DNA from: Actinomycetes bacterium
Lineage (GTDB): Bacteria > Actinomycetota > Acidimicrobiia > Acidimicrobiales > Microtrichaceae
Direction: 5' to 3'
DNA: 42,688 nt
Assembly: GCA_023450775.1 (NCBI GenBank)
Contig: JAEXGP010000320.1
Location: forward strand, 1 to 42,688
The translations under genes were made by a program, and so were the position numbers. Below are positions 1-42,688 of the stretch, piece by piece. The notes below the pieces were generated by a model. It had not been told where the DNA came from and did no database searches. It saw only the letters and a list, made by a program, of their open reading frames with translations. Position 1 is the first letter of the stretch. The number at the start of each line of letters is the position of its first letter.

Positions 1-1
1 G

Positions 2-1048
2 GCCGGCGGTGCCCAGGCCGGCGGTGCCCAGACGGGCGTCGCCGCTGCCGATCGCTGGGAGGTCGTGTCGAGCAGCGGGGACGGCCCGCCGCTCCGACCC
101 GGCGACGGTGCGGTGCGCACGGTGTCGGACGACGGCGACTGGGTGCTGGTGCTGCGCGGCGACCTGGATGCGGGCGGCGTCGAGCTGCTCGAGACGCTGG
201 TCGACCAGGTGGGTGTCGCCGTGGACGCGATGCGTCTCCGGGAGGACGCTGCGGCCGCCGAGGCGTTGCTGCGCGCCGAGGAGCTGCGCACGGGCATCCT
301 CCAGGCGGTGTCGCACGACCTGCGCACCCCGCTCGCCGGCATCAAGGCGTCGGTCACCTCGCTGCTGTCGCCCGACATGACGTTCGGACCCGAGGACACG
401 CGGGAGTTCCTGACGTTGATCGACCACGAGGTCGACCGTCTGGACCGCGTGGTGGGCAACCTGCTCGACATGAGTCGTCTGCAGTCGGGCGGCCTGCGCG
501 TGCTGCGGCTGCCGACCCCGGTGGAGGACGTGCTCGGCGCCGCGGTCGCGGGTGTGGACGATCCCGCCGGCCACCGGGTCGAGCTGCGGGTGCCGCCTGA
601 CCTGCCGCTCGTCGACGTGGACCCGGCGCTGACCGAGCGGGCCGTCGCCAACGTGGTCGCCAACGCGCTGGCCGTGCAACCCGAGGGCGAGCCGGTCGTC
701 GTCGACGCCGCGGTGGTGGGCGACCGGGTCCACGTGCGCGTGGTCGACCGCGGCCCCGGCATCCGTCCCGCGGACCGTGCCCGCGTGCGGGCACCGTTCC
801 AACGCCTCGGGGACCGGTCCAACCAGGCGGGGGTGGGGCTCGGGCTCGCCATCGCCCACGGGTTCACCGTCACCGTCGGCGGCCGGTTGGAGCTCGAGGA
901 CACACCCGGCGGCGGGCTGACCGTGGTGTTCGAGCTGCCGATCGCCGTGCTCGCCGACGAGCAGCGCGTCGAGCGTGCCGCACCCGTCGCGCCCGGCGAC
1001 GAGTTGGCACCGACCCCGCTGGTCGTGACCGACCGAGGCACTCCATGA
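2..1048 (+). CDS. kdpD: KdpD-type sensor histidine kinase, C-terminal part (5'-truncated by window edge)
   Basis: Frame is open from base 2. H-box 'ILQAVSHDLRTPLAGIK', N-box 'ANVVANA', G1 'DRGPGI', G2 'GVGLGLAIAHG'. Stop overlaps the kdpE start (ATGA). Confidence 0.85.
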   Translation, partial: AGGAQAGGAQTGVAAADRWEVVSSSGDGPPLRPGDGAVRTVSDDGDWVLVLRGDLDAGGVELLETLVDQVGVAVDAMRLREDAAAAEALLRAEELRTGILQAVSHDLRTPLAGIKASVTSLLSPDMTFGPEDTREFLTLIDHEVDRLDRVVGNLLDMSRLQSGGLRVLRLPTPVEDVLGAAVAGVDDPAGHRVELRVPPDLPLVDVDPALTERAVANVVANALAVQPEGEPVVVDAAVVGDRVHVRVVDRGPGIRPADRARVRAPFQRLGDRSNQAGVGLGLAIAHGFTVTVGGRLELEDTPGGGLTVVFELPIAVLADEQRVERAAPVAPGDELAPTPLVVTDRGTP

Positions 1049-1752
1049 GCAGGGTCCTGGTCGTCGACGACGAGCCGCAGATCCGCAAGGCGCTGTCGGT
1101 GACGCTGCGCGCGAGCGGCTACGACGTCGACGTCGTCGGCACCGGCGAGGAGGCGCTGACCCGCGTCGCCGGTTCGCACCCCGATGCGGTGATCCTGGAC
1201 CTCGGCCTGCCTGGCATCGACGGCATCGACGTGATCGAGGGGCTGCGGGGCTGGACCGACGTGCCGATCGTGGTGCTGTCGGTCCGCGGCGAGGAGTCCG
1301 ACAAGATCGCCGCGCTCGATGCCGGCGCCGACGACTACGTGACCAAGCCGTTCGGCATGGGCGAGCTGCTGGCCCGGCTCCGGGTGGTGCTGCGACGCCA
1401 GCAGCCCGACACGTCGGTCGCCTCGGTGGTCACGCGCGACTTCACGATCGACCTCGCCGCTCGGCGCGTGACCCTGCAACGCGACGGAACGGAGGAGGAG
1501 GTGCGGCTGACGCCGATCGAGTGGGGGCTCGCCGAGCGGCTGGTCACCAACCCCGGACGGCTGCTCACCCAGCGCCAGCTGCTCACCGAGATCTGGGGTC
1601 CCGGGGTGAGCGACCAGACGCAGTACCTGCGCGTCCACATGTCGAACCTGCGCCACAAGCTCGAACCCGACCCGTCGCGACCTCGCTACTTCCACACGGA
1701 ATCGGGCATGGGCTACCGCTTCGAGCCGACGCCGATCAGCACCGCACCCTGA
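1045..1752 (+). CDS. kdpE: KdpE-type OmpR-family response regulator
   Basis: Receiver 'VLVVDDEPQI...LDLGLPGIDG...GADDYVTKPF'. Winged helix ends 'YLRVHMSNLRHKLEPDPSRPRYFHTESGMGYRF', typical of KdpE. Confidence 0.9.
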   Translation: MSRVLVVDDEPQIRKALSVTLRASGYDVDVVGTGEEALTRVAGSHPDAVILDLGLPGIDGIDVIEGLRGWTDVPIVVLSVRGEESDKIAALDAGADDYVTKPFGMGELLARLRVVLRRQQPDTSVASVVTRDFTIDLAARRVTLQRDGTEEEVRLTPIEWGLAERLVTNPGRLLTQRQLLTEIWGPGVSDQTQYLRVHMSNLRHKLEPDPSRPRYFHTESGMGYRFEPTPISTAP

Positions 1753-1773
1753 TCGACGCCGCCTGGGAGCTCG

Positions 1774-4380
1774 CTAGTGGGGGAGCGGGTTGCGCTCGGA
1801 GGTGCGGTTGAGCGCCTCGGCGACGAGCTTCTCGAGCGGGAGCGATCGGCCGAGCCGCCACGCCCGCTCGAGCTCGTCGGGGTCCATGGCGGCACGGAGG
1901 CGCTCGACGCTCTCGTCGTGGAGCGGCTGCAGGAACGGGAGGATGGCCAGGCCCGTCGCCTCGCGCTGCAGCTCGGCGGCGCCGTGCAGCAGCGCCGACC
2001 ACTCCGGTTCGCCGTGCGCGCTGGCCAGGTTGGCGAGCAGCTGGATGCTCTCGCCCAGGCCGCGTGCGTCCCGGATGGACCACCGCAGCTCCAGGCTCTC
2101 GGTGATCGGGCCCACGGCGGCGCGGGTGTCGCCCTCCATGATCGAGACGATGCCGACGCTGAACTGCGCCCACGCGATGCCCCACGGCTGCAGCATGAGG
2201 CGCGTCAGGTCGAGCGACCTCTGCAGCTCGGTGCGCATGGCGACCAGGTCGCCCTCCAGGAAGCGGGCGTAGGCGAGGCCGAAGTGGGCCAGCCCGCGCA
2301 GGAAGATCGCGTCGAGTCGCGTGGCGATCTCCAGGCTCTCGCCGAACAGCTCGGCGGTGCGCTCGGCGTTCCCCAGGCTGAACACGACGTTGCCGAGCTC
2401 GGCGGCCGTCCAGCCCACCTCCAGCTCGGTGCCGTGCTCCCGCACGAGTTGGAGGCCTTCCTCCATCAGCTCCTCCGCCCGCTCGAAGTCGCCCTGCAGC
2501 GCGACGACCCATCCGAACGAGCTGAGCGCCCGGCCGCGGACCGCGGAGCGCACGTCGGGGACCAGTGCGAGCAGCTCGGTGAGCCGGCGCTCGCCCTCCC
2601 GGTACTGGCCGCCGACGTCCCAGTAGGGCCACATGGCCGCGGCGATCCTGCACCCGAGGAGTGGATCGCCCGCGCCGGCGGCGTGGTCCATCGCGGTCCG
2701 CAGGTTGTCGTGCTCCGAGTCGAGCAGCGCGAGCCAGTCGGGCATCTCGCTGGTCCAGAACCCGTGCCATGCCTGCTCGGCCAGGGCGACGTGGAACTCC
2801 AGGTGGCGGTCCCACGTGGCCTCGGCCTCGCCCGCCTTGACGAGCTGCTCGACCGCGTACTCGCGGATGGTCTCGAGCACCGTGAAGCGCACGCGGTCCG
2901 AGGTGGCGCCGTCGGCGTCGACCGACGACACCACCAGCGACCGGTCGACCAGGCTCTCGATGATGTCGAGCACCCGGAGCGGGTCGACGTCGTCGCCCGA
3001 GCAGACGTGCTCCGCCGCGTCGATGCCGGCGCCGCCGGCGAACACGCCGAGGCGGCGGAAGACGGCCTTCTCGTCGGGCTCGAGGTGGTCGTGGCTCCAC
3101 GCGATCGTGGAGCGCATGGTCCGGTGCCGCTCGGGCAGATCGGGCGACGAACCGGCCAGCGAGTCGAGCCGGTGCTCGAGCCGGGCCAGCAGGTCCGCCG
3201 GCTGCTGCACGCGCATTCGGGCGGCTGCCAGCTCGAGCGCCAGCGGCAGGCCGTCGAGCCGCCGGACGATCTCGGCGATGATCGCCACGTTGGCCTCGTC
3301 GAGCCGGAACCGCGGACGCACCCTCCGCACCCGTTCCACGAGAAGGTCGACCGCCGGCGACGCCGCTACCGCGTCGAGCGTGGCCTGCTCGTCGGCGTCC
3401 GGTACGGCGAGGGGCAGCAGCGGGAACTCCTGCTCCCAGCGCAGGCGCAGCGCCTGACGGCTGGTCACCAGCATCCGCACCGCATCCGTCGCGGCGAGCA
3501 CGTCGGCCAGGTCGTTGGCCGCCGCGACCACGTGCTCGAAGTTGTCGATGACGAGCAGCACCTGCTCGCCGTGGAGCACGGTGGCGATGGCGTCGACCAG
3601 CGAGCGGTCACCGGCCTCCTTGATGCCGACGCTCGCGGCGATCGTCGGCAGCACCAGCCCGGGATCGCGCAGGCCGGTGAGGTCGACCCACACGACCCGC
3701 TGGTCGCCCCGTTCCCGGCACCGGCGAGCCACCTCGATCGCCAGCCGGGTCTTCCCGCTGCCGCCGGAACCGGTGATCGTCACCAGTCGGGCCTCGCTGT
3801 CGCAGACCAGCTCGTCGAGCGTGGCCAGCTCGAGGTCGCGGCCGATGATCGCGGAGGGCGGCTGCGGGAGGCTGGGGTCCTTGGTCGACTCGGTCTGCTC
3901 CGCCCCGGCGTTGCGGCTGACCGACGTCTCGAACACCTCGCTGAGCATCACCGCCAGGTCGGTCTCGACGAGCTCGCGCAGCTCCTCGGGAGTGGAGAAC
4001 GAGCGGTACGAGGTGGAGCCGTCGTCGCGGATCCGGTCGAGCAGCTCCACCAGTCGCTCGTCGCGGTGGTCCGAGTCCTTGATGTAGACGAGCTTCGGGT
4101 GGTCCTTGGCCAGCACCCACTCGTGCTCCAGACCGGAGATGTCCATGTCGGGCGCCACCCAGCCGTAGCGCTCCCAGTAGAGGCCCAGGAACACGTGGGA
4201 CTGGTCCAGGTACGCCTGGTAGAGGTCGGCCGGCGGATGGGGCCGGGCGCCGAGCTCGAACATGACGGGCACGAGCCGCAGCCGGGTGATCGCCTCCTTC
4301 ACGGCCGCGCGCTCGGGGGCCATCTCCTGCAGGGTCGAGCTCACGAAGACCCGGAGGCGCTGGTCCGGAGTGCGGATCAC
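1774..4380 (-). CDS. DUF4062-domain + STAND (NB-ARC-like) ATPase + TPR-repeat protein
   Basis: N-terminal 'LRVFVSSTLQEMAPERAAV...FLGLYWERYGW...SGLEHEW' (DUF4062). Walker A GSGGSGKT, Walker B LLVIDNFEHV, 'LDGLPLALELAAAR', then helical TPR-like repeats. Start moved to GTG 4380, which has a CATACT -10-like hexamer 8 nt upstream. Confidence 0.85.
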   Translation of the reverse strand: MIRTPDQRLRVFVSSTLQEMAPERAAVKEAITRLRLVPVMFELGARPHPPADLYQAYLDQSHVFLGLYWERYGWVAPDMDISGLEHEWVLAKDHPKLVYIKDSDHRDERLVELLDRIRDDGSTSYRSFSTPEELRELVETDLAVMLSEVFETSVSRNAGAEQTESTKDPSLPQPPSAIIGRDLELATLDELVCDSEARLVTITGSGGSGKTRLAIEVARRCRERGDQRVVWVDLTGLRDPGLVLPTIAASVGIKEAGDRSLVDAIATVLHGEQVLLVIDNFEHVVAAANDLADVLAATDAVRMLVTSRQALRLRWEQEFPLLPLAVPDADEQATLDAVAASPAVDLLVERVRRVRPRFRLDEANVAIIAEIVRRLDGLPLALELAAARMRVQQPADLLARLEHRLDSLAGSSPDLPERHRTMRSTIAWSHDHLEPDEKAVFRRLGVFAGGAGIDAAEHVCSGDDVDPLRVLDIIESLVDRSLVVSSVDADGATSDRVRFTVLETIREYAVEQLVKAGEAEATWDRHLEFHVALAEQAWHGFWTSEMPDWLALLDSEHDNLRTAMDHAAGAGDPLLGCRIAAAMWPYWDVGGQYREGERRLTELLALVPDVRSAVRGRALSSFGWVVALQGDFERAEELMEEGLQLVREHGTELEVGWTAAELGNVVFSLGNAERTAELFGESLEIATRLDAIFLRGLAHFGLAYARFLEGDLVAMRTELQRSLDLTRLMLQPWGIAWAQFSVGIVSIMEGDTRAAVGPITESLELRWSIRDARGLGESIQLLANLASAHGEPEWSALLHGAAELQREATGLAILPFLQPLHDESVERLRAAMDPDELERAWRLGRSLPLEKLVAEALNRTSERNPLPH

Positions 4381-4469
4381 CGACCGAAAGTATGTCGGAC
4401 CGACCTCGGCAAGTGAACGGCTGCTGCCCCGTCCTCCCACGTCGCTGGACGACCGACGACCGCGGCTGT

Positions 4470-4509
4470 GTTCCCGACCTGGCACCCAGGAAGGTGCCCG
4501 ATCGGGAAC
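4470..4509. repeat. 40-bp imperfect palindrome (REP-like hairpin or terminator)
   Basis: GTTCCCGA-cct-GGCACC-cagga-aGGTGCC-cga-TCGGGAAC, just downstream of the ABC ATPase stop codon. Confidence 0.5.
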
Positions 4510-4528
4510 GAAGCGGGCGGCGTGGTCG

Positions 4529-5275
4529 TCACTGCGGGTCGACGACCTTGCCGTCGTCCATGTGGATGATCCGGTCCGCCGCGTTGGCCACGTGGTCGTC
4601 GTGTGTGACGACGACGATCGTGACGTCCTCCTCCGACCGCAGGTGCTCCATGAGCTCGAGCACCAGGTCGACCGATCGGCTGTCGAGCGAGCCGGTGGGT
4701 TCGTCGGCCAGCAGCAGTCCCGGTCGGTTTGCCAGGGCGCGGGCGATCGCCACCCGCTGACGCTCGCCGCCCGACATCTGCGGCGGCCGGCGGTGACCGA
4801 GGTGGCCCAGGTCGACCAGCTCGAGCAGCTCCCGCGCCCGCTCGGTCCGCTCCCGGCGGTTGGTGTGGCTGCCCATCATGGCGACCCCGATGTTGGCCAT
4901 GGCGTCGAGGTGGGGGAGCAGGTTGTGCATCTGGAACACCAGCCCGACCTCGGTGCGCCGGTAGCGGTTCACGTGGTCGGGGTGCGTGATGTCGTGGCCC
5001 TCGACGTGCAGCGACCCGCTGTCGGGATGGTCGAGCGCGGCGAGCAGGTGCAGGAGGGTGGACTTGCCGCATCCGGAGCGTCCGGTGACCGCCACGTACT
5101 CGCCCGACCGCACGGTCATCGTGAGGCCGTCGAGCGCGGTGACCACGCCGCGGTCGAACGTCTTGCGGACGTCGATGGCCTCGATGGCGGGTGGCGTCAG
5201 CGTGGCGGTGGCGCCGGTGGCGCCGGTGGTGGCACCCGTCGAGCCCGCCTGCGGTCGGTCAGTCGGATCACTCAC
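4529..5275 (-). CDS. ABC transporter ATP-binding protein (LolD/MacB-like)
   Basis: Walker A GRSGCGKST, signature MSGGERQRVAIARAL, Walker B LLLADEPTGSLD, 'VVVTHD'. Confidence 0.92.
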   Translation of the reverse strand: MSDPTDRPQAGSTGATTGATGATATLTPPAIEAIDVRKTFDRGVVTALDGLTMTVRSGEYVAVTGRSGCGKSTLLHLLAALDHPDSGSLHVEGHDITHPDHVNRYRRTEVGLVFQMHNLLPHLDAMANIGVAMMGSHTNRRERTERARELLELVDLGHLGHRRPPQMSGGERQRVAIARALANRPGLLLADEPTGSLDSRSVDLVLELMEHLRSEEDVTIVVVTHDDHVANAADRIIHMDDGKVVDPQ

Positions 5276-6386
5276 GGCGCATCGCCTCCTGTGGTGAGAG
5301 CCGCGCGGCGCGCAGCGCCGGGTAGAGCGCGCCGATCGCCGTCACCGCGGTCGCGGTGACGAGCGCTCGGCCGAACACCCAGGCCTCGAACGTCGGTTTG
5401 AGGACGCCTTGCAGGTCCGGCAGGTCGGCGAGCACCCACACGGCCGCGAAGCCCAGTCCGACGCCCAGGCACGCGCCGATGAAGGCGATGATCGCCGCCT
5501 CGCCGAAGATCAGCGCGACGAGCCGCTTGCGCGACCAGCCGATCGCCCGCAGCACACCGAACTCGCGGTAGCGCTCCACCAGCGACAGGAGCATGGCGTT
5601 GGCGACGACGATCGCGCCGACCACGATGGCCACGATCGTGGCGGCGCGGTCGGCGCCGCTGATGAGCTGGTAGCTGCGGTCGGCGCGGCCGAACTCGAGC
5701 AGGTTCTGGATGCCGATCAGGACGGGGTTCTCGTCCTCGATCCGCCGTTCCAGTTGCGCGACCTTGGTGCCCTTGTCGACCTTGACGAAGAAGAGGGACA
5801 GCCCGCCCGGCTGACGCTCGTACGCCTGGAACGGCACCAGCGGGAACATGATGGCGCTGTCGCCGAACGTGTTGCCGGTGTTGAAGACGCCGACCACCGT
5901 CCGGTCCGCGTCGGCGATGTGGATGGTGTCACCCGGCCCGATGTTCAGGTCCTGGGCCAGTCGGATGCCGACCATGATCTCGTCCTCGGCCTCCGCGGTG
6001 AACGGCCGGCCGGCGGCCACCCGGACGCCGAACGGCTCCAGGTCCTCGGGCCGGATCCCGACCTCGACCACCAGCGGGTGCGCGTCGTCGAGCTTGTCCG
6101 TGCTGAGCAGCACACCGGTCGCGCTGCTCACGCCGGGAGTGGCTCGGACCCGCTCGAGCTGTTGCTCCGTGAGCGCGCTCTCCAGGATGTCGTTGAGGCC
6201 CTTCTGCGAGATCGTGAAGTCGGCGGCACCCACCTCGAGCACACCCGCGGCGGTGGTGCGGATGCTGTCGGTCACGATCCCGAGCGTGACGACGACCAGC
6301 ACGCCGATGGCCACGGCGAACGCGGTCAGCATCGACCGGACCTTCTTGGACCAGACGTTGTGACCGATCAACCAGATGAACGACAT
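5268..6386 (-). CDS. ABC transporter permease (MacB/FtsX family)
   Basis: ATG 6386 gives 'MSFIWLIGHNVWSKKVRSMLTAFAVAIG', a large extracytoplasmic domain, and the FtsX motif 'LLSLVERYREFGVLRAIGWSR...ALYPALRAARLSP'. Overlaps the ATPase start. Confidence 0.9.
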   Translation of the reverse strand: MSFIWLIGHNVWSKKVRSMLTAFAVAIGVLVVVTLGIVTDSIRTTAAGVLEVGAADFTISQKGLNDILESALTEQQLERVRATPGVSSATGVLLSTDKLDDAHPLVVEVGIRPEDLEPFGVRVAAGRPFTAEAEDEIMVGIRLAQDLNIGPGDTIHIADADRTVVGVFNTGNTFGDSAIMFPLVPFQAYERQPGGLSLFFVKVDKGTKVAQLERRIEDENPVLIGIQNLLEFGRADRSYQLISGADRAATIVAIVVGAIVVANAMLLSLVERYREFGVLRAIGWSRKRLVALIFGEAAIIAFIGACLGVGLGFAAVWVLADLPDLQGVLKPTFEAWVFGRALVTATAVTAIGALYPALRAARLSPQEAMRRE

Positions 6387-6494
6387 GGCGACTCCCTCGT
6401 CGCGTGTACGCCCCAGCTGCTGGTGGTCCCGCTCCCGTAGTGTGCCGCGCCGGACGCCGGGGCGGCCGGATGTCTTGCGTGGAACACTGCCGGG

Positions 6495-7358
6495 ATGACC
6501 CAGCTCACCGGCACCGGCATCTGGAGCGCGGCGCTGCGCTACGGCGACGTGGAGGTCGCCCGCACCGCGGCGGCCGAGCTCGAATCGCTCGGCTACTCCG
6601 CGATCTGGCTGCCCGACGTGGGCGGCGACGTGTGGACGCCGCTCGACGCCGTGCTCGGCGCGACCAGCTCCACGACCGTCGCCACGGGCATCCTCAACAT
6701 CTGGATGCACGAGCCGGCCGACGCCGCCGCGCAGTTCCAGCGGCTGACCGCGGAGCACGGTCCGCGGTTCCTGATGGGGCTCGGCGTCAGCCACGGTCCG
6801 TTCATCAACGCGACCGGCAAGGGCAACTACTCGAAGCCGCTGACGCACATGCGCGAGTACCTCGACGGACTGGACGCCGCTCCGGAGCCGGTCCCGTCGA
6901 CCGACCGGGTGCTCGCCGCGCTGGGCCCGAAGATGCTCGAGCTCGCCCGGACCCGCGCCGCCGGGACCCACCCGTACCTGGTCGTGCCCGAGCACACCGC
7001 CGCGGCGCGAGCCGCGCTCGGTGACGGACCGCTCGTCGCGCCGGAGCAGGGCGTCGTGCTGTCGACCGATCCGACCCACGCCCGGGAGGTGGCCCGCCAG
7101 CACCTGTCGGTCTACGTCACGCTCCCGAACTACGCGATCAACTGGTTCCGCCTGGGCTTCACCGAGGAGGACACGCTCGACGGCGGCAGCGACCGGTTGG
7201 TGGACGCCCTGGTCGTGTGGGGCGACGAGGACGCCATCCTCGCCCGCGTGCAGGAGCACCGCGATGCCGGCGCCGACCACGTGTGCCTGCAGGTCCTGGG
7301 CGAGGACCTGCCGATGGAGGACTGGCGTCGCCTCGCCCCGGTCGTCACCAGCGTTTGA
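6495..7358 (+). CDS. LLM-class (probably F420-dependent) oxidoreductase
   Basis: 'ELESLGYSAIW', 'TVATGILNIW', 'GPRFLMGLGVSH', 'LAALGPKMLELA', 'AGADHVCLQ' match actinobacterial luciferase-like F420 enzymes. Confidence 0.88.
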   Translation: MTQLTGTGIWSAALRYGDVEVARTAAAELESLGYSAIWLPDVGGDVWTPLDAVLGATSSTTVATGILNIWMHEPADAAAQFQRLTAEHGPRFLMGLGVSHGPFINATGKGNYSKPLTHMREYLDGLDAAPEPVPSTDRVLAALGPKMLELARTRAAGTHPYLVVPEHTAAARAALGDGPLVAPEQGVVLSTDPTHAREVARQHLSVYVTLPNYAINWFRLGFTEEDTLDGGSDRLVDALVVWGDEDAILARVQEHRDAGADHVCLQVLGEDLPMEDWRRLAPVVTSV

Positions 7359-7484
7359 TTGTCCCATCGGTATCCGGGCGTCGCGATCCGACGCTCCTCG
7401 TACGGGCGTGACCGCCATCCGCTGCGACGGTGTGAGCGATGCTTCGGTCGTTCGCTCGGCCTGCTCATGCCACAATCGCGGACC

Positions 7485-10268
7485 ATGGAGGGAGAAGATG
7501 AAGGGCGCGCACGCGTCTTCGTGAGCTATCGACGGAACGTCGACCTCGCCGCAGCTCGACAGGTCGTCCTGTCGCTGCGTCAGCGACTGGAGGAGGATCA
7601 GCTCTTCTACGCCGAACTGGACTCCTCGATCCCTCCCGTCTCCAGGTGGAAGGACCAGATCGACAAGGGCCTCGACTCCGCAGCGGTGTTCGTCCTCGTC
7701 ACGGGCCCCGACTGGTTGGACGAGTTGAAGCGCCGGGAGGCCGACGGGAAGACGGACTACCAGCTCTACGAGATCGCGAGGGCGCTGGAGGCGGACCTCC
7801 CGATCTTCTGGGTTCTGATGGACGGCGCCGGCGACCGGCCACCCGAGCCCGACGACCTACCGGAGGAGATCCGAGCGCTGTGCGAGGTGCAGGCGGTCGA
7901 CCTCCCGCAACGACACTTCCACCACCTCGTCGAGCCGCTCGTCGACCGCATCGTCGGCCTCCTCCAGGAGACGGGAGACAGCACCCGGCGCAACGGGAGG
8001 CGGTCGGCGGGTCCCAGGACCGAGCTTCTCGTCGGTCCGCTCGAGACCGGTGCGCCGTTCCGGGAGATCGCCCACGCGGTCGACGCCGCCAGCCCGGGCA
8101 GCATCGTCCGCGTCCTGCCCGGCACCTACCACGAGCCGGTCGTTATCGGTGAGACCGTCACGATCCTGGGCGCCGGACCGGAGGCGACGATGCTCCGGAC
8201 CGCCGGAATATGCCTGGACGTAGCCGCCGACGACGTGGAGATCGGCCAGATCGGCGTGGTGCTGGAATCGAAGGACGACGGCGGCGTCGGCATCAGGGTG
8301 AGCGGGGTGAACGCCCTGATCGACGGATGTGATGTCGCCGGCGGTCTCGCACCCGGTTCCATCGGCATCGTGGTCACCGAATCGGCTCGTGCGGCAACGG
8401 TGCGGTCCACCGTGGTGCACCATCTCACGCTCGGGATCGACCTGGCCGGCTCGGGCGATCACGTCGTGGACGACTGCCGTCTGACGAACCTGGAGGAGAC
8501 CGGCATCCTCGCGTGCGCGCCCGCCCACGTCACCGACTGCGACTTCAAGCGGATCCCTCGGAACGCCGTCGTGATTGGTGCCGGCGGGGAGGCCGTCGTC
8601 GAGCGTTCGCGCTTCTCGGGGAAGGACCGCCGTTACCGCTGTGTCGATGGCGGTCGGCTGCTGCTGCGCGGCGCGCGGGGCCGCGCTGGCACCATGCGGG
8701 AGATCGGGTTGGCGTTCAACCTGGGAGCCATCGACAAGGTGAACCTGTCGGGACTCCGCGAGCGGCACCGTCGTGGTGAAAAGGTCCGCCTCCGCGACAC
8801 GTTCACCGGTGGGACCGACGACGTCGTCGTCGTGGTCGACGGCGGCACAGTCGAGGTCCACGAGAGCGACCTCGCGGGGGTGTCGGTCGCGGACGGCGGG
8901 CACGTCCGTCTCCTCGACTGCGAGACGGAGGAGATCGCGGTGGCGGCGTCCGAGATCGAGATCGCGGAGACCTCGGCGGAGCGGATCCGGGCGTCGGAAG
9001 GCGCGACGGTCACGTTGCGGGGCTCCGTCGTCCGTCCGGTGTGGAAAGACAGCAAGTTTGACTACCACCCGCCGGCGATCTCGGTCGCGGACGGATCCGT
9101 CCTCCGGATCCTCGACGGGAGCGACATCGATACGGCCCACCGCAACAACTGGAACGGATCTGCTCAGTGTGCCGGGGTGGTGGCGAAGGACTCGACCGTC
9201 GAGGTGGCGGGTTCGACGGTCCTCGGCCTCAGAGCGACTGCGATCACCCAGGCCGCTGGGTCGCTCGAGCTGCATGATGCGACGGTGGATACCCGATCGC
9301 ACTCGGGCCCGACCGTCGACGTCTCGTCCGGCGCGACGGTGCTCGTGGTGGGATCGTCGATCACTGGCGCCGTCGCACTCGGCCGGGCTCGCACGACGGG
9401 CACCGACTCGACGTTCAAGGGGGGACTCACTGCGACCGATGCCGTCGTCGACCTCACCGGCTGCCAGGTCGTGACCAACACGCTCAGCGGCACGCTGACC
9501 GTCGACGGTGGAACCGATCTGTCGTGCACCGGGGGCACCGTCCGGACCCCGCTCGTCGTGCGGGGCCACGACGTCCGCGTGCGCCTGACCGATGCACGAT
9601 TCGACGGTGAGGTCCGGGTCGACGCGGTCGGATCCGTCGAGGTCGCCGACTGCGTCCTGAACAAGACGTTGTCAGTGGCCGGGGATCGTCTCGAGGTGGC
9701 GGTGAACGGCGGCGAGATCCGCTCGTTGACCGTCGAGACCGACGTGGCGGTCCGGGATGTCACCGTTCGGGACGTCTCGATCGGGTCGGTGCGCGCCGAG
9801 CTGTCCACGTGCGAGATCGTCGGCCGGCTGAAGGTCGAAGAGGGAGGATCGGCCGAACTACGTGGGTGCACCGTGAGGACGGGACAGGTCGTGGTCGGAG
9901 GAGGCGGGACGGCGACCCTGCTGGATTGCCAGATCGTCGAGGTGGTGGCCCGGGGCGACGGTCCGGACGACGCGGGCCTGGTCGTCGCGCCATACGGCAC
10001 GCTGGACGTGGTGGGTGGTCGGGTGGCGAGCCCGCAGGAGATCAAGGCGCCGAAGATCCTGCTCCGACGGTCCACCAAGGAGAAGGCCGAGCGTCTTGCT
10101 GGTCTCGGCGGTGCCCGAGTCGTCAGCGTCCATGAGGACGGTCATGCCCGGTTCGAACGCGTGGCGTTCAGCGAGCTGGGCACCGCGCCGGTCCTGCTCG
10201 CGGACGGCGCGTACGCCCGGTTCGACGACTGTACGCTGGACGGCGAACCGTGGCGGCCGGTGCCGTGA
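7485..10268 (+). CDS. TIR-domain protein fused to a long right-handed parallel beta-helix (pectin-lyase-like) region
   Basis: TIR: 'RVFVSYRR...WKDQIDKGLDSAAVFVLVTGPDW...DYQLYEIARALEADLPIFWVLMDG'. Beta-helix cap 'PFREIAHAVDAASPGSIVRVLPGTYHEPVVIGETVTILGAG' and ~700 aa of V/G/D-rich strands. Start is ATG 7485 (alternative 7467), with CACAAT at 7471-7476. Confidence 0.8.
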   Translation: MEGEDEGRARVFVSYRRNVDLAAARQVVLSLRQRLEEDQLFYAELDSSIPPVSRWKDQIDKGLDSAAVFVLVTGPDWLDELKRREADGKTDYQLYEIARALEADLPIFWVLMDGAGDRPPEPDDLPEEIRALCEVQAVDLPQRHFHHLVEPLVDRIVGLLQETGDSTRRNGRRSAGPRTELLVGPLETGAPFREIAHAVDAASPGSIVRVLPGTYHEPVVIGETVTILGAGPEATMLRTAGICLDVAADDVEIGQIGVVLESKDDGGVGIRVSGVNALIDGCDVAGGLAPGSIGIVVTESARAATVRSTVVHHLTLGIDLAGSGDHVVDDCRLTNLEETGILACAPAHVTDCDFKRIPRNAVVIGAGGEAVVERSRFSGKDRRYRCVDGGRLLLRGARGRAGTMREIGLAFNLGAIDKVNLSGLRERHRRGEKVRLRDTFTGGTDDVVVVVDGGTVEVHESDLAGVSVADGGHVRLLDCETEEIAVAASEIEIAETSAERIRASEGATVTLRGSVVRPVWKDSKFDYHPPAISVADGSVLRILDGSDIDTAHRNNWNGSAQCAGVVAKDSTVEVAGSTVLGLRATAITQAAGSLELHDATVDTRSHSGPTVDVSSGATVLVVGSSITGAVALGRARTTGTDSTFKGGLTATDAVVDLTGCQVVTNTLSGTLTVDGGTDLSCTGGTVRTPLVVRGHDVRVRLTDARFDGEVRVDAVGSVEVADCVLNKTLSVAGDRLEVAVNGGEIRSLTVETDVAVRDVTVRDVSIGSVRAELSTCEIVGRLKVEEGGSAELRGCTVRTGQVVVGGGGTATLLDCQIVEVVARGDGPDDAGLVVAPYGTLDVVGGRVASPQEIKAPKILLRRSTKEKAERLAGLGGARVVSVHEDGHARFERVAFSELGTAPVLLADGAYARFDDCTLDGEPWRPVP

Positions 10269-10298
10269 CCGCCGCTCCACCGATCGCGTGCGGTGGCG

Positions 10299-11204
10299 TC
10301 AGTCCAGTCGGTAGTCGATGACGTAGAGCGCAGTCCCCGCGCCGACGAACACTGTCACCAGCGCGCTGATGATCGTCAGCTCGGTGGCGATCGCCAACCC
10401 GATTCCAGCGCCGGTCACCCCCTCCGCGAAGGCGATCGCCTGCATCGCACCGGCGGCGAGGCCGGCCGGGATGAGCGTGAGCACGAACAGCCGGAGGAAG
10501 ACGGTGAACGTCCGTCCTTGCACCTCCCGCCACGACATAGCGAGGCACTGTGCCCACCCCCAACCAGGCGTGAGGTGGTCATCGGCCACCGCGATGGCTA
10601 CGACGAAGCTGGTCCGAGTGACGACGAACAGCATGACCACCTGGAGCGTCAGCTGCACCGGCACGGAGACCCACAGCGTCCAGCCGTTCATGACGATCGC
10701 CGGGACGAACAGCAGTGCATACGCGCTGACGGCCACGACGGTCCATGCCATCAGCACTCGAGGGACTCTGCGGACCGCGTGGAGCAGGTTCGAGCGGCTG
10801 GGGAGTGCGTCCCCGGCGCGCCTCGACACCCCGATGGAGAAGTAAGTCTGCGAAAACGCGGTCAGCAGCGCCCAGGCCCCGAGGACCAGTCGGGCGATCG
10901 TCCGGGACTCGCCGAACGAGCGGTCGATGGCGCCGCTCACCCGCTCCCACAGCGCGTCCCTGGTGCCGACCACGCCCAGGTGGAACGCGTCGTCCACCTT
11001 CCAGAGGTCCTCCATCGACATCAGCTCAGCGGACGTCCACACCGAGCGGAGGCCCCACGCGAGCAGCAGGTCGAGGGCGAGCCAGACGATCAGGATGGCG
11101 AGCACCAGCGACGGGAGCGCGAGCGCGACTGCGCCGAACGCCCGCGGAAGCACCCACTCCGGCTCATCCGTCGTGTCGCTCGCGATCTCGGGTGGAGACG
11201 TCAT
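10299..11204 (-). CDS. Hypothetical multi-pass membrane protein (~6 hydrophobic segments)
   Basis: Several long hydrophobic stretches. Third co-oriented gene, 31 nt after the VirD4-like stop. No confident family. Confidence 0.7.
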   Translation of the reverse strand: MTSPPEIASDTTDEPEWVLPRAFGAVALALPSLVLAILIVWLALDLLLAWGLRSVWTSAELMSMEDLWKVDDAFHLGVVGTRDALWERVSGAIDRSFGESRTIARLVLGAWALLTAFSQTYFSIGVSRRAGDALPSRSNLLHAVRRVPRVLMAWTVVAVSAYALLFVPAIVMNGWTLWVSVPVQLTLQVVMLFVVTRTSFVVAIAVADDHLTPGWGWAQCLAMSWREVQGRTFTVFLRLFVLTLIPAGLAAGAMQAIAFAEGVTGAGIGLAIATELTIISALVTVFVGAGTALYVIDYRLD

Positions 11205-11235
11205 CGGGTCAGCGGGGTTCCGGAGCGTCGGCCAG

Positions 11236-12495
11236 TCAGGGCTCTCGCAGCGCGGCGGCGACCAGCTCGGGGTCCTCGAAGCTGCGGCGCGTCAGCAGGA
11301 TCTCCGGCGGCAGGTGTCGGTAGATGCACAGCGTCTCGTCGGGTTGGAGGCGCCGGAGCAGCGAGCTGGGCCGACCGACGACGTCGGTGGGGAGCTCCTC
11401 TGGCAGGAGGATCTCATCGAGCATCTGGTAGGTCCGTCCTTCCCGCATGCCCGGGAACACGACCATGGCGCCGTGGTTGACGGCGATCGTGGCTGCCCGC
11501 TCGTACCCGTACGCCGAGATCGCCTGGTTCATGTTGTGGAAGATGGTGACGAGCTGCATGCCGGAGCCCGCAGCGGTTGTCGCCAACCGGTCCAGATCGG
11601 GGAGACGGCAGACGTTGCCCGCCTCGTCGAGGGCGATCAGCAGCGGACGCGTGATGCGGCGGCCCTCCGAGTCGCGGCCGTACACCTTGCCGATGAGGTG
11701 ACGGACCAGCCCCGTGATGATCGGAGCGAGCTCCTGCTGGCTGTCCGGCGGGACGCAGAGGTAGAGCGTGTTGGCCCCGCCGTCCAAGAACTCGTCGGCA
11801 TCGAACAGCTCGCCCTCGGTGGACGAGAGGACCTGGTCGGTCTGGTAGGCGGTCAGCACGCTCAGCGCTGTGGCCCGCACGCCCCCGGCGGTGACGTCGG
11901 GATAGCTGGTGAAGGCGCTGAAGATGTTGGCGGGCTGCGCCTCGACCCGTTGGCCGGCCCGGTCCAGCGCTCGGGCCATCTCCATGTTCGTGGCGTCCTG
12001 CAGCCACGTGAGCACGGCGCGCATGGAGCCGCGATCCACGTTGGCGAGGCGCAGCGCTGCTGCCAAGAGGCGTTGCGCCTCGGAGTACCAGAACTCGCCA
12101 TCGGTGACGCCGGCCTTGTCGACGGAGTTGACCAGCCAGTGGGCGAGCGAGAACGCCTGGTCCCACGAGTCCGACAGCTGCACCGGGTCCCACCCCACTC
12201 GTGGCAGGTCGCCGAGCTTCCCCGTCGGCTCGAACACCGAGGCCCGCCCGATCGCTGCTCGCGCGGCGATCGTGGCATCGACCACGTCGCGTCGCACCGA
12301 GGTGATGATCGCCGGCCCTTCCCACTCGAGCAGCGAGGGGACGATGAAGCCGGTCGTCTTGCCGGTGCGAGGCGCACCGAGGACCAGGATCGGCTGGCAC
12401 TCCTCGGCTCGGACGACGCCGTCGTCGGTGCGGCCGAGGGCGATCCGGTGTCCCGCGGGAACGTCGTCGCCGAGCTCCTCGGCGAGCCTGCTCAC
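11236..12495 (-). CDS. VirD4/TraG-like type IV coupling-protein ATPase, lacking N-terminal TM anchor
   Basis: 'ILVLGAPRTGKTTGFIVPSLLEWEGPAIITSVRRD', 'VGWDPV', 'FWYSEAQRLL', 'NTLYLC', Walker B 'LLIALDEAGN', 'GSGMQLVTIFHNMNQ'. GTG 12495 overlaps the upstream TGA (GTGA). Confidence 0.82.
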   Translation of the reverse strand: MSRLAEELGDDVPAGHRIALGRTDDGVVRAEECQPILVLGAPRTGKTTGFIVPSLLEWEGPAIITSVRRDVVDATIAARAAIGRASVFEPTGKLGDLPRVGWDPVQLSDSWDQAFSLAHWLVNSVDKAGVTDGEFWYSEAQRLLAAALRLANVDRGSMRAVLTWLQDATNMEMARALDRAGQRVEAQPANIFSAFTSYPDVTAGGVRATALSVLTAYQTDQVLSSTEGELFDADEFLDGGANTLYLCVPPDSQQELAPIITGLVRHLIGKVYGRDSEGRRITRPLLIALDEAGNVCRLPDLDRLATTAAGSGMQLVTIFHNMNQAISAYGYERAATIAVNHGAMVVFPGMREGRTYQMLDEILLPEELPTDVVGRPSSLLRRLQPDETLCIYRHLPPEILLTRRSFEDPELVAAALREP

Positions 12496-14453
12496 AGGTA
12501 CATCCCGGGGACGCAGGACTCGGATCCATCCAGACCGTGGAGCCGAAGCAGCGCCGGTAGGTCCCAGACCTCGTGGGGCCCGATCACCTCGATCGGATCG
12601 CCATCGTCGCGGCGGTCGACCAGGTGGCCCGGTACCACGACCCGGTCCCACTCCATCGCGCGGATCAGATTGCGGATGATGGGCTCCGGTAGATCGATGG
12701 GCTCGACAGCGCCTCGCGGCGACAGCACGCCCAGCACGCCGACCGAGGCATCGAGCGGTCGACCGGCGGCGAGGCTGCAGGAGGCGAGTGCGGCGGCGAC
12801 CGAGAGCCACGGAGCGTGCCAGCCTCCATCAGTAGACTGCAGACCGATCGTGACGCGGATGCCCGCGGGCAGCGAGATCCCGAGTGGCGAAAGGTCGCGG
12901 GCGGTCTCGACGGCGTCCCGGATGAGTGCGGCTGTCCGCGGATGGACCGCGTCGGGGACGAGCGTGCCGGACCACCCGCGGATCGCGGTGGCGTCGAGTG
13001 CCGTCGGGAAGCCCGATGAGTCGTCGATGAGGGGAACCGGGTAGCTGCCCGGAGCGTTGGTCCCCGCTGGCCGGCGTACCGGGCCGAGCACGGCGTCCAG
13101 CCCGTGCCGGTCGATAGGGGCGGCGTCATCGCTGCTCACCCAGGTCGCGACCACTCGGGCCAGATCGCGTTCGAGCTCGCGCATTCCTGCCCGGGCATCG
13201 TGTCGGTCGACGAGGTCGCCGACGAGGTCGGGAGTCACGATGGCGGTCGGTTCGACACCGTGGGGCCTGCACAGCGAGGGGAGAATGAACCGCTCCGTGA
13301 TGAGCTTCCGGTCCTGCGGCGACGGTGGTCCCAGCTCGATGACCTCGGCGTGGTCGCGCAACCCAGCGGGTACGCCGGCGAGGCTCCGAGCCGAGACGAC
13401 GACCAGGAATGATCCGAGATCGAGCCCGAACCCGTCGGGGAGGTAGCGGTCACGAAGCATCCGGTCGGGGCGGTCGGCCAGGTCGATGAGCGTCGCCGCC
13501 AGCGTGCCGGCGGCGGTGTCGCCGACTTCGTCGATCCCTTCCAGGAACAGCACCGCGCGCCGTCCGGCCGCGGCCAGCCCCGCTTCGACGAACTCCCCGC
13601 GCGAGGCGTCGTCGGGTGGGGACCACTCACCGAGCAGGCCGACGCGAGGATCCGGCAGCGACGCGCACCGGACGTGGTGGAACGACCGGGCGAGTGCAGC
13701 AGCCGTGGCACGGACGAACCGCCGCTTGCCGACCGACGGAGGCCCGCACAGCACCACGATCCGTGGTGCGCGACGTGTCCGCTCGACGGAGCGATCGACC
13801 AACCACTCTCCCTCGACCACGGCGCGGAGTCGGTCGTCGAGGACGACGACCTCGGCATCGAGTCGGTCGAACACTGCGGCGAGCGCCGGTGGCTCGGGAG
13901 GTCGAGGAACAGACGCGAGCACGAAGCAGTCGTCGAGGAGCTGCTCGTAGGCATCCGCCATGCGAGCGTCGAGCGACCGTGAACGGCGGGTCAGGCGTTG
14001 GAGGCAGGCGGTCTGCTCGTCCGTGAGCCGGTCGGCGCGCTGGAGCCGACGCCATCGCTCCGTGGGCAGCGGGGCGGACCGCCGCCGGCCGAGTCCTGTC
14101 GACCGGTGGAGCTGGAGTAGAGCCTCTGCTGTCAACCCGTGCGGCTCGGTGATCTGCAACACGACGTTCAGGGTCCACTCGACCTCGGTGTCCGCCGTTC
14201 CGTCGATGAGGCTCCGGGCCACGTCCCTCGCTCCCGCGACGTCGAGCGACGACACCCGATCCAGGCCCTGCTCGAGGCGAACGGCCAAGCGGTCACCGAG
14301 GCGCTCCCGACCTCGACACACCAGCTCGTCGGCCCGGTCGGCGGCAACGACGACCGCATCGAGCACGCACCGTTCGACCGCGCCGAGATCGGGCCCGGCC
14401 GGCCCGACAGCGTCGCTCGTCCGATCCAGGTCCGCCCTTCCCTCAGCCGACAC
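12492..14453 (-). CDS. Degenerate LonA-like AAA+/protease-fold protein (probable pseudo-enzyme)
   Basis: Collinear with LonA: 'IVVLCGPPSVGKRR', 'VLFLEGIDEVG', 'LRDRYL...LDLGSFLVVVSA', 'GLRDHAEVIEL...RKLITERFILP', 'AGMRELERDLARVV', and protease-like 'AALASCSLAAGRPLDASVGVLGVLSPRGAVEPI'. GGAGG upstream of the GTG. Confidence 0.75.
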   Translation of the reverse strand: MSAEGRADLDRTSDAVGPAGPDLGAVERCVLDAVVVAADRADELVCRGRERLGDRLAVRLEQGLDRVSSLDVAGARDVARSLIDGTADTEVEWTLNVVLQITEPHGLTAEALLQLHRSTGLGRRRSAPLPTERWRRLQRADRLTDEQTACLQRLTRRSRSLDARMADAYEQLLDDCFVLASVPRPPEPPALAAVFDRLDAEVVVLDDRLRAVVEGEWLVDRSVERTRRAPRIVVLCGPPSVGKRRFVRATAAALARSFHHVRCASLPDPRVGLLGEWSPPDDASRGEFVEAGLAAAGRRAVLFLEGIDEVGDTAAGTLAATLIDLADRPDRMLRDRYLPDGFGLDLGSFLVVVSARSLAGVPAGLRDHAEVIELGPPSPQDRKLITERFILPSLCRPHGVEPTAIVTPDLVGDLVDRHDARAGMRELERDLARVVATWVSSDDAAPIDRHGLDAVLGPVRRPAGTNAPGSYPVPLIDDSSGFPTALDATAIRGWSGTLVPDAVHPRTAALIRDAVETARDLSPLGISLPAGIRVTIGLQSTDGGWHAPWLSVAAALASCSLAAGRPLDASVGVLGVLSPRGAVEPIDLPEPIIRNLIRAMEWDRVVVPGHLVDRRDDGDPIEVIGPHEVWDLPALLRLHGLDGSESCVPGMYL

Positions 14454-14616
14454 CCGACGCCGCCTCCCTCAGTGCGCGCCAGCCGGCTCGTCGCCGGCGC
14501 CGGTCAAGGTAGCAGCGCGCGTCGGGTGCGCTGCAGGGCGGTCCTCTGTGCCGGGCGTGCCACCATGGTTCGATCGCGGAGCGAGGGAGCGCTGTCGGGT
14601 GAGGTCGGAGAACACG

Positions 14617-16197
14617 GTGTTCGTCGCTCTGGCCAGGCTCACGCGGCACCGCTGGCGACTCACCTGGACACTGGTCGCGCTCGCCGCCGTGTCGGTGGTC
14701 CTCGGGGTGATCGGCTGGATCCAGGTTGCTCGTTCCGACGGCAGCAGCGTCGACGGATGGGCCGTGGTCTACGGCACGATCGGTCTGTTCGCATTCGTCC
14801 CCGATGTCGAGGGGGCGCCGTGGCCGCTCGCCGTTGCGCGGGTGACGGCACCGGTCACCACGGTCGGCGCAGCGTTGGCGGCGCTCCTGGCGTTCGCGGA
14901 CACACGGATCCACCGACGCGCTGCGAGCTCCGCACGGGATCACCTCGTGCTCTACGGGCCGTCGGAGCGAATCGGGCCGTACCTCAGCGCCGCCTTCGAC
15001 CATGTCCGCGACGGCGGGATCGTCGTGCGACTGGATCTCGACCAGGAGATCGGAGACGTGACGGTGGCCGGTGCCGACGATGACCTGGCCGATCGCGTGA
15101 CGACGGTCAGCGTGGCCGTCCGAGCCGACCCGTTCGGTCTGGTGCGCGACCGGTGGGACCGCGCAGCGGGCCCTGCACCCACGGACTGGGTGGTCGCCTC
15201 CGGCGCCGCCGCCGCCCGCTCGGCGGTGATCGCCACCGGGCGGGACGAGTGGAACATCGAGGCGCTCGGCGTGGCGCTCGACTCTGGCCTCCCCGGGGAA
15301 CGCCGGCGCCTGACCGTCGAGATCGACGACCGTTCCACTGCGTTGCGTCTCGCCGTGGCGTTCGCGGCGGAGCGGACCGACGAGGAGATCCAGGTCGTGT
15401 GCCGCGACGAGGTGCTGGCGCGGCGTGCCGTCGGCCGCCTGCTCGACTCAGCGTCCGCCACCCGAGTCGATGCGGAGGGACCGGACCTGACGATCGTCGG
15501 TGACGGCCCGATGGTGCAGCTCGTCGTGATGGAGCTCGGTCGGCGTCTGAATCGGCGCCACGTCGACGGCCTCGGACATCAGCGCCTGCCGCTGGAGATC
15601 ATCGACCCGGACCCGGACCGCGCCGCATCCCTTCAGCAGCGGGTCCGTTCGGGACGGCTCGAGGTACGGACGTCTCACGACCCTCACCGACTCCTCGACG
15701 ATCGCCGGCCGGTCCGGGCGTTCGTCGACTTCGCAGACCCGCAGCGCAGCCTCCGCTTCGCGCTCGAGCTCGCCGCCAGCAGTCCGGACCATTCCGTCTG
15801 GGGTCTGTTCGGACCCGGTCCGCTGCCGTTCGATCGACTGGTCTCGCTCGACGACCGTGAGGAGCTGTCGGCGTCCGATCTCGTCGGCCCGTTCACCCGC
15901 GCAGCGGCCGACGCGACGGCAGCCGGAACGCCGGTCACCGCCGGAATGTTGCGGGCGATGACCGCCGACCTCGTGACACACGGATGGTCGCTGGTCCCCA
16001 CGACCGGAACGAACGCGCCGACCGAGCTCGATCGAGCGACGATCGAGCGCCTTGCGTCGGTCGCTTCCTCTCGGGCTCCTCGACCCGGGGAGCCCGCGGC
16101 GCCCGGCGTTCAGGCCGCGATGGATCTGGCGGAAGACTTCCCAACCCTCGCAGATGCGGTCGGACTGGCCTTGGTCGAACCTCGGATCGAGGGCTGA
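14617..16197 (+). CDS. Membrane protein: 2 TM with pore-helix-like segment plus two degenerate RCK/TrkA-N-like Rossmann domains (channel-like)
   Basis: GGAG 6 nt before GTG 14617. TM1 'WTLVALAAVSVVLGVIGW', 'WAVVYGTIGLFAF', TM2 'PWPLAVARVTAPVTTVGAALAALL'. Rossmann-like starts 'DHLVLYGPSERIG' and 'DLTIVGDGPMVQLVVMEL', plus 'AVIATGRDEWNIEAL'. Confidence 0.6.
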   Translation: MFVALARLTRHRWRLTWTLVALAAVSVVLGVIGWIQVARSDGSSVDGWAVVYGTIGLFAFVPDVEGAPWPLAVARVTAPVTTVGAALAALLAFADTRIHRRAASSARDHLVLYGPSERIGPYLSAAFDHVRDGGIVVRLDLDQEIGDVTVAGADDDLADRVTTVSVAVRADPFGLVRDRWDRAAGPAPTDWVVASGAAAARSAVIATGRDEWNIEALGVALDSGLPGERRRLTVEIDDRSTALRLAVAFAAERTDEEIQVVCRDEVLARRAVGRLLDSASATRVDAEGPDLTIVGDGPMVQLVVMELGRRLNRRHVDGLGHQRLPLEIIDPDPDRAASLQQRVRSGRLEVRTSHDPHRLLDDRRPVRAFVDFADPQRSLRFALELAASSPDHSVWGLFGPGPLPFDRLVSLDDREELSASDLVGPFTRAAADATAAGTPVTAGMLRAMTADLVTHGWSLVPTTGTNAPTELDRATIERLASVASSRAPRPGEPAAPGVQAAMDLAEDFPTLADAVGLALVEPRIEG

Positions 16198-16212
16198 GTA
16201 GCTTTCGTCCGC

Positions 16213-16701
16213 ATGGGAGAGAAGGTTCCGAGCGACGGTCAGATCGATGACATGGCACGGGCGGTGCACGAGCAGTACCTGCTCGACAACGCGGACGATC
16301 CCGGCCACGCGGCGATGGTCCCGTGGGAAGAGCTCGACCCGCTCCGGAAGTCGCAGAACCACGACCAGGTGCTGATGACGATCCAAGCACTTCGCGATGC
16401 GGGGTTCGTCCTCGCCCCGGCCGGCTCGGTGCCGACCGATGCCACAGTGACGTCGCTGGCCGACGACGTGGTCGAGTCGATGGCGCGGAACGAACACGAC
16501 AGGTGGTGCCAGAAAAAGCGCGCCGCCGGCTATCGCTACGGACCGACCACGACGGACGTCGGTGGCGATCTGCGGCACGAGAACCTCGTTGCCTGGGCGG
16601 ACCTGAGCGAGGCCGACCGCGAGAAGGACCGTCGACCGATCGCCGACTTCCCGCGGATCCTCGGCATCGGCGGGTGGGTGCTGACCAGACCGTTCGGCTG
16701 A
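16213..16701 (+). CDS. Stand-alone RyR-domain protein (two tandem RyR repeats)
   Basis: Repeat 1 'MARAVHEQYL...MVPWEELDPLRKSQN'. Repeat 2 'MARNEHDRWCQKKRAAGYRYGP...HENLVAWADLSEADREKDR', the classic RyR EHxRW...GW/YxYG...LVxWxxL...EKD motif. Confidence 0.85.
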   Translation: MGEKVPSDGQIDDMARAVHEQYLLDNADDPGHAAMVPWEELDPLRKSQNHDQVLMTIQALRDAGFVLAPAGSVPTDATVTSLADDVVESMARNEHDRWCQKKRAAGYRYGPTTTDVGGDLRHENLVAWADLSEADREKDRRPIADFPRILGIGGWVLTRPFG

Positions 16702-16795
16702 TCGCCGTCCTCCGGCGCGGACGGCGCGTACTTCCCGAGCGACGAGGGTCGCCGCTGTGCGCCCGTCAGTCCAGGGGTGTGTACCGTGCGCCGGC

Positions 16796-18922
16796 GTGAC
16801 CGACGCGCCCACGAGCCAGCCCATCCGCATCGACGCCGGGGGGTGGGGGCTCAGCTGGGTCGCCGACGACGACGGCCGGCTGCACCAGCTCGGGCTCGGG
16901 CCCGACGGCCACATCGCCACGCTCGACGTGGGCGCTCAGTGGTACCCGATCGCGTTCCCGACCCTCGACGGCACCGACCCGTTCCGCCCGCCGGCGCTGC
17001 AGATCACCCACGCCGACGGCACGCTGACCACACGGCTGGTGTTGACCGCGGTCGAGCGTGACGACGACCCGTCGGGCAGCCACGTGGTCGTCCGCACCTC
17101 CGACGAGCGCTTCGACCTGACCGTCGAGCACCACTTCCGGACCCATCCCGACTCGGGCGTGCTGGAGCAGTGGGTCGAGGTGATCCACGTGGAGGACGGA
17201 CCGATCACGCTGCTCGCCCACGACTCGCTCGCGCTCTTCCTCATGGTCCCGTCGGACGCCGAGTTCGTGCAGTTCGGCGGCGCGGGCTGGGCCGACGAGT
17301 GGCGGTGGAGCACCGACCCGCTGACCGTCGGGACGACCGTGCTCGCCAGCTTCGGCGGGGTGCAGCCGCACCTGCAGCGCAGCCCGTGCCTCCTGATGTC
17401 GCCCACCGGGCCGTTCGCCGCCGAGCAGGACGACGGTGCCGTGGTCGGCATGAGCGTGGCGTGGGGCGGCAACTCGCACCACTCCCTCGACGTGAAGCCC
17501 CGCGCGGAGCCGGACGGCCCGTGGGAGCTGCGGCTGCGGGCCGGCGCGAGCGCGCTCGGTGCGCCCTACCGCCTGGACCCCGGCGTCCGCATGGTGCTGC
17601 CGACCGTGGCGTGGACGTGGTCGATGACCGGGCGCGACGGCGTGACCGATGCGTTCCACCGGTGGAGCCGTGATCGGGTGCTGCGCGATCCGGACCGCCG
17701 GCGCCCGCTGGTCGTCAACAACTGGGAGGCGACGTTCTTCGACTTCGACGAGGCGCGCATCGTCGGGCTGATCGACCGGGCCGCCGACCTCGGTGCGGAC
17801 GTCTTCCTGCTCGACGACGGCTGGTTCGGCACGACCCATCCGCGCGACGACGACACGCAGGGCCTGGGCGACTGGGACCACGACGTCCGCAAGCTCCCGG
17901 GCGGGCTCGCGCCGCTCGCCGACGCCGCGATCGGGCGGGACATCCGCTTCGGCATCTGGGTGGAGCCCGAGATGGTCAACCCGGTGAGCGAGCTCTACGA
18001 CGCGCACCCCGAGTGGGTGCTGCGCGACGCGCGGGAGCCCCGGCTGCACCGCCACCAGCTCTACCTGGACCCGTTGCAGGCCGACGTCCGCGACTTCGAG
18101 GTCGCGGTGGTCGACCGCACGCTCGCGTCGGCGCCGCCGACCAGCTACGTGAAGTGGGACGCCAACCGGCCGATCACCGACCCCGGCTCCCGGGCGTTGC
18201 CCGCCGACCGCCAGGCCAACGTCTGGTTCGACCACGTCGGCGCGACCTGGGAGGTCATGGAGCGCGTGGCCGACGGCCATCCCGACGTGGAGCTGATGCT
18301 GTGCGCCTCGGGCGGCGGCCGCGTCGACCACGGCACCCTGCGCTGGTTCCACGAGTTCTGGACCTCCGACAACACCGACCCGGTCACGCGTGTCCGCATG
18401 CAGTGGGCCTGCTCGCACTTCTTCCCCGGTGCCGTCATGGCGGCCCACGTGACCCGGTGGGGCGAGCGGCCGATGCCGTTCGCCTGCGCGGTCGCGCTGT
18501 CGGGACGATTCGGCATCGACCTGGACCTGGGGTCGGTCACGGACGACGAGGACGCGGTGCTGCGCCGGGCGGTCGAGTGGGCCCGTCGCACCCAGGACGT
18601 GGTGCAGCGAGGAACGGTCCGGCGCTACGTGTCGCCGGTGGATGGCGACGATCGGTCGAGGGCGGCCTGGTCGATCGCCGGCGACGACCGTCGGGTCGTC
18701 GTGTTCGCCTACCAGCTCGAGGATCCGTCGGGCCCGGCGCACTCGATCGCACTGCGGGGCCTGGACGCGGACGCGACCTACGAGGTGCGCTCGACCGACC
18801 TGGACGCGTTCGACGAAACCACGACCGCAACGGGTGCCGAGCTCGCGGCCGGTCTCGCGTGGCCGCTCGACGCGCCGCTCACCGCTCGCCTCTGGGAGCT
18901 CACGCCGCTCGAGCGGTTCTGA
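16796..18922 (+). CDS. Alpha-galactosidase, glycoside hydrolase family 36
   Basis: 'VNNWEATFFDFDE', 'FLLDDGWFG', 'GLGDW', 'FGIWVEPEMVN', nucleophile 'YVKWDANR', 'CASGGGRVD', acid/base 'WTSDNTD'. Start GTG 16796 (alternative 16757). Confidence 0.93.
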   Translation: MTDAPTSQPIRIDAGGWGLSWVADDDGRLHQLGLGPDGHIATLDVGAQWYPIAFPTLDGTDPFRPPALQITHADGTLTTRLVLTAVERDDDPSGSHVVVRTSDERFDLTVEHHFRTHPDSGVLEQWVEVIHVEDGPITLLAHDSLALFLMVPSDAEFVQFGGAGWADEWRWSTDPLTVGTTVLASFGGVQPHLQRSPCLLMSPTGPFAAEQDDGAVVGMSVAWGGNSHHSLDVKPRAEPDGPWELRLRAGASALGAPYRLDPGVRMVLPTVAWTWSMTGRDGVTDAFHRWSRDRVLRDPDRRRPLVVNNWEATFFDFDEARIVGLIDRAADLGADVFLLDDGWFGTTHPRDDDTQGLGDWDHDVRKLPGGLAPLADAAIGRDIRFGIWVEPEMVNPVSELYDAHPEWVLRDAREPRLHRHQLYLDPLQADVRDFEVAVVDRTLASAPPTSYVKWDANRPITDPGSRALPADRQANVWFDHVGATWEVMERVADGHPDVELMLCASGGGRVDHGTLRWFHEFWTSDNTDPVTRVRMQWACSHFFPGAVMAAHVTRWGERPMPFACAVALSGRFGIDLDLGSVTDDEDAVLRRAVEWARRTQDVVQRGTVRRYVSPVDGDDRSRAAWSIAGDDRRVVVFAYQLEDPSGPAHSIALRGLDADATYEVRSTDLDAFDETTTATGAELAAGLAWPLDAPLTARLWELTPLERF

Positions 18923-18925
18923 CTG

Positions 18926-19034
18926 CGGGACGTCTCGCACCCGATGAGGGCACGACGCGTCAGGGGTTCCGGCACGGCCTGAGCTCGGGACGTCACGCAC
19001 CCGATGTGGGCGCGACGCGTCCCGGGGTCCGGCA
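18926..19034. repeat. Two tandem copies (period 60 bp) of a ~49-bp palindromic REP-like element (family B)
   Basis: CGGGACGTCTCGCACCCGATGAGGGCACGACGCGTCAGGGGTTCCGGCA (18926-18974) and CGGGACGTCACGCACCCGATGTGGGCGCGACGCGTCCCGGGGTCCGGCA (18986-19034). Confidence 0.8.
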
Positions 19035-19066
19035 GCCACGAACCCCCCCCCAGGGGTCTGAACTCG

Positions 19067-19108
19067 TTGACCAGCGGGCATGGAGAGGCTGTGATGTGGG
19101 TCACAGCC
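19067..19108 (+). promoter_or_regulatory. Putative promoter (TTGACC-N17-TGTGAT) overlapped by a CRP/GlxR-type site
   Basis: TGTGA-tgtggg-TCACA at 19090-19105, extending to GGCTGTGA-N6-TCACAGCC, 15 nt before the SBP ATG. Confidence 0.6.
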
Positions 19109-19123
19109 ACCCGGGGGGTGCGC

Positions 19124-20524
19124 ATGGCAGGTGCTGGCGGACGAGATCGCCGGTCGCGACGTCGGGGGGCGTCGGGACCAACCGGCCGAGGTCGACGTCG
19201 CGCGCCCCGGCACCGACACCGCCACCGCGGCCCGTCGCGGACCGTCCTCGCCGCACTCGCCGTCGTGCTGTGCGCCGGTGGGTTGGCCGCCTGCTCGGGC
19301 GACGACGACTCGGGCACGCCGTTGCTCACCTGGTACATCAACCCCGACAACGGCGGGCAGAAGACGCTGGCGCAGGAGTGCAGCGACGCCAGCGACGGCG
19401 CCTACCGCATCCAGACCCAGATCCTCCCCAACGAGGCCGACGCCCAGCGGGAGCAGCTGGTCCGGCGGCTCGCCGCGCAGGACAGCTCGATCGACCTGAT
19501 GAGCCTGGACCCGCCGTTCGTCGCCGAGTTCGCCAACGCCGGCTACCTGCGGCCGATCACCGACCCGGCCGACGTCGAGCAGCTCACCGAGGGCGTGCTC
19601 GACGCGCCCATGGAGACGGCCAAGTGGGACGGCAAGCTCGTCGCCACCCCGTTCTGGGCCAACACGCAGCTCCTCTGGTACCGCAAGTCCGTGGCCGCGG
19701 CCGCCGGGGTGGATCCGACCTCCGACGACTTCACCTGGGAGGCGATGATCAAGGCCGCCGAGTCCCAGCAGAAGCGCATCGGTGTCCAGGGCCGCCGGTA
19801 CGAGGGCTACATGGTGTGGATCAACGCCCTGGTCGAATCGGCCGGCGGCCAGATCATCGAGAACACGGAGAAGGGCAAGGACGCCACGCCGTCGATGGCC
19901 GGTCCCGCGGGTGATGTCGCGGCCGACATCGTCGGCGGGCTCGCGCGGTCGTCCGCCGCCCCGGCCGACATGTCGACCGCGGGGGAGGAGGAGGCCCGCT
20001 CGCTCTTCCAGGGCGACTCCGGGTCCTTCATGGTCAACTGGCCGTACGTGTACCAGGCCGCCAAGGAGTCGGTGGAGGCCGGCGCGATCGACCAGTCGGT
20101 GCTCGACGACATCGCCTGGGCCCGGTATCCGCAGGCGGTGGCGGGCGAGCAGAGCGCCCCGCCGCTCGGCGGCATCGACCTGGCGATCGGCAACTTCACC
20201 GAGCACCCCGACGAGGCGCTGGACGCGGTGAAGTGCATCACGTCGGTCGAGAACAACGCCCAGTACATGGTCGAGGCCGGCAACCCCGCCGCACGCGCCG
20301 CCGCCTACGACGACCCCAAGGTCAAGGAGGCGTTCCCGATGGCGGACCTGATCCGCGACTCGATCGACACCGCCGGGCCCCGCCCGATCACTCCGTACTA
20401 CGGCGACGTGTCCACGTCGGTCCAACGGATCTGGCATCCGTCCACCTCGGTGAAGGCCCCGCCGACGCCCGAGGACACCGACCAGTTCATGACCGAGGTC
20501 CTCAGAGGGGAGCGCCTGCTGTGA
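19124..20524 (+). CDS. lpqY: Sugar (trehalose-type) ABC transporter substrate-binding lipoprotein, LpqY-like
   Basis: Lipobox 'GGLAAC', 'LPNEADAQREQLVRRLAAQD', 'PFWANTQLLWYRKS', 'FMVNWPYVY', 'PLGGIDLAI', 'PRPITPYY'. Start uncertain. Confidence 0.8.
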   Translation: MAGAGGRDRRSRRRGASGPTGRGRRRAPRHRHRHRGPSRTVLAALAVVLCAGGLAACSGDDDSGTPLLTWYINPDNGGQKTLAQECSDASDGAYRIQTQILPNEADAQREQLVRRLAAQDSSIDLMSLDPPFVAEFANAGYLRPITDPADVEQLTEGVLDAPMETAKWDGKLVATPFWANTQLLWYRKSVAAAAGVDPTSDDFTWEAMIKAAESQQKRIGVQGRRYEGYMVWINALVESAGGQIIENTEKGKDATPSMAGPAGDVAADIVGGLARSSAAPADMSTAGEEEARSLFQGDSGSFMVNWPYVYQAAKESVEAGAIDQSVLDDIAWARYPQAVAGEQSAPPLGGIDLAIGNFTEHPDEALDAVKCITSVENNAQYMVEAGNPAARAAAYDDPKVKEAFPMADLIRDSIDTAGPRPITPYYGDVSTSVQRIWHPSTSVKAPPTPEDTDQFMTEVLRGERLL

Positions 20525-21474
20525 CCGCAGTGATCGAACCCGAGGCGGCCGACACCGGCCCGCCCGAACCGCCGCCCGCCGTCGCGACCAATGGCAGGAC
20601 CGACCGCGCCACCCACGAGCGGCGGCTCGGGCTGCGCCTGTCCGCGCCGGCCTTCCTGGTCATGATCCTGGTCACGGCGTACCCGCTCGGGTACGCCGTG
20701 GTCCTGTCCCTCTTCAGCTACCGGCTCACCGACCCCGAGGGCCGCGAGTTCGTCGGCCTGCAGAACTACTGGGTGGTGCTCACCGACCCGGTGTGGTGGG
20801 GGGCGGTCGGCACCACGGCGATCATCACGGTCATCAGCGTGGCGGTCGAGCTGGTGCTCGGGTTCGGCTTCGCGTGGGTCATGTTCCGCATCGTGCGGGG
20901 CCGCTCGTTCGTCCGCACCGCCATCCTCGTCCCCTACGGGATCATCACCGTCGTCTCCGCCTTCATCTGGCGCTACGCCTTCCAGCTCGACTCGGGCTTC
21001 GTGAACACCTGGCTCGGCCTGGAGGACTTCAACTGGTTCGGCGAGCGGTGGTCGTCGCTGTTCGTGATCACGCTGTCGGAGATCTGGAAGACCACGCCGT
21101 TCATCTCGCTGCTGCTGCTCGCGGGCCTGGTGCAGGTGCCCGAGGACATGCTCGAGGCGGCCAAGGTCGACGGCGCCACGTCGTGGCAGCGTCTCTGGAA
21201 GGTCGTCCTGCCCAACATGAAGGCGGCGATCATGGTCGCCGTGCTGTTCCGCACGCTCGACGCGTGGCGGATCTTCGACAACCCGTTCATCATGACGCAG
21301 GGTGCCAACGGCACCGAGACCCTGTCGTTCCTGGCCTACCGGCAGAACGTCACGCTCGTGAACCTGGGCTCGGGCTCCGCCGTGTCGGTCCTGTTGTTCC
21401 TCACCGTCTTCCTGATCGCCTTCATCTTCGTGAAGGGCTTCAGGACGGACCTGTCCCAGGTGAGGGGTGATTGA
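20521..21474 (+). CDS. sugA: Sugar ABC transporter permease (SugA-like)
   Basis: GTG overlaps the SBP stop. 'EIWKTTPFISLLLLAGL', EAA loop 'EAAKVDGATSWQR'. Confidence 0.85.
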   Translation: MTAVIEPEAADTGPPEPPPAVATNGRTDRATHERRLGLRLSAPAFLVMILVTAYPLGYAVVLSLFSYRLTDPEGREFVGLQNYWVVLTDPVWWGAVGTTAIITVISVAVELVLGFGFAWVMFRIVRGRSFVRTAILVPYGIITVVSAFIWRYAFQLDSGFVNTWLGLEDFNWFGERWSSLFVITLSEIWKTTPFISLLLLAGLVQVPEDMLEAAKVDGATSWQRLWKVVLPNMKAAIMVAVLFRTLDAWRIFDNPFIMTQGANGTETLSFLAYRQNVTLVNLGSGSAVSVLLFLTVFLIAFIFVKGFRTDLSQVRGD

Positions 21475-21475
21475 C

Positions 21476-22312
21476 GTGGCCGGCACCGGCAACCGCACCA
21501 GCAACTGGTGGACCGCGTGGGGGCTCCTCATCCTGGTGTGGGCGGCGTTCCCGCTCCTCTGGATGGTGTCGCTGGCGTTCCGCAGCCCCGACAGCTTCGG
21601 CAGCGGGCCCACCTTCTGGCCCAAGGAGTGGACCTGGGAGAACTTCTCCACCGTCTTCAGCGACGAGCTGTTCACGTCCGCGCTGCGCAACAGCTTCGGC
21701 ATCTCGATCATCGCGACCGTGCTGTCGGTGATCATCGCCATGTTCGCCGCCTACGCGATCGCCAGACTCGACTTCCCGGGCAAGAAGCTCCTCCTGTCGA
21801 TGGCGCTCGCGATCGCCATGTTCCCCGTCGCCGCGCTGGTGGGGCCGCTGTTCAACATGTGGCGCGGTCTCGGCATCTACGACACGTGGCTCGGGCTGAT
21901 CATCCCGTACCTGACGTTCGCGCTGCCGCTGTCGATCTGGACCATGTCGGCGTTCTTCCGACAGATCCCGTGGGAGATGGAGCAGGCCGCCCAGGTGGAC
22001 GGGGCCACGCCGTGGCAGGCGTTCCGCAAGGTGATCGTGCCGCTGGCCGCGCCCGGGGTGTTCACGACCGCCATCCTCACGTTCTTCTTCTGCTGGAACG
22101 AGTTCCTGCTGGCCATCTCGCTCACGTCGACCGACCGGGCCCGCACCGTCCCGGCCGCGCTGTCGTTCTTCACCGGCAGCTCGCAGTTCCAGAGCCCGAT
22201 CGCCCCGATCATGGCCGCGTCGGTCGTGGTCACGATCCCGGTCGTGATCCTCGTCCTCGCCTTCCAACGCCGAATCGTCGCCGGCCTCACCTCGGGCGCT
22301 GTGAAGGGCTGA
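21476..22312 (+). CDS. sugB: Sugar ABC transporter permease (SugB-like)
   Basis: 'AFFRQIPWEMEQAAQVDGAT', 'FFFCWNEFL', 'FQRRIVAGLTSGAVKG'. Start GTG 21476 or 21467. Confidence 0.85.
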   Translation: MAGTGNRTSNWWTAWGLLILVWAAFPLLWMVSLAFRSPDSFGSGPTFWPKEWTWENFSTVFSDELFTSALRNSFGISIIATVLSVIIAMFAAYAIARLDFPGKKLLLSMALAIAMFPVAALVGPLFNMWRGLGIYDTWLGLIIPYLTFALPLSIWTMSAFFRQIPWEMEQAAQVDGATPWQAFRKVIVPLAAPGVFTTAILTFFFCWNEFLLAISLTSTDRARTVPAALSFFTGSSQFQSPIAPIMAASVVVTIPVVILVLAFQRRIVAGLTSGAVKG

Positions 22313-22358
22313 GCGCCGCCCGTCCGCCCATTCCGAGAACACGAACAGGAGCACCACC

Positions 22359-23582
22359 GTGGCCGCCATCGCCATGCGCAACCTGGTCAAGACCTATGGA
22401 GACGGCTTCAAGGCCGTCAACGACATCACCCTGGACATCGCCGACGGCGAGTTCATGATCCTCGTCGGGCCGTCCGGCTGCGGGAAGTCCACGCTGCTGC
22501 GGATGATCGTGGGTCTCGAGGACATCACGTCGGGCGAGCTCGACATCGGCGGTGAGCGCGTCAACGACCTGGCGCCGCGGGACCGGAACCTGGCGATGGT
22601 GTTCCAGAACTACGCGCTCTATCCGCACCTGAGCGTGTTCGAGAACATCGCGTTCCCGCTGCGGCTCCGCAAGGACATGAGCAACGAGGAGATCGACCGC
22701 AAGGTGCGGGACGCGGCCGAGACGTTGGAGCTCACCGAGCACCTGGACCGCAAGCCCAGCAACCTGTCGGGCGGTCAGCGTCAGCGGGTGGCGATGGGCC
22801 GGGCGATCGTGCGCGACGCCAAGGTGTTCCTCTTCGACGAGCCGCTGTCGAACCTGGACGCCAAGCTGCGCGGCCAGATGCGCACCGAGATCCTGCGGCT
22901 GCAGCGGCGGATGGGCACGACGACCGTCTACGTCACCCACGACCAGACCGAGGCGATGACGCTGGGCGACCGGGTGGCGCTCATGCGCCGCGGCGAGATC
23001 CAGCAGGTGGGCACCCCTCGCGAGCTCTACGAGCACCCGGTCAACACGTTCGTCGCCGGCTTCATCGGGTCGCCGCCGATGAACTTCGTGCCCGGCGCCA
23101 TGGAGGACGGACAGCTCCACCTGCCGTTCGTGACGTTCGAACTGCCGGCCGACCGGCGCGAGGTCGTCGGCGACCGTCACTACGTCACGGTCGGCATCCG
23201 GCCCGAGCGCTTCGAGGACCGGGCGCTGGTCGACGAGAGCAAGGTCGCCAAGGGCGTGAGCTTCGACGCCCCGGTCGACGTGGTGGAGTGGCTCGGCAAC
23301 GAGCAGTACGCGTACGTGCCGTTCGAGACCGACCCGAAGCTGCTCGAGTCGCTCTCCGAGCTGGAGCGGGAGCTCGACGGCGAGCAGGCCCGCACGCAGC
23401 TCGTCGTGGCGCTCGAACCGTCGAGCCGCGTGGTGCCCGGCGAGTCCGCCCAGTTCTGGTTCGACCCCGAGGACATGCACATCTTCGACGCCGGCACCGG
23501 CGAGAACCTCACCCGGGACCTCGCGTTGGGCGAGGGCGTCACGACCGGCAGCGTGGCGGCCGAACCCGTCGGCAACGGCTGA
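22359..23582 (+). CDS. sugC: Sugar ABC transporter ATP-binding protein (SugC/MalK-like)
   Basis: GPSGCGKST, 'MVFQNYALYPH', LSGGQRQRVAMGR, 'FLFDEPLSNLDAKLR', C-terminal TOBE region. AGGAG RBS. Confidence 0.9.
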   Translation: MAAIAMRNLVKTYGDGFKAVNDITLDIADGEFMILVGPSGCGKSTLLRMIVGLEDITSGELDIGGERVNDLAPRDRNLAMVFQNYALYPHLSVFENIAFPLRLRKDMSNEEIDRKVRDAAETLELTEHLDRKPSNLSGGQRQRVAMGRAIVRDAKVFLFDEPLSNLDAKLRGQMRTEILRLQRRMGTTTVYVTHDQTEAMTLGDRVALMRRGEIQQVGTPRELYEHPVNTFVAGFIGSPPMNFVPGAMEDGQLHLPFVTFELPADRREVVGDRHYVTVGIRPERFEDRALVDESKVAKGVSFDAPVDVVEWLGNEQYAYVPFETDPKLLESLSELERELDGEQARTQLVVALEPSSRVVPGESAQFWFDPEDMHIFDAGTGENLTRDLALGEGVTTGSVAAEPVGNG

Positions 23583-23612
23583 GCGCACCTCGGCCGGCGG
23601 AGGTCCGACCCC

Positions 23613-24917
23613 GTGACGGCCCCCGAGCTGCGACTGCGCCAGACGCCACCGGGACTGCTGGCGCTGCCGTGGGCCCGACCGCTCGCGGAGTGGACCCCCG
23701 AGACGGTCGAGCTGCGCGACCTGCCGGTGGGGCCGAGCCGTCACCTGGTCCGGTTCGTGGAGGCCGACGGGCGGCTGTGGGCGCTCAAGGACCTGCCCCC
23801 GCCCCTCGCCACCCGTGAGTACGAGGTGCTGCGGGAGCTCGAGCGCCGGCACCTCGCCGCGGTGCGCGTGGCGGGTGTGGTGCACCAGCCCGACGTCGGC
23901 TCGGCGATCCTCGTCACGCACTACCTGGAGCGGTCGTGGCAGTACCGCCGGCTGTTCATGCGCGTCGCCGGGTCGCTGCGGGCGCACCGCGGTCGGCTGC
24001 TCGACGCGATGGCGCTGCTGCTGGTCGACCTGCACCGCAACGGCGTGTACTGGGGCGACTGCTCGCTGGCCAACACGCTGTTCGTCCGGGACGGCCAGGG
24101 GATCCAGGCGTGGTTCGTCGACGCCGAGACCGCCGAGCTCCACGACACGCTGAGCGACGGCCAGCGCGCCGACGACCTGGCCACCGCGGTCGAGAACGTC
24201 GCCGGCGGCCTGCTCGACGTCGCCGCGGCGCGGGCCGCGTCCGCGCCGCCGGGCGAGATGACCACCGAGTCGCTGCTGGACGAGGCGCAGAGCGTGGCCA
24301 CCCGCTACGAGGGCCTGTGGGACCTGCTCTTCGACGCGCCGGTGGTCGACCTGGGCGACCACGACCGGATCGCCGCCCGACTGCACCGGCTGGAGGAGCT
24401 CGGCTTCGAGCTCGACGAGGTGCGGTTCGAGCCGACCGGGGAGCGGACCGACCAGCTGCGCATGCGCGTGGCCGTCGGCGGTCGCAGCTACCACGCCGAC
24501 CGGCTGCGGGCGCTCACCGGGATCGACGCCGGCGAGGGACAGGCCACGATCCTCATGAACGACCTGCTGGCGTACGGGGCGTCGTTGCGCAGCCGCTGGC
24601 GGCGCGAGGTGAGCGAGGACGAGGTGGCCCGGACGTGGCTGGAGGACGCGTACCTGCCGGGGGTGGCCCGGGCCCGCGAGGTCCTGGGCGAGGCGACGTC
24701 ACCGGTCCAGGCGTACTGCGACCTGATCGAGGTGCGGTGGTTGCTGAGCGAGAAGGCCGGCCGCGACGTCGGTGACGACGCCGCGCTCTACGTCTTGGCG
24801 ACGCGGGAGACGCCCGACGAGTCGGCCGCCACACTGGCGGTGCTCGACCCCGAGACCACCGAGCTCCCCGCGGTGCCGGTGCCGCCGTCGCCGGGCCCGG
24901 GGCTCGGGTCGTCCTGA
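23613..24917 (+). CDS. DUF4032-domain / LPS-kinase-like protein
   Basis: 'LPWARPLAEW', 'GPSRHLVRFV', 'LLVDLHRNGVYWGDCSLANTLF...VDAETAELH', 'HRLEELGFE', 'RWLLSEKAGRDVG'. Confidence 0.8.
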   Translation: MTAPELRLRQTPPGLLALPWARPLAEWTPETVELRDLPVGPSRHLVRFVEADGRLWALKDLPPPLATREYEVLRELERRHLAAVRVAGVVHQPDVGSAILVTHYLERSWQYRRLFMRVAGSLRAHRGRLLDAMALLLVDLHRNGVYWGDCSLANTLFVRDGQGIQAWFVDAETAELHDTLSDGQRADDLATAVENVAGGLLDVAAARAASAPPGEMTTESLLDEAQSVATRYEGLWDLLFDAPVVDLGDHDRIAARLHRLEELGFELDEVRFEPTGERTDQLRMRVAVGGRSYHADRLRALTGIDAGEGQATILMNDLLAYGASLRSRWRREVSEDEVARTWLEDAYLPGVARAREVLGEATSPVQAYCDLIEVRWLLSEKAGRDVGDDAALYVLATRETPDESAATLAVLDPETTELPAVPVPPSPGPGLGSS

Positions 24918-24918
24918 T

Positions 24919-24967
24919 CTCGGGCCCTCTCGCGCCCGATGTGGGCGCGACGTGTCCCGAGTTCCGG
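24919..24967. repeat. Third copy of family B palindromic element
   Basis: CTCGGGCCCTCTCGCGCCCGATGTGGGCGCGACGTGTCCCGAGTTCCGG; 42/49 identical to 18984-19032. Lies between convergent stops. Confidence 0.75.
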
Positions 24968-24968
24968 G

Positions 24969-26069
24969 TCAGGCGGTGTGGGTCGGGGCGGGGCGGCGCG
25001 GGATGTCGACGCCCTTGCGGCGCAGCAGCGCTACGCAGACCCAGCCGATCGGCACGACGAGCCAGTGCGACATCAGCCGGAACGCGACCGACGCCGCGAG
25101 GGCGGTCGAGGCGTCGGTCCCCGTGGCGGTCAGCCCCACGACGAGCGCCGCCTCCACCTGTCCGGCGCCGCCCGGGATGATCGGGACGGCGCCGGCGAGC
25201 TGGCTGGTGCCGTAGATCGCCAGCAACGATCCCCACGTCGACGCGTCGGACGGCACCTCTCCGCCCATCGCCGCGACGGCTGCGACCAGCGCAACGAACT
25301 CGCCGATCCAGCTGACCACCTGCAGCGCCCACGCCGCCGACCAGCGCCACGGCCCTGCCCGCACCGCCCCGAACGACTCGACGAACCGATCGGCCGCCGC
25401 ACGCGCCCCGGTCGCCGGCCCGTTCTGCTGTGCAGAACCGGAAGGATCCGTCTGGTTCTGCACAACAGAACGGGGGGTGACGAGGCGTCGGAGGGCGAGC
25501 CAGGTCCGGACGCACCACTCGGCCGGGCGCCGGAGCACCCACGGGTTCCGGGTGATGACGAAGAAGGCCGCCAGCAGGGCGAGCGCGACCACGCCGGGCA
25601 GCAGCGCCCGGCGCGGGTCCTCGCCGGCGAGCGCGTACCCGGCGAGCGTCATGAACACCAGCACGGCGGGGGCGACCACGCCCGTGGCGATCGTCGTCCA
25701 GCCGGCCAGGCCGCCGTCGGCGCCCGCTTCCCGATAGCGCTGGACCATGTAGCCGGTGGCGAGCGCGCCGCCGGCCGGGAGCGTCGCCGCGATCGCGCCG
25801 CTGGCGAACGACGCGGTGGTGGCCCGACCCAGCGGGAGGCGCGCCCCGCCGGCCGCGAGCAGGACCGAGCGGACGCCGGCGAAGAGCACGATCGACGCGA
25901 TGCTCGTGGCGGACCCGATGGCGATCCACGCCCAGTCCGCGTGCGCGAGCAGGTCGACCGCGTCCAGCACCTGGTCCCACTCCGCGACCACGAACGCGGC
26001 CAGTCCGACGAGCGCCAGGGCGACGACCGCGGCCCGCAGCCATCGGCCGGAGCGCTGCGGGCCGTCCAT
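24969..26069 (-). CDS. Lysylphosphatidylglycerol-synthase TM-domain (UPF0104/YbhN-like flippase) protein
   Basis: Multi-TM. 'AIAATLPAGGALATGY', 'AGAVPIIPGGAGQVEAALVVGL', 'AFRLMSHWLVVPIGW'. ATG 26069 follows a TACGAT hexamer. Confidence 0.82.
   Translation of the reverse strand: MDGPQRSGRWLRAAVVALALVGLAAFVVAEWDQVLDAVDLLAHADWAWIAIGSATSIASIVLFAGVRSVLLAAGGARLPLGRATTASFASGAIAATLPAGGALATGYMVQRYREAGADGGLAGWTTIATGVVAPAVLVFMTLAGYALAGEDPRRALLPGVVALALLAAFFVITRNPWVLRRPAEWCVRTWLALRRLVTPRSVVQNQTDPSGSAQQNGPATGARAAADRFVESFGAVRAGPWRWSAAWALQVVSWIGEFVALVAAVAAMGGEVPSDASTWGSLLAIYGTSQLAGAVPIIPGGAGQVEAALVVGLTATGTDASTALAASVAFRLMSHWLVVPIGWVCVALLRRKGVDIPRRPAPTHTA
25422..25471. repeat. 50-bp palindromic element (family A-like termini) inside a CDS
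   Basis: GTTCTGCTGTGCAGAACCGGA-AGGATCCG-TCTGGTTCTGCACAACAGAAC; 21-bp arms with 2 mismatches. Confidence 0.7.
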
Positions 26070-26209
26070 GCGGCGATCGTACGGCCGGTCCGGCCGCACG
26101 GCCGGTCTCGTGGCCGGGCCCGCGCCGGGGACGAGTCGTCGCACGAGGTGCGGCGAGGATCGCCGGAGTGCCCCGAACTCCCAGGGACCCGTTGGCTAGG
26201 GTCTTGTCC

Positions 26210-26911
26210 ATGGCCACCACGCAGCGACCGAGGACCCCGCGCTCGTCGGCTCCGCCGCCCGGTCCCAACCCCGTGAACCGTGGCCTGATCCTCATCGCCG
26301 TCGGCGTGGTGCTCGCCGTCATCCTGCTGGTCAAGGCCGGCGGTGCGGGCTTCGACGGCAACAAGTCCGATCTGGAGATCGGCGCGGGCGACGAGAAGGT
26401 CACGACCACCACCGAGGCCACGACCACGACCGTCGCCGAGCAGGCCCCGCAGACCGTGCAGGTCGTGGCGGCCAACGGCTCCGGCACCAGCGGCCTGGCG
26501 GGCAAGACCGGCCAGCTGCTCGCCCAGTCCGGCTACACGCAGGTGGTGGCGACCGACTCGCTGCAGCCCGTGACCGCGTCGCAGGTGCTCTACGCCACGG
26601 GCTACGACGCCAACGCCAAGTCGATCGCCACGATCCTCGGGCTGCCCGAGACCGCGGTCCAGCCGTTCGCCCCCGGCACGCAGGTGGCCAAGAACCAGCC
26701 GGCGACCGCCGGCGTGTTCGTGATGATCGGCCCGGACCTGACCGCCAAGCTCAACGGCGCGGCGGGCACCGGCGGCGCCACCACGACCACCGTGGCCGGC
26801 GGCGGCAGCGGCACCGGTGGCGGGACGACCGGCACGGGTGGCGCGACCACCACGACCGTGAAGTCGGGGACGTCCGGCTCGGGCAACGCCACCACGACCA
26901 CCGGCGGCTGA
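26210..26911 (+). CDS. LytR C-terminal domain (LytR_C) membrane-anchored protein with Thr/Gly-rich tail
   Basis: One TM, 'VQVVAANGSGTSGLAGKTGQLLAQSGY', 'SQVLY..GY...AKSIATILGL', 'VFVMIGPDL', poly-Thr repeats. TAGGGT 7 nt upstream. Confidence 0.82.
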   Translation: MATTQRPRTPRSSAPPPGPNPVNRGLILIAVGVVLAVILLVKAGGAGFDGNKSDLEIGAGDEKVTTTTEATTTTVAEQAPQTVQVVAANGSGTSGLAGKTGQLLAQSGYTQVVATDSLQPVTASQVLYATGYDANAKSIATILGLPETAVQPFAPGTQVAKNQPATAGVFVMIGPDLTAKLNGAAGTGGATTTTVAGGGSGTGGGTTGTGGATTTTVKSGTSGSGNATTTTGG

Positions 26912-26919
26912 CCGCCGAC

Positions 26920-27687
26920 GTGAGCGACCTCGACGCGCTCGAGCCGTTCCGCACCCACGCCGCCGATGCGCTGGTGGTGTTCGACTTCGACGGCACGCTC
27001 GCGCCGATCGTCGACGAACCGGCCGCGGCGGCGCCCATGGAGGGCGTCCCTGCAGCGCTGGAACGACTGGCGGCCCGCTTCGGCGAGGTCGCCGTCCTCT
27101 CGGGCCGACCGCTCGAGTTCCTGGAGCGCTGGTTCCCCGAGCCGTCGGGCGTCACGCTCGTCGGTCTCTACGGACTCGAGTCGCGCCGCCTCGGCGAGCG
27201 GGCCGACCATCCCACCTCCGGGGTCTGGCGCGAGACCATGGCCGACGTCGCCGGCCTGGCTCGCCTGCGGGGGCCCGACGGCATGGACATCGAGCTGAAG
27301 GGGCTGTCGATCACGCTGCACTACCGGCGGCGGCCGGAGCTCGAGGCGGAGGTGGTCGCCTGGGCGGAGCAGATCGCCGGGCCGACCGGCCTGCGGGCCC
27401 GACCCGCCAAGATGAGCGTGGAGCTGCACCCGCCGATCGACGAGGACAAGGGGACGGTGCTGCACCGCTTGGCCGCGTCGCACACGGGCCCGGTGCTCTT
27501 CGCGGGCGACGACGTCGGCGACGTGCCGGCGTTCCGGGTGCTCGACGAGCTGCGCGGCGCCGGGCGATCCGTGCTGGCCGTGGCCGTGGACGGCCCCGAG
27601 GTGCCCTCCGCCCTCACCGGTCGGGCGGACCTGGTGGTCGACGGACCGGCCGCCGTGGCCGACCTCGTCCTGGCGCTCGCGACCTGA
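26920..27687 (+). CDS. otsB: Trehalose-6-phosphate phosphatase
   Basis: HAD motif 'FDFDGTLAPIVDEP', 'VLSGRP', 'GLYGLE', 'DKG', 'FAGDDVGD'. Confidence 0.9.
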   Translation: MSDLDALEPFRTHAADALVVFDFDGTLAPIVDEPAAAAPMEGVPAALERLAARFGEVAVLSGRPLEFLERWFPEPSGVTLVGLYGLESRRLGERADHPTSGVWRETMADVAGLARLRGPDGMDIELKGLSITLHYRRRPELEAEVVAWAEQIAGPTGLRARPAKMSVELHPPIDEDKGTVLHRLAASHTGPVLFAGDDVGDVPAFRVLDELRGAGRSVLAVAVDGPEVPSALTGRADLVVDGPAAVADLVLALAT

Positions 27688-27720
27688 CCCCACATCCGGA
27701 CTGACCCTGCCGCCCCGCCC

Positions 27721-27770
27721 GTTCTGTGATGCCCGTGACCGGGTTTTCCCGGTCGGGAGCATCACAGAGC
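27721..27770. repeat. 50-bp palindromic REP-like element (family A)
   Basis: GTTCTGTGATGCCCGTGACCGGG-TTTT-CCCGGTCGGGAGCATCACAGAGC between convergent otsB/otsA. Near-identical inverted copy at 34398-34447. Confidence 0.8.
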
Positions 27771-27791
27771 CGGCGGGCGAGGCCGGCTGGC

Positions 27792-29183
27792 TCAGTCGTC
27801 GAGGGCGGCGAGCTGGTCGTCGAGCCAGTCGGTCGGCGTGCGCGACTCGGCGGACCGCCGCAGCATGGCGGCCCTGGCCTTCCGCTCGCCGGGGTCCCGG
27901 TCGAGCGCGGCGGCCAGCGCGTCGGCGGTCGCCTCGATGTCGAACGGCGAGATGCCGTCGGCCGCACCGACCAGCTCGGTCCAGGCCCCGGCCTCCGTGG
28001 ACAGCACCAGCTGCCCGTCGCGCTCGTTGACCATCGGCCCTTCCTTGGCGACCAGGTTCAGGCCGTCGCGGACGGGGTTGACCAGCAGCACGTCGTACCG
28101 GCGCAGCGCGGCGACCGACCGCGGGAAGTCGTCGTCGGTCATCAGCTCGATCGGCGTCCACCCACCGTCGGCCCACCGCTCGTTGACCTCGGCCGCCGCC
28201 GCCTCCACCTCGTCGCGGTAGCGGGCGTACGCCGGCACGCCGAGCCGCGACGGGTAGCAGCACGCCACGAACGTGACGCGGCCGCGCAGGTCGGGCCGGC
28301 GCTCCAGCAGGACGTCGTAGGCGCGGAAGCCGCGCACGATGTTCTTGGACAGCTCCATGCGGTCGACGCGCACGATCAGCTGCCGGTCGGCGACGAGCTC
28401 GTCCAGGTCCACGAGCGCGTGCTCGCAGTCCTCCTCCCGCACCACGCGGCGGAGGTCGTCGATGTCGCTGTTCAACGTGGACGCGAAGACCTTGGCCCGG
28501 CCCGCGTCGGGCACCGTGCCCCAGCGGTCCTGGACCGCGGCGTAGTTGTCCGCCCACTCCGGCACGTGGAACCCGCAGGCGTCGTGCGCGGCGAGCGCGT
28601 CGAGCATCTCGACGAGGGGACCCGTGGCCATGACGCGCGCGTTGTCGGGCCCGGCGAACGGCGTGTGGTGGAAGTGGACCAGCGCCAGGTCGTCTCGGGC
28701 AGCGCGCACGATCGGGGCGAGCATCGTCAGGTGGTAGTCCTGCACGAGCACGACGGCGTCCTGCGGCGCGTGGTCGATCACGGCCGTGGCGAACCGGCGG
28801 TTGACCGCCTTGTACGACTCCCAGCACTCGTGCCACGCCGCGTCGAGCTCCGGCTCCCGGGTCAGGTCGAACAGGCCGTGGTGCATGAACCACAGCGTCT
28901 GGTTGGCGACGACGTCGTAGTAGCGATCGAACTCGTCGGCCGGGATGTCGACCAGGTGGACGGGGTGACCCTGCGCGGCGGGCAGGTCGTCGGCCGCTGC
29001 CTTGCGGTCGGCGTCGGACAGCGCCGCGGCGATCCACGTGATCCGGCCCTCGTCCATGAGCGGCGCGAGACCGGAGACCAGCCCGCCCCCGCCGCGTTGG
29101 GGGACGAGCGTCCCGTCCTCGTCCCTGTAGCTGAGAGGCCCGCGGTTGGACGCGAGGACGATGGGTCGATCGGCCGTGTCCAC
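27792..29183 (-). CDS. otsA: Trehalose-6-phosphate synthase (GT20)
   Basis: 'LASNRGP', 'GGGGLVSGL', 'ANQTLWFMHH', 'VQDYHL', 'HFHHTPF', 'RVDRMELSKNIVRG', 'VNPVRDGLNLVAKEG', 'LSTEAGA'. Confidence 0.9.
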   Translation of the reverse strand: MDTADRPIVLASNRGPLSYRDEDGTLVPQRGGGGLVSGLAPLMDEGRITWIAAALSDADRKAAADDLPAAQGHPVHLVDIPADEFDRYYDVVANQTLWFMHHGLFDLTREPELDAAWHECWESYKAVNRRFATAVIDHAPQDAVVLVQDYHLTMLAPIVRAARDDLALVHFHHTPFAGPDNARVMATGPLVEMLDALAAHDACGFHVPEWADNYAAVQDRWGTVPDAGRAKVFASTLNSDIDDLRRVVREEDCEHALVDLDELVADRQLIVRVDRMELSKNIVRGFRAYDVLLERRPDLRGRVTFVACCYPSRLGVPAYARYRDEVEAAAAEVNERWADGGWTPIELMTDDDFPRSVAALRRYDVLLVNPVRDGLNLVAKEGPMVNERDGQLVLSTEAGAWTELVGAADGISPFDIEATADALAAALDRDPGERKARAAMLRRSAESRTPTDWLDDQLAALDD

Positions 29184-29276
29184 GTATCCACCCTACGAGG
29201 TCGGCCCCGGGGTCCCTGCCGGCACCCACCCTTCACCGGGCGTCGCGAGCATCGTCGCCACGTAGGCTCCACGGCC

Positions 29277-30272
29277 GTGCGCATCGTGGTGGCTCCCGAC
29301 AAGTTCCGGGGCACGGTGACCGCGAGCGAGTGCGCTGAGGCGCTGGCCGGACCGCTGCGCTCGGCGGGTCACGACGTGGTGGTCCGTCCCATGGCCGACG
29401 GCGGCGAGGGCACGCTCGACGCCCTGGGTGGTCCGAACCGGCGCACGGTCGTGACCGGTCCGGTCGGGGACCCGGTCGAGGCGGAGTGGCGCCTCTCCGG
29501 TCGGAGCGCGGTGATCGAGATGGCCCGCGCGTCGGGCCTGGCGATCGCCGGCGGGCCCGAGGAGAACGACGCGGTCGCCGCCTCCACGCACGGCACCGGC
29601 GAGCTGATCGCCGCCGCACTCGACGCCGGCGCGAACGACGTGGTGGTGGGCGTCGGCGGCTCGGCGACGACCGACGGCGGACTGGGCGCGCTGCGGGCGC
29701 TGTACCCGGTCCACCGGCTGCGGGGCGTGCGCCTGACCGTCGCGTGCGACGTGCGCACCCGCTTCGTGGACGCCGCCCGCGACTTCGCCCCGCAGAAGGG
29801 CGCCTCGCCCACCCAGGTCAAGCTCCTCGAACGGCGGCTGGAGCGGCTGCAGCAGGTCTACCTGGACGAGTACGGCGTGGACGTGTCCGAGCTGGAGTGC
29901 GCGGGCGCAGCGGGCGGCCTGGCGGGCGGCCTGGCGTGCGTGGGCGGCGAGCTGCTCAGCGGCTTCGACCTGGTCGCGGAGCGCCTCGACCTGGACGCGG
30001 ACGTGGAGGGCGCCGACCTGGTCGTGACCGGTGAGGGGTTCCTGGACGAGGAGTCCTTCGACGGCAAGGTCGTGGGCGGGATCGTCGACCTGGCCCGTCA
30101 CGTCGGCGTGCCCGTGGTCGCGGTCGTGGGGGAGTGCTTCGACGGGGCCGACGCGCTGGTGCCGACGGTCTCGCTCACCGCTCGCTTCGGTCGGGAGCGC
30201 GCCATGGCCGAGACCGCCGCGCTGCTCGCCGAGGTCGCACCGGAGCTGCCGGCGTTCGCGTCGCCGGGCTGA
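29277..30272 (+). CDS. glxK: Glycerate kinase (GlxK family)
   Basis: 'IVVAPDKFRGT', 'PMADGGEGT', 'AVIEMARASGL', 'GGSATTDGG', 'GAAGGLAGGL', 'VVTGEG..D.ES..GKV'. Confidence 0.9.
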   Translation: MRIVVAPDKFRGTVTASECAEALAGPLRSAGHDVVVRPMADGGEGTLDALGGPNRRTVVTGPVGDPVEAEWRLSGRSAVIEMARASGLAIAGGPEENDAVAASTHGTGELIAAALDAGANDVVVGVGGSATTDGGLGALRALYPVHRLRGVRLTVACDVRTRFVDAARDFAPQKGASPTQVKLLERRLERLQQVYLDEYGVDVSELECAGAAGGLAGGLACVGGELLSGFDLVAERLDLDADVEGADLVVTGEGFLDEESFDGKVVGGIVDLARHVGVPVVAVVGECFDGADALVPTVSLTARFGRERAMAETAALLAEVAPELPAFASPG

Positions 30273-30362
30273 CGTGAGCCGCCGTCGCTCTGGCGGCGGG
30301 ATCGGTCGTGTGACGACCGTTCCGCACGCCGAAGCCGGTCGCAGGTGGCCGGACCGCCCGCC

Positions 30363-31235
30363 TCAGTCGGGGTCGTAGCGGATGGCGTCGTCCATCTCCA
30401 TGGGCCCGGCGGCGCCGTGGCGCATGGTGGCCCGGACCGTCAGGAAGTCGACGGTGGCGCGCACGTCGTGGACGCGCACCAGGTCCTGGTCCTGCAGGTC
30501 GACCGACGACAGCACGCCGAGCGTGCCGGCGCCGCGGTCCCGGGGCAGCTGCCCGGTCAGCACGCCGACGAAGTCCTTGCGCGACACCGCCCACAGCACG
30601 CGGTCGATGCCGAGCTCGGCGCGCAGCCGCGGCACTGCCCGCAGCACCGCGACGGTCTCGTCGGGCGCCTTGTAGAGGTCGGGCCCGGGGTCGAGGATCA
30701 CCTGGTCCCGGTGCACGCCCGCACGGTCGAGCCACTCCATGCGCTCGGCGACGAACCGCAGGCAGTCCTCGACCGGGTCGGCCAGCCGCTCGCCCCGGGG
30801 GCGGCGCTGCTTGGGCACACCGGGGTTGAAGGCCACGACGATCGACGCGGGTGAGCCGGCGACCAGGTCGGCCAGCTCCAGGTCGGTGAGTCCCGACGGA
30901 TCGTTGACGATGGTCGCCCCGCACTGCAGCGCGGCATCGGCGACCTGGTGCCGGTAGGTGTCGACCGACAGGGTCACGTCGGGCACCCGGTCCCGGACCG
31001 CGGCCAGCACCGGCAGCAGGCGGGCGAGCTCGTTGTCGACCGAGATCTCGGGCTGGTCCGTGCGCAGCGACTGGGCGCCGACGTCGAGCACGTCCGCGCC
31101 GTCGGCGACCATCTCGGCGGCCAGGTCGGCCCCGTCCTCAGCCGCGACCTTGTTCTCGGAGAACGAGTCGGGCGACGCGTTGAGCACGGCGAACACGCCC
31201 GGGCGGGCGAGGCCCTGGCCGGTGGGCGCGCTCAC
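30363..31235 (-). CDS. folP: Dihydropteroate synthase family protein (FolP/FolP2-like)
   Basis: 'VLNASPDSFS', 'GADVLDVGAQS', 'LSVDTYR', 'IVNDPSG', 'ILDPGPD', 'AVSRKDFVG', 'VRVHDV'. GTG overlaps the gpgS stop. Confidence 0.85.
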   Translation of the reverse strand: MSAPTGQGLARPGVFAVLNASPDSFSENKVAAEDGADLAAEMVADGADVLDVGAQSLRTDQPEISVDNELARLLPVLAAVRDRVPDVTLSVDTYRHQVADAALQCGATIVNDPSGLTDLELADLVAGSPASIVVAFNPGVPKQRRPRGERLADPVEDCLRFVAERMEWLDRAGVHRDQVILDPGPDLYKAPDETVAVLRAVPRLRAELGIDRVLWAVSRKDFVGVLTGQLPRDRGAGTLGVLSSVDLQDQDLVRVHDVRATVDFLTVRATMRHGAAGPMEMDDAIRYDPD

Positions 31236-32269
31236 CGCTCGACCGTCCGGTCCTGGTCGCGACCCGCGCGGACGAGGTCCAGGTAGGCGGCCACCTCGAT
31301 CATCGGGGGGCGCTCCGACACGTCGACGGGGTGCGGCGCGCAGCCGGGCCGCAGGAGCTCCGCCACCGCGGGGACGGGGGCGGCCCCGTCGGCGACGTGC
31401 AGCCCGGACGACTGCGCGTGGCGCAGGATCGTCTGCGTGACGGCCATGGCCTGCGGCCCCAGGTCCTCCAGCGGGCGGTTGCGGTGGCGGCGCTCCTGCA
31501 GATCCACCTGCACCAGGCCGGTGGTGCCGCGCTGGCGGAGGTAGTGGAGGAGCATGCCGACCTCGACGCCGTAGCCCTGCACGAACGGCAGCCGCTCGAG
31601 CACGCTGCGCCGCCCGCCGTACTCGCCCGACAGGGGTTGGTAGAGGCCGGCGAGCGCCGGGAAGAGGAGCGACAGCAGCGGCCGCGCCACCAGCTCGGTG
31701 ACCCGCCCGCCCCCCACGCCATCGGCCTCGGGCCGGTGGTAGAAGCCCTTGACCAGCTCGACGTCCGGCTCGCAGAGCAGGGGCCCGAGCAGGCCGGTCA
31801 CCAGGTGCGCGCTGAAGTCGCTGAGGTCGGCGTCGCACCACAGGACCAGGTCGCCCGTCGTCACGTGCAGCGACTTCCAGAGCACCTCGCCCTTGCCGTG
31901 GCCGCGGCCGAACTCTCCCAGCACGTCCCCGGCGTGGACGACCCGGGCGCCGGCGTCGGCGGCGCGCCGCGCGGTGGCGTCGACCGAGTGGTCGTCGATC
32001 ACGACGAGCTCGTCGACCAGACCGACCTCGACGGCGTCGCGGACCAGCACCTCGACGATCGCGCCGACCGTGGTCGCCTCGTTGCGGGCGGGCAGGCAGA
32101 CCGACACGGTGGTGGTGCCCTTGGCCGCCAGCAGCTCGTCGACCGGGTGGTCGGCGTGGTGGAACGACCGGATGGGCGGGCAGTCCAGCGCGGCGCCGGC
32201 GTCGGTGGTCACGTCGGTGGGCTGGCGTCGGTCGTCCGGGCCGGTGGTCGGTCGCTGCTCGCTGGTCAT
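31232..32269 (-). CDS. gpgS: Glucosyl-3-phosphoglycerate synthase (GT81)
   Basis: 'VSVCLPARNEATTVG', 'GKGEVLWKSL', 'CDAD', 'LVKGFYHRP', 'GGGRVTELVARP', 'QPLSGEYGGRR', 'GYGVEVG', 'HRNRPL'. Confidence 0.92.
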   Translation of the reverse strand: MTSEQRPTTGPDDRRQPTDVTTDAGAALDCPPIRSFHHADHPVDELLAAKGTTTVSVCLPARNEATTVGAIVEVLVRDAVEVGLVDELVVIDDHSVDATARRAADAGARVVHAGDVLGEFGRGHGKGEVLWKSLHVTTGDLVLWCDADLSDFSAHLVTGLLGPLLCEPDVELVKGFYHRPEADGVGGGRVTELVARPLLSLLFPALAGLYQPLSGEYGGRRSVLERLPFVQGYGVEVGMLLHYLRQRGTTGLVQVDLQERRHRNRPLEDLGPQAMAVTQTILRHAQSSGLHVADGAAPVPAVAELLRPGCAPHPVDVSERPPMIEVAAYLDLVRAGRDQDRTVER

Positions 32270-32491
32270 GGGTGCATCGTCGTGATCGGACCCGGCCGGG
32301 CCGATCGGAACGGCCCGGGCAACCTATCCGCACCGCTGGCGGGAATCGTGCGCGCCGTCCGTGAGTTGAGTCAGTGGCGTCGCCACCTGCGGGACTTCAC
32401 GTGGCCCCCACGGCTGGTGGAGAATGCGACGCCTGTGACGGGGCGCAGCCCCGGACGCTCGACCGCCGAGCGACAGATCGAGGAGCACGAC

Positions 32492-32764
32492 ATGGTGACG
32501 ATCAGGATCCCGACCACCCTCCGGACGCTGACCGGCGGTTCGTCCTCGGTGGAGGTCGAGGGGGCGACGATCGGTGAGGTGCTGGCCAACCTCGACGCCG
32601 CGCACCCCGGGTTCAAGGACCGCCTCTTCGACGAGAACGGCGGTCTGCGCCGGTTCGTCAACGTGTTCCTGGCCGACGACGACGTGCGCTACCTGGACGG
32701 CGTCGACACGGCGGTGAACGACGGCGCCGAGGTGTCGATCATCCCGGCCGTCGCCGGCGGCTGA
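32492..32764 (+). CDS. MoaD/ThiS-family ubiquitin-like sulfur carrier (CysO-like)
   Basis: GAGGAG RBS. 'IRIPTTLRTLTGG...LRRFVNVFLADDDVRYL...IIPAVAGG' with C-terminal Gly-Gly. Confidence 0.92.
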   Translation: MVTIRIPTTLRTLTGGSSSVEVEGATIGEVLANLDAAHPGFKDRLFDENGGLRRFVNVFLADDDVRYLDGVDTAVNDGAEVSIIPAVAGG

Positions 32765-33000
32765 CGCTCCCCTCCGTCCCTTCCGCTCATCGTCCGGTCG
32801 TCGGCCGCCTTCCGACCGGCGGGCGACAGTGCGCTGCGTCGCGGGTGACCACAGGACCACCCGCTGGGCCTGAATTCCCCCCGCCCACCCCCTAGCGGTC
32901 CCTGCCGGGGCGCGGTTGACTCGTGTTCAGGTTCCGCCGACCGCTCGGCGGGCCGGGCGCCCTCCGGGGGGAGGGCGTGGCGATTCCTGATGGGGGAAAC

Positions 33001-34365
33001 ATGGGCGATCGAACTCGACATCTCGGCCTGTTCGCGGCCGTCGTCATGGCCGTCGGGCTGCTGGCGGCGTGCGCGCCGGAGCCGGCACCACCTGGCACCA
33101 CGACGGTGCCGGACGACCCGAACGGTCACTACGTGGCCACGACCGGCGAGGACACCGGGACCTGCTCGGCGAGCGCGGACCCGTGCCTGACGATCGGCTA
33201 CGCGACCTCGCAGGCCGATACCGGCGACACCGTCTACGTCGCCGCCGGCACCTATCCCGAGGTGGTCGTCCCCGATCGGGACATCACCTACAAGGGCGCC
33301 AACGCCGGCGTCCCTGCCGGCACCGAGCCGGGCACCCGTGGCGCCGAGTCGGTGGTCAAGGGCTTCCGCACCCCGGGCAACCCCGGCACCGCGTCGTACT
33401 CGATCACGATCGACGGCTTCCGCATCGAGCCGCAGGGTGACGCTGCGCTGATCTCGGCCACGCTGCAGCCGCTCGTGTGGCTGCGGGGCGGCACGTCGAC
33501 CGTCGTGCAGAACAACGTCTTCAACGGCGGCGACTTCGTGCCGGACTGCACCTACACCTGCACGACCATGACGGACTCGGCCTTCATCGTGCAGAGCGGT
33601 GGCGTGACGTTCACGGCCAACACCGTCGAGAACTTCCGTCGGCCGGTGCAGATCAACCAGGCGCTCGGCGCTCCTGCCACGTCGGCCGTGGTGTCGAACA
33701 ACTCCTTCACCGGCGTCACCTCGCGGGCGCTGGCCCTGGCAGGTGCGACGGGCGTGCAGATGGCCGGCCAGACGGTGACGGGCAACTCGTTCGACGCCAC
33801 GGGCCGGACCGCTCCGTCGTCGCCGGCGGGCATCACCGTGTCCAACGGCGGCAACTCGATCACCGGCAACACCTTCACGGCGCTGTCGTCGGGTGTCTAC
33901 GTGGACCTCTGCAAGAAGTTCATCACGAACGACAACCAGATCACCGGCAACGACTTCCTCGGCAACGGCGGGGGCGTCAACATCTCGGTCAACACCGACG
34001 GCGGCCAGTGCGTGTCGTCGGCGACCGAGGGGTCGGGGGGTTGGGTCGTCGGTGCCGGCCGCATCAACGGCATGGTGATCAGCGACAACAACTTCTCCGG
34101 CAACAGCAGCTACGCCATCCGCCACGCTGCGTTCAACTGGGGCTTCTTCACCGCCGCTGCGCCGCTGTCCTCAGGCATCGACGCCACGTGCAACCACTAC
34201 GGCAGCGAGGACGCTCCGGCGTACGCGGAGTACTCGTACCCGCCGGGGACGATCGCTCCGAACCCGGATGGGATCATCGGCACCGCGGCTCCCGAGGCGC
34301 CGATCGACTTCACCCCGTGGCGGACCGCACCGGCGCCGGCGGGCGCCTGCGACGGCGGGCTCTGA
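33001..34365 (+). CDS. Secreted lipoprotein with right-handed beta-helix (DUF1565/pectin-lyase-like)
   Basis: Lipobox 'GLLAAC', 'YVATTGED...PCLTIGYA...GDTVYVAAGTYPE', Asn-rich 'ITGNTF/ITGNDF/ISDNNF' repeats, 'IDATCNHYG', 'IDFTPW'. Confidence 0.8.
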   Translation: MGDRTRHLGLFAAVVMAVGLLAACAPEPAPPGTTTVPDDPNGHYVATTGEDTGTCSASADPCLTIGYATSQADTGDTVYVAAGTYPEVVVPDRDITYKGANAGVPAGTEPGTRGAESVVKGFRTPGNPGTASYSITIDGFRIEPQGDAALISATLQPLVWLRGGTSTVVQNNVFNGGDFVPDCTYTCTTMTDSAFIVQSGGVTFTANTVENFRRPVQINQALGAPATSAVVSNNSFTGVTSRALALAGATGVQMAGQTVTGNSFDATGRTAPSSPAGITVSNGGNSITGNTFTALSSGVYVDLCKKFITNDNQITGNDFLGNGGGVNISVNTDGGQCVSSATEGSGGWVVGAGRINGMVISDNNFSGNSSYAIRHAAFNWGFFTAAAPLSSGIDATCNHYGSEDAPAYAEYSYPPGTIAPNPDGIIGTAAPEAPIDFTPWRTAPAPAGACDGGL

Positions 34366-34397
34366 GCCGGCCGGTTCCGACACGTCGCGCTCCTGCG

Positions 34398-34447
34398 GCT
34401 CTGTGATGCTCCCGACCGGGAAATCCCGGTCCCGAGCATCACAGAGC
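34398..34447. repeat. 50-bp palindromic REP-like element (family A)
   Basis: GCTCTGTGATGCTCCCGACCGGG-AAAT-CCCGGTCCCGAGCATCACAGAGC; inverted copy of 27721-27770. Confidence 0.8.
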
Positions 34448-34497
34448 CCGGGGGAAGCCGAGTGAGCGGCTCGACGTCGCGGTCGTAGGCTCGCGAC

Positions 34498-34845
34498 GTG
34501 CACGAGGACGACGAGCCGTTCGGCCACGAGCCCGACGACGATCCGGACGACACGTCCGAGTTCGATCCGCTGCTGCCGCCGTTCCTGGTCCCGGTGTCCG
34601 ACGAGCTGGCGCCGCCGATCGAGCCCGTCCGCGCGACCGGGGTGCCGCAGCGCTACCGGCGGTCGATCGGCGCCAGCGTGGTGGCCGCCGGCCTGATCGG
34701 TCTTCGCGACGTCATCGAGGAGCCCAAGGACGATCGCCCCGTCGTCGAGCAGTTCGCGGACGAGGGCGACAGGGACCGCCCGATCGAGGTCGAGCTCGAC
34801 CCCGAGGACCCGTCGGCCAGCGTGGTCCGCCTCCGCGAGGTCTGA
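34498..34845 (+). CDS. Small acidic hypothetical protein
   Basis: GC3-biased ORF filling the intergenic space. TAGGCT hexamer 6 nt before the GTG. Confidence 0.65.
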   Translation: MHEDDEPFGHEPDDDPDDTSEFDPLLPPFLVPVSDELAPPIEPVRATGVPQRYRRSIGASVVAAGLIGLRDVIEEPKDDRPVVEQFADEGDRDRPIEVELDPEDPSASVVRLREV

Positions 34846-34893
34846 CGGGCGCCGGCGATCGGCCGGCGCCACGCATCGGAAGCCTTGAGCGGC

Positions 34894-36405
34894 CTAGATC
34901 GAGGCGAGGAACCCGGCGCGGTCGGGGCCGAGGTCGGGCTCGGGAGGACGGTTGTCCTTGTCCTGGTACACGGCCATCACACGACCGATGACGTCCGCGT
35001 TCGACATGAGCGAGTCGGGCGCATCGAGCAGGTTCAGCATCCGCAGGAACGCCCGCAGCACCACCGGGTCCACGCGCAGCGCCGGGAGGAGCCCGTCGCG
35101 CAGGAGCGTGCGGGCGAACTCTGCGGGGTCGGCCTCGCCGGGGGCGGTCTCATCAGCGGGGGCGTCCGCGGTGGCGGCCTGCTCGGCAGCCCGCTTCGCC
35201 CGTTCGGCCTGGTCCCGGGCCATGCGGTCCTGGTTCACCGCCGCCTTGTACCAGGGGATGACCTGGGCACGGGTGGCCTGCTCGTACGCGACCGACCGCG
35301 CCAGGTGCGACTCGTAGGTGTCGGCCCCGACCTCGTCGATCAGATCCGAGAGCACCTGGGCCTGCACCATGGCCAGGCTGCAGCCCCGCCCGTAGAGCGG
35401 GTTGGTGGCCGTGTGGGCGTCGCCGACGGCGTGGAAGCCGGCGACGACCGGGTGGCCGTCCTCGTCCAGGAACCGGCGGCGACGGTTGATGAGCCCGCCC
35501 ATGACCTGGACGCCGTTGATCGGGTGCGACCGTCCCGGCTCCACGTACGGCGCGGTGGCGGTGAAGAGTCCGGCGGCGACCAGGAACGTCTCGTCGTCGA
35601 GCAGCAGCTTGCGCATCTCGGCATCGTGCGTGCCGACGGCGAAGGTGATCGAGAACGTGCGGTTGTCGCCGGGGAACACGCCGTACTTCACATAGCCGAG
35701 GTCACCGCCGATCGGGCCGGTGAGCGGGGGCATCTCGGCGCCGTCCTCCAGCTCGAAGAATCGGGAGAGGTAGATGATGCCGGTGTCCTCGGAGACCTCG
35801 TCGACGACGATGCCGTGCGGCTCGAGCAGCGCCGGCACGTCGCTCCGGCGACCACCGGCGGCCACGACGACATCGGCGTCGAGCGCCGTGCCGTCGTCGA
35901 GCTCCACACCGACGACCTGAGGTGCGGCCGGGGTGGAGCCGTCGGCATCTTCGTCCTGTCCGGGTGTCGTGCACAGTGCGGTGACCGCCACGCCGTGCAG
36001 GAGCTCCACGTCGCCCTCGGCCAGCGCGAGTCGTCGGAGCACCCATTCGAACGTCGTGCGGCGCACGGCCAGGCCGACCAGGTCCTCGTCGCCGGGTTCC
36101 GGTTCGAGCTCCATCCCGTCGGGCGGCATGTCGAGGAACCGCATCTCGGTCGCCCCGGCGTCGATGAGCTGCTCGAGCACGTCGGGGTGGCGGTCGCGGA
36201 GCAGGTTCCGCAGGCGGGCCAGGAACGCGTGCGAGTGCCGGACCTGCGGCGCGCCGTGGCGGTCCCAGTCGAAGGCGCCGTGGGGATCGGCCGGCAGCGG
36301 GGTGTCGTCGCGCTCGACGATCGTGACGTGGTGGCCGGCCCGCGCCGCGCACAGGGCCGTACCGAGCCCTCCCACCCCGGCGCCGATGACCACGATCCGT
36401 GCCAC
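34894..36405 (-). CDS. FAD-dependent oxidoreductase
   Basis: 'IVVIGAGVGGL', 'VTIVERD', 'PQVRHSHAFLAR', 'ADVVVAAGGRRS', 'VGDAHTATNPLYGRGCSLA'. GGAGGG RBS. Confidence 0.88.
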   Translation of the reverse strand: MARIVVIGAGVGGLGTALCAARAGHHVTIVERDDTPLPADPHGAFDWDRHGAPQVRHSHAFLARLRNLLRDRHPDVLEQLIDAGATEMRFLDMPPDGMELEPEPGDEDLVGLAVRRTTFEWVLRRLALAEGDVELLHGVAVTALCTTPGQDEDADGSTPAAPQVVGVELDDGTALDADVVVAAGGRRSDVPALLEPHGIVVDEVSEDTGIIYLSRFFELEDGAEMPPLTGPIGGDLGYVKYGVFPGDNRTFSITFAVGTHDAEMRKLLLDDETFLVAAGLFTATAPYVEPGRSHPINGVQVMGGLINRRRRFLDEDGHPVVAGFHAVGDAHTATNPLYGRGCSLAMVQAQVLSDLIDEVGADTYESHLARSVAYEQATRAQVIPWYKAAVNQDRMARDQAERAKRAAEQAATADAPADETAPGEADPAEFARTLLRDGLLPALRVDPVVLRAFLRMLNLLDAPDSLMSNADVIGRVMAVYQDKDNRPPEPDLGPDRAGFLASI

Positions 36406-36434
36406 GGTTCCCTCCACTGCCCCTCGGGGGCGGT

Positions 36435-36452
36435 CTTGACCGGGCGGTCAAG
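36435..36452. promoter_or_regulatory. Palindromic operator-like site with perfect 8-bp arms
   Basis: CTTGACCG-gg-CGGTCAAG, ~30 nt upstream of the oxidoreductase start. Confidence 0.5.
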
Positions 36453-36520
36453 TCACCGGGGCACGGTATCGGGCACGTCATGGGCCCTCAAGGGTCCGTC
36501 GGCGGCACGATCCTGCGAGG

Positions 36521-36555
36521 ATGCCTTGACAGGCATATAACTAGCAAGGCATGTT
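36521..36555 (+). promoter_or_regulatory. arsR promoter/operator (TTGACA -35 within inverted repeat)
   Basis: ATGCCTTG-N16-CAAGGCAT overlapping TTGACA (36526-36531), directly upstream of the ArsR ATG. Confidence 0.55.
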
Positions 36556-36561
36556 GGGCGC

Positions 36562-36861
36562 ATGTCCTTCGACGTGCTCGCCGAACCGCATCGCCGCCAC
36601 CTCCTGGAGCTGCTGCGCGACGGGGAGCGACCGGTGGGGGAGCTCGTCGAGGGTCTCGGTCTGAGCCAGCCGGCGGTGTCCAAGCATCTGCGGGTGCTGC
36701 GCGACGCCGGACTGGTCGAGGTCCGGCCCGACGCCCAACGGCGGCTGTACCGCCTCCGCCCTGCGCCACTGATGGAGCTCGACGAGTGGATCGGGTCCTT
36801 CCGGCAGCTCTGGGCGGACTCGCTCGACCGACTCGACGCCCACTTGGAGGAGCAACCGTGA
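36562..36861 (+). CDS. ArsR/SmtB-family transcriptional regulator
   Basis: 'FDVLAEPHRRHLLELL...VGEL...SQPAVSKHLRVLRDAGLV...AQRRLYRL'. Confidence 0.92.
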   Translation: MSFDVLAEPHRRHLLELLRDGERPVGELVEGLGLSQPAVSKHLRVLRDAGLVEVRPDAQRRLYRLRPAPLMELDEWIGSFRQLWADSLDRLDAHLEEQP

Positions 36862-37790
36862 GCCCCGAACCCAGCGATGCACCCACCACGGCTACGACGC
36901 CGTCCGGCCCTCCCCGGGAGGGCCGCCTCGTCACGATCGACGGGCGCACGGCGCTGCGCTTCGAGCGGCGCTTCAGCCACCCGATCGACCGCGTGTGGCG
37001 CGCCATCACTGCACCCGAGGAGATGCGCCGGTGGTTCCCGTCCGAGGTGATCGGCGAGCGCAGCCCGGGCGCGCCGCTGCGCTTCGACGACGAGTCCCAT
37101 CGTCAGGAGGCGATCGAGGCGGGGGAGCCGACGAGGGCCGAGGGGCCCGAGTTCACCGGTCGCGTGATCGCCTTCGATCCTCCGAACGTCTTCTCCTTCA
37201 CGTGGGGTGCGGAGCTGCTGCGCTACGAGCTGACCCCCGACGGCGAGGGCACGCGCCTGGTGTTCACCCAGGTGCTGAGCCATCCGTCGGTGGCGGCCCG
37301 CAACGGCGCCGGCTGGCACGTGTGCCTGGCCGAGCTGGACTCGTTGCTCGACGGCGCGAGCTCCGGCGATGAGGGCGCCGGCGCGGGCGAGGGTGCCGGC
37401 GAGGGGACCGAGGACGGCGGCTTCGAGATCTACGACGACTACATCGCGGCGGTCGGTCCGGCCGCCGGTGTCGCCCACGCCGACGGGTCCATGACCTGGG
37501 AGCGGGGCACGCACGTCGATCCGGAACGGGTACGGCAGGTGGTCACCGACGACCTGACCGGCTGGGGCGCGGCGGACCGGGCCGGTGAGCCGCTGCGCTG
37601 GGAGGTGTCGGGTGGCGACGGGTCGACGGTCATCCGCCTGACGCACGGGGCGATCGGTGATGACGTCGAGCTGGCCGCCGCCTGGCACGCCCTGCTGCTG
37701 CAGCTCGACATGTACCTGGCCGCCGGGCAGCTGATGCCGGCGGATCCGGCCGCCTTCGTCCCGATGTACCGGGAGGTCCTCGGGCCCTGA
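36858..37790 (+). CDS. SRPBCC (AHSA1/START-like) domain protein with second degenerate domain
   Basis: GTG overlaps the arsR stop, GGAGG RBS. 'LRFERRFSHPIDRVWRAIT..EEMRRWFP', 'FDPPNVFSFTWG', 'GAGWHVCL'. Confidence 0.88.
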   Translation: MSPEPSDAPTTATTPSGPPREGRLVTIDGRTALRFERRFSHPIDRVWRAITAPEEMRRWFPSEVIGERSPGAPLRFDDESHRQEAIEAGEPTRAEGPEFTGRVIAFDPPNVFSFTWGAELLRYELTPDGEGTRLVFTQVLSHPSVAARNGAGWHVCLAELDSLLDGASSGDEGAGAGEGAGEGTEDGGFEIYDDYIAAVGPAAGVAHADGSMTWERGTHVDPERVRQVVTDDLTGWGAADRAGEPLRWEVSGGDGSTVIRLTHGAIGDDVELAAAWHALLLQLDMYLAAGQLMPADPAAFVPMYREVLGP

Positions 37791-37845
37791 GCCCCGCTGG
37801 TCCGGAGAGAGCGGCTGAGCTCGCTGTCGGCCGGTCGGAGGGCTG

Positions 37846-39595
<1,750 letters not shown>

Positions 39596-39628
39596 TCGGG
39601 ACAGACGTCTGATCAGCACCTGATCTGC

Positions 39629-39660
39629 ACGAAGGGCGGTCCTGCGGGGCCGCCCTTCGT
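39629..39660 (+). terminator. Intrinsic terminator-like hairpin after groEL
   Basis: ACGAAGGGCGG-tcctgcgggg-CCGCCCTTCGT, 33 nt after the stop. Confidence 0.75.
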
Positions 39661-39680
39661 CGCGTCCGCCGGTCGCTCCC

Positions 39681-39795
39681 CTTCTCGGTGCTCGCATCGT
39701 CGCTCTACGACGACCAGCGCACCGAGAAGGACGGCGACCGTCGAACTTGGGCATGAGCGGCCACTGGCTGGTCCGTGGTGCCCAAGGTTGGCCGA
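39681..39795. repeat. Bipartite palindromic repeat unit, copy 1
   Basis: Hairpin CTTCTCGGTG...CACCGAGAAG (39681-39729) plus hairpin CGAACTTGGGCA...TGCCCAAGGTTG (39742-39790). Repeated at 41293-41408. Confidence 0.8.
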
Positions 39796-39804
39796 CCGGT
39801 CCGT

Positions 39805-41196
39805 TCAGCCGGGGCAGCCCTCGAACAGGTCGTCGGAGACCATGCCCTCGTCCTCATTGCCGTAGCGCAGCTCGGCGATCCGGTCGTAGGCGGCGACGAG
39901 GTCGGCGTCCGACATCGACGGCACGACGGCCGGATCGAGGTCGATGCGATCAGCTCCGGCGATCACCGATGAGACGATGCTGCTTCGCGACATCTGGCCC
40001 TGCCACTCCGTCTCGAGCATGGGACCGTCGAGCGCGAGTGACCGCTCGTACAGCGCGACGAGCTGGTCCTGGGGCAGGGCCGGGACCGACACCGGGTCGA
40101 TACCGAGCCGGTCGGCGTCATCGATCACCCACTCCTCGAGGTCGTCCCGGGTCCACTGGCCGCCGCTCGTCCCGATCGTCGGCTCACCGTCCGACTCGAC
40201 GTCGAACCCCTCGTCGTAGGACATGGCGTCGTCCTCGAGCTCACCGAAAGCGATGACCGTCGCCGGGTCCGGTGCGACGATCGAGATCGGCGCACCGAGG
40301 TCGGTGAACTCGTACGTCATCGTGCCGGTGCTGGCGCTCTCGACGTCGAGGAACATGCAGTCCTCGTACGCCTCGTCCACGGTGTTGGTGAACCGGATCT
40401 CGACCCGTCCGACCTCGTCGCCCGCTGCGAGCACCGTCAGCTCGAGCGTCGTGTGGTCGTGCAGGTAGTCGACGAGCTCCGCCACTCGGCTCTTGACGTC
40501 CTCGGGGAGCGAGCCCTCGCCGAACATGAACATGGTCGACAGCATCCCCGTCATCGGATCGACGCCATACAGCTCGAAGAGCTGATCGCCGCCCAGGCTG
40601 ATTCGGTAGCGGTCGAACGAGCGGTCGCCGATCTTCGCCGATCCATCGGTCCGCACGTCCCGTGCGCGCGAGAGCATCCGGTCCAGCCGCGACAGGATCT
40701 GTGGAGCCGTTGCGTCGCTGCCGGCCATCGAGTCCATGGTCATCATCGCGGCGGCGACCTCGGGATCGACGTCGTCGGGGAGGTCCATCTCGGCGATCCC
40801 CTCCGGAGTCGGCGTCATCCTGATCCACGACTTGCCCGCGAGGCTCGAGGCGTCGACGTCCCAGTACTCCTCGGTGGCCGGGCCGATCTTCTCGTAGGCG
40901 ACACCGTCCGCGATGAGGGTGGTCGTGGGGTCCTCGTCCTCCCACGTCTCGGTCCCGATGATGTCGTCGCCCGAGAACTCGCCGGTCCGAGTCACGTCGG
41001 CCGCGTCCTCGTCATCCATCGTGAACGTGTAGCGACCGGTGCCGCTGAACGTCTCCCGGACCGCGGCCTCGAACGCCACCGGCGCCGTGTCGCCGTCGGT
41101 GCGCAGCACCTGCTCGCCGCCGTCGCCGGTGCACGACGCGCCGAGCAGTCCCAGCCCGACCACGCACACGGCAGCGGTCGCCCGCGCTCTTCCCAT
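39805..41196 (-). CDS. Acidic lipoprotein (LppX/LprAFG-like fold suspected)
   Basis: Signal/lipobox 'VVGLGLLGASC', 'IADGVAYEK', 'GKSWIR', 'YEFTDLGAPISIVAPD'; ends 'DDLFEGCPG'. Confidence 0.7.
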   Translation of the reverse strand: MGRARATAAVCVVGLGLLGASCTGDGGEQVLRTDGDTAPVAFEAAVRETFSGTGRYTFTMDDEDAADVTRTGEFSGDDIIGTETWEDEDPTTTLIADGVAYEKIGPATEEYWDVDASSLAGKSWIRMTPTPEGIAEMDLPDDVDPEVAAAMMTMDSMAGSDATAPQILSRLDRMLSRARDVRTDGSAKIGDRSFDRYRISLGGDQLFELYGVDPMTGMLSTMFMFGEGSLPEDVKSRVAELVDYLHDHTTLELTVLAAGDEVGRVEIRFTNTVDEAYEDCMFLDVESASTGTMTYEFTDLGAPISIVAPDPATVIAFGELEDDAMSYDEGFDVESDGEPTIGTSGGQWTRDDLEEWVIDDADRLGIDPVSVPALPQDQLVALYERSLALDGPMLETEWQGQMSRSSIVSSVIAGADRIDLDPAVVPSMSDADLVAAYDRIAELRYGNEDEGMVSDDLFEGCPG

Positions 41197-41292
41197 GACG
41201 TCCACCCTTCCGACGGAGCCCGCGCTCCTGCGGTCGAGCGTACCGACAGGTCGCCCACCCGTGACCTGGGCATTCCTCCTCGCCTGACGCCG

Positions 41293-41408
41293 GTTCCGTG
41301 TGTGGTGATCGTCGCTCCACGACGACCAGCGCACCGAGAACCGAGGGTTCCAGCCGAACTTGGGCATGAGCGACCACTGGTTGGTCCGTGGTGCCCAAGG
41401 TCGGCCGA
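41293..41408. repeat. Bipartite palindromic repeat unit, copy 2
   Basis: ATCGTCGCTCCACGACGACCAGCGCACCGAGAA (41308-41340) matches 39696-39728 with 1 mismatch. 41355-41408 matches 39742-39795 with 3 mismatches. Confidence 0.8.
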
Positions 41409-41470
41409 TGGCTCATCGCAGGAGCCGCGCGGCTCGGTACCCTCGTCGAAGGGTCGAGAGGAGCGGGACC

Positions 41471-42670
41471 GTGACTCGTATCGGAAGGTTCGTGTCGGGC
41501 GCGCTGGCGCTGGTCGTGGTCGGTGCCGGACTCGTCGGGTGCACCGGTGACGACGGCGAGGTGGTCGTCACCGATGACAGCAGCCCGGAGGACGTGCTCG
41601 CGACCGCCGCGGCGACGACCTTCGAGGGCACCGGCCGATTCCGCGGCGAGTTGCGGCTGAAGTCGTTCGGTGTCATCCACCAGGAGGGCGAGTTCTCCGG
41701 CGACGACGTCGCCGTTCGGGTGAAGATCGAGCCGTCGCCTGAGTCGCTGGCGCAGCACCCCACCGATCCGGATCTGCTGAGCACCGAGCGACGCACGGTC
41801 GACGGACGGTCGTACGGCCGCTCCGCCTCCATGGACCGATGGCAGCAAGCGCCCGATTCGTCCGGATCGTCGGAGTACCGGCCGGACCAGATCGCCGCTG
41901 TCCTCCGGCAGTTGGACGGCATTGAGGAGACCGGCGCTGACGAGGTCGACGGGGACCCTGTCACGACGTACGCCGGTCGGGTGGACCCCGCAGAGCTCGA
42001 CACGGCCTTCGGCGGAAGCTCCAGCGGCGCCGACGAGATCCCGGAGGATCAGATCCCTCCGGAGTTGCTGCGGATGCGTCGCCTCAGCCAGCTCGCCCTC
42101 GCAGCCCTCGACGCAGACGTGACGGTCGCTATCGATGACGACGGCCGACTCCGGCACCTCGTCGTGGACGTCGTCGGCGACCTCCCCGCCGAGCTCGCCG
42201 ACTGCGCGTTCTTCCAACAGCCGGGAGGCGATCCACGGATCCGGGTCGAGCTGACCTACTTCGATCTGGGAGCGGACGTCACCATCGAGGCACCCGACCC
42301 GGCGTTGGTCGACGACGGGTTCATCGGCATTGTGGGTGAGCCCGAAGATGCCTCGGCGCTTGACCCGGAGGACGACATGACGATGCTCGAGACGAGCGAC
42401 GGTCCGATACCGAGGATGGCGCTGGTGTTCGCGCTCACCGACGCCGCCCTGCTCGGCGACATCGCCCTCGATCCGTCGACGGTCGACGGCCTGCCCGACG
42501 ACGTGCTCGTCTCCCGCTTCGAGGAGCTCAAGGCGATCCGTGGGGGCGATGTGTGGGGCGGCACGACGCTGGGACCGTCGGAGGACGACACGACCACGAC
42601 GATGCTGGGTGGAGCGGACGAGTCGGAGAACGAGTCGTTCGACGACGTCTTCGAGGGCTGCCCGGCCTGA
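41471..42670 (+). CDS. Acidic lipoprotein, paralogue of 39805-41196
   Basis: GAGAGGAG RBS, lipobox 'AGLVGC', 'TVDGRSY', 'EVDGDPVTTY', 'IDDDGRLR', 'YFDLGADVTIEAPD'; ends 'DDVFEGCPA'. Confidence 0.72.
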   Translation: MTRIGRFVSGALALVVVGAGLVGCTGDDGEVVVTDDSSPEDVLATAAATTFEGTGRFRGELRLKSFGVIHQEGEFSGDDVAVRVKIEPSPESLAQHPTDPDLLSTERRTVDGRSYGRSASMDRWQQAPDSSGSSEYRPDQIAAVLRQLDGIEETGADEVDGDPVTTYAGRVDPAELDTAFGGSSSGADEIPEDQIPPELLRMRRLSQLALAALDADVTVAIDDDGRLRHLVVDVVGDLPAELADCAFFQQPGGDPRIRVELTYFDLGADVTIEAPDPALVDDGFIGIVGEPEDASALDPEDDMTMLETSDGPIPRMALVFALTDAALLGDIALDPSTVDGLPDDVLVSRFEELKAIRGGDVWGGTTLGPSEDDTTTTMLGGADESENESFDDVFEGCPA

Positions 42671-42688
42671 ACCTCGATTCCGTGTGCG

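What the first reader, a model, noticed from the sequence alone, without database searches (positions are those of the whole stretch)
7485..16701. Candidate undescribed six-gene conflict/signalling island: TIR-beta-helix, pseudo-Lon + VirD4-like ATPase + membrane protein, channel-like + RyR
Seen: six contiguous non-housekeeping genes between an LLM oxidoreductase and an alpha-galactosidase. They form TIR(+), a tight minus-strand trio, and a divergent plus-strand pair sharing a ~160-bp intergenic region (14454-14616). By eye they use more A/T-ending codons than the flanks (not computed). Established: bacterial TIRs are NADases or signal producers (Thoeris, CBASS/Pycsar effectors), Lon-like and HerA/FtsK/VirD4-superfamily ATPases recur in defence loci (e.g. 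BREX BrxL), and prokaryotic RyR domains occur in nucleotide-centred conflict neighbourhoods. Inference: a sensor/signal enzyme (TIR), an ATPase module and a nucleotide-gated membrane effector working together. I know no named system with this composition.
Basis: partly seen in the sequence, partly recalled or inferred. Interest (0 to 1): 0.8.

Follow-up and report, generated by a model that had tools for sequence, protein, structure and literature searches.

The report
TIR signalling island with RyR-gated channel
A strain-specific six-gene island most likely encodes a Thoeris-like immune pathway in which a TIR enzyme's nucleotide signal is read by a ryanodine-receptor-type domain on a channel-like membrane protein, with a dead Lon-like protein and a soluble VirD4-like ATPase riding in the same block.

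Summary
Six genes (7485-16701) form a 9.4-kb insertion. None of 8 same-genus genomes has it, and in 5 of them the flanks lie 53-1060 bp apart. GC3 is 0.86 against 0.92 for other genes.

P0005 and P0006 are a split form of one protein: 2 TM helices, two RCK domains and a two-repeat RyR domain. Two 2026 preprints show that phage RyR domains bind TIR-made cyclic ADP-ribose.

In two samples of 400 Actinomycetota genomes, TIR_2 lies within 10 kb of RyR in 17 of 29 RyR-bearing genomes, or 12 of 22 genera. One relative fuses TrkA_N, RyR and TIR. Genome G594 repeats RCK-RyR, TIR-beta-helix and the rare P0002 membrane protein, without the ATPase genes.

The Lon-like protein is a conserved pseudoenzyme, translationally coupled to the VirD4-like ATPase. 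This pair never accompanies RyR at family level (0 of 84 and 0 of 33 loci). Close relatives share contig lengths with RCK homologues twice.

Verdict: a Thoeris-like TIR/RyR-channel core plus an accessory or separate ATPase pair. No function has been tested. The scan noted TIR-RyR pairings before on other DNA.

The parts
7485..10268 (+). TIR-beta-helix protein (P0001). N-terminal SARM1-like TIR with candidate catalytic Glu E96, and a long right-handed beta-helix as the presumed sensor. The start could also be 7359 or 7467.
   Evidence: Pfam TIR_2 1.2e-7 and Beta_helix 2.2e-10. Best PDB sequence match is the SARM1 TIR at E 3.6e-4, with E96 aligned to the 'KEI' Glu. The G594 counterpart is 28% identical over 337 aa and has TIR_2 plus 5 Beta_helix stretches.
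10299..11204 (-). Polytopic membrane protein P0002 (DUF7847/GPDPase_memb-like is a lead only). Last gene of the minus-strand operon, and part of the conserved core.
   Evidence: No Pfam, PADLOC or PHROG family. ESM Atlas structural neighbours are DUF7847/GPDPase_memb, TM 0.64. A 49%-identical homologue lies beside TIR-beta-helix and RCK-RyR in G594; it is the only hit in 400 class genomes.
11236..12495 (-). Soluble VirD4/T4CP-like P-loop ATPase (P0007, 419 aa) with intact Walker A and B and no N-terminal membrane anchor.
   Evidence: Pfam T4SS-DNA_transf 1.8e-27, TraG-D_C and TrwB_AAD_bind. K46 and D290-E291 are invariant. The GTG start overlaps the upstream TGA stop as GTGA.
12492..14453 (-). 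Pseudo-Lon (P0004). Lon-type AAA+ module and Lon protease-like C-terminal domain, both with degenerate catalytic motifs; invariant C-terminal PGMYL.
   Evidence: TIGR00763 lon 9e-18. Lon structures match at E 2.8e-18, and 7p6u aligns over residues 228-587. Walker A is GKRR, Walker B is [ED]G, and 'HAPWLS' replaces the Ser motif in 4 of 4 homologues.
14454..14598 (.). Divergent intergenic region (145 bp) between the pseudo-Lon operon and the RCK/RyR genes.
   Evidence: Sequence; start of P0005 from the database record. The promoter scan found nothing, which is uninformative for a high-GC actinobacterium.
14599..16197 (+). Channel-like membrane protein (P0005/P0043): two TM helices with a short re-entrant helix, then two tandem RCK/TrkA_N-like Rossmann domains. 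No K+ filter motif.
   Evidence: AF2 pLDDT 87.2, pTM 0.85. Foldseek top hits are GsuK 4gx0/4gx2 at E 8e-7, then the TrkA ring, CASTOR and MthK. It has 88 relatives, and 16 of 36 scanned carry a fused RyR.
16195..16197 (+). In-frame TGA that splits the ancestral RCK-RyR protein. Five codons follow before the P0006 ATG.
   Evidence: Sequence. P0005 and P0006 are colinear with 9 of 9 fused relatives. Orthologue P0044 (526 aa) ends at the same linker position.
16213..16701 (+). RyR (Repeat12-type) two-repeat nucleotide-binding protein (P0006), with H95, W98, H122, K138 and D139 at the ligand positions.
   Evidence: Pfam RyR 2.5e-14. RyR2 match at E 2e-13 with aligned H/W/H. AF2 pLDDT 93.9. Foldseek matches Bt-hRyR_12 and RyR3 Repeat12, TM 0.74-0.77. 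Conservation across 23 sequences.

Best explanation
The island encodes a Thoeris-like TIR signalling pathway whose receptor is a RyR (Repeat12-type) domain.

Shown:
- P0001 has a SARM1-like TIR with the catalytic Glu position kept, plus a beta-helix.
- P0005 and P0006 are the two halves of a protein that in relatives is one chain: 2 TM helices, a double RCK ring and RyR.
- TIR genes with variable C-terminal repeat domains are strongly enriched beside RyR genes.
- The rare membrane protein P0002 accompanies TIR-beta-helix and RCK-RyR in a second genus.

Inferred mechanism:
- The beta-helix region senses an infection cue.
- The TIR converts NAD+ into an ADP-ribose-derived signal, either a cADPR isomer or canonical cADPR.
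- P0006 binds the signal through H95/W98/H122/K138-D139 and acts on the RCK ring of P0005.
- P0005 opens or perturbs the membrane, alone or together with P0002, causing growth arrest or abortive infection.

The pseudo-Lon and the soluble VirD4-like ATPase are co-transcribed with P0002. I read them as an accessory input or regulatory pair, or as a separate module lodged in the island, not as a universal part of the pathway.
For: - Domains and folds.
- Split gene: 16 of 36 P0005 relatives carry a fused RyR. P0005 and P0006 are colinear with 9 of 9 fused relatives. The split is a single in-frame TGA.
- RyR ligand biochemistry: PMC13232231 (abstract and sections 4 and 5 read) and 10.64898/2026.06.04.730250 (passages read). 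Phage RyR proteins bind 2'cADPR, 3'cADPR and cADPR through H/W/H/K-D residues. P0006 keeps these positions.
- TIR-RyR linkage by genome: RyR occurs in 13 of 400 phylum-sample and 16 of 400 class-sample genomes. TIR_2 lies within 10 kb of RyR in 9 of 13 and 8 of 16 of these, or 12 of 22 genera.
- TIR-RyR linkage by locus: TIR was found in 19 of 33 fetched RyR loci. TIR_2 was the commonest Pfam family among 93 neighbouring ORFs, with 7 members.
- G000's only TIR_2 hit and only RyR hit both lie in this island.
- Rosetta-stone fusion: P0083 is TrkA_N + RyR + TIR_2.
- G594 locus: RCK-RyR, then TIR-beta-helix, then a convergent P0002 homologue at 49% identity. P0002-like genes occur in only 1 of 400 other class genomes, and that one is at this locus.
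- The TIR partners carry variable WD40, beta-helix, PknH_C or hydrolase domains.
- Strain-specific island.
Against: - No function was tested. The signal, its binding and any phenotype are all inferred.
- RCK-RyR proteins are not TIR-dependent as a rule. Eleven of 23 RCK-RyR loci have no TIR within the fetched 10 kb. Three genomes with RCK-RyR (G044, G679, G726) have no TIR_2 hit at all.
- In the window, the TIR and RCK genes are 4.3 kb apart on either side of three opposite-strand genes, not in one operon.
- P0005 lacks a K+ selectivity-filter motif (sequence), so channel activity is a fold-level inference.
- P0006 also keeps the His/Asp pair that makes phage RyDEP a glycosidase, so it could degrade the signal and not relay it.
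- The TIR match is weak (32.7 bits against a cut-off of 28).
- The chance expectation for TIR-RyR proximity (about 1% per locus) is my own estimate from 1-4 TIR_2 hits per 1.5-7 Mb genome, not a computed control.
Confidence: 0.55

Rival explanations
1. All six genes form one obligate system. The soluble VirD4-like ATPase with its pseudo-Lon partner would be the sensor or regulator, for example recognising incoming DNA or relaxase/terminal proteins. It would control the TIR/RyR-channel arm through the shared membrane protein P0002.
For: - One insertion carries all six genes.
- P0002, a member of the conserved core, is co-transcribed with the ATPase pair: a GTGA overlap and a 31-nt gap.
- Contig-length fingerprints place close VirD4-like homologues on the same contigs as RCK homologues. 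VirD4-like (84%), Lon-like (51%) and RCK (48%) all come from a 10,283-bp contig. VirD4-like (60%) and a 733-aa RCK-RyR protein both have a longest contig of 32,371 bp.
- The nearest genome relatives of the VirD4-like domain sit in conflict-type contexts. Five loci are Trypsin-STAND-TPR fusions and two are AAA_2/unknown/RelA_SpoT cassettes.
Against: - No RyR, RCK or Lon-like hit in 84 VirD4-like loci.
- No VirD4-like or Lon-like hit in 33 RyR loci.
- G594 has TIR-beta-helix, RCK-RyR and P0002 without the pair, carrying patatin, a second TIR and a ClpB-like AAA+ instead.
- Contigs of 45,001 and 7,934 bp carry the VirD4-like/Lon-like pair with no RCK homologue found.
- Matching contig lengths are indirect, because the contigs themselves could not be read.
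Confidence: 0.2
2. P0006 is not the receptor but a host-encoded damper. In this reading it is a RyDEP-like glycosidase or sponge that removes stray TIR signal to prevent autoimmunity. The true effector would then be P0002 and/or P0005, acting through another sensing site such as the RCK nucleotide pockets.
For: - P0006 keeps the H95/D139 pair that corresponds to the RyDEP catalytic dyad (paper PMC13232231, section 5).
- Here it is a free 162-aa protein after the split.
- Standalone RyR proteins occur beside TIR genes elsewhere: a 100-aa RyR after a TIR-PNP_UDP_1 protein in L096.
- RCK domains of GsuK bind NAD+ and ADP, going by the PDB titles.
Against: - In 16 of 36 relatives RyR is covalently fused to the RCK membrane protein. 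In 23 of 33 RyR loci it sits in an RCK protein. Both fit a sensor domain of the effector.
- According to the paper, most phage homologues with the same residues bind but do not cleave.
Confidence: 0.12
3. The block is a chance accumulation of unrelated units in a variable hotspot. These would be a standalone TIR NADase, an orphan ATPase operon, and an RCK-RyR protein that regulates ion flux in response to ordinary adenine nucleotides. No shared pathway would exist, and possibly no role in defence.
For: - About half of RCK-RyR loci (11 of 23) have no TIR nearby, and some genomes have RCK-RyR but no TIR_2 hit.
- RyR Repeat12 domains also bind ATP and ADP, going by the PDB titles.
- The three transcription units differ in strand.
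- PADLOC has no model for any of the six proteins.
Against: - TIR-RyR proximity in 12 of 22 genera is far above my chance estimate.
- The TrkA_N-RyR-TIR fusion exists.
- Four of the six genes recur together in G594, including a membrane protein found in only 1 of 400 other genomes.
- All six genes arrived as one block absent from 8 of 8 congeners.
Confidence: 0.1

Closest known systems
Thoeris anti-phage systems: a ThsB TIR plus a signal-activated effector. Types I-XI and 29 putative types are given in Yirmiya et al., bioRxiv 10.64898/2025.12.03.692087 (abstract, section 5 and passages read).
   Same: - A TIR protein with a catalytic Glu sits next to a membrane effector that carries a domain able to bind TIR-made ADPR-type signals.
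- It lies in a variable island.
- The TIR partners have variable sensor-like domains.
   Different: - The presumed receptor is a RyR/Repeat12 domain. The paper's main text does not name it ('RyR' occurs 0 times).
- The effector is a split RCK channel-like protein.
- The TIR and effector genes are not adjacent here.
- Three extra genes lie between them: P0002, the VirD4-like ATPase and the pseudo-Lon.
- Nothing has been tested.
- The paper's Figure 1C and Table S1 could not be seen, so a RyR-type effector may be among its unnamed candidates.
Thoeris type X: TIR plus an 'ion channel' effector ThsK, from Bacillus sp. BH32, signal unknown (same preprint).
   Same: A TIR is paired with a channel-like membrane effector. 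The signal of type X is unknown, which leaves room for a new sensing domain.
   Different: I could not obtain ThsK's sequence or domain composition. Supplements are closed, and a search for 'ThsK' found no relevant paper. Identity with the RCK-RyR family is therefore untested. If ThsK is an RCK-RyR protein, the core here would be a type X variant.
Phage RyR-domain anti-Thoeris proteins: RyDEP (PMC13232231) and RyR Tad (10.64898/2026.06.04.730250).
   Same: Same Pfam family (PF02026) and fold. The same ligand-contacting H, W, H and K-D positions are conserved in P0006.
   Different: - Those are small phage proteins that destroy or sequester host signals.
- P0006 is host-encoded, has two repeats, and is the detached C-terminal domain of a membrane RCK protein.
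- Its role as a receptor is inferred.
GsuK, MthK and TrkA: RCK-gated K+ channels and gating rings.
   Same: Two TM helices with a re-entrant helix, followed by two tandem RCK Rossmann domains. The best Foldseek hits are GsuK at E 8e-7 and probability 1.0.
   Different: - There is no T-x-G-[YF]-G selectivity filter (sequence).
- Global TM-scores are only about 0.3.
- Pfam TrkA_N is not detected in P0005 itself.
- It carries a RyR domain, which these channels lack.
Type IV coupling proteins (VirD4/TraG/TrwB) and Lon protease.
   Same: - P0007 has the T4CP nucleotide-binding and all-alpha domains with intact Walker motifs.
- P0004 has Lon's AAA+ and protease-domain architecture.
   Different: - P0007 lacks the membrane anchor and any T4SS or relaxase neighbours.
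- P0004 has lost the Walker A Ser/Thr, the Walker B Glu and the Ser-Lys dyad, and this state is conserved in 4 of 4 homologues.
- The pairing of these two proteins is not a described system in the libraries and papers I searched.

Membership tests
Thoeris (generic: TIR signal producer plus signal-activated effector) | TIR-domain protein with the catalytic glutamate | tested here: met
   TIR_2 at 32.7 bits against a cut-off of 28. The alignment to the SARM1 TIR places P0001 E96 at the 'KEI' Glu. That this Glu is SARM1 E642 is recalled, not taken from a call.
Thoeris (generic: TIR signal producer plus signal-activated effector) | Effector carrying a domain that binds a TIR-derived ADPR-type signal | tested here: inconclusive
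   P0006 is a PF02026 RyR domain (2.5e-14) that keeps the H/W/H/K-D positions. Binding is shown only for phage homologues in two preprints, not for this protein.
Thoeris (generic: TIR signal producer plus signal-activated effector) | TIR and effector genes adjacent in one operon | tested here: not met
   In the window the genes are separated by 4.3 kb and three opposite-strand genes. Adjacency is met in relatives: G594 at 86 bp, G483 at 66 bp, G776 at 36 bp and G426 at 76 bp.
Thoeris (generic: TIR signal producer plus signal-activated effector) | Infection-triggered signal production and anti-phage protection | not testable with these tools
   This needs experiments.
Thoeris types I-IV (SIR2-SLOG, Macro-TM, type III proteins, caspase-like effectors) | Homology of the partner proteins to the known effectors or ThsB models | tested here: not met
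   PADLOC gives no hit better than E 0.03. In NCBIfam, ThcB4 scores only 15.9 bits against a cut-off of 220.
Thoeris type X (TIR plus ion-channel effector ThsK) | Homology of P0005/P0006 to ThsK | not testable with these tools
   ThsK's sequence and domains are not in the text I could read, supplements are closed, and no other paper was found.
RyR / Repeat12 domain family (PF02026) | Two-repeat helical fold with conserved H..W, H and K-D ligand positions | tested here: met
   The AF2 model has pLDDT 93.9 and matches RyR3 Repeat12 and Bt-hRyR_12 at TM 0.74-0.77.
RCK-gated K+ channels (GsuK/MthK type) | 2-TM pore followed by tandem RCK domains | tested here: met
   AF2 model with pLDDT 87. GsuK is the top hit at E 8e-7, followed by TrkA, CASTOR and MthK. 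The ESM Atlas neighbours are TrkA_N/RyR clusters (lead only).
RCK-gated K+ channels (GsuK/MthK type) | K+ selectivity filter T-x-G-[YF]-G between the TM helices | tested here: not met
   There is no GYG or GFG in residues 1-110 of P0005 (sequence). The motif itself is recalled.
Lon protease | Functional Walker A (GK[ST]), Walker B (DE) and Ser-Lys catalytic dyad | tested here: not met
   GKRR, [ED]G and HAPWLS stand in place of the Lon motifs, with no Lys in the 'PIGG-LKEK' region. All are conserved in 4 of 4 homologues.
Type IV coupling protein (VirD4/TraG) | T4CP nucleotide-binding domain with Walker A and B | tested here: met
   PF02534 at 1.8e-27. K46, D290 and E291 are invariant in 24 sequences.
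Type IV coupling protein (VirD4/TraG) | N-terminal membrane anchor, with T4SS and relaxase genes alongside | tested here: not met
   The 419-aa protein starts about 35 residues before Walker A with a hydrophilic N-terminus. There is no VirB4, TraC or relaxase gene in the island. By contrast, 60 of 80 related loci have VirB4/TraC-like neighbours.

The most novel reading that the evidence does not exclude
The six genes are a single immune system that joins two worlds. A soluble type-IV-coupling-protein-like ATPase, held by a catalytically dead Lon scaffold, would recognise invading conjugative or phage DNA-protein complexes. It would license a TIR-beta-helix enzyme whose cADPR-type signal opens a RyR-gated RCK channel, with P0002 as a co-effector. 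That would make a bacterial counterpart of 'cADPR gates a ryanodine receptor', coupled to a plasmid- or phage-sensing ATPase.
Probability: 0.15. Interest if true: 0.9.

Novelty: new variant of a known kind. Interest (0 to 1): 0.7.

Why it matters
Two 2026 preprints found that phage RyR-fold proteins bind or cleave TIR-made cyclic ADP-ribose. Both treated the fold as a viral counter-defence tool.

This window, together with the census done here, points to the host side. In Actinomycetota, RyR domains sit on RCK channel-like membrane proteins. In about half of the genera that have them, they lie right next to TIR genes with variable sensor domains.

If the RyR domain is the receptor, three things follow:
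- It would be a new effector class for Thoeris-type immunity.
- It might explain the unknown signal logic of 'ion-channel' Thoeris.
- It would be an evolutionary precedent for cADPR acting on animal ryanodine receptors.

The embedded pair of a pseudo-Lon and a soluble VirD4-like ATPase is an undescribed gene pairing. Its closest relatives are fused to STAND NTPases, which suggests that T4CP-like domains have been recruited into conflict systems.

Tried and rejected
- **tblastn of the six proteins on 80 VirD4-like genome loci.** Only VirD4-like matched. A more sensitive local jackhmmer search gave the same negative result on 84 loci.
- **Metagenome scan with the close VirD4-like alignment.** It returned only 4 distant loci at 26-33% identity and did not recover the close JGI contigs.
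- **Sequencing runs.** Eight runs hold only 6-10% of the sampled words. Laying four of them gave short contigs. In run X1, pieces about 94-97% identical lie on the P0002, VirD4-like, Lon-like, P0005 and P0005/P0006 genes, and no listed piece lies on the TIR gene. Uncovered parts are no evidence, and no contig bridged any junction usefully.
- **Complex prediction of VirD4-like with P0002.** Score 0.00, no answer either way.
- **Mobility signatures.** No tRNA, no convincing terminal direct repeats, and no integrase among the ORFs. The promoter/terminator scan found nothing, which is uninformative in this high-GC DNA.
- **Plasmid collection.** VirD4-like reaches 32% identity or less (423 records). 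Lon-like matches only true Lon over the AAA+ part (2 records). P0002 has no match. This rejects a recent plasmid origin.
- **PHROGs.** Only weak families of unknown function matched P0004 and P0006.
- The window row was translated in the wrong frame and is ignored. The junction was read instead.
- **My first guess for the catalytic Glu.** I guessed E80 in 'WLDEL', then replaced it with E96 after the SARM1 alignment.
- **Contig-length look-up of 10 further P0005 relatives.** No more coincidences with VirD4-like contigs.
- **Scan notes.** The look-up by place and the look-up with the P0007 sequence returned nothing.

Full report
**What is there.** The window is a whole 42,688-bp contig of a draft genome (4.1 Mb, 434 contigs, 91% complete).

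- P0001 has TIR_2 and Beta_helix domains.
- P0002 is a 301-aa polytopic membrane protein with no family in Pfam, PADLOC, NCBIfam or PHROGs.
- P0007 is a 419-aa VirD4/T4CP-like ATPase (PF02534, 1.8e-27).
- P0004 is Lon-like (TIGR00763, 9e-18).
- P0005 (532 aa in the database record, start at 14599) has no Pfam hit.
- P0006 has a RyR domain (2.5e-14).

The flanks are a luciferase-like monooxygenase and a GH36 alpha-galactosidase followed by sugar ABC-transporter genes.

**It is an island.** A DNA search of 30 relatives with window 5300-19000 found the flanks but never the island.

- None of 8 same-genus genomes matches positions 7353-16738.
- In 5 of the 8 the flanks lie 53-1060 bp apart on one contig: 53 bp in the complete genome G002 and 177 bp in G005, which is 94% identical.
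- In the other 3 the flanks are on different contigs.

Alignment of the junctions puts the boundaries just after the monooxygenase stop (about 7355) and just after the RyR stop (about 16710).

GC3 is 0.861 +/- 0.034 for the six genes against 0.924 +/- 0.066 for 18 other genes (p = 0.0013). One comparison gene was mis-framed, which makes the test conservative. I found no tRNA, no integrase and no convincing terminal repeats.

**P0005 and P0006 are one split protein.** An exhaustive HMMER search found 88 relatives of P0005 among 1.84 billion representatives.

- Of 36 aligned relatives, 16 carry a C-terminal RyR domain, 4 a recognisable TrkA_N domain and 1 a TIR.
- P0005 aligns to residues about 15-485, and full-length P0006 to the C-terminal 520-700, of 9 of 9 fused relatives tested.
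- The two genes are in the same frame, separated by one TGA and five codons.
- The 48%-identical orthologue P0044 also ends at this linker, so the split is conserved and not a fresh lesion.
- The AlphaFold model of P0005 (pLDDT 87.2, pTM 0.85) has two TM helices with a short helix between them and two Rossmann-type domains.
- Its best PDB matches are GsuK (E 8e-7), the TrkA ring, CASTOR and MthK. There is no K+ filter motif (sequence).
- The model of P0006 (pLDDT 93.9) matches the complete two-repeat Repeat12 domain of RyR3 and the Bacteroides/human chimera at TM 0.74-0.77.

[quoted passage not shown] They are PMC13232231 (abstract and sections 4 and 5 read) and 10.64898/2026.06.04.730250 (passages read). 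The second paper also reports binding of cADPR.

The residues involved are H75, W78, H100 and D117 in RyDEP, and H129/W132, K147/H154 and K170/D171 in RyR Tad. P0006 has H95, W98, H122 and K138-D139 with matching spacing. H95, W98 and H122 align with the H/W/H of RyR2 repeats. In an alignment of 23 RyR regions, E94-H95 is invariant and W98 nearly so.

**TIR and RyR are linked across genomes.** RyR occurs in 13 of 400 sampled genomes of the phylum and in 16 of 400 of the class. I mapped TIR_2 in all 29 of these genomes.

- A hit lies within 10 kb of a RyR gene in 9 of 13 and in 8 of 16 genomes, which is 12 of 22 genera. It is often the adjacent gene, 36-86 bp away in G426, G483, G594 and G776.
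- One of these hits, in G590, is below the Pfam cut-off (24.6 bits) but is confirmed by the local profile.
- These genomes have only 1-4 TIR_2 hits each, so my estimate of chance proximity is about 1% per locus. This is an inference, not a computed control.
- I fetched all 33 RyR loci of both samples. A local profile search found TIR in 19 of 33 and RCK fused to RyR in 23 of 33. Of the 23 RCK-RyR loci, 12 have TIR.
- TIR_2 was the commonest Pfam family among 93 neighbouring ORFs of the first 13 loci, with 7 members.
- The TIR partners carry variable C-terminal domains. WD40 propellers occur in 5 of the 10 proteins scanned, and PknH_C, an alpha/beta hydrolase and a Vgb-lyase-like propeller in one each.
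- One relative, P0083, is a single chain with TrkA_N, RyR and TIR_2.
- In G000 the only TIR_2 hit and the only RyR hit both lie in this island.

The evidence against an obligate link is as follows. Eleven of 23 RCK-RyR loci have no TIR within the fetched region. Three genomes with RCK-RyR have no TIR_2 hit at all (G044, G679, G726).

**A second copy of the core.** In G594, a different genus of the same class, an RCK-RyR gene is followed after 86 bp by a TIR-beta-helix gene. That gene is 28% identical to P0001 over 337 aa and has TIR_2 plus five Beta_helix stretches.

Next come a patatin-like phospholipase and a convergent homologue of P0002 (49% identity, E 4e-82). Upstream lie a second TIR and a ClpB-like AAA+ gene. 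P0002-like genes are found in only 1 of 400 other class genomes, and that one is at this locus.

Four of the six window genes therefore recur together, and P0002 belongs with the TIR/RyR core. No VirD4-like or Lon-like gene is present in that locus.

**The ATPase pair.** P0004 aligns with Lon over the AAA+ module and, in one structure, through the protease domain. It has GKRR for Walker A, [ED]G for Walker B, and HAPWLS where Lon has its catalytic Ser. It has no Lys at the dyad position. All of this is conserved in 4 of 4 homologues, as is a C-terminal PGMYL.

Its stop overlaps the GTG start of P0007 as GTGA. P0007 keeps its Walker motifs but has no membrane anchor.

VirD4-like relatives are common in Actinomycetota, with 572 confirmed stretches of which 80 loci were kept. 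Among those 80:
- 60 sit in T4SS-like contexts with VirB4/TraC-like neighbours;
- the 5 closest (39-42% identity) are C-terminal domains of reading frames of 1661-2000 aa, the two scanned reading Trypsin-STAND-VirD4-like, one with a weak TPR hit;
- 2 lie in AAA_2/unknown/VirD4-like/RelA_SpoT cassettes;
- 13 are undetermined.

None of the 84 VirD4-like loci (80 genome plus 4 metagenome) contains RyR, RCK or Lon-like genes. None of the 33 RyR loci contains VirD4-like or Lon-like genes.

Close homologues exist only in metagenome assemblies that I could not read. The 10,283-bp contig also carries a 48%-identical P0005 homologue. Ten further P0005 relatives gave no such coincidence.

**Reading.** The best-supported model is a Thoeris-like pathway. 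A TIR-beta-helix sensor and signal synthase feeds a RyR receptor on a split RCK channel-like effector, with P0002 as a further core membrane component. The pseudo-Lon/VirD4-like pair is an accessory or independent module that shares the island and an operon with P0002. The signal, its binding, any channel activity and any defence role are all inferred.

**What is in print.**
- Yirmiya et al. (10.64898/2025.12.03.692087; abstract, section 5 and passages read) list 29 putative Thoeris types. These include a validated type X with an 'ion channel' effector whose signal is unknown.
- Their main text never mentions RyR, TrkA or RCK. The figures and supplementary tables that define the effectors could not be seen, so overlap with type X or an unnamed candidate cannot be excluded.
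- My searches found no paper describing a host-encoded RyR-domain partner of TIR, and none describing a Lon-like/VirD4-like pairing.
- Earlier notes of this scan, which are AI notes on other genomes, reported TIR-RyR pairings in other phyla. That agrees with the census here but is not independent proof.

Noticed in passing
window 1774-4875 (-): A large STAND NTPase with DUF4062, NB-ARC and TPR domains lies about 3 kb upstream of the island, beyond an ABC transporter pair. It is another conflict-type gene. I did not check whether it is also strain-specific.
   Followed up: no
L004-L007 and L071, about 5300-11300 (+): In Streptomyces, Actinomadura and Micromonospora, the closest genome relatives of the VirD4-like ATPase are C-terminal domains of single open frames of 1661-2000 aa. 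Pfam was run on two of the five (L004, L071). It gave Trypsin_2, STAND NTPase and VirD4-like domains in both, and a weak TPR_6 hit in L071 only. This suggests a T4CP-like domain recruited into a STAND conflict protein.
   Followed up: partly
L012 7793-12279 and L027 7255-11816 (+): A four-gene cassette: a ClpB-like AAA_2 ATPase, an unknown protein of about 370 aa, a VirD4-like ATPase and a RelA_SpoT-like nucleotidyltransferase. Its layout is analogous to AAA+/VirD4-like/effector in the window.
   Followed up: partly
L096 9929-12452 (-): A 748-aa protein with TIR plus a PNP_UDP_1 (nucleoside phosphorylase-like) domain is followed directly by a standalone 100-aa RyR protein (E 2.6e-29). This is a minimal TIR/RyR pair.
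   Followed up: partly
L100 7435-11737 (+): A TrkA_N-RyR membrane protein sits next to a 908-aa protein combining RelA_SpoT, TPR, a prokaryotic SLOG (LSDAT_prok) and RyR. The genome has no TIR_2 hit. RyR may therefore also serve non-TIR nucleotide signalling.
   Followed up: no
protein P0083 (872 aa, from the representative library): A single polypeptide with TrkA_N (150-213), RyR (598-677) and TIR_2 (712-785).
   Followed up: partly
L110 (G594) 4312-15211: The syntenic island also carries a second short TIR gene, a patatin-like phospholipase between TIR-beta-helix and the P0002 homologue, and a divergent ClpB-like double AAA+ gene.
   Followed up: partly
window 10199-10228 and 16716-16745: A 30-nt stretch at the 3' end of the TIR-beta-helix gene recurs at 83% identity right at the island's right boundary (family D4). 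It could be chance in GC-rich DNA or a trace of rearrangement.
   Followed up: no
L008-L083 (60 of 80 loci): In Acidimicrobiia and Solirubrobacterales, longer VirD4 homologues follow a conserved run of genes: an unknown 520-aa protein, a TraC-like protein and a VirB4/HerA-like ATPase. In 9 loci a shared gene cluster follows; its L082 member is a PLP-dependent decarboxylase. This looks like a chromosomal T4SS-like cluster.
   Followed up: no
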